Source of the DNA: an uncultured Planctomycetaceae bacterium
GTDB lineage: Bacteria; Planctomycetota; Phycisphaerae; SM23-33
DNA length: 64,000 nucleotides
Assembly (NCBI GenBank): GCA_964557575.1
Contig: CAZLBC010000012.1
Span: forward strand, 17,400 to 81,399
Reading direction: 5' to 3'
Under the pieces are notes generated by a model. It did no database searches and had not been told where the DNA came from. It saw only the letters and a list, made by a program, of their open reading frames with translations. A program made the position numbers and the translations under genes. The first letter of the stretch is position 1. The number at the start of each line of letters is the position of its first letter. Below are positions 1 through 64,000 of the stretch, in pieces.

Positions 1-228
1 AGCGGAGGGCACAAGCGGAACTTCATCGACTGCATCATCAGCCGGAAGGAAACGATCTGCCCGGCCGAGGTCGGCCACCGCTCGATCAGCGTCGGCCTGC
101 TCGGGGAGATCGCGATGCTGACCGGCAGGAAGATCAGGTGGAACCCGGACACCGAGGAGATCATCGACGACCCGGCGGCCGCCGCGCTGCTCGGCAGGCC
201 CTACCGCGAGCCGTGGAAGCTCTCGTAA
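1..228 (+). CDS. Gfo/Idh/MocA-family oxidoreductase, C-terminal fragment (5' end of gene lies outside the window)
   Basis: Frame 1 is open from position 1 to TAA at 226-228. Translation SGGHKRNFIDCIISRKETICPAEVGHRSISVGLLGEIAM...EPWKLS resembles the C-terminal dimerisation region of Gfo/Idh/MocA oxidoreductases (H-K-x-NF-x-D/C-I motif). Confidence 0.5.
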   Translation, partial: SGGHKRNFIDCIISRKETICPAEVGHRSISVGLLGEIAMLTGRKIRWNPDTEEIIDDPAAAALLGRPYREPWKLS

Positions 229-277
229 TACCGCGGTGCCCGGCAATGAATCGAAACAGCGACGTGGAGAACACACC

Positions 278-2752
278 ATGAAAAAGACGACAGTGATATC
301 GGCCGCCCTGTTCCTGTGCATGACGTCCGCAGGGGGCGACGTGTACGAAGACCTCGCCGCGTACGACTGGACGGCGAGCCGCGAACCCCTCGCCGCGATC
401 GCCCGAAAGATACGCGACGCCGGAACGCCGGCCGCGCGGGAGGCAATCGAGAAAAAGCTCATACCGATACTGGCATCCGACGCGGCGGGATATCCCGCAA
501 AACAGTTCGTCTGCCGCATGCTGCGGCGCATGGGGACGAAGGCCTCCGTCCCCGCCCTGTCCGCGCTCCTGGCGGACGAAAAGCTCTCGCACATGGCCCG
601 CTTCGCCCTGACCCGCCTGCCGTACCCGGAGGCGGGCGCCGCACTGATCGCCGCGATCGACAACACCGACGGTGACCTGAAGATCGGAATCATCGATTCC
701 ATCGGCCGCCGCCGCAATCCGCAGGCCGCGGTCGCCCTGGCGAAGCTTCTCGAAAACAAGGCGACGGCGCGCGCCGCGATCCGCGCGCTGGGGAATATCG
801 GCGGGAAAGACGCCTGTGCGGCGCTGGCCGGCGCGAAACTGCCCGCCGGTCTCGCCGTCGAGGCGCGGGATGCCCAGTTGAAGTGCGCCGACACCATGCT
901 CGCCGGCGGAAACGCGGACGCCGCGGCGAAGGTCTACGACCGGCTTTTCGACGAAGATAACACGAAGATGATCAGGATCGCCGCCCTGCGGGGCATCGTC
1001 ATGGCGAAAAAAGAGAAGGCGGTCGATCAACTGGTCGCGCTGCTGAAACGCGGGGATGAAGACCTCGCGAAGGCGGCCGGCACGTATGTCGTCGAGGTGC
1101 CCGGTACCGCCGCGACCAAGGCCCTCGCCGCCCATCTGGACGATCTGCCCGCGGAACCTTGCGCAACACTGCTCGACCTGCTTGCCGAGCGGGGGGATAC
1201 GGCCGCGTCTCCCGCCGTCGCCGCGCTGATCGACAGCGACGACGCGGCGACCCGTGTCGCCGCCGTCAGGGCGCTGGCCGTCCTCGGCGACGCCTCGTGC
1301 GTCCCGGCCCTGGCAAAATCCGCCGCCGGCGGGGGCGATACCGGCACGGCCGCGATCGAAACGCTGAACAGGATACGGGGTGACGGCGTGGGCGCGGCGA
1401 TGAGCCGTCTTTTGGAATCCGGGGACGCGGCGGTCAAGGCCGGGATCATCAAGGTCATGGCGACCCGGGCGGACCGGACGGTCGCGCCGGCACTGCTGAC
1501 TGCCGCGTCTGACCAGAACGCGGACATCCGGCGGGAGGCGATCACGGGCCTTGCTGCCGCGGCCGGCCCCGACCAGGTGCCCGGCATACTCGCGCTGCTG
1601 CTGTCCCCCGCCGACACCGCCGAACGCCCCGCGCTGGCAAAGGCACTGTCCCTGGCCGCGCTCCGCGCCGACGATCCCCGCACCTGCGCCGAGCAGATCG
1701 CACCCGCCGTGAAAAAGGCGAATAATGACACCAGGCCCCTGCTGCTCAACACGCTCGGGAGGCTGGGCGGCACGGCGGCACTCGAAGCCGTCCGCGGACA
1801 ACTCGATGCGAAAGACACGGACGTTGCCCGCGCGGCCGTCAAGGCACTGCAGGGCTGGCCGGACCCGGCCCCCGCGCCGGACCTGCTGAAGGTAATCAAG
1901 ACCACCGAGGACCCGGTATGCAAGACCCTCGCCTTCCGGGGTTATATCCGCATGGCGAACATGGCCGGGGATACAACACCCCAGCGGCGGGCGGGAATGT
2001 ACCGGCAGGCCGTTGAACTGGCGTCCACGCCGGAGGAAAAGAAGGCGGTCCTCGGCGGGCTGACCGAGGCCCATTCCGTCGCGGCACTCCAACTGGCAGA
2101 GGGGCTCCTGGACGAAAAAGGCGTGCAGGCGGAGGCGGCACTGGCCGTGGTGGAAATCGCCGCGAACATCCGCCAGGCCGATCCGGAACGGGCCCGCGCC
2201 GCGCTGAAAAAGGCGATCGAAAGCACGGACAACGCCGGGGTAAAAAAGAGGGCCCGATCCATCATCGACGAGATGGACAAGAACCGCGGATTCGTCGTCA
2301 CCTGGCTCATCAGCGGACCGTATACGCAAGGCGACGCGTTCAAGACCGCCTTCGCCCCGGAGAAGAAAGACGCGCAGGCCGAGTGGCGGCCGCTCAACAA
2401 GGGCGTCGGCCCCAAGGTCATCGACCTGAACAAGGCGGTCGGCGGGTCCAACCGGGCCGTCTACCTGAAGACCGGCGTCTACTGCCCGGCTGGCAAGAAG
2501 GTGACACTCGAGATGGGCAGCGACGACGGCGTCCAGGTGTGGGTCAACGGCAAAAAAGTCCACGCCAAAAACGCCGCGCGCCCGCTGAAAGTCGGGGAGG
2601 ATACGGCGACGGCCGCCCTCGATAAGGGCTGGAACACCTTCCTGGTCAAGATCTCGCAGGGCGGCGGCGACTGGGCGTTCTGCATGCGCGTCTGCGAGGC
2701 CGGCGGCGGCCCGCTCGAGGGGATGCGGGTCGACATCAATAAGGCACGCTGA
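278..2752 (+). CDS. Secreted HEAT-repeat (PBS-lyase-like) protein with a C-terminal beta-sandwich/lectin-like domain
   Basis: ATG at 278 (MKKTTVISAALFLCMTS signal peptide) has GGAG about 12 nt upstream. The track's 236 start is an upstream GTG. Many AAxRALGxxG/DxxxVxxLxxLL HEAT-like repeats are followed by a C-terminal domain (VTWLISGPY...GWNTFLVKISQGGGDWAFCMRV). Confidence 0.7.
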   Translation: MKKTTVISAALFLCMTSAGGDVYEDLAAYDWTASREPLAAIARKIRDAGTPAAREAIEKKLIPILASDAAGYPAKQFVCRMLRRMGTKASVPALSALLADEKLSHMARFALTRLPYPEAGAALIAAIDNTDGDLKIGIIDSIGRRRNPQAAVALAKLLENKATARAAIRALGNIGGKDACAALAGAKLPAGLAVEARDAQLKCADTMLAGGNADAAAKVYDRLFDEDNTKMIRIAALRGIVMAKKEKAVDQLVALLKRGDEDLAKAAGTYVVEVPGTAATKALAAHLDDLPAEPCATLLDLLAERGDTAASPAVAALIDSDDAATRVAAVRALAVLGDASCVPALAKSAAGGGDTGTAAIETLNRIRGDGVGAAMSRLLESGDAAVKAGIIKVMATRADRTVAPALLTAASDQNADIRREAITGLAAAAGPDQVPGILALLLSPADTAERPALAKALSLAALRADDPRTCAEQIAPAVKKANNDTRPLLLNTLGRLGGTAALEAVRGQLDAKDTDVARAAVKALQGWPDPAPAPDLLKVIKTTEDPVCKTLAFRGYIRMANMAGDTTPQRRAGMYRQAVELASTPEEKKAVLGGLTEAHSVAALQLAEGLLDEKGVQAEAALAVVEIAANIRQADPERARAALKKAIESTDNAGVKKRARSIIDEMDKNRGFVVTWLISGPYTQGDAFKTAFAPEKKDAQAEWRPLNKGVGPKVIDLNKAVGGSNRAVYLKTGVYCPAGKKVTLEMGSDDGVQVWVNGKKVHAKNAARPLKVGEDTATAALDKGWNTFLVKISQGGGDWAFCMRVCEAGGGPLEGMRVDINKAR

Positions 2753-2824
2753 TCGCGACCATACTATTCCTTAAACCAGCGAATAAAAACGGCTACAGCT
2801 TGCAGAATTGCTGTATGACCGGCA

Positions 2825-2851
2825 TTTCGAGTGAAACGGTTTCACTCGAAA
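2825..2851. promoter_or_regulatory. 13-bp-arm inverted repeat TTTCGAGTGAAAC-g-GTTTCACTCGAAA with a LacI/CcpA-cre-like TGAAAC/GTTTCA core
   Basis: A near-perfect palindrome is seen directly in the intergenic DNA downstream of the HEAT gene and immediately upstream of a decayed sugar-binding-protein fragment. No T-tract follows, so it is an operator-like site or a stand-alone hairpin rather than an intrinsic terminator. Confidence 0.35.
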
Positions 2852-2878
2852 GCCTTTGCGTCACAAGCAAGAAAATGA

Positions 2879-3175
2879 CCCTACGAGATACTGCAGAAGC
2901 ACCCGGACGTCGACGCGGTCGTGTCGTTCGTGGGGGAACCGGTATATACCGGCGCGTTCCCCGACACCGGAAGAAACAAATTACCCCCCCTCGTCTGTTT
3001 TGCTCCCCGGGGGACGCAGATACCCGAACTGATGAAAAAGGGCATCGTGGTATCGGCCGTCGTGCCGCGCAGCACGCCGAGCGATATATCAGCCGCCCGG
3101 GACAACTGGTTCGACGCCCTCTACGAGGTCGTCACGCCCGAGACCGTCGACGAGTGGGCCGGGGCGGGGAAATAA
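2879..3175 (+). pseudogene. Remnant (C-terminal ~98 codons) of a periplasmic sugar-binding protein (RbsB/LacI-type PBP), with no in-frame start
   Basis: The in-frame translation PYEILQKHPDVDAVVSFVGEP...VCFAPRGTQIPELMKKGIVVSAVVPRS...TVDEWAGAGK matches the C-terminal hinge/domain pattern of type-I periplasmic binding proteins. It is preceded by an in-frame stop at 2876 and has no ATG. The track ORF 2921..3175 begins at an internal GTG. Confidence 0.35.
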
Positions 3176-3208
3176 GCAGGCCGCATCTCACCGCCCGGTA
3201 CCCGGCAC

Positions 3209-4513
3209 CTAATCGCGTTTTTCAATGGGCACGAATTCCCGGCGGTTCGGACCGCAGTACACCTGCCGGGGACGGCAGATCCGCTGCTTGCCGTCCCGCA
3301 GTTCCAGCCACTGGGCGATCCAGCCCGGAAGCCTGCCGAGCGCGAAGAGCACGGTGAACATGTTCGTGGGAATTCCCATCGCCTTGTACGAGATGCCGGT
3401 GTAGAAATCGATGTTCGGGTACAGGTTCCGCTCTTTGAAATAGGGGTCCTCGAGCGCGTGCTGCTCGAGTTCGAGGGCGATATCGAGGAGCGGGTCGTTC
3501 TTGTCCATGAAATTCAGGATCTCCCGGCAGGCCTTCTTGGCGACCTTCGCGCGGGGGTCGTATGCCTTGTACACGCGGTGGCCGAACCCCATGAGCCGGA
3601 AGGGATCGTCCTTGTCCTTCGCCCGCAGAACCGCGGCGTCGACGTCACCGCCCGCTTCTTGAATCTCCTCCAGCATCTCGATGACCTTCTGGTTGGCACC
3701 CCCGTGCAGCGGCCCCCACAGGGCGCAGATGCCGCCGGCGATTGAGGCGTACAGGTTGGCCTCCGCACTGCCGATAAAGCGAACCACGGACGTCGAACAG
3801 TTCTGCTCGTGATCGGCGTGCAGCAGGAGCAGCTTGTTCAGCGAGCCGACCATCTCGTCTCTGACATCAAGGGGATTTACGGGAGAATCGAACATCATGT
3901 GGAGAAAGTTCGAGCAGTACGAAAGGTCGTGCCGGGGGTAGACGTACGGTTCGCCGACGAATTTCTTGTACGAAAAGGCCGCTATGGTCCTGACCTTCGA
4001 CAGCAGCCGGGTCACGGTGATGTCGACGTTCTCGTCGGCGGTATCGCTCTCGAGTTCGGGGTAAAAGGTCGAGAGAGAAACCACCATCGCCGAGAGTATC
4101 GCCATGGGGTGTGCGTGCTCAGGGTAGCCGCGAAAGAAACTTCTCATGTCCTCGTGTATCATCGAATGCTGGTTCATGAGGTTCGAAAAATAAGACATCT
4201 CCTCCCGGTTCGGCAGCTTGCCGTGAACGAGCAGGTAGGCGACCTCCAGGAACGTGCAGTGTTCGGCGAGGTCCTCGATATCGTATCCCCGGTATCGCAG
4301 GATGCCCTTCTCGCCGTCGATGAAGGTGATGTTGCTGACACAGGCGCCGGTATTGGCGTAGCCGGGATCCAGCGTGATCATGCCCGTCTCCTTCCGCAGA
4401 CGGGTTATGTCGATCCCGATCTCCCCCTCGCTGCCGGTCATCATATCCAGGGACAGTTCATGGCCCCCGGCCGCAAGTTTCGCCGCGCCTTCTTCTTTCT
4501 TTATGTCGCTCAT
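3209..4513 (-). CDS. gltA: Citrate synthase (type II, hexameric-type)
   Basis: The 434-aa product is unambiguous citrate synthase across its full length, including GFGHRVYK, HADHEQNCSTS and the conserved C-terminal catalytic region. Confidence 0.95.
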   Translation of the reverse strand: MSDIKKEEGAAKLAAGGHELSLDMMTGSEGEIGIDITRLRKETGMITLDPGYANTGACVSNITFIDGEKGILRYRGYDIEDLAEHCTFLEVAYLLVHGKLPNREEMSYFSNLMNQHSMIHEDMRSFFRGYPEHAHPMAILSAMVVSLSTFYPELESDTADENVDITVTRLLSKVRTIAAFSYKKFVGEPYVYPRHDLSYCSNFLHMMFDSPVNPLDVRDEMVGSLNKLLLLHADHEQNCSTSVVRFIGSAEANLYASIAGGICALWGPLHGGANQKVIEMLEEIQEAGGDVDAAVLRAKDKDDPFRLMGFGHRVYKAYDPRAKVAKKACREILNFMDKNDPLLDIALELEQHALEDPYFKERNLYPNIDFYTGISYKAMGIPTNMFTVLFALGRLPGWIAQWLELRDGKQRICRPRQVYCGPNRREFVPIEKRD

Positions 4514-4669
4514 GTAATACGCTCTCCATCCAATAGTGGTTTTTCATCGAGGGACCAAGCGGGGGCAACACAAGCCCGAAATACGGCAGAGAGAGATTAA
4601 GTAATCCGCTCTCCGCCGTCAAGCGAAATGATTTCCTGAAAGAGCCCGTCTCGTCGCGAACCATACCCC

Positions 4670-6949
4670 CTACCACTGGGGGGGAAGGAAATCCTCCACA
4701 TTTTCGCGCGTTATGATTATCTTCCGCAGGTAGTAGATCGGGCGGTCGACAGTCCCGCCCCGAAACCACCGGGCCGCTATCTCTACGGGCAGCGCCCCGT
4801 CCGCCTCGGCGGACTGGTAGGTGATCGCGTGCAGCCGGCCTTTTTTGATAAAATCAAGCCCGGTGCCGCTCGAACCGGCGGAAATACACACAATGTCGCC
4901 CCGGCCCGCCTCTTTCAGCGCCTCGATAATGCCGATCTGGGCCTTGGAATCGTCTGCACTGACTATACCCTTGAGCCGGTCGCCGAATTCGTTTAGCCAG
5001 GCCGACACCTGTCTCTTGGTCTTCTCGGCATCCAGATCGGTCGTCTGCATATCCAGGCACGTCATCTTCGGCGCAACCTCCTTCAATTGGGACACGACGC
5101 TCCACGTCCTGGACAGGAAACAACTGGTTCCCGCAACGTGCCGCACGATACAGTAGCCCCCTTCGCCCTTCATTTTTCGCGAGAATTCCCGGGCCAGCAT
5201 CCTCATCTGCCCCCAGTCGTCCGGTCCGGTCCAGGTGATGACATACCGGTGTCCCTCGTCGACCGGCAGCAGGTTGCTCGCGATAGTGGGAATACCGGCA
5301 TCGTGGAGTTTCTTGAGCATCGGGACGGCACCCTTGGCATCCACCGGCGTTATGATCACCATGTCGGGCCTTTGGGCGATGGCCTGCTGCACCTGGTCCA
5401 TCTGGAGCTTGTTGTCGTTTCCCGCCTCCATCATAACCAGTTCCATCCCGTACAGATCTGCCAGGCGCCGCATACCGTTCCGGTAACCCGTCCAGTAGGG
5501 ATGGTCCATGTACTGGAGCGATATGACCTTTTTGCCCCGGGGACCGTCACCGGGGCTGTCCGGCAAGGGCAGCTTCGGCGTATCCCATCCGGCGTAGACA
5601 TAGTCGTACCAGTGCAGCAGGTCGTCCCGGGGCAACGATTCGGGGTCGTCGGGCCGGGCAGGAGCCTCGAGAGGTGAATGGTCGATCCAGATCAGCGGCT
5701 GGCCGTCGGTGGCCTTCAATTCCCGGGGATCGAAATCACGCGGCGCGGAAACGGATCCGCCGGGACCGGCCCCCGGGGAGGCGTGGTAGACGGTATACGT
5801 CCACATGGCGACGATCGCAACGATCGCGACACAGGCAACCGCGGATATGCATACGATGGCGAGCGTGTTTTCTTTTTTCCGGGGAGTCATTTCTTCCTGT
5901 TCCGTCCTTTCCGCCTGCAGGGAGTCGAATTCCTTCAGCAGTTCCCTGCGCTGTCCTCGTGTTGTTTCCAGCCGGGACATCCGTACCGCATCATAGAGTA
6001 TCACCGCCGCCAGCACGGCCCCCTGTGATACCAGCTTAACCGATTTGGAGGCCCCAAGATAACTCAGGCCGTTGGTCAGGCAGTTGAGCATAAAGAGGGC
6101 CACGACGCTCATGACCGCGCTTCCCCTCCCGCCGGCCATGGACGTGCCCCCGACGATGACCGCCGCAACCACCAGCATGAGGGTCTTGGCCCCCAGGTTC
6201 GGCATGGCAGTGTTCTGACCGAGGGCGGTCACCACGCCGCCCATGGTCGACAAAACACCGGAGAGTACGAAGACCCCGATAACATATCGGTCGACCGCAA
6301 TCCCCGCATGCCATGCCGCTTCGGCATTCCCCCCGATCAAAAACAGGTTTCTGCCCGCGCGCGTACGCCTGAGAAACAGCTCAACCGCCGCCACCGGCAG
6401 AAACACCATCAGCACGCGGGGCGACCAGGGCATCATGGGATCGAGCATACCCACCACACTCATGCCCTCATCCGCGTCCGCCAGCGAGACGCTTCCCCCG
6501 CCGAGTATGATGCGGGTCAGTCCGACCAGGATGGTCATCATGCCCAGAGTGACGATGAAGGAATTAATCCGCGCCTTCGCCACCAGGATGCCGTTGACCA
6601 GGCCGATACCGCCGCCGATGCACGACACGGCCAGTAGCGTCCCGGGCCACCCCAGCGCGGGCTGAAGATACATCACGCACGCGCCGCCGATACCCATCGC
6701 GGCACCCACTGAAAGATCGAGGTGGCCCATCAGCAGCACGAGGGTAAACGCGACGGCCGCAAAGGCATCAGTGCTTGTCGCCCGGAGCATATTACCGATA
6801 TTGAACCAGGTCGGAAAGACTCCCGGCAGGAGGGCGGACATGAGGCCGAATATCGCCGCGGTCATCAGCAGCAACCGCAGGCGGTACAGCCAGTCACCGA
6901 TCCCCCATCGGCGGTGTCCGTTCGCGATGTTGTCATGCAGTTGGTTCAT
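4670..6949 (-). CDS. Sugar ABC transporter permease (RbsC/XylH-like) fused in-frame to a C-terminal periplasmic sugar-binding domain (Peripla_BP_4/RbsB-like)
   Basis: The N-terminal ~330 aa form a multi-TM branched-monosaccharide permease. They are followed by a charged linker, a TM anchor (MTPRKKENTLAIVCISAVACVAIVAIV) and a ~360-aa type-I PBP domain (KVISLQYMDHPYW...DMVIITPVDA...). No stop codon separates the two parts. Confidence 0.8.
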   Translation of the reverse strand: MNQLHDNIANGHRRWGIGDWLYRLRLLLMTAAIFGLMSALLPGVFPTWFNIGNMLRATSTDAFAAVAFTLVLLMGHLDLSVGAAMGIGGACVMYLQPALGWPGTLLAVSCIGGGIGLVNGILVAKARINSFIVTLGMMTILVGLTRIILGGGSVSLADADEGMSVVGMLDPMMPWSPRVLMVFLPVAAVELFLRRTRAGRNLFLIGGNAEAAWHAGIAVDRYVIGVFVLSGVLSTMGGVVTALGQNTAMPNLGAKTLMLVVAAVIVGGTSMAGGRGSAVMSVVALFMLNCLTNGLSYLGASKSVKLVSQGAVLAAVILYDAVRMSRLETTRGQRRELLKEFDSLQAERTEQEEMTPRKKENTLAIVCISAVACVAIVAIVAMWTYTVYHASPGAGPGGSVSAPRDFDPRELKATDGQPLIWIDHSPLEAPARPDDPESLPRDDLLHWYDYVYAGWDTPKLPLPDSPGDGPRGKKVISLQYMDHPYWTGYRNGMRRLADLYGMELVMMEAGNDNKLQMDQVQQAIAQRPDMVIITPVDAKGAVPMLKKLHDAGIPTIASNLLPVDEGHRYVITWTGPDDWGQMRMLAREFSRKMKGEGGYCIVRHVAGTSCFLSRTWSVVSQLKEVAPKMTCLDMQTTDLDAEKTKRQVSAWLNEFGDRLKGIVSADDSKAQIGIIEALKEAGRGDIVCISAGSSGTGLDFIKKGRLHAITYQSAEADGALPVEIAARWFRGGTVDRPIYYLRKIIITRENVEDFLPPQW

Positions 6950-6958
6950 TTACGCGGC

Positions 6959-7963
6959 TCATTCACCGTCCCTGCCCCCCTTGCGCAGAAACCAGGAACT
7001 CAATCCGACCACGGCGATAAAGATGCCGCCCCGTATGAGATATTGCTCATCCTGGCCGATACCGGGCAGCAGGGGCATCACGTTTCCCAGGAGCCCGATC
7101 ACGAGCACCCCGCCGACGACGCCGATCGTGCTGCCGCGCCCGCCGCTCAGGGTCGTCCCGCCGATCACCACGGCGGTGATCGCCTGAAAATCATAGGTCA
7201 GCCCGCTTTCGACGTCGCCGTACATGTTGAAACTGGTCATAATGATCCCCCCGAGGGCGGCGGCGAAACCGGAAATCGCGAAGGCGGTCGCGATGACCCC
7301 GCCCACCGGAATACCGCTCAGTTTGGCCGCCGCGGAGGAGGCACCGGTGAGTTTGACCTTTTTGCCGAAACCGGTACGGCTGCGGAGGAAATACGTCACC
7401 GTCGCCATCGCGACAAACAGGACGACCGCCAGGGGCACCGCCCCGCCTATGTCCGCCCGGTAGAGGCCGGCAAAAAGGCTGCCCGGGACCGTTCCTTCGT
7501 CGACGTATACCCAGGTTCCCCCGTACGCCCAGCGGGTAATCCCATCCGCCAGGGACATGACCGCGAGTGTCCAGATAATGGGATTGAGCCTGAAGTAGCC
7601 GATTACGATTCCGTTAACCAGGCCGATCAAGGTTCCGGCGGCCAGCCCCCCCACGAGGGCCACGACAAATCCCCCGGGGAGCAGAACCACGGACACGATG
7701 CCCGAAACCGCCATCATCGCCGGGATGGACAGGTCCACGTACCGGCCGCAGCAGGTGACGAACGACAGGCCCAGGGAGACGATGCCCAGTATCGACACGT
7801 CCTTCACCGCCTGGAGCAGTTTCTCCGCCTTCCAGAACTCGTCGGAAAGATACCGCCCGATCAGCAGCAGCACCAGCGCGACGGCGTATATGCCCAGGAT
7901 CGCCAGGAGCCCCGAAAGGCCGCTTTTTCCCCCCTGCAGGCGCGCGGTATTCGATCGATTCAT
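6959..7963 (-). CDS. Sugar ABC transporter permease (RbsC-like)
   Basis: The 334-aa multi-TM protein has the ribose/xylose-type permease signature. Its start ATG overlaps the ATPase stop (ATGA). Confidence 0.85.
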   Translation of the reverse strand: MNRSNTARLQGGKSGLSGLLAILGIYAVALVLLLIGRYLSDEFWKAEKLLQAVKDVSILGIVSLGLSFVTCCGRYVDLSIPAMMAVSGIVSVVLLPGGFVVALVGGLAAGTLIGLVNGIVIGYFRLNPIIWTLAVMSLADGITRWAYGGTWVYVDEGTVPGSLFAGLYRADIGGAVPLAVVLFVAMATVTYFLRSRTGFGKKVKLTGASSAAAKLSGIPVGGVIATAFAISGFAAALGGIIMTSFNMYGDVESGLTYDFQAITAVVIGGTTLSGGRGSTIGVVGGVLVIGLLGNVMPLLPGIGQDEQYLIRGGIFIAVVGLSSWFLRKGGRDGE

Positions 7964-9489
7964 GCCGACAGCAACTCCCCTTCCCCGTTCGCGGCGAGCA
8001 AGAGGTGCTCTTCGGTGCAGCGGGCCCGCTCGGCTTCGCCGATGATGCGTCCCTGCCGCAGGATGAGGACGCGGTCGGAAAGACCGACAAGTTCCGGCAG
8101 ATCGCTCGATATAAGAATGACCCCCCTGCCCCGGTCGGCGATGTCCGCGACAGCCCGGTGTATGACGGCCTTTGCGTTCACGTCGACCCCCCTCGTTGGC
8201 TCGTCAAGAATGAGCACCTTCGGCTCTGACGCCAGCCATTTCGCCAGGAGACCCTTCTGCTGGTTGCCCCCCGAAAAGTTCACCATCTCGCGCCGGGGCT
8301 CCGGGGGAGATATCCCCAGAGACGCAATCATGTCTCCCACGATTCTCCGCCCCGGCCCCGGGCGATAGACGCCGCAACTGCAGTGGCGGGGGATGATCGC
8401 GGAGAGGATATTCTCTCCCATGGTCAGCCGCAGGGCGAGGCCCTCGTTCTTCCGGTCCTCGGGCAGGTAGACCAGGCCCTTTCGCACCGCGGCGGGATAA
8501 TCGCGGGGCGTGATGTCCTCCCCGTCCAGGATGACCGCACCGTCGTCGAGGGGATCGATCCCGCAGGCGGACCGGGCCAGCTCGCTCCGGCCGGCGCCGT
8601 TGAGGCCACAGATGCCGAGAATCTCACCGCGGCGGAGCTGCAGCGACGCCTTGTGAAAAAAACCGTAGCGGGTCAACCCGACTGTTTCGAATAATACGGG
8701 CCCGGGCGCTCGTGTTCTTTTCGCGTACAGGTCGGACATCGCGCCCCCGACCATCAGTTCCACCAGCCGCGTGCTGTCCACGTCCCCGATCGCACAGGTA
8801 TCCACGCGCCGCCCGTCCCGCATGATTGTTACCCGGTCGGCAATACGGAAGACTTCCGGCAAGTGGTGGGAAATATAGATAATCGCCAGGCCGCGGTTTT
8901 TCAGCGATCGGATAATGCCGAAGAGCCGCTCGACTTCTTCCCGCGACAGGGACGAGGTCGGCTCATCCATCACGAGCACACGCGGTTCGGCGGAAAGTAC
9001 TTTGGCTATTTCCACCAACTGGGCCTCGTGCCGGCTCAACTCCCCGACCTCGGTCAGGGGGTCCACATCGAGACCGACCATATCGAGCCACCGCCGCGCT
9101 TCGTCGAACAAGGCCCGGCGGTCCAGGATCCCCCCCCATCGACGCGGGAGCCGACCCGCGAGAATGTTCTCCGCCACGGAGACGGGAGCGGCAAGGCTCA
9201 ACTCCTGGTAGACCATGCCGATCCCGCTGCGCCGAGCCACGGCGGGCGAACGCAGATCCACTTCCCGCCCCCCCAGCCGTATCGTGCCCGTGTAATCGTC
9301 GAACGATCCGGCCAGCGTTTTCATGAGGGTGGATTTCCCCGCCCCGTTTTCACCCATGATGGCGTGTACTTCTCCCGCCCGGGCACTGAAATCAACGTTA
9401 TCCACGGCAAGGGTGCCCGGGAAACGTTTGCTGACCGCCGACATCTCGATTACGATACCGGGTTCAGGATGTCTGCGGACATCATTCAT
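7960..9489 (-). CDS. Sugar ABC transporter ATP-binding protein with duplicated ATPase domains (RbsA/MglA-type)
   Basis: Walker A GENGAGKST and a second P-loop GLNGAGRSEL with LSGGNQQK signature motifs place it with the 509-aa tandem-NBD sugar importer ATPases. Confidence 0.9.
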   Translation of the reverse strand: MNDVRRHPEPGIVIEMSAVSKRFPGTLAVDNVDFSARAGEVHAIMGENGAGKSTLMKTLAGSFDDYTGTIRLGGREVDLRSPAVARRSGIGMVYQELSLAAPVSVAENILAGRLPRRWGGILDRRALFDEARRWLDMVGLDVDPLTEVGELSRHEAQLVEIAKVLSAEPRVLVMDEPTSSLSREEVERLFGIIRSLKNRGLAIIYISHHLPEVFRIADRVTIMRDGRRVDTCAIGDVDSTRLVELMVGGAMSDLYAKRTRAPGPVLFETVGLTRYGFFHKASLQLRRGEILGICGLNGAGRSELARSACGIDPLDDGAVILDGEDITPRDYPAAVRKGLVYLPEDRKNEGLALRLTMGENILSAIIPRHCSCGVYRPGPGRRIVGDMIASLGISPPEPRREMVNFSGGNQQKGLLAKWLASEPKVLILDEPTRGVDVNAKAVIHRAVADIADRGRGVILISSDLPELVGLSDRVLILRQGRIIGEAERARCTEEHLLLAANGEGELLSA

Positions 9490-9534
9490 TCTCGTGAATC
9501 CGTCCTCTTGCGGCGTCAGGCCTGCCGATAGCGG

Positions 9535-10137
9535 TCAGGCATCGCCTTTGTTCCGGTCACGTTCCCGCACTATCGCGGCGGCCCGCTCTTCGGCCGCGCG
9601 CCGTATCTCGCGGTGCAGGTCATCTCCACCGGCATCTACGGTAACGATCGCCGGGAAATGCTCAATATCCAGCACCCATATCGCCTCGGGAATGCCGAAT
9701 TCCTCAAGGAGGTACACATCCTCAACCCGGCGCACGCATCGGGCAAGTACGGCAGCCAACCCGCCGGTCGCGTGAAAGTAGGCGGCGGCATGCGCCCGGC
9801 AGGCCGCGATCGTGGTCTCACCCATACCGCCCTTACCCATGATACCGGCGGGACCGTACGTCTCGATCACGTCCGCTTCGTAGGGCTCCTCGCGCATGCT
9901 CGTCGTCGGTCCGGCCGAAATCACTTCCCAGCCGTCCGGGGTCCGTTTCATGATCGGACCGCAGTGATAGATGATCGACCGGGACAACAGGTCGCCCAGA
10001 AATGCCGGCTTGTGTTCAACCATATACTTGTGGGCCATGTCCCGTGCCGTAACAATCCTGCCGCTGATCGACACCTCGTCGCCGGCATGGAGTGCCCGGA
10101 TCGCCTCCGGGGACGCCGGAAGCTGCAGGTCAATCAT
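9535..10137 (-). CDS. Fe-S hydro-lyase beta subunit (class I fumarate hydratase / L(+)-tartrate dehydratase beta)
   Basis: The 200-aa product has the FumA C-terminal/TtdB-type beta-subunit pattern (ISGRIVTARD, YHCGP, GKGGMGE). It overlaps the alpha-subunit gene by 8 nt. Confidence 0.85.
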   Translation of the reverse strand: MIDLQLPASPEAIRALHAGDEVSISGRIVTARDMAHKYMVEHKPAFLGDLLSRSIIYHCGPIMKRTPDGWEVISAGPTTSMREEPYEADVIETYGPAGIMGKGGMGETTIAACRAHAAAYFHATGGLAAVLARCVRRVEDVYLLEEFGIPEAIWVLDIEHFPAIVTVDAGGDDLHREIRRAAEERAAAIVRERDRNKGDA

Positions 10138-10990
10138 AGGTCACCCCATCCGCGTCCAGCGTCACCCCCCCCCGCCTGAAGGCCCAGCACATGTACGCAA
10201 TGGAAACGAAGAAGCTGGCCGGATGCCGCGCCGCGGCACCTATCTTGACACCCAGAACCGTGGTGTTCCCGCCGAGCCCCATGGGGCCGATGCCGAGTTC
10301 GTTGAGCCGGGCAAACAGGTCTTCCTCCAGTTCAGCCAGTACGGCATCGTCGTTGAGGTCATCCAGCCGGCGGAGGAGTTGCTTCTTGGCTAACCGGTGC
10401 GAACCGCACCGGTCGCCGCCGATACCCACCCCCAGTATACCCGGTGCGCATCCCATCCCCTGGGCCGAAACGACGGCATCGAGTATGCATCTTCTCACGC
10501 CCTCAGCATCCCGACCCGCTTCCAGCCGCACGTCGGGAAGGGAATACTGCGCGCCGACATTTTCACAGCCGCCGCCCTTCAGCAGCAGCCGTATCCGCAA
10601 CCGATCACCGCTCGATTCACGAAAATACATCTGCGGAATTCCCGCTCCCGTTCCGTCGCCGCTGTTGGCCCCGCTGACGGGATCAACGGCGTTCGGGCGG
10701 AGGAAATTCCGGGCGACGGCCGTGCGGACCGCGCCGACGATGTCCCGCCTGATCGTTCCTTCCTGAACGGACGCCGGGCGATCGACGTAAAAAACGGCGG
10801 TGCCGGTGTCCTGGCAGATCGGGACGGACGCCGCCGACGCCAGTGATGCATTCTCCAGCAGGGATCCCAGGATGGTATGCGCCCTCCCGCCGGGCTCCTC
10901 GTGTTCCCGGGCGGCGCGGAGGGCGCCGGTCACGTCGTCCGGCAGGACGGCGGATGTTTTCCTGATCAATTCGACGATTTCTTCAACCAT
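10130..10990 (-). CDS. Fe-S hydro-lyase alpha subunit (class I fumarate hydratase / tartrate dehydratase alpha)
   Basis: The 286-aa product has the FumA N-terminal/TtdA-type catalytic-subunit pattern (CQDTGTAVFY, LLKGGGCEN, cysteine ligands). Confidence 0.85.
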   Translation of the reverse strand: MVEEIVELIRKTSAVLPDDVTGALRAAREHEEPGGRAHTILGSLLENASLASAASVPICQDTGTAVFYVDRPASVQEGTIRRDIVGAVRTAVARNFLRPNAVDPVSGANSGDGTGAGIPQMYFRESSGDRLRIRLLLKGGGCENVGAQYSLPDVRLEAGRDAEGVRRCILDAVVSAQGMGCAPGILGVGIGGDRCGSHRLAKKQLLRRLDDLNDDAVLAELEEDLFARLNELGIGPMGLGGNTTVLGVKIGAAARHPASFFVSIAYMCWAFRRGGVTLDADGVTYD

Positions 10991-11115
10991 GATCTCACCC
11001 GGTACCTTGCTATTGTCGCAGAAAACGGGGAACCATCAATACCATTTGTCACCTGGCACATGAACCGGCATTCGATTACCATGGAGCGAAATAATGTCTT
11101 TTCGAGAGGACGAGA

Positions 11116-11922
11116 ATGATGCGAAAAAAAAGCGTGACAGCGCCACTGGTACTGCTGTGGTACCTGGTGCAGACGACATCTCCCGCGGTCGCCGCACCCG
11201 GAACCGGGAAGGCCGCCGCACCCGGCTCACTCAGGATCCACCTGATCGGCTGGTCGCGAGAGTATGCCGCGGACACATCGCTGGCGGCGTGGCAGCAGAA
11301 CATGGAAAGGGAATATCGGGTGCGGTTCACCCGTTCCTTCGCCCCGGACAAGTCCCGGAAGCTGCCGGGTCTTGAAGATCTCCGGTCCGCAGATCTCCTG
11401 GTCGTCTACTGCAGGAGACTCCGCATCCCGAATGACCGGCTGGAGTTGATTCAGGACTACGTGAAATCAGGCCGGCCGGTGCTCGGCATGCGAACCGCCA
11501 GCCACGCATTCCAGAACTGGCTCGAATTCGACCGGGATGTCTTCGGCGGCAGCTACAACGGACACGGCCCCGACGAAACGGTCAGGATTACGATCCCGAA
11601 AACGGCCGCGGATCATCCGGTTGTTGCAAAGATCACGCCGTGGCAGTGGCGCGGCAAGCTCTACCGTAATGAAAAAAATGCCGAAGACACCATCACGTTG
11701 CTGATCGGAAAAACGGAAAAGGCCTCACCGCCGGTTGCATGGGTACGGGTGCTCAAACGGAAACAGCGCATTTTTTACACCTCGCTCGGCACGCCCGAAG
11801 ACTTCGAGAGCCCGCATTTCAACCGGCTTCTGGTCAATGCCGTAACCTGGCTGACCCGCAACGGCCTGGAAAAAACAGTGATTGAGAAGCGTGTTTTTCA
11901 CCCAAGCCCCCTGCTAAAATAG
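11116..11922 (+). CDS. ThuA-like (class-I glutamine-amidotransferase-like) domain protein, secreted
   Basis: Signal peptide MMRKKSVTAPLVLLWYLVQTTSPAVAA and GAGGA RBS. The rest resembles the ThuA/trehalose-utilisation family common in PVC bacteria. Confidence 0.6.
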   Translation: MMRKKSVTAPLVLLWYLVQTTSPAVAAPGTGKAAAPGSLRIHLIGWSREYAADTSLAAWQQNMEREYRVRFTRSFAPDKSRKLPGLEDLRSADLLVVYCRRLRIPNDRLELIQDYVKSGRPVLGMRTASHAFQNWLEFDRDVFGGSYNGHGPDETVRITIPKTAADHPVVAKITPWQWRGKLYRNEKNAEDTITLLIGKTEKASPPVAWVRVLKRKQRIFYTSLGTPEDFESPHFNRLLVNAVTWLTRNGLEKTVIEKRVFHPSPLLK

Positions 11923-11935
11923 TTATCCATTTTAC

Positions 11936-11964
11936 TTGACGGAAAACGACGCTGATTTTATCAT
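11936..11964 (+). promoter_or_regulatory. Sigma70-like promoter (TTGACG-17 nt-TATCAT) upstream of the chorismatase-like gene
   Basis: Read directly in an AT-rich intergenic island, about 140 nt upstream of the ATG at 12105. Confidence 0.35.
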
Positions 11965-12104
11965 TTCAATTCGTGAGACATATTTGTTATATGGTATACT
12001 GTTTTATATAGCAAATTCATTAGCCATCCCCGTCGCACGCCCGCGCGGCCGGGGATCAGGAGTGAACGGCAGTACGGCCTTCGCTCGATACACTATATCA
12101 TTCA

Positions 12105-13232
12105 ATGAAGATGATTTCTCAGTACGGCAATCACCGCGGATTCGAAACATTCGTGACCGCCGAGGCATCGCCTGACCTCCCCTTTTCCCGGGCCGTGGAC
12201 TCGCTGTTCGAACGGTACGACGCGATTCTGGAAGCCAACGACCTTTCGGCAGACTCCGGCGTATTCACACGTTTTCATGTCAGCGATACGGTGACGCAGG
12301 CGGAAGAGTTAACCGCCGCGCTGAAACCGCGCTTACGGGATACCATGACCGCGATCGTCCAGCAACCGCCCGCCTCGGGAAGCAAGATCGCCCTGGAAGC
12401 CTATCACATGGGCTGCCGGGAGGGCCGGTTCGAGAAGCTGATGAACGGGGAAAGCCTCGTGGTCCATCACGGGAATTACCGGTCGCTCTGGGGATCCATG
12501 GTGCCGGGAAGCAACGGCACCCCTTATAACCAGACCAATACCATCCTCGAAAACCTCTCCGAAACCATCAGCCACTTCGAGGGCACGGTGAAGGACAACG
12601 TCGTGCGGACGTGGTTTTTCGTCCGCGACATAGACAACAACTACAAGGGGATGGTCGACGCCCGGCGAGAGTGGTTCGAGCGATCGGGCATGACGAAGGA
12701 TACGCACTACATCGCCTCCACCGGCATCGAGGGTTGTTTCCGGCGTCCTTCCTGCACGGTGCTGCTGAACTATCTGGCCGTCTTGGGACTCTCCCCCGAA
12801 CAGGTCGAATTCATGAGCGCCCTGGACCACCTCTGTCCCACCCATGATTACGGCGTCACCTTTGAGCGGGGCACGCGGATCACCTACGGGGATCGGTCCC
12901 ACTTTTACATTTCAGGCACCGCGAGTATCGACAGCACGGGGGCGGTAATGCACTGCGGCGACGTGATAAAACAGGCGGGGAGAACGATCGAGAACATGAA
13001 CGCTCTCCTGGAAAACCACGGGGCCACCCTGGAAGACATGAAGCTGGTGGTCGTATACCTGCGGGACGGATCGGACTATACCATGGTGGAACGGTTCCTC
13101 CGGGACCACCTGCCGGCCGGCGCCGCCTCTGTCATCGTTATCGCGCCGGTATGCCGGCCCGAGTGGCTCATCGAGATGGACGGGGTCGCGATTACCGGCG
13201 CCGGTGATGAACGATTCGATTCGTTCTGCTGA
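12105..13232 (+). CDS. Tandem RidA/YjgF-fold protein, probably an FkbO/Hyg5-family chorismatase-like enzyme
   Basis: The 375-aa product has a clearly RidA-like C-terminal half (SGTASIDSTG, VVVYLRD...VIVIAPVCRPEWLIEMDGVA). The N-terminal half is a degenerate second RidA-like domain. This architecture and size are typical of chorismatases (chorismate to 3-/4-hydroxybenzoate). Confidence 0.45.
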   Translation: MKMISQYGNHRGFETFVTAEASPDLPFSRAVDSLFERYDAILEANDLSADSGVFTRFHVSDTVTQAEELTAALKPRLRDTMTAIVQQPPASGSKIALEAYHMGCREGRFEKLMNGESLVVHHGNYRSLWGSMVPGSNGTPYNQTNTILENLSETISHFEGTVKDNVVRTWFFVRDIDNNYKGMVDARREWFERSGMTKDTHYIASTGIEGCFRRPSCTVLLNYLAVLGLSPEQVEFMSALDHLCPTHDYGVTFERGTRITYGDRSHFYISGTASIDSTGAVMHCGDVIKQAGRTIENMNALLENHGATLEDMKLVVVYLRDGSDYTMVERFLRDHLPAGAASVIVIAPVCRPEWLIEMDGVAITGAGDERFDSFC

Positions 13233-13250
13233 TGACCCGACACGGGCGTT

Positions 13251-14546
13251 TTATCCCCCCGCTTCCTCCATCGCAATCGCCGCCCAGTCCCACAACCGCC
13301 GGGGCTCGTAGCGAACGGTCGAGATATCCTTCATGATGATTTCGAGGTGGCAGTGGCCGCCGGTCTTTTCAATCGCCGCGCGGATAGCGGCCCGCGCCTT
13401 TGCGGGGCGCCAGGTATCCTCGGCGAGAACAGCCGGGTTGGGCTTGATACTCAGGACGTAATCGTCGCCGAGTTCCTCGACGGCACGGTCCATGTCGCAC
13501 CACGGACTGATCGAAACTTTCCGCAGGTTGGGGATCTTCTTCATCAGGTGAAACTTGTTGTGCAGGGGTTCACAGCAGCCGTAGTACGTCAGCCCCCAGC
13601 GCCCCAGCCACTTCATGGCGTGCTCGAGGGCGAATTCCCAGTGCATCCGGGGAGAGACTTCCGAGAAGATCTGCGCGTTTGAGCACCCCCACATGTTGTG
13701 CGGACCGACGGATGCCGGATCGTAATCGTCACCCGGAAGGTCCCGGCAATACCCGTACCCTCCCGACCCGACCCTGATGTTCCGGTTGTCCAGGGACAGG
13801 AGATTCATCTCCTCGAACTGGTCGAGCTCAACCATCCAGGCGTCAACCAGCCGCGCCACGGCCGCGTGCACGAGCGCGGGTTTCATGATCAGGTTCATGA
13901 TACCTTCCTGGATTCCCATCCACCGAATGAGGTAATCCCAGGGGGCAAACCATATGTGTGTCTGCCCGACCGTGCGGACGGGGAGTATGCCCTCGTACAC
14001 GTCGCACATCGCCCGGAACCGGAACGCGGTCGCCTCCTCGTTATGCGTGACCGTCGGCATCTCGATCTTCTCGATGTCCCCGGGCTCGGCAATCTGGATA
14101 TTAAAATGACGTGACACGACGTCGCTGGTCTCGTCGGTCTTCCTGACCTCGACATCCTCAACAATACCGAAATCGGTCGAGTGTATCGCCAGGAAACAGG
14201 AAAGAAAATCGTCGATCACCATATCCGCCGGCAGGTGCTTCCACTGGTAGAGCGTCCTCCTCAGTTCCCGTTCCTGGTCCCGGGCCCAGGGATGTTCGGT
14301 TTGCAGGGTGAGTTCGCCGTCGACATCCATCTCGTGCCAGCAAATCTCATTTATCCAGACCATCGGCCGCTCTGAGTCGAGGCTGTTGAGTTTCGTCCAG
14401 AGTTCCGCCTTCTCCCGGTGCGGGGGCAGGGATGCCGTCTCCGCCAGCTCGCCGGCGAGGGTGCGCAGCACCTCCCTGTCTTCGCGGGAAAGAACGATCT
14501 CCCCGGCTCCTTCCGGTGGGGCATAGTGACTCGGATCATGCAGCAT
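13251..14546 (-). CDS. Hypothetical protein, possibly a URO-D/MtaA-like TIM-barrel family member
   Basis: This is a 431-aa ORF with a clean stop-to-start layout. The C-terminal half (GYGYCRDLPGD, LTYYGCCEPL, HCHLEIIMKDIST) loosely resembles the uroporphyrinogen-decarboxylase/methylcobamide methyltransferase superfamily. The family assignment is tentative. Confidence 0.35.
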   Translation of the reverse strand: MLHDPSHYAPPEGAGEIVLSREDREVLRTLAGELAETASLPPHREKAELWTKLNSLDSERPMVWINEICWHEMDVDGELTLQTEHPWARDQERELRRTLYQWKHLPADMVIDDFLSCFLAIHSTDFGIVEDVEVRKTDETSDVVSRHFNIQIAEPGDIEKIEMPTVTHNEEATAFRFRAMCDVYEGILPVRTVGQTHIWFAPWDYLIRWMGIQEGIMNLIMKPALVHAAVARLVDAWMVELDQFEEMNLLSLDNRNIRVGSGGYGYCRDLPGDDYDPASVGPHNMWGCSNAQIFSEVSPRMHWEFALEHAMKWLGRWGLTYYGCCEPLHNKFHLMKKIPNLRKVSISPWCDMDRAVEELGDDYVLSIKPNPAVLAEDTWRPAKARAAIRAAIEKTGGHCHLEIIMKDISTVRYEPRRLWDWAAIAMEEAGG

Positions 14547-14747
14547 GTTCTACTCCGGACATAGTTATACGGTACGGCGGACGGATGCAGCCGGTTCCTT
14601 GCCCGTCATAACGATACGGAATAAGATATATGTATTACAGGCGAACGCCGATGGCAATGAGAATCATGTTATCTTTCCCACGCACGGTCGTACCGTCGCG
14701 GACCCGGCAGGCGCGGACCGGCTCCGCCGCGGCCGCAAAGCGACGTC

Positions 14748-16235
14748 ATGGCCACCGATAGAGTCATCATCGACTGCTACACGGACGAGCCGGCCGGGCT
14801 CGGCGTCCCCCCCTTCCTGGGGGTGTGGCCCCGGTACCTGGCCGGCAGCTACCGGGATCTCCCCGCCTACCTGACGATCGACGACCTGCGCGCCGCCGCC
14901 CTCGAAAGAAAACCCGTCGCCACATACCTCGACCCTCTGACAGGAAAGACGAAAACACAATTCCTCAACACAACGAGGGAATACGAAGAAACGAGGGAAG
15001 TGCTCCGAACATGCCGGCAGGCGATATTCGTGGCGGGCGCCCACACGCCCGGAAAGTATCTCGCCGCGCAACCGGGCACCGTTCGCGAAATCATCGGCCT
15101 CGCGTCCCGCTACCGGTTCAGAAAGATACTCGCCGGCCCCGCGGCAATAGGGGGCAGCCAGTACACGGGCGGCCGGCGGCCCGAGCAGGCCGACCAACGG
15201 CAATTCGAACAGCTCCGCGGCACGGTATTTGAAAACTACGAGGAACTCAGAGATTACGCCGTCGCCGGCGCGGCGATACTCAGGCACATACCGCACCGCA
15301 GGATCGTGGAGATTGAAACGGGGAGGGGATGCCCGCGGGACGAAGGCTGCTCGTTCTGCACCGAACCGCTCAAGGGAGCCCCGGCCTGGCGCACAGCGGA
15401 TGATATCGTCGCGGAGATGACCGCCTGTATGCAATACGGCGCCGCGGCGTTCAGGCTCGGCAGGCAGTCATGCCTGCTGAGTTACCGCGACGGCAACGTC
15501 GCCGCGCTGCGCAGGCTGCTGGAAGGGGCGGCCGCGCTGCATCCGGCCATACTCCACATGGACAACGCATCGCCCGGTATGGTCACGGACGAGCGCATCG
15601 GACTGTGCGCAGAATTTCTCACCCCCGGGAGCACGGCTGCCATGGGCGCCGAATCATTCGATTCTGAAGTGATCAGGCAGAACAACCTGAACAGCAATTT
15701 CGAAGAAGTGTTTGAAGCGGTCAGGATTATCAATCGCCAGGGAGCAGCGAGGGGCGAAAACGGCTGCCATCGCATATTGCCCGGGATCAACATCGTCCTG
15801 GGACTGATCGGCGAAACACGGCGCACCCTGGACATCAATTACAAATGCCTGAAAAAGATCCTCGAAAGCGGGCTCCTGGTCAGGAGAATCAATATCAGGC
15901 AGGTGGTCCCCTTTCCGGGAACAAAACTTCACGAACTCGCCGGCAACAAATACCTCAGGAAAAACCGCCGCTATTACCGCAACTGGACCAGGAAGATCAG
16001 GGAGGAGATCGACGAGCCGATGTTGCGGCGGCTCTTCCCGAAAGGAACCGTTCTACGGGGACTCTACAGCGAGGTTCACAAAGGTAACGTGACCTTCCTG
16101 AGACAACTGGGCAGTTATCCGATTGTCGTGGGAACCAGGGAACGGCTGCCCCTGCAACAGCGATATAATATCAGGGTAACCGGACACAACCTGCGGAGCC
16201 TGGAGGGAGAGGTCATTGAACCGGGAAACGCGTAG
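14748..16235 (+). CDS. Radical SAM domain protein with an N-terminal B12-binding-like/flavodoxin-like domain and an unusual Cx5Cx2C cluster motif
   Basis: IETGRGCPRDEGCSFC gives a CxxxxxCxxC motif in a radical-SAM-like TIM-barrel context. The N-terminal ~190 aa (RVIIDCYTDEPAGLGVPPF) resemble the B12-binding-like domain of class B/archaeal-type radical SAM proteins. Confidence 0.7.
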   Translation: MATDRVIIDCYTDEPAGLGVPPFLGVWPRYLAGSYRDLPAYLTIDDLRAAALERKPVATYLDPLTGKTKTQFLNTTREYEETREVLRTCRQAIFVAGAHTPGKYLAAQPGTVREIIGLASRYRFRKILAGPAAIGGSQYTGGRRPEQADQRQFEQLRGTVFENYEELRDYAVAGAAILRHIPHRRIVEIETGRGCPRDEGCSFCTEPLKGAPAWRTADDIVAEMTACMQYGAAAFRLGRQSCLLSYRDGNVAALRRLLEGAAALHPAILHMDNASPGMVTDERIGLCAEFLTPGSTAAMGAESFDSEVIRQNNLNSNFEEVFEAVRIINRQGAARGENGCHRILPGINIVLGLIGETRRTLDINYKCLKKILESGLLVRRINIRQVVPFPGTKLHELAGNKYLRKNRRYYRNWTRKIREEIDEPMLRRLFPKGTVLRGLYSEVHKGNVTFLRQLGSYPIVVGTRERLPLQQRYNIRVTGHNLRSLEGEVIEPGNA

Positions 16236-16241
16236 CGCGGT

Positions 16242-16571
16242 TCAGGATGCCTGCGCGGCCTCTTCTATAGCCGCAACCAGGTCGTCTTCCTTCTGCACTC
16301 CGACGAACTGCTTCACCGGGTCCCCGTCCTTGAAGATGAAAATGGCGGGAATCGCGGTTATGCCTAACTGGCTGGCCACCGTGCGGGCTTCGTCAATATT
16401 CAACTTGGCTATGGTCGCCTTGTCGCCGACCTTTTGAGCCACACTGTCGATAACGGGTGCTATCATCTTGCACGGGCCGCACCAGGGGGCCCAGAAATCG
16501 ACGAGGGTAACGCCTTCGGCTATTTCCGCGTCGAAGTTTTCTGCGGTGAGTTCAACAGCGTTTTCAGACAT
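16242..16571 (-). CDS. trxA: Thioredoxin
   Basis: The 109-aa product carries the WCGPC active site. The ATG at 16571 has GGAGG 5 nt upstream, and the longer track ORF is a 5' over-extension. Confidence 0.9.
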   Translation of the reverse strand: MSENAVELTAENFDAEIAEGVTLVDFWAPWCGPCKMIAPVIDSVAQKVGDKATIAKLNIDEARTVASQLGITAIPAIFIFKDGDPVKQFVGVQKEDDLVAAIEEAAQAS

Positions 16572-16691
16572 AACAACCTCCATGCCGGGACTATAAATAA
16601 CAGTCATGCGGTGAATAACAGACAATGGCAAGTATACCGTGATGCCGGCCAATAGCAACAACGGATTCCATCGGGTACTCATCTCAACGGA

Positions 16692-19600
16692 TTATTCAGT
16701 GAGCCAGGCAGGCAGGCCGGAATCGTCCTTTTTTTCGCCCGTTTCTTTTTTCCCCGCCCCGGGTGTTTCTTTAACCGTCCCACCACCTGATGCGCCCTTC
16801 TCCGCCCCGCTGTCGGCCGGCGTCAGGCGTTTTTCTGTTGCCGGTTTCTTCTCAAGGGTGTTGTTTTCGCTCCCGTCTTTCGCCTGCACAGCCGGTACCG
16901 TTTCCGGACGGTGAGCCCCCGGCGCCGTTTCCGCAGCAGGCGGTCGGGTTTTCGATACCATGAACCCCGCGTTAACCCAGTTGGCCCGGTCGTCGATAAC
17001 CGTATCGCCGGCATTCGAAACCGTCAGCACAATACGTTCCGATTCGGGAGGGATCGCCACGTTGAAGTGATGCACCATTGAATACTTCATCACGGGACTC
17101 TCGGCGAGGAGAATGGAGTCAATATACACCTTGAATACTACGCTGCCGCGTATGTAGTTCTCCGACAGATGGGCGTTCCTGATGCCGTCGTCGAGACCGA
17201 CCGTCGCCACGAATCGCTCGTAGCGTGGATCGAGCGGATAGTCAAGCGTAGAAACGGCGTGCACACCGATACCCTCTGTATATGTCCTGCCGGCGAGACG
17301 CAAGGGACCACCGGTAACGGACGCGTCGGCCTGCGGTTCCGTACCCCTTCCCGACACGGCCGAGAGCGGAGAAAGTGCGGAGAGGTGAACATCCGGGGGA
17401 GGATACTGTTCCCGTGCGGCACGGTCCAGCGCGGCTATCTTCTCATCCGCCCCGGACGTCACCATCACGATATTCCTCATGAGGGCATAGGCGGTCTCCG
17501 GTGTGTAGCCGTCGACGGATCGGCATTCGCAACCCAGCAAACCGGTCGTCATATCCTCGCGGCTGAGCAGCACGGCGGGTCGGCCCGCCACCTCGTATAC
17601 GTCCGGGCGCGGAACCAGTGAACCCAGCCGTTCAACGGCGGTCGCCCGCAGACCGACGGCGCTGAGCGGCGCCGCTGCACGGGTATAGATCGGCGCGTCG
17701 GCGGTGAGGGTACCGGAAGCATCCGCACCGAACATGCGTGCCAGGTGCTTTCTCATCGTGAGGTAAAAATCCCGGTCGCCGCCCGCGCCGTTCACCACCA
17801 GCGTACCGCCCGATTCGATGTATTCCTTCAGGGATTCACTCCGGGAAGGACTCAGCAGGACCGCGCCCGTTCCCGCCATGATCGCGGGCCCGGTTCTGCA
17901 GTCCCGCAGTTTCTCGAGCGACACCTTTTTGACGGCCAGTTCTACCCCCTCGTCGACCGTCAGCCGTCGCCCGAGTGCCTCCACGGCGCGGGCGACGGTG
18001 TCTTCGTCGCCGTATTCGACAACAACAACCTCGCGCGTCAACCGGGGCTCCCGCGCCGCCGGGCGCGGCCAGTACGAATCGAAACGGGGCCGCAACTGCT
18101 CGAATCCCGCGGAGATATAATCGATGAGATTAAAACCGACATTAAAGGCGGAATCGTTCGAACGCGAAAAGCCCTGTTCCCACACCTTGGTCAGGTCCGT
18201 CGAACAGTGGATCACCAGCGGCCGCGGGCCGGTGTGTATCATGTGCAGCGCGGGTTTTTCGTCAACCGCCAGGGGTTTCAGGTACACACGGTGCGACGGC
18301 GGTACCTTTTTCAGCTCGCAACCGGGAAACGCCTCGGCATAGATCTTTCGCATGCCTTCTTCAAAACCATCGTTCTTCCCCTCCGCGACGCTGAAGATGA
18401 TACCCCCCTCCATCGCGAAATTCCTGAGTCGGGCTATTTGCTTTCCGAGGATGATGGGCTTCCGCGCGCCGGTGATCACCAGTACCGGTGCGTCGTGCCA
18501 GCGATCGTTTGTGTTTATCTCGGCAATGCGCCGTGCAAAACGCCGTTTCGCCCGGCTGCCGGCCCACCGCAACAGGTTCGAAAGGGCCCGCGGCCGATTG
18601 TTCCAGTCGCCGAGGCGCTTGAGATGGTTGAACACGAGCGGGCTTCCGCCGTCGAGGAGAAAGAGCAGGGCGAAAGCCGTTTCGGAAAGACTCCCCTCCT
18701 GCCAGCTCCCGCTGCCGGCCTGCTTGCGGAACAGGACCTCGGCCCCCGCCCGGTACCAGTCCCGCTCGCCGAAATACCTTCTGCCCGCGGCGAGCCCGGC
18801 CCGCTGAACCCCGTACAGGTAATAGCATAACCGGCGTTGGGGACCGGCCTGCACCGTACCGCTCAAGGTGCCGGCAAAATTATCGTCGAACCACTGCAAA
18901 CCCTTCGCCAGTACGGGCGGCGGTTCGTAGACACCGCAGGCGAGGTACCGTTGCCGGTCTTCAAATCCCAGGCACTCCAGAACGCTCGTGAGTCCCGCCG
19001 CCGACATCGATCCCCGCGGGGCGTGATACGATTCTTTACCCTCTTCTTCACTTTTTCTGAACGGCGGCCAGTAGCTCCATCCCCCGTCCTTGAGCTGCGC
19101 CTTCAGCCAGTATCGCGACACAAGCGACCAGAACGATTTCGGAACCGCGCCGCCGCCCTTCCCGAACGCAGCTACCCCGAGCACGCCGTACTGCGACGTC
19201 GAGTTGTGGCAGGTATCGTTCCATATTGAATAATCCCAGCCGCCCTTCACCCGGTGGATTGAATAGATAAGCCGGCGCGCGTCGTGCTTGAAATACTTCA
19301 TATATTCGCCGGGAGCGCGCGATTCGGCGACAAACCACACCTTGCACCGCAGGCCCAGGGAGTACACCAGGTAGGTGTCGTAGGTTTTCAGGAATTCAAG
19401 GGCCTTCGCGACACATTCATCGTCCAGGTCCATACCGCCGGCGAACAGTGCGAGGACCGCAAGCGACGTCATGCCGACACTGCCCGGCCGGGGTTCGGGC
19501 TTCAATTTCAAGATCCCGGCCAGATTTCTCCGCACCGCCCTCCCCTTCCACTTGTATCCGGACTTGTCGATCTTAAGCGAGTACTCTTCGTAGCTGCTGC

Positions 19601-20774
19601 CCAGGCCGCCGCCGAAGCCGCCGTCGTCCGCCTGTTGAGACAGAAGCCACCTGAGCCCCCGTTTCGCCGCCCGCATGACAATACCCGGCTCGTCCCGGAC
19701 AACCGTACCCCAGGGCGATAACGTCCGGCCGCTTTTCGCCGGCAACAAACCGCCGGCGGCGGTGCCGCCGCCCCCCGCGGCACCCGCGGTGATCTTCGCG
19801 TATCGCTTCCGTTCGAAACCACCTTCTTCCAGGAGCTTCAGCACCTCCCGCCGGGACAGAACCGCATCCTTTCTGCGCACGTCATCCGGACCGGTTTCCC
19901 GCAGGTACCGCTCGTAGTATGAGGCCGCACGGCTGAGCGCCGTCCGTTTCGATATTCCCGAAGCATCGGCGCCGAGCTGCCGGTACCACCGGGCAAGCGC
20001 AAGGGCCTTGCCGGGGACGAGTTCGTCCACGTTGCGCGCGGCGAGCGGCACGTGCGTACGGATGGGTGCCGCGACATCGTCGTTCAGCAGGACCTCGGCA
20101 AGAGAGGGATCGTCCTTCAACAGGACGTACAGCAGGATGAGTTCCTCCCTGGCGGTTGTGTCTGCCGGATTCTTTTCGACCGCCGTCAGCAGTTGTCGGA
20201 ATTTTTTATCGAGCTTCAAATCACGACGCGTCGCGAATAACCGTTTTCTCAACGCGGCGGACCGCTTGCTCTGGACGCTCATCGAAAATCGCAGCGCCTC
20301 TTCGTAGGCGTCCACGGCTTCTTCAATATCACCGCCGGAAACCAGCATACGGCCCCGGGCAACCATGGCATCCAGTATCCGATTCGCGAGTGCCGACCGC
20401 TCGTCGGCGTCCCCCGAGGCTGAATACTTCAGACGCAGGAGGGAGATCCGCATCGTATCCCACGTGTTCGACCGCTCCGGGGCCAGTTTCTCCAGTTGGT
20501 CGAGGGCCCGCGACGCGAAGGGGTGCCCCGCGGGAGACTTCCTGCCGAAGGCGAATGCCTTTTCGAAAAAGAACACCCGGGCATCCCGATCATCCTCTAT
20601 GCTTTCGGCCGCCTCGATGAGCTTTTCCGCTTTTTCAGGATCGGTTTGTGCCCCTGCGACAAGACCGTCGGCGAGTTCGTCGAGTTCTTCCCGCCCGGTT
20701 GCCGCAAACACCGGGACGGAGACGCCCGGCAGCAGCAGGAGCACCAGGAGTTTAATCCGCGTATCTGGAAGCAT
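16692..20774 (-). CDS. Large secreted multi-domain protein: TPR-like N-terminal region, prenyltransferase/squalene-oxidase-like alpha/alpha-toroid repeats, DUF4159-like domain, NPCBM-like carbohydrate-binding domain and a disordered P/E/K/T-rich tail
   Basis: The start at 20774 gives the signal peptide MLPDTRIKLLVLLLLPGVSVPVFAA. QQADDGGFGG, KDGGWSYW and QAGSGSWQEG repeats are prenyltransferase-like. The C-terminal GIGVHAVSTLDYPL...VGLDD...GSVVFKVYID matches the NPCBM/NEW2 pattern. Confidence 0.7.
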   Translation of the reverse strand: MLPDTRIKLLVLLLLPGVSVPVFAATGREELDELADGLVAGAQTDPEKAEKLIEAAESIEDDRDARVFFFEKAFAFGRKSPAGHPFASRALDQLEKLAPERSNTWDTMRISLLRLKYSASGDADERSALANRILDAMVARGRMLVSGGDIEEAVDAYEEALRFSMSVQSKRSAALRKRLFATRRDLKLDKKFRQLLTAVEKNPADTTAREELILLYVLLKDDPSLAEVLLNDDVAAPIRTHVPLAARNVDELVPGKALALARWYRQLGADASGISKRTALSRAASYYERYLRETGPDDVRRKDAVLSRREVLKLLEEGGFERKRYAKITAGAAGGGGTAAGGLLPAKSGRTLSPWGTVVRDEPGIVMRAAKRGLRWLLSQQADDGGFGGGLGSSYEEYSLKIDKSGYKWKGRAVRRNLAGILKLKPEPRPGSVGMTSLAVLALFAGGMDLDDECVAKALEFLKTYDTYLVYSLGLRCKVWFVAESRAPGEYMKYFKHDARRLIYSIHRVKGGWDYSIWNDTCHNSTSQYGVLGVAAFGKGGGAVPKSFWSLVSRYWLKAQLKDGGWSYWPPFRKSEEEGKESYHAPRGSMSAAGLTSVLECLGFEDRQRYLACGVYEPPPVLAKGLQWFDDNFAGTLSGTVQAGPQRRLCYYLYGVQRAGLAAGRRYFGERDWYRAGAEVLFRKQAGSGSWQEGSLSETAFALLFLLDGGSPLVFNHLKRLGDWNNRPRALSNLLRWAGSRAKRRFARRIAEINTNDRWHDAPVLVITGARKPIILGKQIARLRNFAMEGGIIFSVAEGKNDGFEEGMRKIYAEAFPGCELKKVPPSHRVYLKPLAVDEKPALHMIHTGPRPLVIHCSTDLTKVWEQGFSRSNDSAFNVGFNLIDYISAGFEQLRPRFDSYWPRPAAREPRLTREVVVVEYGDEDTVARAVEALGRRLTVDEGVELAVKKVSLEKLRDCRTGPAIMAGTGAVLLSPSRSESLKEYIESGGTLVVNGAGGDRDFYLTMRKHLARMFGADASGTLTADAPIYTRAAAPLSAVGLRATAVERLGSLVPRPDVYEVAGRPAVLLSREDMTTGLLGCECRSVDGYTPETAYALMRNIVMVTSGADEKIAALDRAAREQYPPPDVHLSALSPLSAVSGRGTEPQADASVTGGPLRLAGRTYTEGIGVHAVSTLDYPLDPRYERFVATVGLDDGIRNAHLSENYIRGSVVFKVYIDSILLAESPVMKYSMVHHFNVAIPPESERIVLTVSNAGDTVIDDRANWVNAGFMVSKTRPPAAETAPGAHRPETVPAVQAKDGSENNTLEKKPATEKRLTPADSGAEKGASGGGTVKETPGAGKKETGEKKDDSGLPAWLTE

Positions 20775-20842
20775 GGCATATCCCCGATTGAAGCGTGGCC
20801 GGGTTCGCCGCGGGCATCGGGTTGCGCGACCGGACAACAGGT

Positions 20843-22198
20843 TCACTTGGACGGAAGCGGCCTTTTCGCCGTCTTTCCATTCTTCCGATCCCACGGCGAC
20901 GTCTTGACCGCCGGCTTCGTGGTGTCAACCGCCGGCAGCGGCGTATGGTTGTAAATATCCTTCAGTGACTTCGCGGTGCTCACGCTGCCGAAATCGGGAA
21001 CCACCGCCGTGACGACAACCCCCAGCGTTGCCGGATTTACCTGCGGGGGCAGTTGGCACCAGAAATCATGGACCTTGTTTCCCTTCACCGACATGCGCTT
21101 CTTGAGAATGGGCCGTCCGCCGGCGGTTATCGCAACGACCGGAACAAACTGCGGGTTCGCCGGGTTCCCGACGTGCGCGGCGGTATACATGCCGCCGCCG
21201 GCACCGCGCGCGTACATTGCGGACTTCACCTGTATCTTGCGCTTGTCCTGGTGAAAGCTTGCCTCAAAATCCAGAATAAACGGCGGTCCCATCCGCAATA
21301 GATTCTTCATGCCCGCCTGTATCGCGTACTGCACGGTCCCGCCCTCCGACGGCTGGATGACGGAACCGCCCCCGAGCAAACCGTAGGACAGCTTGTAGGT
21401 GCCCTCGGGGATACCGGTTTTCGCGCACCCCACGAGATCGAAAGCACCCTCCTTGCTCGCCAGGACCAGGCCCGTGAGCTGTGCGGCGGGTATCGGCGTT
21501 CCCACCAGGCCCACTTTTACATCGTCCAGCCGTTGGAACGCTATGGTCGAACCGTCCCCGGCGACGGTCAGCCGGTAAAAACGCTCCCCGATCCGGTGCA
21601 CCGAACGCAGGGGCAGCGTCAGCTTCGCATCGCCGATAATAATCCCGTCACCGCCCTTTTTCTGATTGTAGGTGCCGTTGAAATTCTCGTCGATCAGGTG
21701 AACCGGCACGCCGTTGATCGTGGCAGCCATGCTGCTCCAGGCCAGCACCTTTCCGTTGAACCGGTCCACGCCCTTCCCCGGTCCCCCGTAATGCATGCTT
21801 ATATTGAACAGCAACAGCGCGAAATCCCGCCCCCCCAGCTTCGTGGAAAACACCAGCCGACGGGTCGGGGGCACGCGCTGAAGCTCGTTGCGCTCGACCG
21901 TCCCGTTTTGATCGGCGTCGAGACCGACGAGGTAGACCCTCCCGTTGGTCCTGCCCTCAACGGTAACGAAATTCTCGCCGATCTTCACCGACGCCTTATT
22001 TCCGCTGGCCTTGAACTCGTCGGGCTCGATCGCCCACGACCGCATGATCACCTGTTGCTTGGGATCGAATGCATGGAAGGTGGTTTTGACGGTACCCCGC
22101 GCGCGATCCGGGGGGGCAGCGGCCTTTCCGCCCGCCGCGGCACACGCTTCCCCGCATACGATCACCGCGCACATCGAGCATATTATTGTGCGTCCCAT
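20843..22198 (-). CDS. Secreted hypothetical protein with an EF-hand-type calcium-binding loop
   Basis: Signal peptide MGRTIICSMCAVIVCGEACAAA and a canonical DxDxNGxVxxxE loop (LDADQNGTVERNEL). No other family was recognised. Confidence 0.55.
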   Translation of the reverse strand: MGRTIICSMCAVIVCGEACAAAGGKAAAPPDRARGTVKTTFHAFDPKQQVIMRSWAIEPDEFKASGNKASVKIGENFVTVEGRTNGRVYLVGLDADQNGTVERNELQRVPPTRRLVFSTKLGGRDFALLLFNISMHYGGPGKGVDRFNGKVLAWSSMAATINGVPVHLIDENFNGTYNQKKGGDGIIIGDAKLTLPLRSVHRIGERFYRLTVAGDGSTIAFQRLDDVKVGLVGTPIPAAQLTGLVLASKEGAFDLVGCAKTGIPEGTYKLSYGLLGGGSVIQPSEGGTVQYAIQAGMKNLLRMGPPFILDFEASFHQDKRKIQVKSAMYARGAGGGMYTAAHVGNPANPQFVPVVAITAGGRPILKKRMSVKGNKVHDFWCQLPPQVNPATLGVVVTAVVPDFGSVSTAKSLKDIYNHTPLPAVDTTKPAVKTSPWDRKNGKTAKRPLPSK

Positions 22199-22273
22199 AG
22201 TATTCTAAGTATATGCACTGGAGCGGCATATCGCCAGTGTTTTTTCAGCCGACGACACCCGCAGCACAACATC

Positions 22274-23302
22274 TCATACGCCCGCGGCGGACAGGGCAAC
22301 GAGCTTTCGGAGGACGGCCCCCGCAGCCCCGGAATCGATCGATTCGGCGGCCGCAGCCAGCCCGGCCTCCATTCCCGGTGCGTGACCCGCGACTACCAGC
22401 GCGGCGGCCGCATTCAGGAGGACGATATTCCTGCAGACCCCCCGTTCCCCGGCCATAACGCCACGGATGCGCGCCGCCGACTCCTCGGGGGAACGCACCG
22501 CGAGATCCGCCAGGGTCCCTTCCGCTATCCCGTAATCCGCGGGATTCAACGTCCACGTATCCACGGTACCGTCTTCGAGCCGGGCAATCGTCGTCGGCCC
22601 GGTCACCGATATCTCGTCCATGCCGTCGGCGCCGCACACCACCCACGCCCGCTCGGCACCGAGCCGGCACAGCACCTGCGCGAGTATCCCGGTCCACGCG
22701 GGGGAAAAAACCCCCATCAGAAAGTGCTTCGCCCCGGCCGGATTGGTCAGGGGCCCGAGGATGTTGAAAATAGTCCTGACCGGCAGCGCCTTCCGCACCC
22801 CCGCGACGTTTTTCATCGCCGGGTGGCACTGCCGCGCAAAGCAAAATCCCATGCCGGATTCCTCGATGCAGAGGGTGACCGTGGCGGCGGGTATCTCTAT
22901 GTTGACCCCGAGGGCCCGCAACACGTCGGCCGCCCCGCTCGACCGGGTATTCGTCACGTTGCCGTGCTTGGCAACTGTCGCGCCGGCGCCCGCGGCGACA
23001 AAACACGACGCGGTCGATACGTTGAACGTGCTGATGCCCGTCCCCCCCGTTCCCACGATATCGACAATCGGGCCCTCCCCGTCGAACACGATCCTCACGG
23101 CCGCGTCGCGCATGGCCCGCGCCGCGCCGGCTATCTCCGTGACCGCGTGTCCCTTTGCGGCAAGGGCCGCCAGCAGGGCGGCCATCCTGACCTCGCTCAG
23201 TTCGCCGCGCATCAGGCTGCCGAACGTCTCGAATGCCTCGTCTTCGGCAAGATCTTCTCCCGCAATAATCCTCTGAAGCAGTGTCCCATATTCAATGGCC
23301 AT
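22274..23302 (-). CDS. trpD: Anthranilate phosphoribosyltransferase
   Basis: The 342-aa product has GTGGTG, the KHGN motif and a full-length TrpD pattern. It stands alone with no other trp genes nearby. Confidence 0.9.
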   Translation of the reverse strand: MAIEYGTLLQRIIAGEDLAEDEAFETFGSLMRGELSEVRMAALLAALAAKGHAVTEIAGAARAMRDAAVRIVFDGEGPIVDIVGTGGTGISTFNVSTASCFVAAGAGATVAKHGNVTNTRSSGAADVLRALGVNIEIPAATVTLCIEESGMGFCFARQCHPAMKNVAGVRKALPVRTIFNILGPLTNPAGAKHFLMGVFSPAWTGILAQVLCRLGAERAWVVCGADGMDEISVTGPTTIARLEDGTVDTWTLNPADYGIAEGTLADLAVRSPEESAARIRGVMAGERGVCRNIVLLNAAAALVVAGHAPGMEAGLAAAAESIDSGAAGAVLRKLVALSAAGV

Positions 23303-23598
23303 GTACCACGCACTCCCTGTAAGCCGTTATGTCGGTCGGTAACGAACACGGGAAGCCGCTCCACCCGCATATCGGGCGTATTGTAAACAGCCCCTGATCG
23401 GCGGAAAAGGACAAATACGATTTTGTCGCAATATCACCCGTGACCGGTCGTTTTACCCTATCGAAAAGGATTGTAGGGCAATTCCCCTAATACTTGCGGT
23501 AAAATGGAAAAGCATTTGAGAAAAACGAAAAATTTTACTATTTCAGATGTCTTCGGACAGGACATGGGTATATAAATAAACAAGGAAGGAGATGTAAT

Positions 23599-23730
23599 AT
23601 GTATACAGTAAAGAAAAATCCTTCGCGTGTACCGAGTAGAGCAAAAGGCATGTCGGTGTTTGAGTTTATCTTGTCGATCCTGGTTATAGCAGTCGGGATC
23701 ACAACGGCAATCCGCTACGCCAGCATGTAA
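23599..23730 (+). CDS. 43-aa micro-protein with a prepilin-type cleavage motif (G then M-S-V-F-E with Glu at +5) and a single TM helix
   Basis: MYTVKKNPSRVPSRAKG|MSVFEFILSILVIAVGITTAIRYASM. AGGAAGGAG RBS lies 8 nt upstream, an intrinsic terminator lies downstream, and the gene sits in an AT-rich island directly upstream of a DUF1559 pseudopilin gene. It is not in the ORF track because it is below the size cutoff. Confidence 0.4.
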   Translation: MYTVKKNPSRVPSRAKGMSVFEFILSILVIAVGITTAIRYASM

Positions 23731-23873
23731 GGCAGCACTTGCGACAGCAAGAGCTTATATTTACTCGGTAATGTGTGGACGACACTAACAGCGCCTTTGT
23801 TTCAGAGGTTGTTTTCGTCTGTGTCATTCGTACAAACGCTCCCCGGCAACCTCTGATCAACGGCATACAGCAA

Positions 23874-23906
23874 TCCCCGGCCTTCCTGCGGGCCGGGGTA
23901 TTTTTT
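23874..23906 (+). terminator. Rho-independent terminator (8-bp GC stem CCCCGGCC/GGCCGGGG followed by a T7 tract)
   Basis: ccccggcc-ttcctgcg-ggccgggg-tattttttt is read directly, about 145 nt downstream of the micro-protein stop. Confidence 0.5.
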
Positions 23907-23975
23907 TGGAAGCGGAAAACCGGCGGGTCGCAGCGAGGCCGGGCAAAACATGTTGTGCGGGATCGAAAAAAACGC

Positions 23976-24004
23976 TTCAAATAAGGCGCTTAAAAACCTA
24001 TAAT
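23976..24004 (+). promoter_or_regulatory. Sigma70-like promoter (TTCAAA-17 nt-TATAAT) for the pseudopilin gene
   Basis: Consensus -10 and near-consensus -35 with 17-nt spacing, about 95 nt upstream of the ATG at 24100. Confidence 0.4.
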
Positions 24005-24099
24005 AAAAAAGGTTGGGAAACGTGAAAAAAATGCCCATTTCCCGCGGGAGAAAACCGCTGTACGCGGTCGCGCGAGAAGTCGTGAAAAGGAGTGCCGTC

Positions 24100-24924
24100 A
24101 TGAAAAAACGCGGGTTCACACTGGTCGAACTCATGGTCGTCATCGCGATCATCGCCCTGCTGCTGACGATGCTCATGCCCTCCCTTCACGACGCCATGAG
24201 CGGCGCACGGGACGCAATCTGCAAGTCGCAGCTCGGCGACTGGGGCAAGATCTGGTCGATGTACATTTCGGACAACGACGGGGATTTCAACCGGGGATGG
24301 GACGGACGATTCGGCGGCGAGGGTCAGCTCTGGATGACGCAGTTGCGGACATACTACCAGGACAACAAGGATCTGCTCTTGTGCCCGGAGGGTCAGGTTT
24401 CCATATTCGAAGCGGGCTTCACGCCCTTTTCGATGTGGGAACGAGCGGTGCCCTCCGGGGAGGGCGGACCGAAAATACCGGTCAAGAGCAGCTACACGAT
24501 CAACAATTGGACGAACGATATGACCGGCGACCGGGGGCATCGAAAGGAAGAGTGGTTCTGGAAGAGCCCGAAGGACACGCCCAAGCCCCACACCGTTCCC
24601 GTGTTCGCCGACGGCACCTGGAACGATGCCTGGCCGCTGCACAAAGACGTAGCACCGGAATACATCGACGGAGTCCCGCTGAATAATTTCGGCACACAAA
24701 ACGAAATGGGGCACTTCTGCATACCCCGCCACGGCGATTTCGAGGACGCGTGGGTCAACTGCCTCTTCATGAACTGGGGCGTCCGGCAGGTGCCCCTCAA
24801 GCAACTCTGGCAACTGAAGTGGCACCGCGATTTCAGTTTCGACCCCAGCGAAAACTACGGTATTGGCCGCCCAAACAGCGACTGGCCGAAGTGGATGCAG
24901 GAGCGGGAATGGGACCAGAAATAA
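24100..24924 (+). CDS. Prepilin-type N-terminal cleavage/methylation domain protein (type II secretion pseudopilin-like, DUF1559 family)
   Basis: MKKRGFTLVELMVVIAIIALL is the classic GFTLxE prepilin motif, with AAAGGAG RBS. The C-terminal DUF1559-like region is typical of PVC bacteria. The track's 24013 start is an upstream TTG. Confidence 0.8.
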   Translation: MKKRGFTLVELMVVIAIIALLLTMLMPSLHDAMSGARDAICKSQLGDWGKIWSMYISDNDGDFNRGWDGRFGGEGQLWMTQLRTYYQDNKDLLLCPEGQVSIFEAGFTPFSMWERAVPSGEGGPKIPVKSSYTINNWTNDMTGDRGHRKEEWFWKSPKDTPKPHTVPVFADGTWNDAWPLHKDVAPEYIDGVPLNNFGTQNEMGHFCIPRHGDFEDAWVNCLFMNWGVRQVPLKQLWQLKWHRDFSFDPSENYGIGRPNSDWPKWMQEREWDQK

Positions 24925-25009
24925 CCACGAGGCCATTGCCCGTGCCGACCACTTGTATCTCCACCTTCTCACCGGTATTATCCCCCCGTGCGCACGAAAG
25001 ACAATCGCC

Positions 25010-25432
25010 ATGACTGACAAGATGAAACTGCTGCTCCTCGCCGGGGGCGGCATCGCCGCCGCCGCCCTGCTGCTGATCACCGCGATCTTCTCCGGCGGGG
25101 ACGCCTCAACCGGCACTATCGACGACATCCCCGACGACGAACAGGTGTGGGTCAAGTGCACGAACCCGGACTGCGGCGCGGCCTACCGGACCGGCAAAAA
25201 GGCATTCTACCGGAAGGTCGCCGAAACGGTCCGGTCGAATCCCCGCGAGATTACCGGCCTGACGTGCGAGAAATGCGGGAGAGAAACACTGCAAGAGGCG
25301 ATCGAGTGCGCAAAGTGCGGCACCGTGTTCGCCAAGGGTGCGGTGCCCGGCGATTACGCCGATCGCTGCCCGAAGTGCGGCTTCAGCAGTATCGAGCAGG
25401 AGATGAAAGAACGCAAAAACAGAACGGAATAA
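25010..25432 (+). CDS. Membrane-anchored double zinc-ribbon protein
   Basis: N-terminal TM MKLLLLAGGGIAAAALLLITAIF, then four CxxC pairs (CTNPDCG, CEKCG, CAKCG, CPKCG) forming two zinc ribbons. Confidence 0.6.
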   Translation: MTDKMKLLLLAGGGIAAAALLLITAIFSGGDASTGTIDDIPDDEQVWVKCTNPDCGAAYRTGKKAFYRKVAETVRSNPREITGLTCEKCGRETLQEAIECAKCGTVFAKGAVPGDYADRCPKCGFSSIEQEMKERKNRTE

Positions 25433-25436
25433 GCCC

Positions 25437-25464
25437 TTGAGCGAACCGGCTTCGCCGGTATAAT
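25437..25464 (+). promoter_or_regulatory. Sigma70-like promoter (TTGAGC-16 nt-TATAAT) upstream of the basic micro-ORF and the Ser/Thr kinase
   Basis: Read directly in the intergenic DNA. Confidence 0.35.
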
Positions 25465-25520
25465 TCCCCTTCCGCCTGCACGGCATATCCCCGCAGACCG
25501 CACGAACCGAAAGGAACACG

Positions 25521-25661
25521 ATGGGCCAGAGAAGAGAACGGCTTGACCGCCGAAAGAAAAACCAGAAGAAAACACGCCTGAAAAACAGCGACCGGAAAAC
25601 GAAGGAACGCCGGCGGAAGGCGACCCGCGCCGCTGCCCGCGAACAGCGCATGTCGCAATAA
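25521..25661 (+). CDS. 46-aa extremely basic (Arg/Lys-rich) small protein, hypothetical
   Basis: MGQRRERLDRRKKNQKKTRLKNSDRKTKERRRKATRAAAREQRMSQ with AAAGGAAC RBS 5 nt upstream. It lies between the zinc-ribbon gene and the kinase gene. Low confidence that it is translated. Confidence 0.3.
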   Translation: MGQRRERLDRRKKNQKKTRLKNSDRKTKERRRKATRAAAREQRMSQ

Positions 25662-25722
25662 ACGACTGCATCCAGTACCGCGCGGTTCAGGCAGACCGCA
25701 CTCGGCGTGACAGTGAGCAGAA

Positions 25723-26907
25723 ATGGCCGAAGAATCAAAACAGAACGATTCCCCCGCGGCCGGCAGGTCCGAAAAAGACAGCGACACTGAAGCATCCCGG
25801 TCTCCCGAGCCGATCCCGGTAGACCCCGGCGACATTCCCGGCAACGACCCGGGAGCCGCCCCGCCCGTCGCCCGCCAGATTCCCGGCTACCAGATCCTCG
25901 CCAAGCTCGGCGCCGGCTCCATGGCCGCCGTGTTCAAGGCCCGGCAGTTGAGCCTCAACCGGATCGTCGCCATCAAGGTGCTGCCCCGGCAGCTCTCGGA
26001 AGACGAGGAATACGTCCAGCGGTTCTACAGCGAGGGTCGCGCGGCGGCGAAACTCAACCACCCCAATATCGTCGGGGCCTACGACGTGGGTGAACACGGG
26101 GGGTACCACTACTTCGTCATGGAGTATGTCGAGGGGAAAACGGTCGACGAAGAACTCAAGGCGGGCAAGGTGTATACCGACGGCGAGGCGCTCAGCATCA
26201 TACTCCAGGTCGCGCGGGCGCTGGATCACGCCCATCGGCAGGGCCTGATTCATCGCGACGTCAAGCCGAAGAACATCATGATCACGGAAGACGGCACGGC
26301 CAAGCTGATGGATATGGGGCTCGCGCGGGTCGCGGACGACGCCGACGCCATCAAGGCCGAATCCGGCCGCCTGTTCGGCACCCCCTACTACATCAGCCCC
26401 GAGCAGATACTGGGCTCGCAGGACGTCGATTTCAGGTGCGATATCTACTCGCTCGGGGCCACGCTGTATCACATGGTGACCGGCCAGGTTCCCTTCGAGG
26501 CCGAAGACGCCAAGCACGTGATGATCAAGCACGTGAAGGAAAAACCGGTGTCTCCCGACCGGCACAATATCGATATTTCCTTCGGCCTGTGCAAGACGAT
26601 CCTCCAGATGATGGCCAAGCACAAGGAACACCGCTACGACGCGACCGCCGACCTGATCGAAGACCTGCAGTCGATCGATTTCATGCTCGAGGTCGAGGAA
26701 GACAGGCCCGGGCCGATACCGACCGTGGAAACGAAAACATCATCGGGCGGCGTTTCAGGCGGCGCGGCAACTCCCGCCGCTCATCCCCTTCAAAGCCAGT
26801 CACAGATCGTATACCGGCCCAATCCCCTCAATACATACCTTATCCTGGGTTTGGTGCTGAGCGTCCTGGTGAACCTGGTGCTGATCCTCCTGTTGATGGC
26901 ACAATAG
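25723..26907 (+). CDS. Hanks-type serine/threonine protein kinase with a C-terminal TM anchor
   Basis: GAGSMAAVFKA...AIK, HRDVKPKNIM, DMGLAR, GTPYYISPE, then a C-terminal TM LILGLVLSVLVNLVLILLL. Confidence 0.9.
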   Translation: MAEESKQNDSPAAGRSEKDSDTEASRSPEPIPVDPGDIPGNDPGAAPPVARQIPGYQILAKLGAGSMAAVFKARQLSLNRIVAIKVLPRQLSEDEEYVQRFYSEGRAAAKLNHPNIVGAYDVGEHGGYHYFVMEYVEGKTVDEELKAGKVYTDGEALSIILQVARALDHAHRQGLIHRDVKPKNIMITEDGTAKLMDMGLARVADDADAIKAESGRLFGTPYYISPEQILGSQDVDFRCDIYSLGATLYHMVTGQVPFEAEDAKHVMIKHVKEKPVSPDRHNIDISFGLCKTILQMMAKHKEHRYDATADLIEDLQSIDFMLEVEEDRPGPIPTVETKTSSGGVSGGAATPAAHPLQSQSQIVYRPNPLNTYLILGLVLSVLVNLVLILLLMAQ

Positions 26908-27255
26908 CTCGCAGCGCGGGGCGTTAGGGCATATCAGGGACGGCACATCGGATCAGTGCGCCATCACGGTGAGAATTGCCATAACCACCCACACGGCCAC
27001 CAGCGTAATTTCCCAAACAACCAGGCCGGCTTTTGAACTCGATATCTTCATGCCGAATCCTTTCAGCTCCTCAGTCGCATTCCATCAACCCAGAAAGATA
27101 TACAATTGTCCTTTTCGACGCACGACAAGAACGATGCCGCACTATATACTATCGGACAGTTACAGCCGCCCGGATTAACACGATATACGGGGAAAAACAG
27201 CAGAACCGCTTCTGTGTTCTGGATCGCTGTTACTGTATAATAACATGAAGTTTTC

Positions 27256-27996
27256 ATGCAAGAAAAAAAAACTCAAAAACAGCCGTATTATCCGTCAATC
27301 GCAATCGCGCTGTTCCTGCTGTCCATTCAGGCGTGTCCTGCCGGAACCGAAACCGGCACGAAGAAAGATGACGGCGCAGCCGAGAGCAATCTCGACTACT
27401 GGCTGAAGCGGGCTGACGAAAAAAACTCGGGAGGCGACACGCCCGCACCGGCCGCGACTCCCTTCGGGAAAAAAAGGGAATTTTCACGGAAAGACGCCCT
27501 GCCGGGGGTTATTGCGTTCTCCGACGGCGCGGTGATCCCGGGCGGTATTTACACCACTGCCGATAAGGACTGGGAATTGTGGGTGGAAAAGTACAAGCGC
27601 TGGATTCGCATACCCCCCGCGGCGGTCCTGAGTATCACGGCAAAGATCGTGAAGGAATCAATGGAACTCCGCTGGAGATGGAAGGCGATGGGGGAACCCG
27701 AAAAGGTATACACCGGGGAAACATACCCCGTGAAAAGATTCCTGTGGGTATTTCACCTGGCCGACGGCACGTCCCTGACCGGCGCCATCAAGGGGCAGCC
27801 GGTGTGGGTTGAACCGGCGGGAGACGGCCCCACGAGACAGTCCGTTCTGCGGGAGCGCATGAAGGGTGACATCGGTGGTAAACTGACCGACCTTGTGTAT
27901 CCCGATACAATCGTCATCTCACGGAACACGATGGAAAAGTTGCTCTCCGAAGAGAACGCGGGCGAGAAAAAAGGCAGCGGTACGGCAGACCGCTGA
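27256..27996 (+). CDS. Hypothetical lipoprotein
   Basis: Signal/lipobox-like N-terminus (IALFLLSIQAC). No recognisable domain. Confidence 0.55.
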   Translation: MQEKKTQKQPYYPSIAIALFLLSIQACPAGTETGTKKDDGAAESNLDYWLKRADEKNSGGDTPAPAATPFGKKREFSRKDALPGVIAFSDGAVIPGGIYTTADKDWELWVEKYKRWIRIPPAAVLSITAKIVKESMELRWRWKAMGEPEKVYTGETYPVKRFLWVFHLADGTSLTGAIKGQPVWVEPAGDGPTRQSVLRERMKGDIGGKLTDLVYPDTIVISRNTMEKLLSEENAGEKKGSGTADR

Positions 27997-28164
27997 CGCT
28001 GTTTCCACGGTGGCCGGACACTTCCGGCGGCCGAAAAAACAAGGGTGTTCATTTTTTTATAAACCCCACGCAGGCATTATCTTATATCTCTTTATCGGAA
28101 AACCGGCACATCTTTGCGCTTGACAACTCCGAAATAAAACGAAAATGTGCCCCGCGAAGGGCGA

Positions 28165-30762
28165 ATGATGACGAAAGGTGAAAAAAATACGAGAAACACG
28201 ATGGATTCATCAGGCCACGGCAATGAAAACGGCAAGAAACTGGTCATTGTTGAATCCCCGGCCAAGGCGAGGACGATCAATCGTTACCTGGGCAATGACT
28301 ACATTGTGAAGGCCTCGATGGGCCACGTTCGTGACCTCCCGAAAAAGGGCTTGAAAGGCAAAAAACGCGCGGTTCCGGGCGTCGATATTGAGCATGATTT
28401 CGAGCCGACGTACACCCCCCTGCCCCGAAGCAAAAAAAACCTCGCGGAGCTGAAAAAATTCTCGCAACAGGCGTCGAAAATCTATCTCGCCACCGACCTC
28501 GACCGCGAAGGTGAAGCCATCGCCTGGCACCTGGCCGAGAGCCTCAAGCTGCCGCCGGAGAAGACCTTCCGGGTGGTCTTCAACGAGATTACGCGATCCA
28601 CCATACGCGAGGCATTCGAAAACCCACGGCATCTCGACATGCACATGGTAAACGCCCAGCAGGCACGGCGCATACTCGACCGCATCGTCGGATACCAGGT
28701 CAGCCCGCTGCTGTGGAAAAAGGTCGCGGGAGGCCTCAGTGCCGGACGGGTCCAGTCCGTCGCGGTACGGCTGATCGTGGAACGCGAAGAGGAGATCGAC
28801 GCCTTCGAACCCGAAGAGTACTGGCGCATACGGGCGGTGTTCTGCAACGACCCGGCAGCCGCCGGGACGATCGCCGAGGGGTGGAAAGCGCTGACGGCCC
28901 GAAAAGACGAAAACGGGCGCGACCTCCCGAAAAGGGAAATCCGGTCGTGGCTCGCCGACCACGGGGCGTTTGAGGCCGAGCTTGAAAAGTGGAACGGCGA
29001 AAAATTCAAGGCCGGCGGTGAAGAAACCGCCTTGGCCGTCGCGACCGCCCTGGGCGTCGATATCGAGGACATAACGCGGACCGAAGACGAAAAGGCGAAA
29101 GGAAAAGCCCGCAACCGTGTGATTGTCTCCGGCCGCATCACCCCCGATGCACTCCGTGCCGTGATTGCCGCAATCGAGAAAAAGGAAACCCGCACCAGGC
29201 CCTATGCCCCGTTCATCACGGCGACCCTCCAGCAGGCCGCGAGCATACAGCTCCGCTTCAGCGCATCGCGGACCATGCGGATCGCCCAGCAGCTCTACGA
29301 GGGAATCAATATCCCCGGCGAAGGGCACATCGGACTGATAACCTACATGCGGACCGACAGCCGCAACCTTTCACGCCTCGCCGTTTCCGGGGCGCGGGAA
29401 CTGATAGAACAGGAGTACGGGGATCGCTATCTCCCGGAAAAACCGAACGTCTACGCATCGGGCAAGCGGGCGCAGGAAGCCCACGAGGCCATCAGGCCGT
29501 CCGATCCCCGGCGGAAACCGGAAGATATCAGTAACGCCCTCACCAACGAGCAACTGAAGCTCTATTCCCTGATATGGCGACAGACCGTCGCGTCTCAGAT
29601 GACCCCCGCCGAATGGGAGGTAACAGACGCTGAAATAGTCGCCCGGACCGGCGAAGGCGAGGCCGTATTCAAGGCCTCGGGCCGGCGCCTGGTATTCGAC
29701 GGTTTCCTGAGGGTGGCCGGGATGCCCAGGAACGGCGACCAGATTCTCCCCGAACTGAAGGAGCGACAAAAAGTCGGGACGGTTTCCATCGCACCTACGC
29801 AACACTGTACCCAGCCGCCGCCGCGCTACACCGAAGCATCGCTGGTCAAGGCCATGGAGGCCAACAACATCGGGCGTCCCAGCACCTATGCCCCCATCAT
29901 CCAGACGATCCAGGACCGGAAATACGTGGAGCTCATCAAGCGATCCTTTCATCCCACGGATATGGGACGGGTGGTGACCAAAAAGCTGGTGGAAAGCTTC
30001 CCCGATCTTTTCGAGACCGGCTTCACCGCCCACATGGAAAACCAACTGGACCTGATCGAGGAGGCCGAAAGCGACAGGGTGTCCGTGCTGCGGAACTTCT
30101 ACGGCCCGTTTGAAAAACAACTGGAAAAGGCCGCTGAAAACATGGTCCACGCAAAGGCCGAAAGCGAGGAAAGCGACTATACCTGCCCGACCTGCAGTGC
30201 CCCCATGGTCTACCGGTTCGGAAAAAACGGGCGTTTCTTGAGTTGCTCGGCATATCCCGACTGCAAGACCGCCATGCCGATCGACCGGGAAGGCCGTCCC
30301 CTGGAAACAAAGCATGTCGATGTCGCCTGTCCGGAATGCGGCGCCCCCATGATGCTTCGCCGTGGACGGTTCGGTCCGTTTTTGAGCTGCAGCACGTATC
30401 CGGACTGCAAGGGAACCGTGAAACTCGACAAAAAGGGGCAGGTCAAGCATCCGGCCCCACCGCCACTGGAAGTCGATGTTGCGTGTCCTAAATGCGGCAG
30501 CGCGACGATGAATCTCCGGCGGGGCAAGCGCGGTCCCTGGATCGGATGCGTCAACTATCCCAAGTGCCGGGGACGCGCCAAATGGTCTGCACTGGACGGT
30601 GAGAGAAAACAGGAACTGGAAACAGCGCTGGACAAACACGAAAAGGACAATCCGGTGCCGACGTTGAAAAAACTCGACGGAGAACCCGTCGGCGACGGCC
30701 ACATGCCGGTTGAAATCGAGGGGGAAAACGAGGTCCCCGCCCCCGGCAGCAAGGCCGAATAG
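28165..30762 (+). CDS. topA: DNA topoisomerase I with three C-terminal zinc-ribbon modules
   Basis: Toprim (LVIVESPAKA), the catalytic Tyr region (GLITYMRTDS) and CPxCG zinc ribbons. The ATG at 28165 has a GAAGGG RBS, and the track start 28147 is an upstream GTG. Confidence 0.95.
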   Translation: MMTKGEKNTRNTMDSSGHGNENGKKLVIVESPAKARTINRYLGNDYIVKASMGHVRDLPKKGLKGKKRAVPGVDIEHDFEPTYTPLPRSKKNLAELKKFSQQASKIYLATDLDREGEAIAWHLAESLKLPPEKTFRVVFNEITRSTIREAFENPRHLDMHMVNAQQARRILDRIVGYQVSPLLWKKVAGGLSAGRVQSVAVRLIVEREEEIDAFEPEEYWRIRAVFCNDPAAAGTIAEGWKALTARKDENGRDLPKREIRSWLADHGAFEAELEKWNGEKFKAGGEETALAVATALGVDIEDITRTEDEKAKGKARNRVIVSGRITPDALRAVIAAIEKKETRTRPYAPFITATLQQAASIQLRFSASRTMRIAQQLYEGINIPGEGHIGLITYMRTDSRNLSRLAVSGARELIEQEYGDRYLPEKPNVYASGKRAQEAHEAIRPSDPRRKPEDISNALTNEQLKLYSLIWRQTVASQMTPAEWEVTDAEIVARTGEGEAVFKASGRRLVFDGFLRVAGMPRNGDQILPELKERQKVGTVSIAPTQHCTQPPPRYTEASLVKAMEANNIGRPSTYAPIIQTIQDRKYVELIKRSFHPTDMGRVVTKKLVESFPDLFETGFTAHMENQLDLIEEAESDRVSVLRNFYGPFEKQLEKAAENMVHAKAESEESDYTCPTCSAPMVYRFGKNGRFLSCSAYPDCKTAMPIDREGRPLETKHVDVACPECGAPMMLRRGRFGPFLSCSTYPDCKGTVKLDKKGQVKHPAPPPLEVDVACPKCGSATMNLRRGKRGPWIGCVNYPKCRGRAKWSALDGERKQELETALDKHEKDNPVPTLKKLDGEPVGDGHMPVEIEGENEVPAPGSKAE

Positions 30763-30812
30763 TTTGTCGTCGCCTCTTGCGTCACCGCCCGAATCGCACT
30801 AGATTGGTCACC

Positions 30813-31709
30813 ATGACCGGCCCCGATCGAAACGTCTACCTGAGCGGTGAGATCATTCCCGCGGCAGAAGCGTCCATCGACATCGCGGACCCCGCCTTTC
30901 TTCACGGTTCCGCGGTCTTTACAACGATGCTCGCGAGCCGGGGGACGGTCTTTCGTTTTGACCGTCACCTCAAAAGACTCTCGGACAATGTCAACGTTCT
31001 CGGGCTCGACGTCGAGGTCACTACCGGACAGTTGGTATCCGGCATGTACGCCGTCATCGACGCCAACGGACTTTCCGAGGCCCGCTGCAGGATCACCCTG
31101 ACCCCCGGTCCCCCCGACCGAAAGCCGGTCACCCTGATGACGGCCGATCCCCTGCCGGACTACCCCGCGGCATGGCACCGTGACGGTATCGCGGTTGTCG
31201 TGACCTCCCTCAAGCAGTTTTCGGGGGACCCGATGGCGGGAAGAAAAACAGCCTGTTACCTGCCCCGGATACTGGCGCGGCGCGAAGCCGCGGCAAAGGG
31301 CTCCGAGGAGGCCCTGTGGTTCACCACCGACAACCACCTCGCCGAGGCCTGTTTCTCAAACGTCTTTCTCGTCCTGAACGGCACCGTCAGGACACCCCCG
31401 AAGGACACGCCCGTGCTGCCCGGGGTGACGCGCGAAGCCGTGCTGGAACTGTGCGCGGAACGGGACATACCGGCGGACGAAGAAGGTCGCCTGACCGTCG
31501 ACGACATGCTCGATGCCGAGGAGGTATTCCTTACCAGCGCCACCATGGGCATCCGACCGGTTATCCGTATCGAGAAGCATCGAGTCGGTACGGGAACACC
31601 GGGCGACATTACGCGCGTGCTGACAGACGCGTACCGGGAGCTGGTCGCCCGCGAATGCGACCGGGGACGAGACGGAAACAACACGGCATCAGACGAGGAG
31701 GGAGCGTGA
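30813..31709 (+). CDS. pabC: Class IV (fold-type IV) aminotransferase family protein, likely aminodeoxychorismate lyase
   Basis: The ~298-aa product has a fold-type IV pattern (FLHGSAVFTT, catalytic Lys region GRKTACYLP, TREAVLEL). The PabC versus branched-chain/D-amino-acid aminotransferase assignment is not secure. Confidence 0.65.
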   Translation: MTGPDRNVYLSGEIIPAAEASIDIADPAFLHGSAVFTTMLASRGTVFRFDRHLKRLSDNVNVLGLDVEVTTGQLVSGMYAVIDANGLSEARCRITLTPGPPDRKPVTLMTADPLPDYPAAWHRDGIAVVVTSLKQFSGDPMAGRKTACYLPRILARREAAAKGSEEALWFTTDNHLAEACFSNVFLVLNGTVRTPPKDTPVLPGVTREAVLELCAERDIPADEEGRLTVDDMLDAEEVFLTSATMGIRPVIRIEKHRVGTGTPGDITRVLTDAYRELVARECDRGRDGNNTASDEEGA

Positions 31710-31710
31710 C

Positions 31711-32811
31711 GTGAACGTAGCCGATGTATGCCGCGCCATGGAAATGATTGCTCCCGGCACGCTGGCCCGGGACTGGGACAACGTGGGACTGCTTGTCGGG
31801 AGATACAACCGAAAGGTAACGAGTGTTTTGCTCTGTATCGATTGCGGGGAGAATGTGCTGGCGGAAGCCGTCCGCAAAAAAGCGGAAATGATCATATCCT
31901 ATCACCCGCCGCTTTTCAGGCCGATTTCCCGCGTCACCGAGTCCGACGCGCCGGTCATTTACGGTGCGGCGGCACACGACAGGGCGATCTACTCTCCCCA
32001 CACGGCCCTGGACGCGGCCGAAGGCGGCACCAACGATGTCCTGGCAGAAATAGTCGGCCTCGATGACCTGCGCCCCCTCGACCCGTTCCCGGGCACCGCT
32101 GCCGGCAAGGTGGTCACCTTCGTCCCCACGGAACACGCCGCCGACGTGGCCCGGGCGGCTTTCGAGGCGGGGGCCGGGATTATCGGCGACTACACGCACT
32201 GTTCCTTCATGACCGAGGGCGTCGGAACGTTTCGCGGCGGGGAGGAAAGCAACCCGTCCGTGGGCCGCCGCGGAATGCACGAGGCCGTGGATGAAACCAG
32301 ACTCGAAATGGTATGCCCCGCCGAACACCTCGAAGCGGTCCGTGCGGCGATCGTCAACGCGCACGACTACGAAGAACCGCCGGTCGATATCTATCCCCTG
32401 CGGACCGCGCCGGGCGGCATCGGCATGGGCCGGGCGGGAAGGCTCCACCGGCCCCTCAGGCAGACGACACTTATCAACCGGATCAAGAAAAATCTGGGAC
32501 TGAAAAAAATCACCGTGGCCCTCTCGGGAGGCGGGGAACGAATGGTGGGAACCGTCGCCGTCGCCGCCGGTTCCTGCGGCGGAATGTGGCAATCCGCGAT
32601 CGAGGCCGGCGCCGGCTTCTACCTCACCGGCGAGCTCAAACACCACGAGGCACGCGCCGCCACGGCGGCGGGAATGACCGTTGCCTGCGTCGGGCATGCC
32701 AACAGCGAGCGCCCGGTCCTGCAACGCCTGAAGGACGCGATTTCCCGGCTGCTGCCGGGAATACAGGTAATCCTGTCGACAATCGACCGCGATCCTTACG
32801 AGATTATGTAA
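31711..32811 (+). CDS. Nif3-like dinuclear metal-centre protein (YqfO/YbgI family)
   Basis: N-terminal MNVADVCRAMEMIAPGTLARDWDNVGL and C-terminal GHxxSE motifs (CVGHANSERP) with the typical central insertion. GTG start. Confidence 0.85.
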   Translation: MNVADVCRAMEMIAPGTLARDWDNVGLLVGRYNRKVTSVLLCIDCGENVLAEAVRKKAEMIISYHPPLFRPISRVTESDAPVIYGAAAHDRAIYSPHTALDAAEGGTNDVLAEIVGLDDLRPLDPFPGTAAGKVVTFVPTEHAADVARAAFEAGAGIIGDYTHCSFMTEGVGTFRGGEESNPSVGRRGMHEAVDETRLEMVCPAEHLEAVRAAIVNAHDYEEPPVDIYPLRTAPGGIGMGRAGRLHRPLRQTTLINRIKKNLGLKKITVALSGGGERMVGTVAVAAGSCGGMWQSAIEAGAGFYLTGELKHHEARAATAAGMTVACVGHANSERPVLQRLKDAISRLLPGIQVILSTIDRDPYEIM

Positions 32812-32817
32812 TTCCCC

Positions 32818-34094
32818 TTACCCATCAAGTTCAAAAAGCCGGCGCAGGACTTCCGCCCGCCGCGACGCCTTGCCGGGGTCTTCTGATTGCCTGAGTTTTT
32901 CCACCGCGGGATGGCAGAATTTTCTCAGGCCCCGTCGAATGGCCCGGCGCAAAATTTCCATGTCCTCGTCCGCGTCGTCATGTGAAGACAGCTTGTTCCA
33001 CGCATCCTCGAGTTCGTCCTCGATAATCTCGTCAAGGCGTTGATAGAGGGCCTCGATCGTCGGCGCCGTGTCCTTTGAAACGATCTCCCGCATGAATGCC
33101 TCGACGTGCCGGCCGACCAGCCGCTCGCCTTCCTCGATCCAGACCCGTCGCTCGTCGAGCGTAGCCCTGACCACCGTGTCGAGATCGTCGACGTTGTACA
33201 GGAACACGTTCTCAACATCCCACACCCCGCTTTCAACATCTCGCGGGACGGCAAGGTCGATCAGCAGCATCGGCCGCCATCGCCGGCGTTTCTGGGCCGC
33301 CCGGATCATGTCGACGGTGATCACCGCTTGGCGCGAGCCGGTCGAGGTAACAACCACATCGGCAGCCGCCAGCGATTCGCCGAGCCGTTCGAACGGGACG
33401 GACGTGCCCCCGCAGCCGGCGGCGAGGCGGTCGGCCTTTACCGGGGAACGATTGCATACCAGGATCCGGGCGGGATCGAGATCGCCGACCGTGTTGAGCA
33501 AAATCCTGTTCATCTTGCCGCCCCCGACGCTCAAAATCGTGTGACCCCGCAGGGACTCGAACACGCGGTTGATACAGTCGACGGCCACCGACGCGACTGA
33601 AACCTTGCCCGCCGAAATGCCGGTCTCCGTCCTGACCTGCTTGGCGGCCCGCAGGGCCGCGTCCACGCATCCGCACAAAAGACCGCCCGCCACCCCCGCA
33701 TCAACCGCCGCCGACCGGGCCTCCTTTACCTGGGCCACAATCTGATCTTCGCCGGGCACGAGGCTGTCGAGTCCGGCGGCGACCCTGAAAAGATGGCTGA
33801 CCGCGGCATCGTCTTCGAGTGCATACAAGGCCTCCCGGAGTTCGCCGGGGCCGATGCCGCCGGTGTCCCCGAACCACTCGCCGATCTCCTCGATTCGCGG
33901 CCGGCCGTGAACCGGGCGCACCGCGTATATCTCGGTGCGGTTGCAGGTGGAAAGAATCATGAATTCAGCGTCAGGCCACGCACCGGCGAGTTGTTCGAGA
34001 ACGCCGGGGACGTCTTCCCGCGGGACGGAAAGACGCTCCCGCACTGCGAGCGACGCGGTCTTGTGGCTGATTCCGGTGCAGAGAAACCGCATAG
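32818..34094 (-). CDS. hemA: Glutamyl-tRNA reductase
   Basis: MRFLCTGISHKTASLAVRERL, STCNRTEIY, the NADPH-binding VGGGKM region and the C-terminal dimerisation helix. The start at 34094 lies 4 nt after the upstream stop. Confidence 0.9.
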
Positions 34095-34097
34095 GTC

Positions 34098-35288
34098 TTA
34101 ATCCACCAGCAGGAAGCTTATCGCCATAACGAGAAATACCAGCAGGAAGCCCGCGATACCGAGAACCGCGGTGCGCCGTCCACGAAAACGGGGCGCCCAC
34201 GCCGCCGCCACGGCCGCCAGGCAGATACCCCAGCCGACGAACGCAGCCGTCACCTTCGGGTGGGTCGTCCAGTCGCTGAGCCATCGTTCAGTCTCGACAG
34301 TCAACGCGCACAGCACGCCGAATCCGATCGCGACAGTAAAGCAGAAAAAGCCGTAGGTCAGCGCGGTGCGGCAGATCCTGTCGAGCTTTTCCAGCGACGG
34401 TGCACGCCTGCTGAGCAGCGAGGCATCCCGGTGTTTCAACGCCATCTCGGTTTTGAGGAATCGCACCGCCGTCCACGCGGAAATGCCGAGGGAAAGAAAA
34501 CTCAAAAACGCCCCCGCCACGTGCCCCGCGTAGAGCATGCCCGGATCACCGTAGTATATCACCGCCCACAGGGCAAAAATGACAGCGGTCACGGCGACAC
34601 ACCCGATCAAAAGGCGATGGCCCTCTGCGGGTCGTTCATGTCGCGTCGTCCCGCGCACGGAAACCGCCGGTGTCTCGCCGGAAAGCAGGGCATCGAGGGC
34701 CCCGCGGACCGCGTTCCGCCCGCCGCGGCGATAGGTGCCGAACATGTCCCACGTGGCACTGTCGCGCATGACCGCCATCCGTCGGGACGGATCCGCGATA
34801 CTCCCCTTGAGTTCTTCGCGAAATTCACGGAGGAGTGCCGCGAACTCCCCGAGTCCCGCGGGAAGCGTGTCGCCGATATACCGCTTGACGGATCCGGCAA
34901 GCCCGGGGGCGGCATTGCCGCTCCCGACGGCGACCACCATATCTCCATCGCGTAAAACCGCGGGGCTGAAAAAATCACAATCGTCGGGCTGGTCGACGGC
35001 ATTGGCGAGGGCACCGGCCGAGCGGGCGTCTTCGGCGATGCGGGAATTCAGCGTGCTGTCGTCGGTGCAGGCGAACACGACAGCCGCGCCGTCGAGAAAG
35101 GCGGGACGGTACGGCTCCCGAATCAATTCGGCGCCGTCCGCAGTTCCGGGATCGTCATCGCCGCAAACGAGCCTGACGGCCGCACCGGCGTCCAGCAATT
35201 CACGCACCTTGCGCATCCCCACGCCGCCGCAGCCGACGACAACCGCAAGCGATCCTTCGAGTCTCAGCATAACGGGATACGTTTTCAT
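34098..35288 (-). CDS. Fusion protein: precorrin-2 dehydrogenase / sirohydrochlorin ferrochelatase-like N-domain (SirC/CysG-N) plus a HemX/CcsA-like polytopic membrane C-domain
   Basis: N-terminal LEGSLAVVVGCGGVGMRKVRELLDAGAAVRLV is a Rossmann SirC signature. The C-terminal ~200 aa are multi-TM and resemble the cytochrome-c-assembly-like HemX found next to hemA. It lies immediately upstream of hemA. Confidence 0.65.
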   Translation of the reverse strand: MKTYPVMLRLEGSLAVVVGCGGVGMRKVRELLDAGAAVRLVCGDDDPGTADGAELIREPYRPAFLDGAAVVFACTDDSTLNSRIAEDARSAGALANAVDQPDDCDFFSPAVLRDGDMVVAVGSGNAAPGLAGSVKRYIGDTLPAGLGEFAALLREFREELKGSIADPSRRMAVMRDSATWDMFGTYRRGGRNAVRGALDALLSGETPAVSVRGTTRHERPAEGHRLLIGCVAVTAVIFALWAVIYYGDPGMLYAGHVAGAFLSFLSLGISAWTAVRFLKTEMALKHRDASLLSRRAPSLEKLDRICRTALTYGFFCFTVAIGFGVLCALTVETERWLSDWTTHPKVTAAFVGWGICLAAVAAAWAPRFRGRRTAVLGIAGFLLVFLVMAISFLLVD

Positions 35289-35344
35289 TGCTACTATGAT
35301 ACACTTCCAACGGCGGCGCGGCCAGTGATCGCTTGTCGCCGCCG

Positions 35345-36832
35345 TCAGTGCGTATACGGGCCGCGTGATGCGATATCAATACTTTCCAGCAGGGCCCGGG
35401 CCTTGTCGAGGGTTTCCCGGTATTCTTCCTCCGGGGCCGAATCGGCGACGATGCCCCCGCCGGCCTGCACGAGCGCGCGGTCACCGTCACAGATAATAGT
35501 GCGGATGGCTATATTCAAACACGCCGAACCGTCGGCCCCCACAATCCCGATACACCCGGTGTATACGCCCCTGGCCGCCGGTTCCAGTTCGTCTATAATC
35601 TCCATGGCCCGTATCTTCGGTGCGCCGGTTATGGAGCCGCCCGGAAAGGTGGACCGCAACAGCTCCGCCATGCCGACACCGTCCCTGAGTTCGCCGGCGA
35701 CGGTCCCCACCAGGTGAAATACCGTGGGATGGGTTTCGAGCCGCCGCCGGTCCGTCACCCGCACGGAGCCGAAACGACACACCCTCCCCAGGTCGTTGCG
35801 CAGCAGGTCTATTATCATGGCAAGCTCGGCATTGTCCTTTTCGCTGGAAAGCAGGGATCGGCTCGCCTCCCGATCGGCGCGGCGAGATCCTATCCGGGGC
35901 CGGGTCCCTTTTATGGGGCAGGTTATGACGCTCGACTCCCTGACTCTTAAAAACAGCTCCGGGGAACTCGATAGTACGGCGCAGTCCTCGCCGCCGGATT
36001 GAAAATGCAGCAGCGCGGAATACCACGCGGGATTCCGGGATCGCAGTATACGGTAGATGGCGGTCGGCGACGGGGAGGGACGTATAGTGAACCGCTGGGA
36101 GAGGTTCACCTGGAATATGTCGCCGGCGGCGATGTAATCGACGCATCTGCCGACCGCGGCACGATAATCGCCGGGCAGAAAATTGCTCGCGGCCGGCAAC
36201 GACAGCCGGCGCTCGGCCGGATCGGCCAGGGGAGGGAATGCGTCCCGGCCGCCCGCCCGGAGCAGGTCCAGGAGCCGCTCGGCAGCCCGGCCCGCACCCG
36301 CCGGCGTTTCATCGAACACCAGCTCGGCCAGGGACCACGCCCGCGTCGCCGCATCGTATACCAGCAGCGCATCGAAGAACGCCAGCCGCATGTCCGGCAG
36401 AGACGTATCCCGGGGCACCCGACACGGAAGCACCTCGATCAGGCGGCCCAGTTCGTAGCCGAAATAGCCGATCCACCCGGGAGAAAAGGGAGCGGGATGC
36501 TTTTCACGGACAGTCACGCAGGTAAAGGCCCGTTCCAGCGCGGCCCAGATGCCCTCGGCTTCCGCAGCGACGGCGACGCCGCGACCGTCGCGAAGAACAG
36601 CGTCGGCCAATTCAAGGACCCACAGGGGCGAACAGGCAAAAAGCGTGTACCGTCCGTGTTCCGGATGGTAGGCGGAAGAATCGAGGACGCAGGGATTCTC
36701 CAGCTTCGCCAGCAGCCCGAGAAGGCTTCCCGGATCAGCGTCGTGATTGAGCCGGGTGACCGTGAGGATCGCTTGCATGGCGACCGGCTCTCCGGCGGCC
36801 GGCATCATTCCGGGTGGTATCGATGCCGTCAT
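35345..36832 (-). CDS. pabB: Chorismate-binding enzyme: aminodeoxychorismate synthase component I / anthranilate synthase component I family
   Basis: Chorismate-binding C-terminal domain (SSPELFLRV, PIKGT, GGSITGAPKIRAMEII, AGGGIV). The start at 36832 forms an ATGA overlap with the upstream GH gene stop. PabB versus TrpE cannot be decided from sequence alone. Confidence 0.8.
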   Translation of the reverse strand: MTASIPPGMMPAAGEPVAMQAILTVTRLNHDADPGSLLGLLAKLENPCVLDSSAYHPEHGRYTLFACSPLWVLELADAVLRDGRGVAVAAEAEGIWAALERAFTCVTVREKHPAPFSPGWIGYFGYELGRLIEVLPCRVPRDTSLPDMRLAFFDALLVYDAATRAWSLAELVFDETPAGAGRAAERLLDLLRAGGRDAFPPLADPAERRLSLPAASNFLPGDYRAAVGRCVDYIAAGDIFQVNLSQRFTIRPSPSPTAIYRILRSRNPAWYSALLHFQSGGEDCAVLSSSPELFLRVRESSVITCPIKGTRPRIGSRRADREASRSLLSSEKDNAELAMIIDLLRNDLGRVCRFGSVRVTDRRRLETHPTVFHLVGTVAGELRDGVGMAELLRSTFPGGSITGAPKIRAMEIIDELEPAARGVYTGCIGIVGADGSACLNIAIRTIICDGDRALVQAGGGIVADSAPEEEYRETLDKARALLESIDIASRGPYTH

Positions 36833-39771
36833 CGGGGATTGACCCGCCGGGTCGCATCGGGGATATACAGGGTTCCCAGGCCGTCCGGATTGTAGTAGTA
36901 CCGTTCCGCACCGGCCCAGTTCGACGCCTCGCGGCTCTGCGACGCATACCGCGCAAAGTTTATTCCCCAGAACCGGCTCTCGCCGTCGGCCCCGAAGGCG
37001 GCCCGGGGAATACGCATTTCCACCGTCCACGCGTCTTCCTTTCGCGCAACGGACACGTCCGCCCCCAGGGGAAACGGCCGAACGATACCGAGCGGGGGAT
37101 CACTGCCGATCCCGAGTTGCTGAACCGACACGCCGTTGGGTTTGACCACGATATGAAACAGCCCCTCCGGCGCGGATGCCGTCGATCCGGGATCGATAAT
37201 CATTTCGACCAGATCCTCGCCGCAGGCCAGCAACTGTTCGTAATGAATCCGGTTGTCATTGCGGATCGTCATACCCGAAAGGTCGGGTTCCCCGCACAGG
37301 AATCCGAAGTAGAGATACTGCTCATCGTGCATAACAAATACGACGGTCTGCCTGTCCGCCAGCCCGTTTTTTGTCCTGCCGCGCCTGCCGAGCAGCCGGA
37401 AATCACCGGCCGAATTATTCGCTTTCGAGGGCCAGTCGTCCAGTCGCCCGTCAATGCGGGGGGGGCGGATACACCGGGGCGCGATGATAAACGATATCTG
37501 CCCGTCGACCCGGTGCATGACGCGCTGATCGACCGACACCTCGACCCCGACCGGAACATGTCCCTTGACATCAACGGGCACATGGGGCCCGGTGATTTCC
37601 AGTTCCGCAACCCGCTTCGTGCCGGGTGCGAGGGCGGACAGTATTTTCTGATCTTCGCACCGCCGCCAGCCAGGGGGGAGCGCGTGTACCCGGAGACTGC
37701 AGTCGACCGCTTCCAGGCCGCCGTTGTAAAGATCCATTCTGAGGCGGGCCCGCACAGCGCCGATATCGGCCGCGCCGCCGGCAGTATCGGCCGTGGTTTC
37801 TTTCGGGCCCGCATGAACCTGTGCCATCATTCGTTCGACGCCGATCGTGTTGATACCCTCGCTGAACCGGGCCCACCGGACGCGGTCCGCGATATGATCC
37901 GGCGCGTTCTTCATATCCGGATGCACGGCCGCGGAAACCTTTTCGGCGAGAATCCGCCGGGCCGCTATCCAGGCGGAACCCTTCTCGACCCATCCACCGA
38001 TACGGGGATCGAGATAGTTGTCGCCCACGGCTTCGAGACCGGCGTACCGGACCAGTGAATTCAGTATTGCTTGGGCCGATTCATTCTGTCCGCGAACCCG
38101 GAGAATGTTGATATAGGCGATATCCTGCAGCCCCCTTCTCAGCCGTTTCAGGCGCACCGAGGGGAGTATCGTATCAATGCCGAAGGTATCCCCCGGATAG
38201 AACAGCCGGGCCTCCGCGCCTTTCGGCGTACCGTATATATCACCGCGCCAGTTCAATACATCCGGGAACAGCAGCCCGGACGCCCCGTACTTCGCGGCAA
38301 ACCACGGAATCGCGCGTACGCCTGAAGGTGTGGCCAGAATCGAAAGACAGGGAAGATACGGCGGCCTGCCGGGAGAAATCCACACGCCGGCCAGGGCGCC
38401 GGCCGAATCCTCATCACGGGCGCCGCCGGACGGTTGCAGCCATTGGGCGGGCGGGGAAACAATATCCGCCAGCGCGGAAAAATCAGCCGGCACCTTCCAG
38501 CCGGTCTGAGCCGGGGGACGGGACGGCAACCGCGTCAGTATGGGGATCTTCGGATCCGCGGACCTGATCAGGCCGGAAAGCCGCACGAACCGTGCATATC
38601 TCCGTTCATCGATGCGACCGCGACACGGCCACGCGAACACGGCATCCGCGGCGCCCAGCGAACGCAAATGTTCCCCGCTGAGCGATACGATGCGACGCAC
38701 GACGCTCGCATACTGTTCGGCGTGAATACCGCCGTAATAGTGCGGAACAGGCCACCGATCGGTTATCGGGACCGGCCAGGCGGACGCGCCGACCCGGTCC
38801 GCAAATGCCGTTCCGCTCACGCACGGAGCCGCAACCGCGTCATACCCGCTCCAGTCGAGGTGTATATTCCCCTGCAGATCGCGCTTGATCTTCGGATGCA
38901 GTTCCCGGTCGAAAAGATCAAGACGATGACGATGTCCGATCACGGCCAGTTCGCGCACTATGTTCAGTCCCTCAGCGACCGCGCGCCGCTCCGGGTCGAG
39001 GAAAATCGGCTCATAGGGTTTGCCGTTCCTGCGTATAAACCGCCTGAAAATATCGAGATGATTGAAACCGCCGACGGTTGCCAGCGGTTTCGTCTCCGGC
39101 AACACGAAGTCGTATACCTCGATTTCGATCGGAACAGTCTCCCCGCCCCAGAGAAAAGTGTCGATCTCGATTTCTCCGGTGTAGGTTCCCGGAAGCGTAT
39201 CGGCCGGCACCGCGAGGTCAACCCAGACGGCCAGCCGTTTTCCGCGGGACAGATCGAAGGGTTGTCCTTCGCCGGGCATATCCAACGGCACGAGCGGATC
39301 GTAATAGTTCGCTTCCTCGGGAACCGCGGGCACCAGCCGCAAGTACCAGGCGGGGAAATCCTTCACCGGTACGGGCAACATGCGGAAACCGCGAAAAGCA
39401 CCCTGCGGTATGGGCTTGCGCGTATTGCCGGTGGTCTCAAGCTTCTTGAAACTGATCGTGATATCAGACACGCTCCCCAGGGATCCGGCATCGAGAACAA
39501 GCTGAAAACTAACCGTTTCATTCGCGGCGGAAAACAACCGAACCGTTTTGTTGTCCTCCGTGAAAACCACCGTATCCCTGAACGCGGCGGTTTTGTCCGT
39601 CAGTTGATGCATGTCGGAAACCACCCAGACATCGAGATCGCCGGCACTCGGGAGGCCGTCGCACCCCGTGCACAGCAGGCAGGCCGCAAGCAGAACGTTT
39701 CCGACTGCCTTTCGCCCCGGCCCGGCTATCCGGGAAGACGGACACGATATTTCGAGGGATGAATAATCCAT
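36829..39771 (-). CDS. Secreted putative glycoside hydrolase (DUF4091-containing, GH123-like architecture) with a C-terminal CBM9-like domain
   Basis: The 980-aa product has a lipoprotein-like signal, a central DUF4091-like region and a C-terminal DGRLDDWP...FVMHDEQYLYFGFLC pattern typical of CBM9/DOMON-like sugar-binding modules. Confidence 0.5.
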   Translation of the reverse strand: MDYSSLEISCPSSRIAGPGRKAVGNVLLAACLLCTGCDGLPSAGDLDVWVVSDMHQLTDKTAAFRDTVVFTEDNKTVRLFSAANETVSFQLVLDAGSLGSVSDITISFKKLETTGNTRKPIPQGAFRGFRMLPVPVKDFPAWYLRLVPAVPEEANYYDPLVPLDMPGEGQPFDLSRGKRLAVWVDLAVPADTLPGTYTGEIEIDTFLWGGETVPIEIEVYDFVLPETKPLATVGGFNHLDIFRRFIRRNGKPYEPIFLDPERRAVAEGLNIVRELAVIGHRHRLDLFDRELHPKIKRDLQGNIHLDWSGYDAVAAPCVSGTAFADRVGASAWPVPITDRWPVPHYYGGIHAEQYASVVRRIVSLSGEHLRSLGAADAVFAWPCRGRIDERRYARFVRLSGLIRSADPKIPILTRLPSRPPAQTGWKVPADFSALADIVSPPAQWLQPSGGARDEDSAGALAGVWISPGRPPYLPCLSILATPSGVRAIPWFAAKYGASGLLFPDVLNWRGDIYGTPKGAEARLFYPGDTFGIDTILPSVRLKRLRRGLQDIAYINILRVRGQNESAQAILNSLVRYAGLEAVGDNYLDPRIGGWVEKGSAWIAARRILAEKVSAAVHPDMKNAPDHIADRVRWARFSEGINTIGVERMMAQVHAGPKETTADTAGGAADIGAVRARLRMDLYNGGLEAVDCSLRVHALPPGWRRCEDQKILSALAPGTKRVAELEITGPHVPVDVKGHVPVGVEVSVDQRVMHRVDGQISFIIAPRCIRPPRIDGRLDDWPSKANNSAGDFRLLGRRGRTKNGLADRQTVVFVMHDEQYLYFGFLCGEPDLSGMTIRNDNRIHYEQLLACGEDLVEMIIDPGSTASAPEGLFHIVVKPNGVSVQQLGIGSDPPLGIVRPFPLGADVSVARKEDAWTVEMRIPRAAFGADGESRFWGINFARYASQSREASNWAGAERYYYNPDGLGTLYIPDATRRVNPR

Positions 39772-39863
39772 TTCGGTACCGCACGATTATATTGAGGATA
39801 TCCTTTTTACGAAAGGGTCTTGATAGACGGACGGAATATGTGCTAATTAGAAATCGAAAGATT

Positions 39864-40502
39864 ATGTGCGCCCCTTCATATGAATCCCGCTTTATCGTGA
39901 TTGACGGACCGGACGGTGCCGGCAAGACCACCCAGGTCGACATGCTCAGGGAGTTCCTCGAATCCACCGGGCAATCCACCGTCGTTGCGACTGATCCGGG
40001 TGGAACGGATATCGGTCGTCGCCTCAGGGATATCCTGCTGCACGAACCGCACCGGGCGATGAATCCGCGCTGCGAAACACTGCTCTTCATGGCCAGCCGC
40101 GCACAACTCGTCGATGAAGTGATACGCCCCGCCCTCCGGTCCGGCGCGGCCGTCATATGCGATAGATACGTTTCGGCCACCATCGCGTACCAGGGAGCGC
40201 TCGGCATCGAAACCGGGGATATTATTACCCTGGCGGCTTTCGCGACGGACGCCCTGTGGCCGGACGTCACCGTGGTTCTCGATATCCCCCCGGAAGACGG
40301 CATGCGGCGAGCGGGACAGAGTCCCGACCGGCTGGAATCCCGGGAAACAGGATACCACCGCGCAGTCCGTCAGGCCTTTCTCGAACTGGAGGACACCTAC
40401 CCGGGTCCGGTTCGGCTTGTCGGCGCGGAAGGCTCTCCGCAGGACATTCACCGTCGAATCCGCCAGATACTGGAATGCCAATGTGACAACGACACCTCTT
40501 GA
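39864..40502 (+). CDS. tmk: Thymidylate kinase
   Basis: P-loop IDGPDGAGKTTQ, DRY motif (ICDRYVSATIAYQG) and a lid region. Confidence 0.9.
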   Translation: MCAPSYESRFIVIDGPDGAGKTTQVDMLREFLESTGQSTVVATDPGGTDIGRRLRDILLHEPHRAMNPRCETLLFMASRAQLVDEVIRPALRSGAAVICDRYVSATIAYQGALGIETGDIITLAAFATDALWPDVTVVLDIPPEDGMRRAGQSPDRLESRETGYHRAVRQAFLELEDTYPGPVRLVGAEGSPQDIHRRIRQILECQCDNDTS

Positions 40503-41634
40503 ACAGATAGAAGGACAACAGGAAGCGATAGACATGATCCTGGCGAACATCGCTTCGGATCGCCTGCATCACGCATGCATTTTCTCAGGGCCCGGCGGCG
40601 TCGGGCGGCGCACCACCGCCATCGCTCTCGCCAAGCTCATACTGTGCGAAAAAGATTCATCAGAACAGGGGCTTTTCACCGGGGGGGACCAACCCGGCAA
40701 CCGCGAAGCCTGCGGCGTATGCGAAAGCTGCCGCATGATGGATGCGGATACCCATCCGGATTTTCACCTGGTTTACAAGGAACTGATTCAGTTTCACTCC
40801 GACAAAACGAAACGCGACAGGAAGATGCAGGCGATGGGGATCGACGTTGTCAGGGAATTCCTGATCGACCCGGCCGGCCGCCGGCCCGTTCGCGGTGTCG
40901 GAAGAATATTCCTGATACTGGAGGCGGAACTGCTGTCGACGGAAGCCCAGAACGCCCTTCTCAAAACGCTGGAAGAACCACCCGCTGGGGTCATGATCAT
41001 ACTGATGTGCCCGAACCCGGAACTGCTCCTGCCGACAACCAGGAGCCGGTGCGGATTGTATCGTTTTGCGCCACTCTCGACGGAATTCATCGTCAGCCGG
41101 CTTGCCGCGGAGGACATCGACAGAACCGAAGGTGCTTTCTGGGCCGCGTTTACCGGCGGTTCACTCGGCGAGTCGCTCGATCTCGCCAAACGCGGCGTCT
41201 ATGAAATCAAGACGGAGGTCGTCGACGACATAGCGCGCCTTGATGCGGATAACGGCGAAAACCTCGGCGAAAAGCTCAACAAGATCACCGAAAAGATGAG
41301 CGAGGAGATAATCAAAAGAACAAAGAAAAAACGGGGTGTCGAATTGAGCGTGCTGCTCGCCCGGCGGAAAGCAACGGCCGTTATGGTGCGTATCGTGGCC
41401 TCCCTCGTAAATGATGCCATGGCCGTTTCGGCGGAAGTCGACCGGGCGCCGGTGAATGCCGACCAGCCCGGAGCGATTCAGCGCATGGCGAGCAGGATGG
41501 ACGCCGTACACCTGGCTCGCGCCATTCGACAGCTCTCGGAACTCGAACGCTGCATATGGAGAAATGTAAATCCAAAAGTAGTTTGGGATAACGTTGTGAT
41601 CACCTGTTCGTCGGCGGCACCCCTTCACCTGTAA
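40483..41634 (+). CDS. holB: DNA polymerase III delta-prime subunit
   Basis: LEQIEGQQ...HHACIFSGPGGVGRRTTA and a CGVCESCRMM zinc module. The start is ambiguous among TTG 40417, GTG 40483 and ATG 40534. The conserved F-x-QIxGQ box lies upstream of 40534, so the GTG was chosen, which overlaps the tmk 3' end. Confidence 0.75.
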   Translation: MTTTPLEQIEGQQEAIDMILANIASDRLHHACIFSGPGGVGRRTTAIALAKLILCEKDSSEQGLFTGGDQPGNREACGVCESCRMMDADTHPDFHLVYKELIQFHSDKTKRDRKMQAMGIDVVREFLIDPAGRRPVRGVGRIFLILEAELLSTEAQNALLKTLEEPPAGVMIILMCPNPELLLPTTRSRCGLYRFAPLSTEFIVSRLAAEDIDRTEGAFWAAFTGGSLGESLDLAKRGVYEIKTEVVDDIARLDADNGENLGEKLNKITEKMSEEIIKRTKKKRGVELSVLLARRKATAVMVRIVASLVNDAMAVSAEVDRAPVNADQPGAIQRMASRMDAVHLARAIRQLSELERCIWRNVNPKVVWDNVVITCSSAAPLHL

Positions 41635-41751
41635 ATTCACCCCTTTTCTTGCCGGCCGGCGCGACGGGCGGCGGCTGCGAACCCTCAATCGAGCTGTTAC
41701 AGAGCACTAATCATTGATTTTTTTGCATAAAAGCCGTAGATTACGCGGCCT

Positions 41752-43914
41752 ATGAAGGATTTCTACAGATCAGTCAGGTATCTTAAACCGCAGATTCCCC
41801 GACTCATACCGGCGGTCATCTGCGTCATCCTGATCGCCGTCCTCTGGGGCGGCGGCCTGGGCATGGCGCTGCCCGCCATGAAAGTGCTCATTTCGGATGA
41901 GGGAATTCACGGTTGGGCGTGGAACGAGTTGACGCAGGACAAGATCGGCTCCAACATCAAACACCGAAAAGTTCCCCCCATCATGCAGAAAAATTTCGAC
42001 CTGCCCGAAACGGCGCTGAGAATCTTCGATATCCGGGGGGACCGGGACAAGCCCGGACCCGCGCGAAAGGCGGGCTTGTCGGAGGATGACTGGATTATCC
42101 ACGCCCGGTACGGACCGGTGACCGTTTCCTCATCGGACGCCCTGACCCGCAGGATTGCGCGCACCGCACCGGGCGCCACGGTAACCCTCGCCGCGTTCAA
42201 CGAAAAGACGGAGTCCGTGAGGGATGTGACCGTCGTCATCGACCGGCCCGGCAGAATGAGCCAATGGCTGGGCCGCATCGCGGAATATCTTGGTGAGGCA
42301 GACTCGTTCGAGGACCGGTATCCCCCCTTTCTCTACCTGCTGGTAGTAGTCGGCATCATGACGGTCGCCCGAAACGTCCTGCGGTTTTTTCAGGAATACC
42401 TGGTCCGGACCGCCGTCTACCGGGGCATGATGGACATTCGGTGCGATAATTTTGATGCCGCCCTGCACCAGCCGTTGACGTTTTTTTCCGAGGAGGGGAC
42501 GACGGACACGATGAGCCGGTTTGTGCAGGACATTAATTTCCTTACGCGGGCGCATATCACCCTGTTCGGCAAGACGCTCGTCGAGCCGGCCAAGGGGGCC
42601 GCGGTCCTGCTGGTGGCGTTCTATTTCAGTTGGGAGATGACCCTGATCGCCCTGATCGGGGGACCCGTCGCGTACTTCCTGATACGGCTGTTCGGCAAAA
42701 TAATGAAAAAGGCCAGCCGGCGGGCGTTGGGAAACTGGTCAAGCATGTTGTCCATTTTGCAGGAAACTCTCGGCGGCATCCGGGTGGTCAAGGCATACGC
42801 CATGGAGGCCGCGGAGCGAAGGAGATTCCTGGTAACGAATCGCCGCCTCTACAAGCAGCAGCGCAGGATAGCCCGGGTCAACGCGGCCGCCGGTCCGAGC
42901 GTGGAAGTACTCGGCATGTTCGCCGCGGGCGGGGCGGCTGTGGGCGCCGGATACATGGTCTTCCACGAAGGCATGGATCCGGAGATATTCATTTCCTGGA
43001 TGATATGCCTGGCCGGCATGTACGATCCGGTCCGAAAGCTCTCCAAGGTAGCAACCCGTTTCCACCAGGGAGATGCGGCTGCGTCCCGCATTTTCGAACT
43101 GCATGACCGTGAACGGGAAAAGAGAACGCCGCTTGCACCCACCCTGCCGCGGCACCGCGAATTTCTGTGTTTCGAACATGTTTCCTTTACGTATCCCAAC
43201 AGGGCCGCGCCGGCCGTCTGCGATATCAACCTCGATATCAGGTCCGGACAGACCGTAAGTTTTGTCGGCCCGAACGGGTCGGGAAAAACAACCCTGCTCA
43301 GCCTGCTCCCCCGGCTTCTGGAACCGCGGGAGGGGAGGATACTGATCGATGGTAAGGATATATCAACCCATTCCGTGCGATCGCTGCGGCGGCAGATCGC
43401 GCTGGTCACCCAGGAAAATATCATATTCAACGCAACTATAGCGGAAAACATCGCCTACGGTCTCAGGCATCCCCGCCCCGGCCAGGTGGAGGATGCAGCG
43501 GAACGGGCTTTCGTGACGGAATTCGCCCGCAATCTGCCCGACGGCCTGGACACCCTGGTCGGCCAGGAAGGCGCCAAGCTCTCGGGCGGCCAGCGGCAGC
43601 GCATCGCGATAGCACGGGCCATCATACGCGATCCGGCGATACTGATATTCGACGAGGCGCTCAGCCAGATAGATTCCGAAAGCGAACAGAAGATTCATCA
43701 TGCGTTGAGCGATTTTATACAAAATCGCACGACACTCATGATCGCCCATCGTTTCAGCACGATTATCGAAGCCGATTTCATCACCGTCATGTGCGAGGGT
43801 CGCATTCTGGCGACGGGCACACACGAGCAGCTCCTCAGCGGCTGCGGCCTCTACCAGCAATTGTGTCAAACGCAGTTCATCGGGTCTGAAGGAAAGGCTG
43901 ACGATAGAGAATGA
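41752..43914 (+). CDS. msbA: ABC exporter, fused TMD-NBD, MsbA-like lipid A/LPS flippase, with a ~160-aa periplasmic insertion containing a PDZ-like module between TM1 and TM2
   Basis: Six TM helices plus a NBD (GPNGSGKTT, LSGGQRQR, ILIFDEALS). The insertion LRIFDIRGD...KAGLSEDDWIIHARYGPVTV...GATVTLAAFNEKTESVRDVTVVIDRPG has the PDZ G-L-x-x-G-D-x-I signature. Confidence 0.8.
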   Translation: MKDFYRSVRYLKPQIPRLIPAVICVILIAVLWGGGLGMALPAMKVLISDEGIHGWAWNELTQDKIGSNIKHRKVPPIMQKNFDLPETALRIFDIRGDRDKPGPARKAGLSEDDWIIHARYGPVTVSSSDALTRRIARTAPGATVTLAAFNEKTESVRDVTVVIDRPGRMSQWLGRIAEYLGEADSFEDRYPPFLYLLVVVGIMTVARNVLRFFQEYLVRTAVYRGMMDIRCDNFDAALHQPLTFFSEEGTTDTMSRFVQDINFLTRAHITLFGKTLVEPAKGAAVLLVAFYFSWEMTLIALIGGPVAYFLIRLFGKIMKKASRRALGNWSSMLSILQETLGGIRVVKAYAMEAAERRRFLVTNRRLYKQQRRIARVNAAAGPSVEVLGMFAAGGAAVGAGYMVFHEGMDPEIFISWMICLAGMYDPVRKLSKVATRFHQGDAAASRIFELHDREREKRTPLAPTLPRHREFLCFEHVSFTYPNRAAPAVCDINLDIRSGQTVSFVGPNGSGKTTLLSLLPRLLEPREGRILIDGKDISTHSVRSLRRQIALVTQENIIFNATIAENIAYGLRHPRPGQVEDAAERAFVTEFARNLPDGLDTLVGQEGAKLSGGQRQRIAIARAIIRDPAILIFDEALSQIDSESEQKIHHALSDFIQNRTTLMIAHRFSTIIEADFITVMCEGRILATGTHEQLLSGCGLYQQLCQTQFIGSEGKADDRE

Positions 43915-44960
43915 GCCGCGCGGTACACCTTGTCGATCATTCCACGCCCGAGGAAATGATGGATCAACTGCTGAAGCTGAAACGCCCGCAGGAGCGGATA
44001 CTGTCCCTCGGACCCCCTCCTCCCGTTCCGGACAATGTTGACGTCACCGCTCTGCACGTACCGCTCGGCCTCCCGGCGCTGGGAAAGCGCGGGCTGTGTC
44101 GTCACATCGGCCCCGCAACTGTTCTTCACGCCTGGTCGCCTCATCTTGCCGGGCCGGCAGCCCGCGCAGCGGCAGCACACGGCGGGAAAGCACTGTATTC
44201 AATCCACTGCCTGCCGACGGGCGCCAAACGCGAAGAACTTCCGTGGCTCATAGGCTCACTGGATATCATTCTGACGGTACCCGGTACGGAAAGCAGGGAA
44301 ACGCTCCTCGCGTGCGGTGCCGATCCGAACCTGGTGAGTGTTTTGCCCCCCGCGGTATCGCCGAACCGGCCTGACCCGGAACGGATAGCCGCAATACGCA
44401 GTGCAGCAGGGGTAGGAAAAGACGAACTGCTGCTGACCGCGCCGGCGGAAATGACACACGGCGCCGGCCACAAACCGGCGATATGGGCCTATGCTATCGT
44501 GCGGCGGGTCCGCGAGGGGATCCGCCTGGTTATTCCCGGCGACGGCACACTGCGTCGATCCCTCTTCACCTTCGCGAAATCAACCGGCTACGATGACGAG
44601 ATCCTGTTTACCGGTCACCGGTATTCCCCGCGCGAAATCATGGAGGCCGCCGACATCGCGCTTTTCTGCTGCGAACAAACGATCGGGCCGGTGCGTCCGA
44701 TTGAAGCCATGGCCGCCGAAAACGCCCTGATAATCACCACTATCTCCGATCTCACTCCCGCATCGGGCAAACAGAATCATACGGCGATCACTATTGACGA
44801 ACCAAGCCCGGAAAACGTGGCCCGGGCGATCCTCGAGCTTGTCGATTCCCCGGGTCAGCGGGCCCGCCTCGCCGCCGATGCCCGTTCATACACTCACAAT
44901 AATTTTGCCGATACCCTCGTTAGATCGCAGTTGGATGATGTGTATGAATGCCTCCGGTAA
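43911..44960 (+). CDS. Glycosyltransferase family 4 (GT-B) protein, LPS core-type
   Basis: GT4 C-terminal pattern (LLLTAP...GIRLVIPGDG...EAMAAENALI). ATGA overlap with the msbA stop. Confidence 0.7.
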   Translation: MSRAVHLVDHSTPEEMMDQLLKLKRPQERILSLGPPPPVPDNVDVTALHVPLGLPALGKRGLCRHIGPATVLHAWSPHLAGPAARAAAAHGGKALYSIHCLPTGAKREELPWLIGSLDIILTVPGTESRETLLACGADPNLVSVLPPAVSPNRPDPERIAAIRSAAGVGKDELLLTAPAEMTHGAGHKPAIWAYAIVRRVREGIRLVIPGDGTLRRSLFTFAKSTGYDDEILFTGHRYSPREIMEAADIALFCCEQTIGPVRPIEAMAAENALIITTISDLTPASGKQNHTAITIDEPSPENVARAILELVDSPGQRARLAADARSYTHNNFADTLVRSQLDDVYECLR

Positions 44961-46710
44961 AAAGCGTTCCGCTGCAAGGGAAGTGCCGACAGCCGGGTCC
45001 GTGCGCTACCCGAATGCCGCGGCGCGGGACCTGCTGCAGGGCCATCTCCACGTATTGCGGGATCCGGCAAGCAACGGCTGGACCATGGTGAAGCACAACC
45101 CCAACCGCACCGTTTACCGCGGACGTATCGGCTCGTGCGAGTTGTACGTGAAGCACTATCACGGCACCTCGCTTTCCCACCGGATGCGGGCATTCCTGGG
45201 CATGTACGATGCCCTGCGGGAGATGCAGTTTGCCGAACTGTTGAATGAGGCGGGTGTCCATACTCCCCGGCCGCTTGCGTGCGAGACGGGCAGATTCAAC
45301 TGGCTGGCGACACGCGCGGTCCATCCCTCCCGGACGGCGGATAGCTGGCACCTGGCACAACTGCATGAAGGAAAAAACGGCCGGAACAAGGTAACGGCAT
45401 GTACCATTGCCCTCGCGCGTATGATAGGCAAAATGCACACCGCCGGGGTCCTCCACTGCGATCTGCACTGCGGGAATATCTTGATCAGAACCGATACGAA
45501 AAAACCGGTGCCCGTCATTACCGACCTGCACCGCATGAAACGGCACAAACGGCTGACGAGAAAACAGATGGCGCAGAACCTTTCCCAACTGTACCGGGAC
45601 CGTTTTTTTTACACCACGAGGACCGAGCGTTTTCGTTTTCTGAAGCAGTACCTCGAACATGCTCCGGCCGGCGGTTCCCGGTGGGGATGGATGTACCTCG
45701 TGGAACTGTTCGCCCACCGCGATGCTTCATATCAATACCGCAAGCGGGATCGCCGCATCTCCGGGAACAACAGCTATTTCACCAGACTTACATTGCCCGG
45801 CGGATGGCGCGGCAATGTAATCCTCCGGTCGAAACGCAAACCCGTCGGAACCAACGCGGGAGAAATGGTATTCACCCGCGACGATTGGCGGGACGCGTTG
45901 TCCGAACCGGAAACACTCACCCTGAGCGATGCGGGGGAAACAATCAAGTGCTCCCGCTCGGGAACGGTGATACACCGATCGCTGAACGTGGGCGGACGCA
46001 CACTCGACGTGTACGTAAAAAGGCCGAAACTGAAAACGGCGTGGAAAATATTCCTCAGCATGTTTCGGCAATCGCGAAGCCGGAAAGCCTTCGCGCTGGG
46101 GCATAAGCTCCTCACGCGACACATCCCCGCGGCCCTTCCCCTGGCCGCTCTCGAACGGAGACGGTTTTTCCTCCTGAAGGACAGCATCCTTATAACCGAA
46201 GCGGTTAACGCGCCCCACCTTCACGATTTCATGGTCAGGTGGTTCGGGGATTATTCCCGAAACGATAACGGGATCAGCGCGAAAACAAGACGGCGGCTGT
46301 ACCGTGACATCCTTCTGGAACTCGGCCGGATGGTACAGCGTCTTCACGCCAACGGGTTTTTCCATCGCGATCTGAAGGCGACGAATATACGGGTACACTG
46401 GAATCATCAGGAACACCGGACACCGACAATACTGCTGGTCGATCTCGACGGCATGTGTCAGGTCAGGTTCATGACATCGCGGCGGAGATTTCGCGGCGTG
46501 ATGAGACTGAATGTCTCGCTTCTCCAGTGCCCTCCCGTCAATAACTCCGGCCGGCTGCGAATGCTGATGGGTTACCTGAACCGGTTCGGTCTGGAATACA
46601 GGAATTTCAAATCCTTCTGGCGTCTTATCGAGGAATGGTCGGAAAGGAAACTGCAAAAGCAGATTCGCTCGCGGCGACGGCGGCAAAAAGCAGCGAGAAA
46701 ACCCCGATGA
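44935..46710 (+). CDS. Tandem lipopolysaccharide kinase fusion (Kdo kinase KdkA/InaA-like domain plus WaaP/RfaP-like domain)
   Basis: First half HCDLHCGNILI...ITDL, second half FHRDLKATNIRV...LVDLDG. Two complete Kdo/WaaP-family catalytic cores lie in one ~590-aa ORF. The start overlaps the GT4 3' end. Confidence 0.7.
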   Translation: MMCMNASGKKRSAAREVPTAGSVRYPNAAARDLLQGHLHVLRDPASNGWTMVKHNPNRTVYRGRIGSCELYVKHYHGTSLSHRMRAFLGMYDALREMQFAELLNEAGVHTPRPLACETGRFNWLATRAVHPSRTADSWHLAQLHEGKNGRNKVTACTIALARMIGKMHTAGVLHCDLHCGNILIRTDTKKPVPVITDLHRMKRHKRLTRKQMAQNLSQLYRDRFFYTTRTERFRFLKQYLEHAPAGGSRWGWMYLVELFAHRDASYQYRKRDRRISGNNSYFTRLTLPGGWRGNVILRSKRKPVGTNAGEMVFTRDDWRDALSEPETLTLSDAGETIKCSRSGTVIHRSLNVGGRTLDVYVKRPKLKTAWKIFLSMFRQSRSRKAFALGHKLLTRHIPAALPLAALERRRFFLLKDSILITEAVNAPHLHDFMVRWFGDYSRNDNGISAKTRRRLYRDILLELGRMVQRLHANGFFHRDLKATNIRVHWNHQEHRTPTILLVDLDGMCQVRFMTSRRRFRGVMRLNVSLLQCPPVNNSGRLRMLMGYLNRFGLEYRNFKSFWRLIEEWSERKLQKQIRSRRRRQKAARKPR

Positions 46711-47852
46711 ACAGCTTATTTCCTGCAATGAGCTTCGCACAAAGCGAAATCGCCCGGAACGGGTTACCGTCTTCACCCGAAGAGGACCCCGCGGCGATCG
46801 CGGATATCCCCGCTTCTCCGCCCGCCAGGGTACTCATCATTAAACCGAGTTCGCTCGGTGACATCATCACGGCTCTTCCCGCACTGCGGGGACTCAAGCG
46901 ATCCTTTCCGCACTGCCGGGTTTCATGGCTGGTCTCCGAAAAACATGCCGAGATACTCGCGCACGAAAACCGGATCGACGAGGTCATCATTTTCGAGAGA
47001 ACCAAGCTCGGCAAATGGCACCGCTCGCCGCGTTCCATGGTCGCGCTGCTGTCGCTCAAAAGAAAACTGCGGGAGGGTAATTTCGACTGGACAATCGACC
47101 TCCAGGGTCTTTTCAGAAGCGGTGTATTCTGTAAATGGACACGGTCGCCCGTGAGAATCGGTTTTCCCGACGCGCGCGAAGGCGCAACCGCCTTCTATAC
47201 GCACCAGCCCGAAATTCACTCGTCTCACATCGTTGATCGTGTCGTGGAATTGTGCGGGGCGGTGGGTATCCACGCACAGGCGAAAGACATGCTGTTGGGC
47301 CCTTCACCGGAGGGAATCGCATTTCTCGAAGACCTCGTCATACTCCACGGGCTGCAGAAGTTCGGCTACTTTGTCTGCGCGCCGACGACCAGGTGGCCCG
47401 CAAAAACATACCCGGCGCGCCACTGGAGAAGGGTCGTTTCCCGATTGTCCAGGACGGCGCCGGTGATCATCGTCGCCGGTCATTCCGATACCGAGAGAAT
47501 GATCGGCGCCGAAATCACCCGCGACATGCCTGAACATGTCCTGGACCTTTCGGGGAGGACCAACCTTCAGGAACTTCTCGCGGTCATAACATATTCATCA
47601 GTGGTCCTTTGTGGGGATTCCGCCGCAAAATTCATCTCGGCCGCAGCGGACACGCCGTGCATTACGCTCATGGGACCGACGCGAACCGAGAAAACGGGTC
47701 CCACAGGCAGGGCAACGGCCCTCGTGTCTGGAGTCTCCTGCCAGGGATGTCTTAAGAAACACTGTCGCCATATGACCTGCATGCAAAGCATTAAACCCGA
47801 CCTGGTCTGCAGTTGTGCACTGGAGTACCACTCCGCGGAGCACCGGCAGTGA
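46707..47852 (+). CDS. Lipopolysaccharide heptosyltransferase (GT9 family, WaaC/WaaF/WaaQ-like) with a 40-aa Pro/Ser-rich N-terminal extension
   Basis: RVLIIKPSSLGDIITALPALRGL is the GT9 N-terminal signature, and the C-terminal half has a GT-B fold pattern. ATGA overlap with the kinase stop. Confidence 0.8.
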   Translation: MNSLFPAMSFAQSEIARNGLPSSPEEDPAAIADIPASPPARVLIIKPSSLGDIITALPALRGLKRSFPHCRVSWLVSEKHAEILAHENRIDEVIIFERTKLGKWHRSPRSMVALLSLKRKLREGNFDWTIDLQGLFRSGVFCKWTRSPVRIGFPDAREGATAFYTHQPEIHSSHIVDRVVELCGAVGIHAQAKDMLLGPSPEGIAFLEDLVILHGLQKFGYFVCAPTTRWPAKTYPARHWRRVVSRLSRTAPVIIVAGHSDTERMIGAEITRDMPEHVLDLSGRTNLQELLAVITYSSVVLCGDSAAKFISAAADTPCITLMGPTRTEKTGPTGRATALVSGVSCQGCLKKHCRHMTCMQSIKPDLVCSCALEYHSAEHRQ

Positions 47853-47899
47853 ATGTACTGAGAACGACAAAATACTATGTTCTGAAGTTTGAGCGATTC

Positions 47900-48418
47900 A
47901 TGGTCTACCGGGTCATGAGTCTCGACGACACCCCCCACCGCATAGCGCTGGGCGTGGCGATCGGTATTTTCGTCACCTGGACTCCCACGATCGGACTCCA
48001 GATGATCATAACGATCCTCCTTTCAACCCTGCTGAAGGCTAACAAGTTCGTCGGCGTTCCCTTTGTATGGATCTCAAATCCGGTTACCTTCGTCCCGATT
48101 TACGGACCGAATTACTGGCTGGGAGCCACCATTCTGGGAAAGGATCCCGGAAGCCGGTGGCAGGCCCTTTTCGCCGCCTCGGGGAGCGGCGGAAACTGGA
48201 TTGAACGTACCGGGCACTGGTTTGAATCGATAATGCCGATCTTCTGGGAATTGTGGCTGGGAAGCCTCGCGGTTTCCCTGCTGCTCGGCGTCATCACCTA
48301 CTTTCTGATGTACCGGTTGATTATCTTTTACCGGACAAAGCTGAACATGCTTCACCTCGGCCGCAAGAAACACGCGGGGGAAGGCCGGCAGCATGACGAT
48401 GAAAAGAACGAGGGGTAA
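47900..48418 (+). CDS. DUF2062-family membrane protein
   Basis: HRIALGVAIGIFVTWTPTIGLQMII and a C-terminal TM. The family is frequently adjacent to LPS/glycosyltransferase genes. Confidence 0.55.
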   Translation: MVYRVMSLDDTPHRIALGVAIGIFVTWTPTIGLQMIITILLSTLLKANKFVGVPFVWISNPVTFVPIYGPNYWLGATILGKDPGSRWQALFAASGSGGNWIERTGHWFESIMPIFWELWLGSLAVSLLLGVITYFLMYRLIIFYRTKLNMLHLGRKKHAGEGRQHDDEKNEG

Positions 48419-48449
48419 AACCGCCGCGGCATGGTATAATCCACGGTTC

Positions 48450-48992
48450 ATGCAGACACAACAGACCCAACTCGATTCTCTGTGCCTGTTTCTTTACAAC
48501 AGGCCCCTGCACCCCGAGCTTTTTGATATTTCACGCGAGATAATCAGCGGGGGCAAAGAGTACGAATGCCGTATTTGGATCACGGGATGTTCGCACGTGA
48601 TACACGTTCACGGGCCGGACGGGAGCCTCTGCGAAGTCGTCGCTGACGAACATGCGGAACTGCCGGAGAAGGGTCTCGTGGCTTCAATGCCGTTTCGACG
48701 TGAAAAATCCCTTCAGAAAGACTTCCCGGAATATATCTCATACACCGTGGGAACGCAGACGGAAACGATGAGCGAGAGGGTGTACGCGGAAACCCACGAG
48801 GAACTCATGCAGCTCGGCTGCAGGCTGGGCAGCCTCGTCTGCTTTCCCCGCTGGTCAAGCCGCGGCCTGCATCCCTTTACCTACATATCCATGGAAGCGG
48901 GGTCCGCGCGACTGCACACCCTGTCATTCCATGCCTTTCCCGCCGAATACACCATCACCAAGGTACAATCCATTTTTCAACTCAACCGGTGA
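48450..48992 (+). CDS. Hypothetical protein
   Basis: 180 aa from ATG 48450. An extended -10-like TGGTATAAT lies 10 nt upstream, suggesting a possibly leaderless message. No recognisable domain. Confidence 0.45.
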   Translation: MQTQQTQLDSLCLFLYNRPLHPELFDISREIISGGKEYECRIWITGCSHVIHVHGPDGSLCEVVADEHAELPEKGLVASMPFRREKSLQKDFPEYISYTVGTQTETMSERVYAETHEELMQLGCRLGSLVCFPRWSSRGLHPFTYISMEAGSARLHTLSFHAFPAEYTITKVQSIFQLNR

Positions 48993-49122
48993 CGGCCGTT
49001 TCGCGGGGGCACCACCACACTTCAATCGAATCCGTTCACGATTGTTGTCGTTGGAGCAGGAAGCAAGACAAGCGCAGAGAGGCTGTTGCTGGCATCCTGT
49101 ACAGGTTCATGTCGGGATTACT

Positions 49123-51036
49123 TCAATCTAAATACCAGTACCGTTCAACCGCCCGGTCGACTACCCTCTTGATGAAATCACCCCCGACTTTGACCGTGGC
49201 CCCCTCGTATATATTTGAAAAGTATTTATCCCGGAGCAAACCGTACTGTTCTTTTCTCAGTTTCTCCGCAATATCATCCTGCGCCTCAACAAACCCGCGG
49301 GATTCCCCCTCCTTGACGTCGAGCGCCTTGACGATAAAAAAGCCGCCGACATCACGGATAATCCCGCTTGTTTCGCCTTCCGCGAGTTCGAACGCCATCG
49401 CTTCGACCTTCTCCTCACGCTTATTGCCCCGTCCCATCAGACCCCATACACCCCCGTTCGATCGCATCGGCCCGGTCGAAAACTCTTCCGCCACCGCCGA
49501 AAAGCTGTTGCCGTTCTGCAGTGCGGCCAGCGCCTTTTCGATATGATTCCGGGCGGCCTTTTCCGCCGCCGCTCGCTCTATCTCGCTCGGCGTATCCGAA
49601 GGTTTCTCCGCATGTTCGTAAAAGGATTTCAACGGCTCAAACCGATTGAAATGGGCGGCTATGATCTGCATTTTCACTTTCTTCTCGGAAGAGAACTCGT
49701 CCTTGTGCTTGCGGTAGTAGTTCCAGAGTGTTCTCCTGTTGACGACGATCCGGGGATAGAATTTCTGCTGGAGATAGGTACTCACAATATAATCCCGACT
49801 CAGACCTCTCTCCATTGCTTCCAGGGCAATCCCCTCCCGCCGGCACTTATCTTCCAGCGCCTCCCGGCTGCCCCCCGCCTCGGCGATCATGCGCCGTATC
49901 TCTTTATCCACATCGGCCTGAATGAAATCTATGACCTGTTCCTTAAGTCTCCTTTCGGCCTCGGCAAAAACGAGGGACTGCTGGATCTGGTAGTGTATCT
50001 CGCTGCCGACGATTTCCAGGGCCTTTTTTCGAAACTCGAGCTGGGGAAGATCCCTGGGCAGTTCCAGGAATCTTTCATGCATGCCGTCGATAAGCTGATC
50101 GGCGTTCACAAAACGGTCATTAACCTGTACGGCCCCGCCCGAAACAATGACTTCCTCCCCCATGGCCAGGCCGGCGGGCTTCGATCGTCCGGCCGAAACC
50201 GGCACCGGCATCGGTCCCTCGTCCTTCGCCAGCGGGCCCACCGGGGGAACGTCACCGCCGGTATTCAAAGCGACTTCCCCGCGGCCGTCCTCCATCGCAT
50301 CAGGTAATTCCTTCTCGTCGACTCCCGCATCTTCATCAACGCCGTCGGTCACGGGCTTCGTATCGGTATTGCTTTTTTCCGATACCGTCTCCCACTGTCC
50401 CATCTGCGCAATCTTTTTCTGAATCACCTTGTACGGCACCCCCCTGCCGCCGCCGGAAACCCGCGCGATGGCTTCGCGCAGATCGCTTCTCCTCGATGCG
50501 TGTTCTCCGCCCGCATCAACTCCCCTCGACGTTACACGTTCCGACGTGGTCGGTCGAACGCGATGATTCTCGTCATCAGGACTCGTCGTCGGTTTTTTGA
50601 CTGATCCGTTACCGCTTTCCGGCGCGCGCGCCTCAGGTTCGACGCCATCTACAGTATTGTTCGGGGCCGCGTTCTCCACCGTTTTCCCGCCACCGTTCAG
50701 GGGGGGGAGTTGGAGGTTTTCCGACCAGTCATCGTTCTGTGCACCCGTTGCTACCGAGCGATTGTCCGGCTCGCCCGCCGCGCCGGTTTTTTCGCCGTCT
50801 GCTCCCGCAGCCTGTTTCATCAGGTCTTCCAGGGCGAGGGGATCGGCGTCTCCCGCGTCTTGGGCAGGCGGCTCCTCGAGCGGCGGGGGAGGCAGTTCGC
50901 CCGACTCGCTTGAAGGAATCACCGGTTCAACCTCCTCGCTGGACATCCAGTCGGGCATATTCTCCGTACCGCACCCGAATAGCGGAACGGCAAGCAACAC
51001 CGTCATAATAGAGTGAATTATACGGTTCTCAGTCAT
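49123..51036 (-). CDS. Peptidyl-prolyl cis-trans isomerase lipoprotein, SurA/PpiD-like chaperone plus parvulin domain, with a ~300-aa acidic disordered N-terminal region
   Basis: Lipobox LFGCG. The C-terminal SurA-N-like chaperone region and parvulin rotamase domain (GGVWGLMGRG, FFIVKALDV) sit behind a long D/E/P/G-rich low-complexity segment. Confidence 0.75.
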   Translation of the reverse strand: MTENRIIHSIMTVLLAVPLFGCGTENMPDWMSSEEVEPVIPSSESGELPPPPLEEPPAQDAGDADPLALEDLMKQAAGADGEKTGAAGEPDNRSVATGAQNDDWSENLQLPPLNGGGKTVENAAPNNTVDGVEPEARAPESGNGSVKKPTTSPDDENHRVRPTTSERVTSRGVDAGGEHASRRSDLREAIARVSGGGRGVPYKVIQKKIAQMGQWETVSEKSNTDTKPVTDGVDEDAGVDEKELPDAMEDGRGEVALNTGGDVPPVGPLAKDEGPMPVPVSAGRSKPAGLAMGEEVIVSGGAVQVNDRFVNADQLIDGMHERFLELPRDLPQLEFRKKALEIVGSEIHYQIQQSLVFAEAERRLKEQVIDFIQADVDKEIRRMIAEAGGSREALEDKCRREGIALEAMERGLSRDYIVSTYLQQKFYPRIVVNRRTLWNYYRKHKDEFSSEKKVKMQIIAAHFNRFEPLKSFYEHAEKPSDTPSEIERAAAEKAARNHIEKALAALQNGNSFSAVAEEFSTGPMRSNGGVWGLMGRGNKREEKVEAMAFELAEGETSGIIRDVGGFFIVKALDVKEGESRGFVEAQDDIAEKLRKEQYGLLRDKYFSNIYEGATVKVGGDFIKRVVDRAVERYWYLD

Positions 51037-51210
51037 ACCAGTCCTCGCTGAAAGAGCCCGCCGCGCCTTTCAGCAGTCGCAATTTATCCGCCGCAAACTG
51101 AACGGTAGTTTGAATATCACCTTAATTTACTATTATATTATAGGTAATGCGCCGTTCCTATGATATGTGAAATCACGCAATCGTCAACAATCATGCAGAG
51201 GAGACGCTTG

Positions 51211-51360
51211 ATGATCATTTTGATGGAAGTACTGGTCGGGTCGGTAACGGCGGGAGTGATCACGTTGATCGTGATGGCCGTATCGCTGAATGATATCAAA
51301 AAAAGCTTCGCCGCTCTTCTTGAACAGGCCACGGAAGAGAAATCGGGCGACCGGAATTAA
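51211..51360 (+). CDS. 49-aa single-TM small protein, hypothetical
   Basis: MIILMEVLVGSVTAGVITLIVMAVSLNDIKKSFAALLEQATEEKSGDRN with GAGGAG RBS 8 nt upstream. The track ORF 51160 is a 5' over-extension. Confidence 0.3.
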   Translation: MIILMEVLVGSVTAGVITLIVMAVSLNDIKKSFAALLEQATEEKSGDRN

Positions 51361-51367
51361 GGTTCTT

Positions 51368-54300
51368 TCAGGACTTCTTTCTCAGTGTCCCGAGCAGCAA
51401 TTCCAGCAGTACCGCCGGCCGGCGCTGTTCTTCCGGCGGCCGCCAGTGAATCGTTCCTTCGCCCGGGCACCGGAGACTTCCGTCGAGAACCGCGAATACG
51501 TCTCGCAGCCTTCCGGCATCCCGTGTTGAAAAGACGATATCGGGATCATTGAAAACCGCGCTCTCGACCTCGATTTCCGACAGGCGCACCCGCAGTTCGG
51601 CGGTTTCCAGCAGCCGGGACACCCGCGCGGGAAGCGATCCGCAGGCATCGGCGATATCCTCTCTGAGGTCCGCAACCTCACCAGGCGTACAGCACGCTCC
51701 TATCCGGCGGTAATACTCCATCCGCTGCCGGTCCGAGGAAATATAATCGACGGGTATGTACGCCTCGAGACCGAGCTCCAGGTGAACGCGCACCCGCCGC
51801 GGCGGTTCTTCACCCCTCAGGCGGCACGATGCCTCCTCCAGGAGGCTGCAGTACATCTCATAGCCGACCGCCGCAATATGCCCGCTCTGCTGGGGACCGA
51901 GGATATTGCCGGCCCCCCGTATTTCCAGGTCGCGCATGGCGATGCGAAACCCGGCTCCCAGCTCGGAACACTCCTCTATGGCCTTGAGCCTCCTGGCCGC
52001 CGCCATCGAAAGACCGCGGGTTTTCGGCAGAAGCAGGTAACAGTAGGCGCGGTGCTTGTATCGCCCTATCCGTCCCCGCAGCTGGTGGAGTTCGGCGAGA
52101 CCGAAGCGATCGGCGTCCCGGACGATCAACGTATTCGCGGCGGGGATATCGAGCCCCGACTCGATGATGGTCGTACACACCAGCACGTCGATGGTTCCCG
52201 CGACAAACCGTATCATGACATCCTCGAGCGCCGCCCTGGGCATGCGCCCGTGGGCAACGGCCACGGTCCCGCCACCGGCCAATCGCCTGACACGGTCGGC
52301 GACCTGCTGTATGCCCATGACCCGGTTATGCAGGAAAAACACCTGTCCGCCGCGGTTGCGTTCGCCGGCGATTGCGGTGCGAATGAGGCCGTCGTCTTCC
52401 GGGACAACCTCGGTTCGGATCGCCTGCCGGTCTATCGGGGGCGTCTGCAGGGCGGTGATGTCGCGGAGGCCGAGCATCGCCATGTGCAGCGTCCGCGGGA
52501 TCGGCGTCGCCGTGAGCGTCATCACGTCGACGCTCGCGCGAAGGGTCTTGAGGTACTCCTTCGCCGCAACCCCGAATCGCTGCTCCTCGTCGATAACGAC
52601 AAGCCCGAGATCCGGGAACCTCACGTCGCCGCTCAGGAGCCGGTGGGTGCCGATAACAACGTCGACGACCCCCGTGGCCAGCCGGTCGATCACCGCTTTC
52701 TGTTGTGCCGGTGTCCGCAAACGACTCAGCATTTCCACCCGGACGGGGTAATCGGCAAAACGCTCGGAAAAGGTACGGCAGTGCTGCTCGGCCAGGAGCG
52801 TAGTCGGCACGAGAACGGCCGTCTGCGCCCCTTCTTCCGCGGCACTCATGGCCGCCCGCATCGCCAGTTCCGTCTTCCCGTACCCCACGTCGCCGCAGAC
52901 GAGCCGGTCCATGGGTCGCGCCGCCGCCATGTCACGGGCTATCTGACCGACCGCCTCGATCTGGTCGGGTGTCTCGGTGTACGGAAATTCGTCCGCGAAC
53001 TGCCGCTGTATCTCCGTGTCGGCGGGAAAGGCCCTGCCCGGCGATGCCCGCCGCGCCGCCTGCACCCTGAGGAGTTCGGCGGCCATGTCCTCGACCGCCT
53101 CGCCGACCTTCCGGCGGGTCCGTGCCCAGTGCCTGCCGCCCAGGGCACTCAGCGAAGGACGGCGGCCACTCGGCCCGACATACTTCTGCACCAGGCCGAT
53201 GCGGGCGGCAGGAACGTGGAGCACCGCGTTGTTTCGGAATCGCAGCTTCAGGTACTCCTCGGTCACCCCGTCGCGATCGAGCCGGCCGAGCCCCTCGTAT
53301 TTCGCGATGCCGTGCGATACATGGACGACATAATCCCCCTTATCGAGATCGACGAATGACCTTACGGGACGGCCCGGACGAATGCGTTGCGCGCGGCGAA
53401 ACCGCGAATAGCGCTTGTATATTTCGTGATGTCCGACCGCCGCTGCCTGTATACCCGGCCAGTGAAATCCCTTCGACAGGTGACCCCGCACCAGCCGGGC
53501 ACCGGCCGCGAGGGCGGGATACTTCTGATGTGTCAGTTGCCGGAAACGCTCTCGCTCGGCCTCGTTCGCGCAGGCGATCCAGACGGCGCACCGGGAGGCG
53601 AGGTGTTCCAGTTCACCCAGCGCCCGCTCCGTTTCGAGCGACAGAAACTCGAGCGAACGGATACCCAGGTCAATCTCGTCATCACTTTGTTCGGAAAAGT
53701 AGTGCATGTCCGCGCGGCGGAATCGCTGCATGGCGGAAAAGAGATCCGCCGCGTCGAGCAGGCCGGCGGGCGCATCGCGTTTCTCCGCGTTGAAGGACGC
53801 GCGGTTGTATATCTCGGCCGCCAGCTCCCGCAGTTGTTCGGTATCGAGCGCGCAGATCATCGCGCGGTCGGGAAGATAATCCAGGAGGGTTCCGCCCGCC
53901 GCACCGCCGGCCGACAGCGAGGGTATCACGCACGATGAGATCTCCCCGGTGCTCCGCTGGGTGTCCGGGTCGAGAAGCCGCATCGATTCGATCGTATCAC
54001 CGAAGTACTCGATCCGCACGGCGCCGCTGCGGACCGGAAAGAACACGTCCACGATGCCGCCCCGGCGGGCGTATTCGCCGGGGACGTCGACCTGCTCGAC
54101 GGCATCGTAATCGTGGTCGACGAGCCACGCGGCGAGCTGCTCGGGGGGATACTCCCCGCCCTGCTCGAGCCGGCAACACCGGGAGGCCAGCGCGCCGGGC
54201 GCGGGAACGGGCTGGAGCAGCGCCACCACGGACGCAATGATGCAGTCGGTCCGTTGTCCTGCGCGCGCTGTCGACTTCCGGTCGTCATCCGCCAGCAGGT

Positions 54301-54622
54301 TCAGGATCTGCAGCCGCCGGGCGGTGATTTCGGGGTTCGGCCGGTCGACGCCCGGCCGTGATTCCCACGCCGGAAACTGCCGGACAGCGATGTATCCCGG
54401 CTCCGTCGCATCGAGCAGCGCGATATCCTCGGCGGCCTCGTCTGAATCGTCGTCATGCCGCACGATATAAAGCACCGGCCGGCCGGTGAGCCGCCCCAGG
54501 GCCGCCGCGACAAAGGCCGGGGCGGCGCCCCACAACCCGCCGATCGCCACGCGGCTGCGCGGGCCGGAGAGGCGATCGCCGGCTTCGCGTAACAGTTTGT
54601 AATTAATGATCTTATCGAACAT
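51368..54622 (-). CDS. mfd: Transcription-repair coupling factor
   Basis: About 1085 aa with UvrB-homology N-domain, RNAP-interacting domain, DEAD/DEAH translocase (GDVGYGKTE, DEEQRFG) and TRG motif. The ATG at 54622 has a GGAAGG RBS. Confidence 0.95.
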   Translation of the reverse strand: MFDKIINYKLLREAGDRLSGPRSRVAIGGLWGAAPAFVAAALGRLTGRPVLYIVRHDDDSDEAAEDIALLDATEPGYIAVRQFPAWESRPGVDRPNPEITARRLQILNLLADDDRKSTARAGQRTDCIIASVVALLQPVPAPGALASRCCRLEQGGEYPPEQLAAWLVDHDYDAVEQVDVPGEYARRGGIVDVFFPVRSGAVRIEYFGDTIESMRLLDPDTQRSTGEISSCVIPSLSAGGAAGGTLLDYLPDRAMICALDTEQLRELAAEIYNRASFNAEKRDAPAGLLDAADLFSAMQRFRRADMHYFSEQSDDEIDLGIRSLEFLSLETERALGELEHLASRCAVWIACANEAERERFRQLTHQKYPALAAGARLVRGHLSKGFHWPGIQAAAVGHHEIYKRYSRFRRAQRIRPGRPVRSFVDLDKGDYVVHVSHGIAKYEGLGRLDRDGVTEEYLKLRFRNNAVLHVPAARIGLVQKYVGPSGRRPSLSALGGRHWARTRRKVGEAVEDMAAELLRVQAARRASPGRAFPADTEIQRQFADEFPYTETPDQIEAVGQIARDMAAARPMDRLVCGDVGYGKTELAMRAAMSAAEEGAQTAVLVPTTLLAEQHCRTFSERFADYPVRVEMLSRLRTPAQQKAVIDRLATGVVDVVIGTHRLLSGDVRFPDLGLVVIDEEQRFGVAAKEYLKTLRASVDVMTLTATPIPRTLHMAMLGLRDITALQTPPIDRQAIRTEVVPEDDGLIRTAIAGERNRGGQVFFLHNRVMGIQQVADRVRRLAGGGTVAVAHGRMPRAALEDVMIRFVAGTIDVLVCTTIIESGLDIPAANTLIVRDADRFGLAELHQLRGRIGRYKHRAYCYLLLPKTRGLSMAAARRLKAIEECSELGAGFRIAMRDLEIRGAGNILGPQQSGHIAAVGYEMYCSLLEEASCRLRGEEPPRRVRVHLELGLEAYIPVDYISSDRQRMEYYRRIGACCTPGEVADLREDIADACGSLPARVSRLLETAELRVRLSEIEVESAVFNDPDIVFSTRDAGRLRDVFAVLDGSLRCPGEGTIHWRPPEEQRRPAVLLELLLGTLRKKS

Positions 54623-54722
54623 GCCTTCCGACCCGCTCACCGCGTGTGCGCATGAAAAAACCCGGGATCGGGCCCATACCCGGTCCCGTGCCGGTGCGAC
54701 CGAAGAAATTACTGTTCCCGCC

Positions 54723-55499
54723 CTACTGCGGGAAGGCCAGCCACTCGTATATCAGGAACTGCATGCGGCCGATCAGCAGCGAGAGGCGCGCCATGACGGT
54801 GTAACCGAACGACGCGCCGAACGAAATCATCAGCACCAAAATGCCGAATTTCGACACGCCGCCGCCGAAACCCTTGTGCTCCAGGGAGAAGAAAAAGTAC
54901 CACAGGACCGCCACGGTACTCGCCAGGACGAACACCGCGCAGAAAATATCGAAATAGTACACCCAGCCCGTGCCGTTATTCTCCAGCAGCGGCCTGACGG
55001 AGGCCTCGAGCTGCTTGAGTACAAAGCTGTCGGTCACGAACACGATGCCCACGCCCGCGCCCCAGCCGACCATAAGGGCGTATGAATAGCGGCTCATCCA
55101 CGACCGTTTTTTCGACAGCCGCATCAGGATCAGGATGCCGAGAATCACCGGCCACGTACGCAGCATCAGGGCCTCCATGAGCGCGTCGTGCGTCGGTGCG
55201 TTGAAGAACTTGTCGTACACCTCGGGCCGGAGGTACGTCTCCCACATGATAATGATCATGTACCCCGTCGTGACGCCGACGTAGAGATTCTCGGCGATCT
55301 TGAACAGGGGATTGTCGCGGTAGAGGAAGCTGTACATCGCCAGCGTCAGTCCGGCGGCGATGATGATCCCGATCGTCTCGCGGGAAAATACACGGTGAGA
55401 CAGCAGGCTGAGCACGCCAAACGCGACGATGATACAGAACAGCGCGATCAACTCGATCATCCGCCGGCGTGAACTGATTGTCTCCTGTGCTGTCGCCAT
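54723..55499 (-). CDS. Polytopic membrane protein, last gene of an uncharacterised 8-gene operon
   Basis: 258 aa with six or more hydrophobic helices and no recognised family. Its start is 4 nt downstream of the preceding gene's stop. Confidence 0.55.
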   Translation of the reverse strand: MATAQETISSRRRMIELIALFCIIVAFGVLSLLSHRVFSRETIGIIIAAGLTLAMYSFLYRDNPLFKIAENLYVGVTTGYMIIIMWETYLRPEVYDKFFNAPTHDALMEALMLRTWPVILGILILMRLSKKRSWMSRYSYALMVGWGAGVGIVFVTDSFVLKQLEASVRPLLENNGTGWVYYFDIFCAVFVLASTVAVLWYFFFSLEHKGFGGGVSKFGILVLMISFGASFGYTVMARLSLLIGRMQFLIYEWLAFPQ

Positions 55500-55503
55500 A
55501 GGC

Positions 55504-56343
55504 TTATTTCTTTCTCTTCCCGGTGAACCGCGCGAGCATGAACCGCAGGTTGGCGACGATTATGAGCCCGATAATCAGCAGGTGCGCCATCGACTGGGCG
55601 GTCATGCCCCGGGTGGCGCTGTCGCTCTTGTCGATAAGCTGCTCGTAATCCGCCGCGCCGCGCAGGCCGCCGAGGCATCCCTTGATCTGCTTGGCGTCCA
55701 TCAACGGGTACAGGTCGGGCGTCATGACGGCCGTCGTACCGGTGATGAAGGGGATATCGTGCCGGTCGGTACCGTAGGCGATCCATTCCTCGTAGGTAAT
55801 GCCGGCCTCGATACCGACGAAGAGCGGAAAATCGCCCAGTTTGTCTATCCCATCGAGGGCGGCCATGCCGTCGGTTGGTTCGCCGTAAAAATCCTTGTCG
55901 AACGCCCGCTTCAGGTCTTCACCGATGTTCAATATGAGGTTCACGCGGCCCGGCCGGTAGCCGAGGAAGACATAATCTTCTCCCGATTTCATGCCGTATT
56001 CCCCGGCGACCTGCTCGCTCATATCCCGGGCCAGGCCGATCCCCCGCGGCCAGTGCGTCATGACGACCGGCACGAGTCCCCGCTCGAAGCAGTGGCGGAG
56101 GACGGCAACGCTCATCGGCCGCAGTTCGGGTTCCGCGGCGGGATCGAAATCGAATGCCACCAGGACGCGCGTTCCCTCATCGAGTCGCTCAATCTCCTCG
56201 TAAAACATCACCGCCTTCGCGGAGGACTTGAACGGCAGCACGAATTTCAGGAGAAACGGGGTGATCACCGCGACGGCGACCAGGTTGAATATGATCCACT
56301 TGGTGATCTCGACGCGCCGCAACTCGTGCTGGGCGATAGCCAT
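55504..56343 (-). CDS. Bitopic membrane protein (N- and C-terminal TM helices flanking a ~200-aa soluble domain), uncharacterised operon component
   Basis: The true start MAIAQHELRRVEITKWIIFNLVAVAV at 56343 forms an ATGA overlap with the upstream stop. The track ORF is 5'-extended into junk. Confidence 0.55.
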   Translation of the reverse strand: MAIAQHELRRVEITKWIIFNLVAVAVITPFLLKFVLPFKSSAKAVMFYEEIERLDEGTRVLVAFDFDPAAEPELRPMSVAVLRHCFERGLVPVVMTHWPRGIGLARDMSEQVAGEYGMKSGEDYVFLGYRPGRVNLILNIGEDLKRAFDKDFYGEPTDGMAALDGIDKLGDFPLFVGIEAGITYEEWIAYGTDRHDIPFITGTTAVMTPDLYPLMDAKQIKGCLGGLRGAADYEQLIDKSDSATRGMTAQSMAHLLIIGLIIVANLRFMLARFTGKRKK

Positions 56344-57017
56344 CAGTCTCCCCCTCCCATGTAGGATCGCTCTATCCCGAATATGATCCGCAGGTACTGC
56401 GAGATGGCCCCCAGGCTGACGCCGAGCAGAATGCCCCGCTTGGCCGCCATGTTCGGATAATCCATCATCCACTCGGCCGTCCTGGCAAACAACTGGGAAT
56501 CCCCGAACCACCTGCCGGCCACTTCACTGATAGGTACGCGGCCGAACATGACGATGATAGCGGAGATCAACAGCAGCGCCGCGCCGAGATTCCTCGCCCG
56601 AAACGTCCTGAACGCGGCGCTCGCCATGAAAAAGGCGAGAATCGAGAAGATGGTGGCGCCGCACGGCACCTGGATATTCATATAGCACCACTGGAACCAC
56701 GATTCACCTTCCCTCGGCATGGGAACCAGCGGCCCGAGGCCCTCGTTCCAGATCCCGAGGACCATCATTCCCACGATGCCGATGAAGACGAAAATACTGT
56801 AGGCCCAGCCGGGCTGGCGGCGCTTGATACGCATGTAGTGCATGTGCGTCAGGCTCCACAGCCCCAGGAGCATGGCGAAACCGAAAATGATGTACATCCA
56901 CGTCGTAATCTCCCCCCGAAACGTCGACGCGAACGGATGCGGGACGAAAAGATGCACGAACCCGACCACGCCTATGGTAAAGGCAATCAGAAGCGGCAGT
57001 GTCCGTTTATACCACAT
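56343..57017 (-). CDS. Polytopic membrane protein (224 aa), uncharacterised operon component
   Basis: Five or six TM helices. It does not match the NqrD/E or RnfA/E signatures that were checked. Confidence 0.55.
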   Translation of the reverse strand: MWYKRTLPLLIAFTIGVVGFVHLFVPHPFASTFRGEITTWMYIIFGFAMLLGLWSLTHMHYMRIKRRQPGWAYSIFVFIGIVGMMVLGIWNEGLGPLVPMPREGESWFQWCYMNIQVPCGATIFSILAFFMASAAFRTFRARNLGAALLLISAIIVMFGRVPISEVAGRWFGDSQLFARTAEWMMDYPNMAAKRGILLGVSLGAISQYLRIIFGIERSYMGGGD

Positions 57018-57035
57018 GGTTTCTTCGCGCGACTC

Positions 57036-58514
57036 CTACGAAAATGACGTTACCATCCACTTGATCCAGCCGAGGTGCCATCCCAGTACCGTTCCGACCG
57101 TCATCACTATCGCGCCGATCAGCATGGTCAGCATGAGCAACGCCTTGCCGATGTCCTGGCCGCGAAGACTGCCGAGCAGTTTCGGCTCCCGGGACAGGTA
57201 CGCCGAGGCGGCGTAGAGTTCCTCGCCGATAAGCGTGTAATCGCACGTGGTGATAAAAAACGGCAGTTGGGTAAAGGCGTCCGTACCGGCCACCTGGATC
57301 GCGCCGGTCGAGGCGCCCGTCTCGGAGAGCAGCAGCGACTCGGCGTAGAAATGCCCCAGCATGAAAACAGCGGCGGGCTGCTCGCGCACCATCCTGCCGG
57401 CGACCGCGGCGACGTAGCTGAACTGGTCGAACGCCGACAGCGTGACGTCGTCCGGATCGTACGCGTCGGGCCGGCCGGCCTCGGTATACGCCTGCTGCAC
57501 CACCTCCTGGGTGACCGCCGTGACAACCGGATCCATGTTCAGTACCTGAACCCGCGTGTCGTAGTCGGCGGCCCGGCGGGCGACGCGCGAGAGGATGTTC
57601 ATCGAGGCGATCGTGGCGCGGTGCTCGAGAATTTCGATCCCGGGGATGTAAAAAACACCGCGTCCCATTTCCGTTGCGCGGCCGATGGCCTCCTCGACGG
57701 CCTCCAGGCCCGGTATCCGCCTGATGTAGAGGTTCGGATTGCGGCGGGCGATCTGGATAAAGGCCATGACCGCGGCGCTGATCAGGACGGCGAAAAACAG
57801 GTTATTGAGCTTGAACCACTTGAAGTAGTTGACCCTCGCGCCCGCGCCGGCGAGAACGAGGGGCGCCCCGTCCCGTTTCACGTACACCGTATCGTCATCC
57901 GACGCCACGGCAAGTCGGAAATACAACGGTGATGTATTGAGATCCCGTTCTATTTCCTTGTGCATTTCCTTTTTTTTCTTTTCCAGCCACCCCTTCAATG
58001 TCTTGGACATATCCTCTTCGGCCCGTTGCCGTTCGCCGTCCGTCAGGAACCGCGCCATCGCCTCCTGCATGGTCGGTTCCGGCGGGATAAAGAGTTCCGC
58101 CGGCTTGATTTCGGCGACGTAAAAACACTCGTTCTCCTTGTAGAAACCGTAGTACTTCATGTTTGCGGACTTAAGCGACCCCGGGACCGGTTTTACCTCG
58201 ACGGTCTTGAAATTGTCCGCGTCGAAGTCTTCCGGCGCCCGCGCCACTTCGAGCACGTACCGAAACCCGGCCGGCGCGTCTTCTGCCGGGACCGCCTCGA
58301 CCGTGTCTTCTTTTTTCCCCGCCGTCTTCACCGTCGCCGCCCATTCCACGGTAATCGTGTCGCCCCGATCACTGGGCCGGTCGTAGGCCCTGAACGAATC
58401 CGGATCGGGAAGGAGGTCCGCGAGGTCGGCCCCGCGGGACATACACACCGGGCCGAGCAGCAAAAGGATCGCCGCAAGAACCAAACCGGTTGTTCCATGC
58501 CTTCCCGGCCTCAT
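57036..58514 (-). CDS. Membrane protein with signal peptide, ~270-aa periplasmic domain, TM, ~200-aa cytoplasmic domain and a C-terminal TM; uncharacterised operon component
   Basis: The true start MRPGRHGTTGLVLAAILLLLGPVC at 58514 forms an ATGA overlap with the upstream stop. The 157-codon Arg/Gly-rich extension in the track ORF is an antisense-type artefact. Confidence 0.55.
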   Translation of the reverse strand: MRPGRHGTTGLVLAAILLLLGPVCMSRGADLADLLPDPDSFRAYDRPSDRGDTITVEWAATVKTAGKKEDTVEAVPAEDAPAGFRYVLEVARAPEDFDADNFKTVEVKPVPGSLKSANMKYYGFYKENECFYVAEIKPAELFIPPEPTMQEAMARFLTDGERQRAEEDMSKTLKGWLEKKKKEMHKEIERDLNTSPLYFRLAVASDDDTVYVKRDGAPLVLAGAGARVNYFKWFKLNNLFFAVLISAAVMAFIQIARRNPNLYIRRIPGLEAVEEAIGRATEMGRGVFYIPGIEILEHRATIASMNILSRVARRAADYDTRVQVLNMDPVVTAVTQEVVQQAYTEAGRPDAYDPDDVTLSAFDQFSYVAAVAGRMVREQPAAVFMLGHFYAESLLLSETGASTGAIQVAGTDAFTQLPFFITTCDYTLIGEELYAASAYLSREPKLLGSLRGQDIGKALLMLTMLIGAIVMTVGTVLGWHLGWIKWMVTSFS

Positions 58515-59635
58515 GACTCTATTGCCTCCAGGTTCGCGCGGGGGATCGTGACCATCTCCCCGCCGGGCAGTGCCAGTGTCGCCACGCGGACCTTCGCCTC
58601 GCTCTCGACCGCCACGGCCTCCGGCGGAAGGGACGCAACCGCACCGATGCGGCCGAAACCCGGTTCGCGAATGATGCGGACGCGACTGCCCACGGTCAAG
58701 CCGTCCGCCGCGTTCTTCTCGCCGCCGCCCGAGCCGCCGTCGTCCTCCGCCGGCATGACGATCTCCGGCCTGAGGACGCCGGCACGGATCTGGGTGGCGC
58801 CGTTGGCCGACGCGACCGTTCCCGCCCGGGACGCCAGGAGCCGGTAGGTCGCTTCCGCCATGGCGATGTGTCCGAACCCCTCGGTGACGATCAGTATCGG
58901 GCTGATCTTTTCGTGACCGGTTATCGCCACGCCCAGGTCGTATCCGAGCAGTTCCCGCAGGTCGCTGTCGTTGAACCCCCCGCATATGATAGCGGCGACG
59001 CCCGCTTCAGAGGCCCGCCGATATACATCGCCCGTCACGAGAGAGCCGGCGACAGCGATTTTTCCGTCAAGGTCCCCGGTAATATCATCCGTCGTCACGA
59101 CCGCATCGGGGCCGTCGGCGACGACGGCGATCTCGCCGTTCACCTCCCCGCCGACGCCCAGTATGCCCTGGATAAAGGCGCCGCGGGTCTCCACCACAAC
59201 TCCCTCGTTCGGTATCACCTTGATGACGACCCCGTCCATGTAGGCCGTCGTCTGGACCGGCCGGGGCGGCGTGCGCAGAATAACCTGGCCGGTCACCGCG
59301 GATACCGTCTCGATCGTCCCCGCTATCGGCGAGGCGACGGTGGTCCGGAACCACCGGATAAGCGGGCGGGTCTCGGCGATGACCTCCCCTTCGTCGACGG
59401 CGTCGCCTTCCTTCTTCAGCAGGAGGCGCTTGATATCGGAGGCCTGGACGCCGAGCCGGTTGACCAGGTTCACCGTCGCCACGTCGCCGGGCAGCTTCGC
59501 ACGGGCGACGATATCACCGGCCGACACCCGCGTTCCCTCTTCGACGAGGACGTCACCGGCGATGGGCAGCCGCCGCTGCTTCCGTATCACGGTGTTCTCG
59601 GTCACCTTCAGTCCCGGCGTATAGGCGTGTGCCAT
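58511..59635 (-). CDS. Soluble protein with an N-terminal biotinyl/lipoyl-like barrel-sandwich-hybrid domain resembling the NqrA/RnfC N-terminus; uncharacterised operon component
   Basis: MAHAYTPGLKV...RRLPIAGDVLVEEGTRVSAGDIV...TTVASPIAGTIETV parallels NqrA GLDLPIAG...SPVSGKVVEI. There is no biotin-attachment Lys motif and no Fe-S or flavin motifs. ATGA overlap at both ends. Confidence 0.55.
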   Translation of the reverse strand: MAHAYTPGLKVTENTVIRKQRRLPIAGDVLVEEGTRVSAGDIVARAKLPGDVATVNLVNRLGVQASDIKRLLLKKEGDAVDEGEVIAETRPLIRWFRTTVASPIAGTIETVSAVTGQVILRTPPRPVQTTAYMDGVVIKVIPNEGVVVETRGAFIQGILGVGGEVNGEIAVVADGPDAVVTTDDITGDLDGKIAVAGSLVTGDVYRRASEAGVAAIICGGFNDSDLRELLGYDLGVAITGHEKISPILIVTEGFGHIAMAEATYRLLASRAGTVASANGATQIRAGVLRPEIVMPAEDDGGSGGGEKNAADGLTVGSRVRIIREPGFGRIGAVASLPPEAVAVESEAKVRVATLALPGGEMVTIPRANLEAIES

Positions 59636-61482
59636 CAGGCATTCCCCCCCGCGGCCCGCGGATAGGCGTCCAGGGCGGCGGTCCATTCCGCGACGATTGC
59701 GCTCCTGTTTTCCGCGGGAATATCGATCGGCCGCCCGCGGCCGTCGAGCACCAGTCCCACGACGCCGCCGTGTACCACCGCCGTAATCTCCCGGCCACGG
59801 CCTCCTCCCAGGTCTATACCGCGGCCGGGACGGAGCACGATGTCGGCCGCCTGCCCCGGGGACAGCGTCTCCAGGACGATCCCGCCGCAATCGACGCTGC
59901 CGCCGCAAACCGCGCCGTCGATCCGCAGTTCGTAGTCGAAACAGAGCCGCCCGGGCTTCCCGGCGTTCAGCGGGGACACGCAGGTCCCCAGGTAGATCAG
60001 GCAGTCGCGCTCGAACACCTGCGTCGCCGCCGCCTCGTTGACTTCCGCCAGGACACCGAGGTGCGGCATCATGAAGATGCTGTCGACGCAGATCCGGGTG
60101 ATCCCCTCCGGCTGGAAGGCGTCAACGAGCATCATCATCGCCTGGCTCCGGCGGGGGGCGTGCGACAAGACGCCGCCGCTGCCCACGAGCATGTCCAGCC
60201 GGACCATCTCTATAAGGGTTTCGCCGCTCTCGGATTCGTCAAAGGCCTCGGACACCGTCCGGACCCGCTGGACGCCCTTGAGGCCAACGGCGAGCTGCTT
60301 GTGCTGCACAAATGCCAGGCGGAGGGCCTCCCGCGCGATCGCCTGTTCGATCTTCAGTTCTTCCAGCAGTTGGGGGATCGTCGTCGGCCGGATCATCTTG
60401 TTCTTGATCCGGTTCCTGAGGCCGCCTTCGTCTATGTCGAACGGCACCCAGCGGAGAATGTTTTCGAGACCGGCCTCGGCCAGGACGTTGGAGATCGAGT
60501 AGCTCATGCCCAGGTTTGCGCTGACCGAGCGGTTGAACACGCGTTCGGCGGGTATCTCGGGGTTATCTTCTTCCCCTTCTTTCGCGGCGAAATCGGAAAA
60601 GACGTCCGTTGTCGCGCCCCCGATATCGACACCCACGATGTTCAGGTCCCGGGTGCGGGCGATCCGCCGAATGATATTTCCCACGGCGGCGGGCGTCGGC
60701 ATGATCGGTGACCCCACCCATTCCATCAGCGTCGGGTAGCCGGGCGCCTGGGCCATCACGTGCTTGAGAAACAGGTCGTGAATCTCTTCCCGGGCGGGGC
60801 CGAGGTTTTCCCGTTCGAGGATGGGCCGGATATTGTCGGTGATGTGCAGTTCCGCCGTGTCGCCGAGCGCCTTTTTGACTTCGTCGCGAGCCTCGACGTT
60901 GCCGGCGTACACGACGGGCACCGTGAAGGAACTGCCGAGACGGGGCCGAGGATTGGCCGCGGCGAGGAACTCCGCGAGTTCCACCACGTGCCTGACCGTG
61001 CCGCCGTCGGTGCCCCCCGAGAGGAGAACCATGTCAGGGCGGAGCGTGCGGATCTGCTCGATCTTCTCGTGGGGGGCCCGCTTGTCGTTGCTGGCCAGCA
61101 CGTCCATCACGATGGCGCCGGCGCCCAGCGCGGCGCGCTGCGCGCTTTCAGCGGTCATCGTCGTCACCACCCCCGCCACCATCATCTGGAGTCCGCCGCC
61201 GGCGCTGCTGGTGGAGATGTAGATATCGACCCCCGCCGCGTCCCGCGCGGGGGTGATGATCCGCTCGCCATCGAGAATCCGCCGGCCGGAGAGTTCCTCC
61301 AGTTCCGTCACGGCGTTCAACACCCCCCGGGTGACGTCCTCGAACGGCGCTTCGACCGTCGTCGGGGCCTCGCCGCGAAACGTCTGCCGGTATCCCTCGT
61401 CTTTCTTCTCGATCAGAATGGCCTTGGTCGTCGTCGATCCGCAATCGGTCGCCACGATGACCTTCAGGTCCGCCGGGTTCAT
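59635..61482 (-). CDS. ASKHA-fold ATPase, GlmL/MutL-like (hydantoinase-A-like); uncharacterised operon component
   Basis: Two phosphate-binding motifs, ATDCGSTTTKAIL and IVGVDIGGATTDVFS, plus LATSSAGGG-like and AALGAGA segments, as in the glutamate-mutase MutL/EutA-like reactivase-type ASKHA family. 615 aa with GGAGG RBS. Confidence 0.65.
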   Translation of the reverse strand: MNPADLKVIVATDCGSTTTKAILIEKKDEGYRQTFRGEAPTTVEAPFEDVTRGVLNAVTELEELSGRRILDGERIITPARDAAGVDIYISTSSAGGGLQMMVAGVVTTMTAESAQRAALGAGAIVMDVLASNDKRAPHEKIEQIRTLRPDMVLLSGGTDGGTVRHVVELAEFLAAANPRPRLGSSFTVPVVYAGNVEARDEVKKALGDTAELHITDNIRPILERENLGPAREEIHDLFLKHVMAQAPGYPTLMEWVGSPIMPTPAAVGNIIRRIARTRDLNIVGVDIGGATTDVFSDFAAKEGEEDNPEIPAERVFNRSVSANLGMSYSISNVLAEAGLENILRWVPFDIDEGGLRNRIKNKMIRPTTIPQLLEELKIEQAIAREALRLAFVQHKQLAVGLKGVQRVRTVSEAFDESESGETLIEMVRLDMLVGSGGVLSHAPRRSQAMMMLVDAFQPEGITRICVDSIFMMPHLGVLAEVNEAAATQVFERDCLIYLGTCVSPLNAGKPGRLCFDYELRIDGAVCGGSVDCGGIVLETLSPGQAADIVLRPGRGIDLGGGRGREITAVVHGGVVGLVLDGRGRPIDIPAENRSAIVAEWTAALDAYPRAAGGNA

Positions 61483-61808
61483 TCGGCCGCCTCCCCGGTC
61501 GCGCCGTCGACCCCGGCGGTTTCAATGGCGTCTATCAGCGCGTCGATTCCTTCCCGCCTTTCGAGAATCTGCGCGACGCGATCGTATTCATCGGGGTTGA
61601 ATATCACATCGGCGAACCGCCGAAAGAACACCATCGCCTGACTGCCGACGTAATTCAGGGGCTTCGCGGAGTGCAGGAACAGGACCGCGGGCAGGCGCAG
61701 TCTGCGCTTGACGACCCATGAGGCAAGGCGCGTGAGCAACTGGCGGTCCTCCGCGGTGAGGGGGCCATGCGGGCTTTCCAGCGAAAACGCGTGGCGCAGC
61801 CCGTCCAT
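61479..61808 (-). CDS. Hypothetical 109-aa protein, second gene of the operon
   Basis: MDGLRHAFSLESPHGPLTAEDRQLLTRLASWVV.... Its stop overlaps the ATPase start (ATGA), and it lies 4 nt after the upstream gene's stop. Confidence 0.45.
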   Translation of the reverse strand: MDGLRHAFSLESPHGPLTAEDRQLLTRLASWVVKRRLRLPAVLFLHSAKPLNYVGSQAMVFFRRFADVIFNPDEYDRVAQILERREGIDALIDAIETAGVDGATGEAAE

Positions 61809-61812
61809 GAAT

Positions 61813-62364
61813 CTACGAAATCTGGGACTTGTTTCTGACAAAACGCAGTACCTTTTCACCGTTTCCGTTCGAAAACCTCAGAAACACGCCGCGAAAGGGA
61901 TCGAGGCGCGACGGCCGCTCAAACGGCGAGAGAAAAACACCCCGCGGCCCTTCGCAGACACGCTTGACCCGGTCCCATCCGACGGTACGGGACTGTCCGA
62001 GAAAGCGGACGGTAATGCCCCTCCCGTCGAGGGTGTACACCGTCGCGATACAGTACCGGCCGAGCGACACGGCCAGCAGGGCGGCCGCCAGCAGCGCGTA
62101 GCCCGCGCCGCCGAATACCGTACCGACCGCCGCGCTGGCCGCGAGAAAAGCGGCTATAAACAGAATCGATCGCGGGAAATCATCGGCCAGCGGGCGGGAA
62201 CGCCAGAGCAATCGCTCCTGAAATGCTCCGGTTCCGTCTCTTCCGGATCCATCGGACATGCGGAGATAATACCAGCGAAATTCCCCCTTGGCAAACCAAA
62301 ACCATCGCGATCGCCGCACCGACTCACTGTCAAAAATAACATGCCGACCTGTCGTTTTCTCCAT
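61813..62364 (-). CDS. Membrane protein with two TM helices and a C-terminal bPH-like soluble domain, first gene of the operon
   Basis: SILFIAAFLAASAAVGTVFGGAGYALLAAALLAVSL followed by GRGITVRFLGQSR...GVFLRFSNGNGEKVLRFV. The start codon choice (62364 versus internal 62259) is uncertain. Confidence 0.4.
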   Translation of the reverse strand: MEKTTGRHVIFDSESVRRSRWFWFAKGEFRWYYLRMSDGSGRDGTGAFQERLLWRSRPLADDFPRSILFIAAFLAASAAVGTVFGGAGYALLAAALLAVSLGRYCIATVYTLDGRGITVRFLGQSRTVGWDRVKRVCEGPRGVFLSPFERPSRLDPFRGVFLRFSNGNGEKVLRFVRNKSQIS

Positions 62365-62431
62365 GGAAGCCGGCCCGTATCGGTTTTAGAATTCACGGTG
62401 AACATTCCGCGCAGATCCCGGGAGCCATGTC

Positions 62432-64000
62432 ATGTCGAATAAACGCAATCACACGGCGGTGTACGGCGCGAAGGCGTGCCTGATGCTGATACTCTTCGCA
62501 CCGGCACTCCCCTGCCGAGCCCACCCGGCAATCACGGCGGGCCTGGCGGTCTCGCCGTACGACCGCCAGGTCTCGGCGCAACTGAAGCAACTGTCCGCCG
62601 ATGATCCGGACGATCGCGCGGCCGCGGCGGAGTCCCTCGGCTACCTGCGGGCGTACCGGGCCGCCGATGCCATCGCGGCAGTGCTGCAGAATGAATCGCC
62701 GGCCGTCCGCCGGGAAGCCGCCATGTCCCTCGGCTGGTGCGGGGAAAGAAAACACGTTTCGGCGCTGCTGGCGATGCTCGACGACCCGGAGTGGACCGTG
62801 GCCCAGGCGGCGTGGGCGGCGCTGACCAATATCACCGGCATGGAATTCCCCTTCGACGCGCTGGATCGCGGCACCCGCCAAAAACAGGCGGAAAAATGGC
62901 GCACCTGGTGGGCGTCGGTCCCCGCCGACCGGCCGCCGGCGGCGGTCCTGGCACTCCTGTCGGGCGCGAGAAAACCGACGGGCGTACTGACGGCCCGGTC
63001 GGCCGCGGTCACCAGTGTCTACAAGGGATCGGCGGAAATACTGATCGACGGTGCCACCGGCGGCGCATTCTGGCAGACGAAGAACGTCGGCTTTCCGCAG
63101 TCCTGCACGATCGACATGGGCCGGACCGTCGCATTCCGCTGCGTGGTCGTGCACCAGCACCGGATCGAGGCGATGCACATGACCGATTTCGCCCTCCTCG
63201 TCGGCGACGACGGCGAAACGTTCAAGGAACTGTGCCGAAAGAAGGGCCCGACGCCCGCGCAACTGGTCATCCCGCTTCCGCCCACCCGGGCGCGGTATAT
63301 CCGCATCACCGCGTACGCGACGGGAAACAGCACCTACCCCACCACCTTTCACGAAGTCGCGGTGCGGGAAAAACCCCCGCCGGCCGAGTCAACCGGCAGG
63401 GCCGATCCGGAGGGGGATACGAACTACCGGATCGAACGGGGCCTGCGGGCGCTGGGTGCGCTGGGGGGGGAGGGGGCCGCGGAGGACGTCCGGGAGATCA
63501 TCCGCCCCTGGGCGGGACGGACGACCGGCAGGGACGCCGAGAAACGGCTGGTCCAGGCCGGCATCCGCGCCCTCGGCCGCCTCGGGGGGCCGGGTGCGCT
63601 GGAACTGCTGACCTCTTTTCTCGACAATCCTCACTGGTCCGTGTACGCCGCCGACGCCATGGGGGATCTCGGCGACCCGGCCGCGGCGGCAATCCTCATC
63701 GGTGCGTACCCGGCGTACGCCAAGACGCTGAAACGGGGAAACCCGCAGAAGGCGCCGCGCTACGACCGGCCGGGGCTGTCGCCCATCGACCGCATGTACG
63801 CCACGCCGTACGCCATCTGCCACGCCCTCTGCCGGATTTCCCTCGACCGGCCGGGGATAACCGAAAAGCTGCGCACCATCGCGCCCCTGATCGTCGCCAA
63901 CGTCCCCGGGGACTACGACGGGGCGATGCTCTACGAACCGGAGGCGTGCCGCCTGGCATCCGCGTACCTCCTCGAAAAGGCGGGGCTGCGGCAGGCGGTC
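62432..64000 (+). CDS. Secreted HEAT-repeat (PBS-lyase-like) plus F5/8-type-C (discoidin)-like domain protein, 3' end outside the window
   Basis: ATG at 62432 with GGGAG RBS and signal peptide MSNKRNHTAVYGAKACLMLILFAPALPCRA. HEAT repeats (ESLGYLRAYRAADAIAAVL, AAMSLGWCGERKHVSALLAML), a discoidin-like middle segment and further HEAT repeats run open to 64000. It is not listed in the ORF track because there is no stop in the window. Confidence 0.7.
   Translation, partial: MSNKRNHTAVYGAKACLMLILFAPALPCRAHPAITAGLAVSPYDRQVSAQLKQLSADDPDDRAAAAESLGYLRAYRAADAIAAVLQNESPAVRREAAMSLGWCGERKHVSALLAMLDDPEWTVAQAAWAALTNITGMEFPFDALDRGTRQKQAEKWRTWWASVPADRPPAAVLALLSGARKPTGVLTARSAAVTSVYKGSAEILIDGATGGAFWQTKNVGFPQSCTIDMGRTVAFRCVVVHQHRIEAMHMTDFALLVGDDGETFKELCRKKGPTPAQLVIPLPPTRARYIRITAYATGNSTYPTTFHEVAVREKPPPAESTGRADPEGDTNYRIERGLRALGALGGEGAAEDVREIIRPWAGRTTGRDAEKRLVQAGIRALGRLGGPGALELLTSFLDNPHWSVYAADAMGDLGDPAAAAILIGAYPAYAKTLKRGNPQKAPRYDRPGLSPIDRMYATPYAICHALCRISLDRPGITEKLRTIAPLIVANVPGDYDGAMLYEPEACRLASAYLLEKAGLRQAV

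What the first reader, a model, noticed from the sequence alone, without database searches (positions are those of the whole stretch)
23303..24099. Stand-alone 43-aa prepilin-motif micro-gene with its own RBS and intrinsic terminator upstream of a DUF1559 pseudopilin
Within an 800-bp AT-rich island an unannotated ORF (23599-23730) encodes MYTVKKNPSRVPSRAKG-MSVFEFILSILVIAVGI..., a positively charged leader ending in Gly. It is followed by a hydrophobic helix with Glu at +5, the prepilin-peptidase (PilD/GspO) recognition logic, but in a 43-aa peptide that is essentially only the N-terminal helix of a pilin. It has an AGGAAGGAG RBS and a strong terminator (23874-23906). It precedes a separate promoter for a GFTLVE-type pseudopilin. 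It could be a minimal pilin or pilin-like regulatory or priming peptide.
Basis: seen in the sequence. Interest (0 to 1): 0.55.

Follow-up and report, generated by a model that had tools for sequence, protein, structure and literature searches.

The report
Tiny prepilin-signal-like membrane peptide gene
A 43-codon gene with its own ribosome-binding site and terminator lies between trpD and a pseudopilin gene in an uncultured Phycisphaerae-like planctomycete; its product looks like a bare prepilin signal peptide, but it is known from only two sister genomes and matches no pilin family profile.

Summary
The ORF at 23599-23730(+) has a strong SD 7 nt upstream and a 9-bp G+C-rich terminator with a T7 tail. 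The pseudopilin downstream has its own promoter.

The ORF is probably a real gene:
- Gene callers report it in NCBI and Logan records.
- A sister species (TrpD 93% identical) keeps it at 42 of 43 residues.
- It is the best-conserved stretch of the neighbourhood (96.2% nt identity). Four of its five substitutions are synonymous.
- The terminator stem carries a compensatory change.

It is an orphan. Searches of 5.8 billion and 1.84 billion proteins and DNA-pattern scans of three contig collections found nothing else. The nearest outgroup with the same trpD/pseudopilin arrangement lacks the ~590-bp cassette.

The prepilin reading is partly supported. [quoted passage not shown] It fails every profile test (Pfam N_methyl, TIGR02532, Flp_Fap, a custom HMM). 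The window holds no pilus or secretion machinery.

A second micro-ORF (27051-26953, minus strand, 32 aa) has the same layout.

Best reading: a single-pass membrane micro-protein, possibly cut by prepilin peptidase (about 0.35). Rivals are an unprocessed small regulator, a type I toxin and a non-coding RNA.

The parts
23497..23581 (+). Conserved AT-rich tract upstream of the micro-ORF. It is the candidate promoter and 5' UTR. It holds TAAAAT at 23500-23505 and a small hairpin ATGTC...GACAT at about 23547-23565.
   Evidence: GC is 0.365-0.385. The tract is 89% identical to L002 and the last ~40 nt are nearly invariant. The best sigma-70 match is only 8/12, so the promoter is inferred, not shown.
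23582..23591 (+). Shine-Dalgarno sequence AAGGAAGGAG. Its AAGGAG core ends 7 nt before the ATG.
   Evidence: Read from the sequence. It is invariant in L002. GAAGGA (23585-23590) is complementary to UCCUUC in codons 7-9 (23619-23624) and pairs with it in the MFE fold.
23599..23730 (+). Micro-ORF of 43 aa. The leader M1-G17 is at 23599-23649. A 21-residue hydrophobic tract with Glu at +5, plus RYASM, is at 23650-23727. The stop codon is at 23728-23730.
   Evidence: Gene calls exist in NCBI and Logan. The sister-species variant carries N7Y. Identity to L002 is 96.2% nt with 4 synonymous and 1 nonsynonymous substitution. Kyte-Doolittle maximum over 19 residues is 2.41.
23793..23864 (+). Long conserved hairpin in the 145-nt 3' UTR. 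Its core is the 10-bp perfect stem TCAGAGGTTG / CAACCTCTGA.
   Evidence: z = -2.97; repeat I6; stem invariant; four one-sided changes keep pairing. Its function is unknown.
23875..23908 (+). Intrinsic terminator of the micro-ORF transcript.
   Evidence: 9 pairs, 8 G-C, T7 tail. One search shows one compensatory pair, C-G to U-A, between the window and L002.
23976..24004 (+). The pseudopilin's own promoter, TTCAAA-N17-TATAAT.
   Evidence: 10/12. It is conserved in L002 and in outgroup L003, which has no micro-ORF.
24100..24924 (+). Pseudopilin-type gene (MKKRG|FTLVELMVVIAIIALL...), 274 aa.
   Evidence: Pfam N_methyl 34.8 bits and TIGR02532. JGI names its homologs prepilin-type / H-X9-DG proteins.
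22274..23302 (-). trpD (anthranilate phosphoribosyltransferase), the divergent left-hand neighbour.
   Evidence: Pfam families Glycos_trans_3N and Glycos_transf_3 in the gene calls. Homologs are named accordingly.
23538..23702 (-). Antisense 54-codon ORF with a GTG start and no SD. It is a rival reading frame and probably not a gene.
   Evidence: It is intact in L002 because its third codon positions coincide with those of the + ORF. It has no family match and no gene caller reports it.
23474..23489 (-). Small minus-strand hairpin followed by a T-rich run (weak terminator-like site). It could end an antisense transcript, or it may mean nothing.
   Evidence: By my reading of the alignment, L002 keeps the stem with a G-U pair while the loop differs.
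26953..27051 (-). Second micro-ORF with the same layout, 32 aa: MKISSSKAG|LVVWEITLVAVWVVMAILTVMAH. It has a 9-aa leader ending in Gly, 21 hydrophobic residues with Glu at +5, then AH. The SD is AAAGGA.
   Evidence: A gene call exists in Logan only. No terminator or consensus promoter was found. Conservation could not be tested.

Best explanation
The feature is a real, separately transcribed small gene confined to one genus-level lineage of uncultured Phycisphaerae-like Planctomycetota.

Proposed mechanism:
1. The mRNA starts in the AT-rich tract upstream. It carries a strong SD, the 43-codon ORF and a structured 145-nt 3' UTR, and it ends at the intrinsic terminator. It is therefore insulated from the pseudopilin gene, which has its own promoter.
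2. The product inserts into the cytoplasmic membrane as a single helix. The basic 17-residue N-terminus (five K/R) stays in the cytoplasm, and only about 5 residues lie on the far side.
3. Its whole sequence has the layout of a class III (prepilin) signal peptide. I take as most likely that the cell's prepilin peptidase cuts it after Gly17.
4. The remaining 26-residue Glu5-bearing helix is too short to build a filament. It would act inside the membrane instead, as a modulator or decoy of pseudopilin handling, or as a helix-helix ligand of a membrane sensor such as the nearby tail-anchored Ser/Thr kinase.

Shown: the ORF, SD and terminator; conservation and its pattern; the orphan status; the rule-based motif match; the strongly hydrophobic segment. 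Inferred: transcription start, translation, topology, cleavage, and all of the function. My estimates: about 0.75 that it is a translated membrane micro-protein, and about 0.35 that it is also a prepilin-peptidase substrate.
For: Gene-like anatomy: an ATG with AAGGAG 7 nt upstream and a strong terminator. The exact product is called independently in NCBI and Logan assemblies.

Selection, window versus sister species L002 (TrpD 93% identical):
- The ORF is 96.2% identical in nucleotides. trpD is 93.1%, the pseudopilin 89.1% and the non-coding flanks 82.5-89%.
- Five or fewer substitutions in 132 nt at the flanking rate has P = 9e-4.
- Four of the five substitutions are synonymous third-position changes (P = 0.013-0.023). 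All four lie in the hydrophobic part, which has no amino-acid change.
- GC3 of that part is 0.73, like host genes at 0.62-0.86.
- The terminator stem shows a compensatory C-G to U-A change.

Membrane helix: the Kyte-Doolittle mean is 2.41 over 19 residues.

Class III layout:
- The leader is 17 aa (allowed range 6-26), hydrophilic or neutral, and ends in Gly. Exactly 21 mostly hydrophobic residues follow, interrupted by Glu5 (definition in PMC4471445).
- The peptide passes the PilFind rule (PMC3244431): [GAS]-x4-[DE] plus 14 uncharged residues, within 35 aa of the N-terminus, with a single transmembrane segment.
- The window has only three distinct SD-preceded, hydrophobic, intergenic small ORFs. 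Two of them have this layout.

A substrate-processing system must exist, because the canonical prepilin-type gene next door is conserved.

Precedent for a helix-only pilin fragment with a function: in Caulobacter, PilA truncated to the leader plus 17-25 mature residues is enough to signal through the kinase PleC (PMC7196804).
Against: - No profile recognises the peptide. Pfam N_methyl and Flp_Fap give nothing at E<=10. NCBIfam returns only a sub-threshold PilV N-terminus match (13.8 bits, cutoff 52.2).
- The custom HMM gives 0.1 bits, against 40.1 for P. aeruginosa PilA, and 28% of shuffles of the peptide's own hydrophobic part score as well.
- The best PDB hit is a BetP transmembrane helix with a similar G-x4-E-F-I-L string, so such strings do occur in unrelated helices.
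- Aromatic residues at +4 (Phe; Trp in micro-ORF 2) are unusual for pilins (my own knowledge).
- None of the ~47 genes in the window encodes a prepilin peptidase, secretion ATPase, platform protein or secretin.
- The family has two members, both near-identical. Nothing else was found among 5.8 billion or 1.84 billion proteins or by DNA scans.
- The outgroup L003 lacks the cassette, and other pseudopilin loci have no such ORF.
- The synonymous pattern does not fix the strand, because an antisense ORF shares the third codon positions.
- No consensus promoter was found.
- There are no expression data.
Confidence: 0.35

Rival explanations
1. It is an unprocessed small membrane protein. The 43-mer stays intact as a single-pass N-in helix and tunes a partner membrane protein (transporter, kinase or protease), as MgrB, AcrZ, MgtS and similar proteins do. 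On this reading the Gly-x4-Glu string is a helix-packing feature and only looks like a prepilin site.
For: All the evidence for a real, conserved, membrane-inserted micro-protein applies here too. Every pilin profile fails. The best structural-database match is an ordinary transporter helix with the same string. Regulators of this size are the commonest characterised class of bacterial small membrane proteins (review PMC12648545, listed; not read in detail).
Against: The match to the class III definition is complete, including the 21-residue tract length, Lys at -2 and Ser at +2. A second intergenic micro-ORF shows the same layout. My rough estimate is that 2% or fewer of small transmembrane proteins would match by chance. 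In a cell full of prepilin-type substrates, a helix with Gly at the cytoplasmic boundary would be exposed to the peptidase anyway.
Confidence: 0.25
2. It is the toxin of a type I toxin-antitoxin-like module. A small hydrophobic peptide damages the membrane when made, and an antisense or structured RNA holds its translation in check.
For: - The peptide is under 60 aa and has one transmembrane helix.
- It is a lineage-restricted cassette in an intergenic spacer that a relative lacks.
- The 3' UTR is long and structured.
- A 6-nt anti-SD inside codons 7-9 pairs with the SD in the MFE fold.
- A weak hairpin plus T-run on the minus strand at 23489-23474 could end an antisense RNA.
- The general features of type I toxins come from PMC8309996 (listed).
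Against: - No minus-strand promoter of 8/12 or better lies anywhere in 23560-23990.
- The main terminator is not bidirectional (my reading).
- The window and the fetched loci hold only a single copy.
- The SD is strong and the apparent 5' leader is short, which suits an expressed gene better than a silenced toxin.
- The charge sits at the N-terminus, whereas many type I toxins carry it at the C-terminus (my own knowledge).
- No toxin family matches.
Confidence: 0.12
3. The transcript is a non-coding or regulatory RNA, and the ORF is incidental. Conservation would then reflect RNA structure or protein-binding sites.
For: - The whole unit folds better than shuffles (z = -2.7 and -3.0).
- Stems are conserved while loops vary.
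- The leader-coding part has no synonymous change at all, which could reflect constraint at the RNA level.
- Only two sequences are available, so the coding signal is statistically thin.
- The ORF is an orphan.
Against: - No Rfam family matches at gathering score, and only noise appears at E<=10.
- The ATG with a near-perfect SD at ideal spacing is invariant.
- The substitutions are 4 synonymous to 1 nonsynonymous, with no change in the 26 hydrophobic residues.
- GC3 in that part is host-like.
- The product is a clean positive-inside transmembrane peptide rather than a random translation.
Confidence: 0.18
4. It is a decayed remnant: the N-terminal stump of a former pilin or pseudopilin gene cut short by a nonsense or frameshift mutation.
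For: It sits next to a pseudopilin gene. In other Phycisphaerae, homologs of that gene occur in tandem arrays of 2-3. The ORF stops right after the hydrophobic helix.
Against: The peptide scores no better against the local, highly stereotyped GFTL[IV]ELLVVIAIIALL consensus than shuffles of its own hydrophobic part do, so it cannot be a recent stump. It keeps its own SD and a dedicated terminator with a compensatory change. It is more conserved than the intact genes around it.
Confidence: 0.04
5. The real gene is the antisense 54-codon ORF (23702-23538, minus strand).
For: It is intact in both species, with 4 synonymous changes and 2 amino-acid changes. A hairpin with a T-rich tail lies about 50 nt past its stop.
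Against: - It has a GTG start without an SD (my reading).
- No promoter was found.
- No gene caller reports it.
- Its exclusive part (23538-23598) evolves at 8% and includes a radical Arg-to-Glu change.
- Its apparent conservation follows automatically from sharing third codon positions with the + ORF.
- It has no family match.
Confidence: 0.03

Closest known systems
Class III (prepilin) signal peptides of type IV pilins and pseudopilins, as defined in PMC4471445 and by the PilFind rule in PMC3244431
   Same: It has a hydrophilic, basic leader of 17 aa (allowed 6-26) that ends in Gly. Exactly 21 mostly hydrophobic residues follow, interrupted by Glu at +5. There is a single transmembrane segment at the N-terminus. 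Met at +1 and the longer leader recall type IVb pilins.
   Different: Only 5 residues follow the signal, so there is no pilin body. No profile of the family recognises it. It has Phe at +4. No machinery genes lie nearby. Processing is untested.
Flp/Fap (type IVc, Tad) pilins, the shortest known pilins (Caulobacter PilA has a 59-aa precursor, PMC7196804; pilins 'as short as 44 residues' per PMC4471445)
   Same: The precursor is very small. The leader is long relative to the whole. It has G-x4-E followed by an aromatic residue (EF here, EY in Flp). The gene can lie away from the machinery genes.
   Different: The mature part would be 26 aa, against roughly 40-50 in Flp pilins, and it lacks their C-terminal amphipathic half. 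Pfam Flp_Fap gives no hit at E<=10. No tad genes are in the window.
CIP, the 17-residue N-terminal helix of mature Caulobacter PilA, which signals to the kinase PleC (PMC7196804)
   Same: It is a leader plus a bare pilin transmembrane helix that acts inside the membrane rather than in a filament. This is a functional precedent for what a 26-residue Glu5 helix could do. A membrane-anchored Ser/Thr kinase lies 2 kb downstream here.
   Different: CIP is an experimentally truncated piece of a full pilin, not a natural stand-alone gene. There is no sequence similarity, and no interaction has been tested here.
Small single-pass membrane regulators (MgrB, AcrZ, MgtS and others; review PMC12648545)
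   Same: It is under 50 aa with one helix and a positive-inside topology. It is its own small transcription unit and is lineage-restricted.
   Different: Of about 17 such proteins whose sequences I recalled from memory, none has a Gly-x4-Glu prepilin-type layout. No partner is known here.
Type I toxins (Hok, TisB, Ldr, Fst and others; review PMC8309996)
   Same: It is a small hydrophobic peptide gene in an intergenic spacer, with a structured mRNA and a patchy phylogenetic distribution.
   Different: No antisense RNA gene could be identified. The SD is strong and accessible. There is a single copy. The charge cluster is N-terminal.

Membership tests
Class III signal peptide (type IV prepilin-like) | Hydrophilic or neutral leader of 6-26 aa ending in a conserved Gly | tested here: met
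   The leader MYTVKKNPSRVPSRAKG is 17 aa, carries 5 K/R and ends in Gly17. The definition comes from PMC4471445.
Class III signal peptide (type IV prepilin-like) | A tract of about 21 predominantly hydrophobic residues after the Gly, interrupted by Glu at +5 | tested here: met
   MSVFEFILSILVIAVGITTAI is 21 residues with Glu at +5, followed by Arg. It passes the PilFind rule of 14 uncharged residues after [GAS]-x4-[DE], within 35 aa of the N-terminus.
Class III signal peptide (type IV prepilin-like) | Cleavage after Gly-1 by a dedicated prepilin peptidase (with or without N-methylation) | not testable with these tools
   This needs biochemistry or peptidomics. The window encodes no peptidase A24 gene. 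That one exists elsewhere in the genome is inferred from the conserved canonical prepilin-type neighbour.
Class III signal peptide (type IV prepilin-like) | Co-occurrence with type IV filament machinery (ATPase, platform protein, peptidase) | tested here: inconclusive
   None was found among the ~47 genes of the 64-kb window. Pilin genes are often unlinked from the machinery, and the rest of the genome was not available.
Pfam N_methyl (PF07963) / TIGR02532, the type IVa and T2SS pilin N-terminus | Profile match above the curated cutoff | tested here: not met
   Pfam gives no hit at E<=10. NCBIfam gives only PilV at 13.8 bits against a cutoff of 52.2. The custom HMM of 86 planctomycete N-termini gives 0.1 bits against 40.1 for PAK PilA, no better than shuffles. 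That HMM also scores true type IVb/c pilins at only 2-7 bits (control sequences recalled from memory). It therefore excludes only this subfamily.
Flp/Fap pilins (PF04964) | Profile match; G-x4-EY motif; mature length of about 40-60 aa with a C-terminal half beyond the helix | tested here: not met
   No Pfam hit at E<=10. The motif is G-x4-EF. The mature part would be 26 aa, with 5 residues after the helix.
Type IV pilin or pseudopilin (filament subunit) | A structured C-terminal part beyond the N-terminal half of helix alpha-1 that forms the filament surface | tested here: not met
   The ORF ends 5 residues after the hydrophobic tract. The frames downstream show no continuation, and a dedicated terminator follows.
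Type I toxin-antitoxin | Small hydrophobic membrane peptide of under 60 aa | tested here: met
   It is 43 aa with one helix (Kyte-Doolittle 2.41).
Type I toxin-antitoxin | A cis- or trans-encoded antisense RNA antitoxin overlapping the toxin mRNA | tested here: inconclusive
   No minus-strand sigma-70-like promoter of 8/12 or better lies in 23560-23990. There is only a weak minus-strand hairpin with a T-run at 23489-23474. Planctomycete promoters may differ, and no RNA-seq is available.
Type I toxin-antitoxin | Toxicity on overexpression | not testable with these tools
   This needs an experiment.
Known RNA families (Rfam 15) | Covariance-model match at gathering score | tested here: not met
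   There are 0 matches in the window at gathering score. In 23250-24150 there are only sub-threshold chance hits at E>=0.088.

The most novel reading that the evidence does not exclude
This lineage encodes natural stand-alone class III signal peptides: genes whose entire product is a prepilin leader plus the 21-residue Glu5 helix. There are at least two in 3.5 kb, and they flank a pseudopilin / zinc-ribbon membrane protein / Ser/Thr-kinase cluster. After cleavage by prepilin peptidase, the free N-terminal pilin helices would act as intramembrane signals or competitive modulators. Possible targets are the peptidase, the assembly platform or a membrane kinase. That would be a genetically encoded counterpart of the experimentally derived Caulobacter CIP peptide, and a kind of type IV filament component not described before.
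Probability: 0.25. Interest if true: 0.75.

Novelty: new variant of a known kind. Interest (0 to 1): 0.48.

Why it matters
PVC bacteria carry very large numbers of prepilin-type proteins whose roles are mostly unknown. Pilin transmembrane helices are known to signal to membrane kinases: PilA to PleC in Caulobacter (read here), and PilA to PilS in Pseudomonas (not read here).

A natural gene that makes only that helix would show the pilin N-terminus can be used as a free-standing regulatory module. It would give a simple handle, a 26-residue peptide, for probing prepilin peptidase specificity and pseudopilin handling in Planctomycetes.

If the motif is only a look-alike, the finding is an ordinary orphan small membrane protein. 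Many genomes hold such genes, and their annotation is still uneven.

Tried and rejected
- **Known RNA element.** Rfam gave nothing at gathering score and only noise at E<=10. The window has no tRNA or tmRNA.
- **Homologs of the peptide.** The word-indexed search of 5.8 billion proteins and the full HMMER scan of 1.84 billion representatives found only the sister-species variant. Degenerate-pattern scans of genome, metagenome and viral contigs found nothing.
- **Mobile or phage origin.** blastn of the cassette against plasmid and phage collections gave no match. PHROGs gave only noise. I found no flanking terminal repeats or target duplications that convinced me.
- **Synteny route.** TrpD relatives at 59-66% identity were fetched. 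Only L003 keeps the pseudopilin next to trpD, and its spacer is about 207 nt with no ORF. A TrpD scan of GTDB genomes found no close relative.
- **Micro-ORFs next to pseudopilin homologs elsewhere.** There are none. Those genes follow an ECF sigma factor and a 177-180-aa gene.
- **Attenuator or leader-peptide control of the pseudopilin.** Rejected. The stop codon is 145 nt from the terminator, and the pseudopilin has its own promoter, which is conserved in an outgroup without the cassette.
- **Duplication of the pseudopilin N-terminus.** Rejected by the HMM and shuffle test.
- **Paralogous copies.** The window and the fetched loci hold no other copy. Micro-ORF 1 and micro-ORF 2 are not significantly similar in sequence (15.8 bits).
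- **Conservation of micro-ORF 2.** Not testable. The sister-species contig ends before that region, and its cluster is a singleton.
- **Structure prediction.** Not run. A 43-residue single helix would not discriminate between the hypotheses.
Full report
**1. What is in the sequence**

It runs from 23599 to 23730 on the plus strand and encodes MYTVKKNPSRVPSRAKGMSVFEFILSILVIAVGITTAIRYASM.

- The SD is AAGGAAGGAG at 23582-23591. Its AAGGAG core ends 7 nt before the ATG.
- A terminator lies 145 nt past the stop codon. Its stem (23875-23898) has 9 pairs, 8 of them G-C, and TATTTTTTTG follows.
- A TTCAAA-N17-TATAAT promoter (10/12) at 23976-24004 precedes the prepilin-type gene.
- GC falls to 0.365-0.385 in 23400-23700, against 0.60-0.70 in the flanking genes. 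The truly AT-rich part is therefore about 300 bp, not 800 bp.
- Rfam finds nothing, and the window has no tRNA.

Three details in the finding need correcting.
- The exact 43-aa product is already on record from NCBI and Logan gene calls, so the ORF is not uncalled.
- The downstream protein matches Pfam N_methyl only, not DUF1559/PF07596. JGI names its homologs 'prepilin-type ... H-X9-DG protein'.
- No sigma-70 consensus promoter of 9/12 or better lies upstream of the micro-ORF.

**2. Is it a gene?**

TrpD homolog names place the organism among uncultured Phycisphaerae-like Planctomycetota. Its lineage is thinly sampled. One sister species is available (L002, from SRR28093593, TrpD 93% identical). 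The next relative has a TrpD only 66% identical.

In L002 the peptide is 42/43 identical, with an N7Y change. Nucleotide identity between the window and L002, by segment:

| Segment | Identity |
|---|---|
| Micro-ORF | 96.2% |
| trpD | 93.1% |
| Pseudopilin | 89.1% |
| Other coding neighbours | about 85-90% |
| Non-coding stretches of the spacer | 82.5-89% |

- Five or fewer substitutions in 132 nt at the flanking rate of 12% has P = 9e-4.
- Four of the five substitutions are synonymous third-position changes (P = 0.013-0.023). All four lie in the hydrophobic part, which has no amino-acid change.
- GC3 in that part is 0.73, within the host-gene range of 0.62-0.86.
- The terminator stem carries a compensatory C-G to U-A change. 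A long 3'-UTR hairpin (23793-23864) is also preserved.

One caveat applies. A 54-codon antisense ORF (23702-23538) is also intact in L002, because its third codon positions coincide with those of the plus-strand ORF. The synonymous pattern alone therefore does not fix the strand. The antisense ORF has a GTG start and no SD, no gene caller reports it, and it shows a radical Arg-to-Glu change in the part it does not share. I discount it. Overall I put the chance that the plus-strand ORF is translated at about 0.75.

**3. Distribution**

- The peptide is an orphan. Only the sister variant turned up among 5.8 billion clustered proteins and among 1.84 billion representatives scanned by HMMER without a word index.
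- Degenerate DNA-pattern scans of genome, metagenome and viral contigs found nothing.
- The cassette matches no plasmid or phage record.
- In the nearest outgroup that keeps trpD next to the orthologous pseudopilin (L003), the spacer is about 207 nt. It has no ORF and no terminator, yet the TTCAAA-N17-TATAAT promoter of the pseudopilin is conserved.
- The unit is therefore a ~590-bp lineage-specific addition (or a loss in L003), and the pseudopilin does not need it for expression.
- More distant pseudopilin homologs sit behind an ECF sigma factor and a 177-180-aa gene, often in tandem arrays. None has a micro-ORF.

**4. Is it prepilin-like?**

By rule, yes. [quoted passage not shown] Here the leader is 17 aa with five K/R and ends in Gly17. 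Exactly 21 mostly hydrophobic residues follow (MSVFEFILSILVIAVGITTAI) with Glu at +5, and then RYASM and the stop. The peptide also satisfies every PilFind criterion (PMC3244431). A strict regex hits only this ORF and the true pseudopilin in the six-frame translation of the window.

By profile, no.
- Pfam N_methyl and Flp_Fap give nothing at E<=10.
- NCBIfam gives only a sub-threshold PilV N-terminus match.
- An HMM I built from 86 distinct planctomycete prepilin N-termini scores the peptide 0.1 bits, against 40.1 for P. aeruginosa PilA. In 28% of cases a shuffle of the peptide's own hydrophobic part scores at least as well.
It therefore excludes membership of the type IVa/T2SS N_methyl family, not class III status in general.
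- A PDB search returns a BetP transporter helix (SRGRSIREFILGVLLV) as the best, non-significant hit and no pilin. Such strings do occur in ordinary helices.
- The window encodes no prepilin peptidase, ATPase, platform protein or secretin.

**5. An unplanned replicate**

I screened the window's 5.6 kb of intergenic DNA for SD-preceded small ORFs with a hydrophobic segment and found only three distinct ones. Two have the class III layout: the reported ORF and a second one on the minus strand at 27051-26953. The second encodes MKISSSKAG|LVVWEITLVAVWVVMAILTVMAH, that is, a 9-aa leader ending in Gly, 21 hydrophobic residues with Glu at +5, then two more residues.

- The two micro-ORFs flank the cluster pseudopilin / 140-aa zinc-ribbon membrane protein / 46-aa basic protein / Ser/Thr kinase.
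- They are not significantly similar in sequence.
- The second has no detectable terminator or promoter and is called only in the Logan assembly.
- Its conservation could not be checked, because the sister contig ends before it.
- My rough estimate is that 0.35-2% of small N-in helices would match the layout by chance. This independent second case is therefore suggestive (about P = 0.01-0.04) but not proof.

**6. Mechanism**

The best-supported account is a separately transcribed small gene whose product inserts as a single N-in helix in the cytoplasmic membrane. I commit to prepilin-peptidase cleavage after Gly17 as the single most likely fate (about 0.35 overall).

The resulting 26-residue Glu5 helix could not form a filament surface. 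It would act within the membrane. The closest functional precedent comes from Caulobacter, where PilA truncated to its leader plus 17-25 mature residues still signals to the kinase PleC (PMC7196804).

Rivals:
- an unprocessed MgrB/AcrZ-type regulator (0.25);
- a non-coding RNA with an incidental ORF (0.18);
- a type I toxin (0.12), for which no antisense promoter was found and the window holds a single copy;
- a decayed pilin stump (0.04);
- the antisense ORF (0.03).

**7. Verdict**

It is an orphan micro-gene with good signs of being real. Its product is, by rule but not by homology, a bare prepilin signal peptide. It is moderately interesting, and a DNA-level census plus a simple cleavage assay would settle it.

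Noticed in passing
window 26953-27051 (minus strand): A second micro-ORF of 32 aa, MKISSSKAGLVVWEITLVAVWVVMAILTVMAH, has the same bare class III layout: a 9-aa leader ending in Gly, 21 hydrophobic residues with Glu at +5, then 2 residues. Its SD is AAAGGA. It lies in the 348-nt spacer between the Ser/Thr kinase gene and the 27256 gene. It is called in the Logan assembly only.
   Followed up: partly
window 25521-25661 (+): A 46-aa, extremely basic ORF (MGQRRERLDRRKKNQKKTRLKNSDRKTKERRRKATRAAAREQRMSQ) has an SD and a conserved TATAAT upstream. It is called as a gene in the sister species and is 39/46 identical there, with several synonymous changes. It is probably a real small protein of unknown role, lying between the zinc-ribbon gene and the kinase gene.
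   Followed up: partly
window 51211-51360 (+): A third SD-preceded hydrophobic small ORF of 49 aa, MIILMEVLVGSVTAGVITLIVMAVSLNDIKKSFAALLEQATEEKSGDRN. It lies on the plus strand between two minus-strand genes (a PPIase-domain gene and mfd). It has no leader, but Glu is the 6th residue of an N-terminal helix.
   Followed up: no
window 23538-23702 (minus strand): An antisense 54-codon ORF stays intact in the sister species only because its third codon positions coincide with those of the plus-strand micro-ORF. With overlapping frames, a synonymous-looking substitution pattern does not identify the coding strand.
   Followed up: yes
L003 300-508, compared with window 23940-24100: The divergent trpD/pseudopilin arrangement and the pseudopilin's TTCAAA-N17-TATAAT promoter are conserved in a relative whose TrpD is only 66% identical. 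Its spacer is about 207 nt, against 797 nt here.
   Followed up: yes
L010-L017 (pseudopilin homologs, 43-51% identical): In other Phycisphaerae/Sedimentisphaerales contigs this pseudopilin family sits directly downstream of an ECF sigma factor gene and a 177-180-aa gene of unknown function (a possible anti-sigma factor). It often forms tandem arrays of 2-3 N_methyl genes. This suggests ECF-controlled expression of these pseudopilins.
   Followed up: no
window 23585-23590 and 23619-23624: The SD core GAAGGA is exactly complementary to UCCUUC in codons 7-9 of the micro-ORF, and the two pair in the MFE fold. Both are invariant in L002. This may be a translational brake or may be chance (about 3% for a 6-mer in 130 nt).
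   Followed up: no
window 24100-24924: The pseudopilin lacks a Pfam DUF1559 match. Where its H-X9-DG-type relatives have ...F-x-DG-x-V, it reads ...CLFMNWGV (my reading of the translation). It looks like a divergent branch of that family.
   Followed up: no

Follow-up and report, generated by a model that had tools for sequence, protein, structure and literature searches.

Analysis of the window, a 64,000-nucleotide stretch of a contig from an uncultured Planctomycetaceae bacterium, revealed eight co-oriented minus-strand ORFs (designated g1 to g8) that occupy 54723-62364, with neighbouring genes overlapping or sitting at most 18 nt apart. The first, g1 (61813-62364; 183 aa as the longest ORF), encodes a small membrane protein and is followed by g2 (61479-61808; 109 aa), g3 (59635-61482; 615 aa), assigned by its sequence to the ASKHA-fold ATPases of the MutL/GlmL family, and g4 (58511-59635; 374 aa), encoding a soluble three-domain putative adaptor. 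Downstream lie g5 (57036-58514; 492 aa), a DUF6754 protein, g6 (56343-57017; 224 aa), a polytopic membrane protein, g7 (55504-56343; 279 aa), a bitopic-hairpin protein, and g8 (54723-55499), a second polytopic membrane protein, of 258 aa when read from the start at 55499. The ORF analysis agrees with the initial annotation, which had placed eight genes, all on the minus strand, across this interval. Of the four 4-nt ATGA overlaps described there, those at g2/g3 and g4/g5 were observed, but the junctions g3/g4 and g6/g7 are 1-nt overlaps (TGATG); the two 4-nt gaps were located at g1/g2 and g7/g8. The g5/g6 gap is 18 nt, with AGGAG upstream. The eight genes form a real and tightly packed operon.

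A promoter-like sequence (TTGCCA-17-TATTAT with a TG extension; 62266-62294, minus strand) lies directly upstream of Met36 of g1. It is a match to the sigma-70-like consensus only, the count of such sites in the region being equal to the shuffled expectation. Homologues of g1 are ~135-166 aa long, and conservation in their alignment starts at LLWRSRPL, from ~residue 52. Based on these lengths, the onset of conservation and the promoter-like match, the true start of g1 is probably Met36 at 62259, giving a protein of 148 aa. Searches of the window and of 21 loci turned up no riboswitch, and no extra neighbour gene was conserved across all loci.

The predicted ATPase and its partner proteins

The g3 protein matched the Pfam MutL family (PF13941) with an E-value of 2.3e-131 and 439 bits against a cut-off of 27, over profile positions 1-450. 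Its phosphate-1 (DCGSTTTK, residues 13-20), phosphate-2 (VDIGGATTD, 285-293) and adenosine (GSGG, 434-437) motifs were identified, and D13-K20, D286-D293 and G434-G437 do not vary among 21 homologues from different phyla, bearing out the two ASKHA motifs read earlier from this protein. By sequence, g3 is an ASKHA-fold ATPase of the MutL/GlmL family. It is predicted to be an active ATPase, since all of its nucleotide-binding motifs are invariant and its identity across phyla is 58-79%. A PDB sequence search with g3 returned no relative.

GlmL/MutL and Or-4, the accessory or reactivating proteins of the B12 enzymes glutamate mutase and ornithine aminomutase, share PF13941 end to end and the ASKHA motifs with g3. 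Unlike them, g3 carries a ~120-aa C-terminal extension, is far more conserved across phyla, and falls below the cut-off of every curated NCBIfam model: GlmL (NF040745; 239.3 against 475), Or-4 (NF040744; 219.4 against 600) and the TIGR01319 subfamily (180.7 against 204.05). GlmL proper is encoded between or beside glmS/glmE (mutS/mutE), whereas the genes flanking g3, in the window as at almost every one of 55 loci, are g2 and g4, usually together with the membrane genes. Among the conserved g3 neighbours in these 55 loci no recurring mutase-like family was found; in line with an earlier observation that no B12 enzyme is nearby, no B12 mutase neighbour was detected. Relatives of g3 appear in NCBI records as 'glutamate mutase L', as 'methylaspartate mutase' or as 'reactivating factor for D-ornithine aminomutase'; the first two names are probably over-annotations, and such mutase names could mislead metabolic reconstructions.

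The g4 protein comprises three domains, at ~10-130 a barrel-sandwich hybrid, at ~135-295 a predicted swivelling beta/beta/alpha-like domain and at ~315-374 one that is KOW/SH3-like, all of types that act elsewhere as mobile or docking elements. The initial annotation had described it by an NqrA/RnfC-N-like barrel-sandwich domain, which is present, but as a sole description this omits the two further domains. A role as biotinyl/lipoyl carrier was rejected: the modifiable hairpin-tip lysine (E-A-M-K-M or E-T-D-K-A) is absent, its position is taken by a nearly invariant proline (AET-x-P), and nearby K/R residues are not conserved, the window protein reading IRWFRT. A PEP-utilising phosphohistidine domain is not supported, as g4 lacks the phospho-acceptor His (G-G-x-T-S-H) and similarity to PF00391 (PEP-utilizers), which gave 0 matches in 24 g4 members. 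Residues 135-300 contain no invariant His, the only one in unfused homologues being His3; conserved g4 residues include D223, D225 and T281. A comparison by hhalign of the g4 profile with an approximate sequence of the E. coli Enzyme I His-domain found nothing. In Foldseek searches the middle domain matched PA and RraA domains, which share the fold, equally well, indicating that the likeness is to a fold and not to a phosphocarrier family. No Pfam or NCBIfam cut-off was reached by g4.

Adjacency of g3 and g4 in 51 of 55 loci, together with two independent natural g3-g4 fusion proteins, indicates that the two act as a unit. The N-terminal peptide of g4, MAHAYTPGL, is invariant among unfused homologues in the cross-phylum alignment. 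In both fusions His3 and Tyr5 are replaced and the subsequent PGL is kept, consistent with a tether that becomes superfluous once the two proteins are covalently joined. The third soluble component, g2, contains a conserved amphipathic/hydrophobic hairpin (PA..FLES..PLNFLGSQ..FL.PF) and is always encoded directly upstream of g3.

Membrane subunits and modularity of the cassette

The g5 protein consists of a signal/anchor segment, a periplasmic FN3-like module with helices, a TM segment, a conserved cytoplasmic alpha/beta domain and a last TM segment. Residues 228-475 matched the full model of Pfam DUF6754 (PF20539; E=4.9e-112, 373.7 bits, cut-off 27), a catalogued family with no assigned function that was not mentioned in the literature searched. 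The periplasmic part is modular and variable in length: in homologues it is extended by a charged helical insert of ~300 aa or by another FN3-like unit, and some homologues, as short as ~293 aa, apparently lack the extension, although these are ORF calls with uncertain starts. In the predicted topology the most conserved g5 domain faces the cytoplasm, where g3 and g4 are; its most conserved stretch, residues ~370-450, was modelled at low confidence.

The remaining membrane subunits reached no Pfam or NCBIfam cut-off. The g6 protein has ~6 TM segments in an N-in/C-in arrangement and conserved FSILAFF.ASAA.R.FRAR and ERSY.GG motifs. In g7, a TM segment, an alpha/beta domain of ~210 aa with a predicted periplasmic location and a second TM segment place both termini in the cytoplasm; a colinear resemblance to the TM-domain-TM unit of g5 was non-significant. 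The g8 protein has 6-7 TM segments, conserved YSFLY.DNP.FK.AE..YVG and FGA.FGYTVM.R.SLL.GR motifs and an ambiguous start, at 55499 or, in the public record, at 55460 (245 aa). PDB profile searches with the g5 C-terminal domain, g6, g7 and g8 were empty, and no subunit of the cassette has a solved relative by sequence. Two further TM segments, in a two-helix hairpin (family-averaged positions 66-102), are found in g1, followed by a C-terminal bacterial-PH-like domain with weak bPH_6/bPH_7 matches in 3 of 18 members. Like g2, g1 reached no Pfam or NCBIfam cut-off. It occurs at 23 loci, in Planctomycetota, Latescibacterota, Gemmatimonadota and Sumerlaeota, and may be a lineage-restricted accessory subunit.

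Relatives of g5 occur in at least 598 species genomes, and 81 loci were fetched for neighbourhood comparison. The genes g3-g8 are present in 52 of these, mostly in the same order and with differing flanks, spanning ~13 phylum-level labels that include Planctomycetota, Nitrospirota, Latescibacterota and Gemmatimonadota. The median intergenic gaps across loci are -17 to +17 nt, with values of 67 nt for g3/g4 and -4 nt for g2/g3. Recurrence of this order and tight spacing in dozens of genomes from different phyla is more than chance. Cassette-bearing lineages include nitrite oxidisers, anammox bacteria, Methylomirabilis and many uncultured phyla; among the 80 retrieved loci the cassette was seen in no classical model organism, which may explain why it stayed unstudied.

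The cassette comprises two modules, soluble g2-g3-g4 and membrane-bound g5-g8, that can be unlinked or multiplied. Behind a single g3-g4 pair, the [g5 g6 g7 g8] unit is repeated three times in tandem in one locus (L081) and twice in three others (L055, L073 and L004). In Brocadiaceae, g2 accompanies g3-g4 and the membrane genes are elsewhere. The tandem repeats and the unlinking in Brocadiaceae establish the membrane module as a separate evolutionary unit. Some loci (WOR-3, Poribacteria and others) carry g5-g8 with no g3 or g4 within 10 kb. In two Latescibacterota genomes (L015 and L024), Opp ABC-importer genes are inserted between g3 and g4; in L015 the cassette was verified to be interleaved with a complete Opp operon on one strand, followed by a peptidase gene. 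This setting is a transport- or uptake-themed neighbourhood.

A possible ATP-driven membrane machine

HMM, PDB-sequence and fold searches placed no subunit in a characterised complex, in keeping with the earlier view that the cassette fits none. The membrane subunits had likewise been described as devoid of the NqrB-E/RnfA,D,E signatures checked and of ABC, secretin or flavin/Fe-S motifs, and Pfam, NCBIfam and PADLOC searches detected no Rnf/Nqr, ABC or other known family in them. None of the eight proteins had a Pfam or NCBIfam match to ABC, ECF, PTS or other known transporter or secretion families, and neither HMM nor fold searches linked any subunit to a known transporter, channel or secretion component. 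An ABC reading is unsupported, no ABC family being present, as is a defence-system reading, with zero matches of the eight proteins to PADLOC anti-phage models at E<=0.1. The suggestion that the operon encodes a co-translated multi-subunit assembly gains support from the cross-phylum co-localisation and the lack of a known-complex match; co-localisation in other genomes, which had been proposed as a check, is strong across phyla.

Since the gene order is conserved across phyla and no characterised complex was matched, the cassette probably encodes an undescribed ATP-driven membrane machine. Our preferred reading, which we hold at somewhat less than even confidence, is a two-part translocating or energy-transducing machine of a kind not yet described, with primary-active transport or translocation as its output. 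The physical complex that we infer would have a cytoplasmic part, g2-g3-g4, in which the g3 ATPase has g4 as its obligate partner, and an inner-membrane part, g5-g6-g7-g8, with g6 and g8 as polytopic core. The g5 protein would present its DUF6754 domain to the cytoplasm and its FN3-like module and variable helical stalk to the periplasm, where the alpha/beta domain of g7 is also predicted to lie. ATP binding and hydrolysis by g3 would move the g4 swivel domain, and g4 would dock onto the cytoplasmic domain of g5. The conformational change would then travel through the membrane module as far as its periplasmic face and drive substrate translocation, and a single energising module would be shared by between one and three interchangeable membrane modules. 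The Opp-linked loci speak for this reading; the loci with g5-g8 but no nearby g3 or g4, and the lack of likeness of any subunit to known transporters, speak against it. ECF transporters and ATPase-sharing ABC importers offer an organisational analogy only, in that one ATPase unit is combined with one to three tandem membrane modules; the cassette differs in its ATPase fold and in lacking ABC or ECF families. We know of no ASKHA-powered transporter.

Conservation of g3, of the motifs in g4 and of the cytoplasmic domain of g5 is extreme, as would be expected of a docking surface but equally of an enzyme's active site, and conservation at such enzyme-like levels in g5 and g4 is one argument for an alternative that we consider unlikely, namely that g3-g4 is an ATP-dependent maintenance chaperone for a membrane-embedded enzyme formed by g5-g8, acting for example in damaged-cofactor exchange or in resetting an inactivated state. 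The MutL/GlmL family is characterised as accessory or reactivating factors of B12 mutases. DdrA/GdrA, the reactivase alpha subunits of diol and glycerol dehydratase, and EutA are ASKHA-fold ATPases, and DdrA also has a swivelling beta/beta/alpha domain (SCOP fold c.8), so that g3 and g4 together, sometimes fused, would supply the same fold pair. However, neither g3 nor g4 has a detectable sequence relationship to DdrA/GdrA/EutA, the swivel domain lies on a separate protein between barrel-sandwich and KOW domains, and the partner is a membrane module instead of a soluble B12 enzyme. Pfam and NCBIfam searches recognised no cofactor motif in g5-g8, whether for B12, Fe-S, flavin or otherwise, and the fold search detected no candidate catalytic family; one chaperone for three tandem client modules would be unusual, and periplasmic FN3/stalk domains are unexpected for a cytoplasm-facing enzyme. 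A reading of g3 as an ordinary glutamate-mutase (methylaspartate mutase) accessory gene, with the other genes as unrelated neighbours, draws on the NCBI mutase names and the Pfam family name; it is effectively refuted by context, given the sub-threshold NCBIfam scores, the nearly constant g2 and g4 neighbours with no recurring mutase-like gene, and the g3-g4 fusions.

Other readings change what the machine would do. Energy from g3-g4 might be carried by way of g5 and g7 as far as the cell wall or the outer membrane, where the machine would maintain, tether or assemble the envelope and not transport solutes. The FN3-like module and helices of g5, lengthened in homologues, are as expected of a periplasm-spanning stalk, the cassette phyla are generally regarded as diderm, and the window neighbours include a PpiD/SurA-like PPIase and an LPS heptosyltransferase. 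These neighbours are not conserved at other loci, no peptidoglycan-, lipoprotein- or outer-membrane-binding domain was detected in the cassette, the ~293-aa g5 homologues apparently do without the extension, and diversification of substrates accounts more readily for a membrane module present in three tandem copies; we regard an envelope role as improbable. The initial annotation had named assembly, transport and cytoskeletal functions for an ATP-driven envelope machine; such a machine is plausible, but the cytoskeletal option found no specific support. PTS-like group translocation, with g3 as a kinase that phosphorylates the g4 swivel domain, from which the phosphoryl group would pass to the membrane module or substrate, appeals to the carboxylate and sugar kinases among ASKHA proteins. 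It is very unlikely: His3 is replaced in both fusions and the middle domain has no invariant His, the Enzyme I and PEP-utilizer comparisons were negative, PA and RraA domains fit as well, and EIIC/EIID families are absent. A divergent Rnf/Nqr ion-translocating oxidoreductase, in which g4 would take the place of NqrA/RnfC, is effectively refuted, as the likeness spans only ~90-130 residues of a widespread fold, in the N-terminal domain of g4. The remaining domains of NqrA/RnfC are absent, no membrane subunit matches the Pfam/NCBIfam models for NqrB-F or RnfA,B,D,E,G, and an ATPase stands in place of redox cofactor motifs and Fe-S, flavin or NADH-binding families.

Known ATP-driven membrane machines use few motors, such as ABC, P-type, rotary and AAA+/secretion ATPases. 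Returning to the two-part transporter or translocase, we propose, still more tentatively, that it represents a new class of primary-active membrane machine, in which a GlmL-like ASKHA ATPase would energise a four-subunit, multipliable membrane module through a swivel adaptor. If true, these would be joined by a new principle of energisation, in which an ASKHA-fold ATPase is coupled to a membrane module of its own. The high conservation of the cassette and its occurrence in environmentally important lineages suggest that it probably serves a basic cellular function that is invisible in current annotation.

An operon conserved across phyla

Window positions 54723-62364 are filled by eight ORFs on the minus strand, numbered in transcription order: g1 (61813-62364, 183 aa), g2 (61479-61808, 109 aa), g3 (59635-61482, 615 aa), g4 (58511-59635, 374 aa), g5 (57036-58514, 492 aa), g6 (56343-57017, 224 aa), g7 (55504-56343, 279 aa) and g8 (54723-55499, 258 aa). 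The initial annotation had described a translationally coupled eight-gene operon, which is real. Its account of the junctions was slightly off: true ATGA overlaps occur only at g2/g3 and g4/g5, while those it had reported at g3/g4 and g6/g7 are 1-nt TGATG overlaps. Gaps of 4 nt separate g1 from g2 and g7 from g8, and g5 and g6 are 18 nt apart, with AGGAG before. A promoter-like sequence (TTGCCA-17-TATTAT, 62294-62266) falls within annotated g1 and ends 7 nt before Met36; the g1 family is conserved from residue ~52 onwards, and its members mostly have 135-166 aa. The true start is therefore probably Met36 (62259), making the annotation 35 codons too long (62259-62364), and a transcript begun at this site would be leaderless or nearly so. 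The start of g8 is also uncertain, with a public gene call placing it 39 nt further in.

Downstream of the cassette lies mfd, encoding the transcription-repair coupling factor (51368-54640, minus strand); other neighbours encode a PpiD/SurA-like PPIase (49123-51036, minus strand) and a family-9 heptosyltransferase (46635-47852, plus strand). A divergent gene (62433-64000, plus strand), recognised by eye in the DNA and 463 aa long in the public L001 call, starts ~70 nt upstream of g1. None of these genes is kept beside the cassette in other loci.

In a protein collection, g5 and g4 each fall into more than 8000 clusters at 90% identity, with named members nearly all "hypothetical" or "DUF6754 domain-containing", and the g4 profile matched 3160 50%-identity representatives (902 with E ≤ 1e-30). 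When one genome per species was scanned, at least 598 had a g5 relative. The best 80 loci carry labels of Planctomycetota (including Phycisphaerae and anammox lineages), Latescibacterota, Gemmatimonadota, Nitrospirota (including many Nitrospira), Methylomirabilis, WOR-3, Armatimonadota, Sumerlaeota, Poribacteria, Elusimicrobia, Ignavibacteria, Myxococcales and Thermodesulfobacteriota. By tblastn and family HMMs, 52 of 81 loci have the complete g3-g8 set, for the most part in the window order; g2 usually comes before it, as does g1 in some phyla. The flanks vary between loci and the spacing within the cassette is tight everywhere, and that g1-g8 form a real operon is firmly established.

No additional neighbour is universal across the loci; the clusters that recur are either specific to a lineage or represent another copy of the membrane module. 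A search for Rfam elements that might hint at a ligand, riboswitches included, found none close to the cassette, either in the window or in 21 loci. Four Acido-Lenti-1 RNA motifs (RF01687) in alternating orientation span ~2.2 kb of a Brocadiaceae MAG (L016:17352-19579), ~3.6 kb downstream of g8. On a WOR-3 chromosome, an isolated fragment that matches bacterial 16S rRNA at positions 39-400 only (L078:3641-4009, minus strand) lies beside acyl-CoA dehydrogenase genes; it may stem from misassembly or be an rRNA remnant.

The g3 ATPase and its g4 partner

The g3 protein matches the full Pfam MutL model (PF13941, E = 2.3e-131), and scores under the curated cut-off of all three NCBIfam models (GlmL, 239/475; Or-4, 219/600; TIGR01319, 181/204). 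Neither the two phosphate motifs nor the GSGG motif varies among 21 sequences from different phyla, and identity across phyla is exceptionally high (58-79%). This firmly places g3 in a distinct GlmL-like clade as an intact ASKHA ATPase, inside a known Pfam family but outside its characterised subfamilies. Sequence and profile searches of the PDB detected no solved structure for g3. Its relatives carry NCBI names such as "methylaspartate mutase", "glutamate mutase L" and "reactivating factor for D-ornithine aminomutase"; given the sub-threshold scores and the absence of a mutase neighbour, these are probably over-annotations, likely systematic. On the same evidence a role as a B12 mutase accessory was rejected, and the glutamate-mutase reading is effectively excluded. 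A Kuenenia gene listed as "mutL" between hypothetical genes in a transcriptome table (KSMBR1_1057) was dropped, being labelled mismatch-repair MutL (COG class L) with no tie to g3.

The g4 protein meets no Pfam or NCBIfam cut-off. An AF2 model built from a 44-sequence alignment (mean pLDDT 85.5) has a KOW/SH3-like C-terminal domain, as in Spt5, NusG, eL27, PsaE and NdhS. Scanning of 24 family members singly gave matches to Biotin_lipoyl (19/24), RnfC_N (18/24), NQRA_N (5/24) and KOW (2/24), which supports the first and last domains from sequence. A conserved proline replaces the biotinyl/lipoyl carrier lysine, so a carrier function was rejected, and an LplA/B-like gene upstream in Latescibacterota was taken as coincidental. 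The barrel-sandwich fold is the sole feature shared with Rnf/Nqr, and that reading is effectively excluded. A phosphohistidine carrier was likewise rejected: the cross-phylum alignment contains no invariant histidine beyond His3 of the N-terminal peptide MAHAYTPGL, PF00391 gave no match, and hhalign against the E. coli Enzyme I histidine domain was negative.

In the same alignment, MAHAYTPGL is invariant among unfused homologues. In both natural g3-g4 fusions (P0389, 995 aa; P0436, 1003 aa), His3 and Tyr5 are replaced and the subsequent PGL is retained, a pattern that fits a role of the peptide as a tether to g3. A ~450-aa g4 variant (P0414) lacks this N-terminus and has an apparently duplicated barrel-sandwich domain. 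It is firmly shown that g4, with its three domains, is a partner dedicated to the g3 ATPase, evolving together with it and at times fused to it.

Membrane subunits and modular organization

Residues 228-475 of g5 match DUF6754 (E = 4.9e-112). The protein starts with a signal or anchor segment, followed in the periplasm by an FN3-like module and helices; a TM helix then leads to a cytoplasmic alpha/beta domain, and another TM helix closes the chain. The alpha/beta domain includes extended invariant stretches, e.g. CDYTLIGEELYAASAYL, and its structural neighbours are only generic. In long homologues (~780-850 aa), the periplasmic part gains either another FN3-like unit or a charged helical insert of ~300 aa. 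Both g6 (~6 TM) and g8 (6-7 TM) are polytopic, while g7 consists of a ~210-aa alpha/beta domain, predicted to be periplasmic, between two TM helices with predicted cytoplasmic termini. The remaining small proteins are g1, a TM hairpin with a weakly bPH-like C-domain, and g2, with a conserved hydrophobic hairpin.

No Pfam, NCBIfam, PADLOC or PDB relative was found for g1, g2, g6, g7 or g8; these proteins and g4 reached no cut-off in any library searched, and the only family entry for g5 is a DUF. A defence system was rejected, as PADLOC matches were absent. Sequence and profile searches of the PDB with g3, g4, g5, the cytoplasmic part of g5, g6, g7 and g8 gave nothing meaningful. All-against-all hhalign of the subunits detected no significant paralogy; the best pair was g5 and g7 (probability 2%, P = 0.024), both colinear TM-domain-TM units, with soluble domains predicted by the positive-inside rule on opposite sides of the membrane. 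We keep their paralogy as a tentative idea.

Tandem membrane units, unlinked loci and the g3-g4 fusions divide the cassette into two modules. A single g3-g4 is followed by three tandem copies of g5-g6-g7-g8 in an Ignavibacteria locus (L081:1-13100), and by two copies at L055:9590-16904, L073:9470-16791 and L004:9770-17497. In Brocadiaceae, g2-g3-g4 (L084/L085) and g5-g8 (L011, L016) occupy separate loci, and several WOR-3, Poribacteria and other loci carry g5-g8 with no g3 or g4 within 10 kb. Carriers of g5-g8 include the WOR-3 chromosome CP070705.1 and the Poribacteria chromosome OY762266.1. That g5-g8 constitute a four-gene membrane module evolving as a unit is firmly shown. Two g7 copies lie side by side in L008 and L009. 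At L042:10001-10816 and L038:10001-10837, a g5 homologue occurs with no detectable g6-g8; L042 has 10 kb of downstream sequence, which leaves two readings, an orphan DUF6754 protein or a more divergent module.

Candidate functions

The proposal that the operon encodes an ATP-driven envelope machine is supported and sharpened by these results at the level of inferred function. We infer that the g1-g8 proteins would form one complex, in which the DUF6754 domain of g5, on the cytoplasmic side, would be where g3-g4 dock, and ATP-driven movement would pass across the membrane. Translocation or transport is our tentative preference, given one energiser serving one to three membrane modules, the polytopic subunits, the predicted periplasmic alpha/beta domain and the transport-themed context in Latescibacterota. 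In L015 from that phylum, 13-19279 encodes on one strand rnc, lplA/B-like, g1-g2-g3, oppA-oppB-oppC, g4-g8, oppD-oppF and a large MA-clan peptidase/PD40 protein, so that the cassette is interleaved with the full gene set of an Opp-type peptide ABC importer. L024 likewise has a large gap between g3 and g4, and an OppA-like gene lies in it; other Latescibacterota and Gemmatimonadota loci carry Opp-type ATPase genes downstream of g8. L008, L009, L027 and L040 share only some flanking genes with L015. Of the contexts seen, this one is the most suggestive, and in these lineages it hints at a link with uptake. L008 also carries an extra membrane-protein gene, DUF445-like by eye, between g3 and g4 (~7400-8660).

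Diol-dehydratase reactivase pairs an ASKHA protein with a swivel domain, a combination that g3 and g4 may also form, and this pairing, with the family of g3, would suit a reactivase-like chaperone for a membrane enzyme, which we consider unlikely. The FN3 module and variable stalk of g5 would suit an envelope-spanning mechanical or assembly device, to which we give slightly less credence still, and a PTS-like phosphorelay, from which the expected histidine is missing, is very improbable.

Open-access text yielded no known system of like composition, no mention of DUF6754 or PF13941, and nothing relevant for GlmL with glutamate mutase. As none was found there, we regard the cassette as a probably new system, widespread, highly conserved and entirely uncharacterised, with an unusual architecture and a putative function in translocation or transport.
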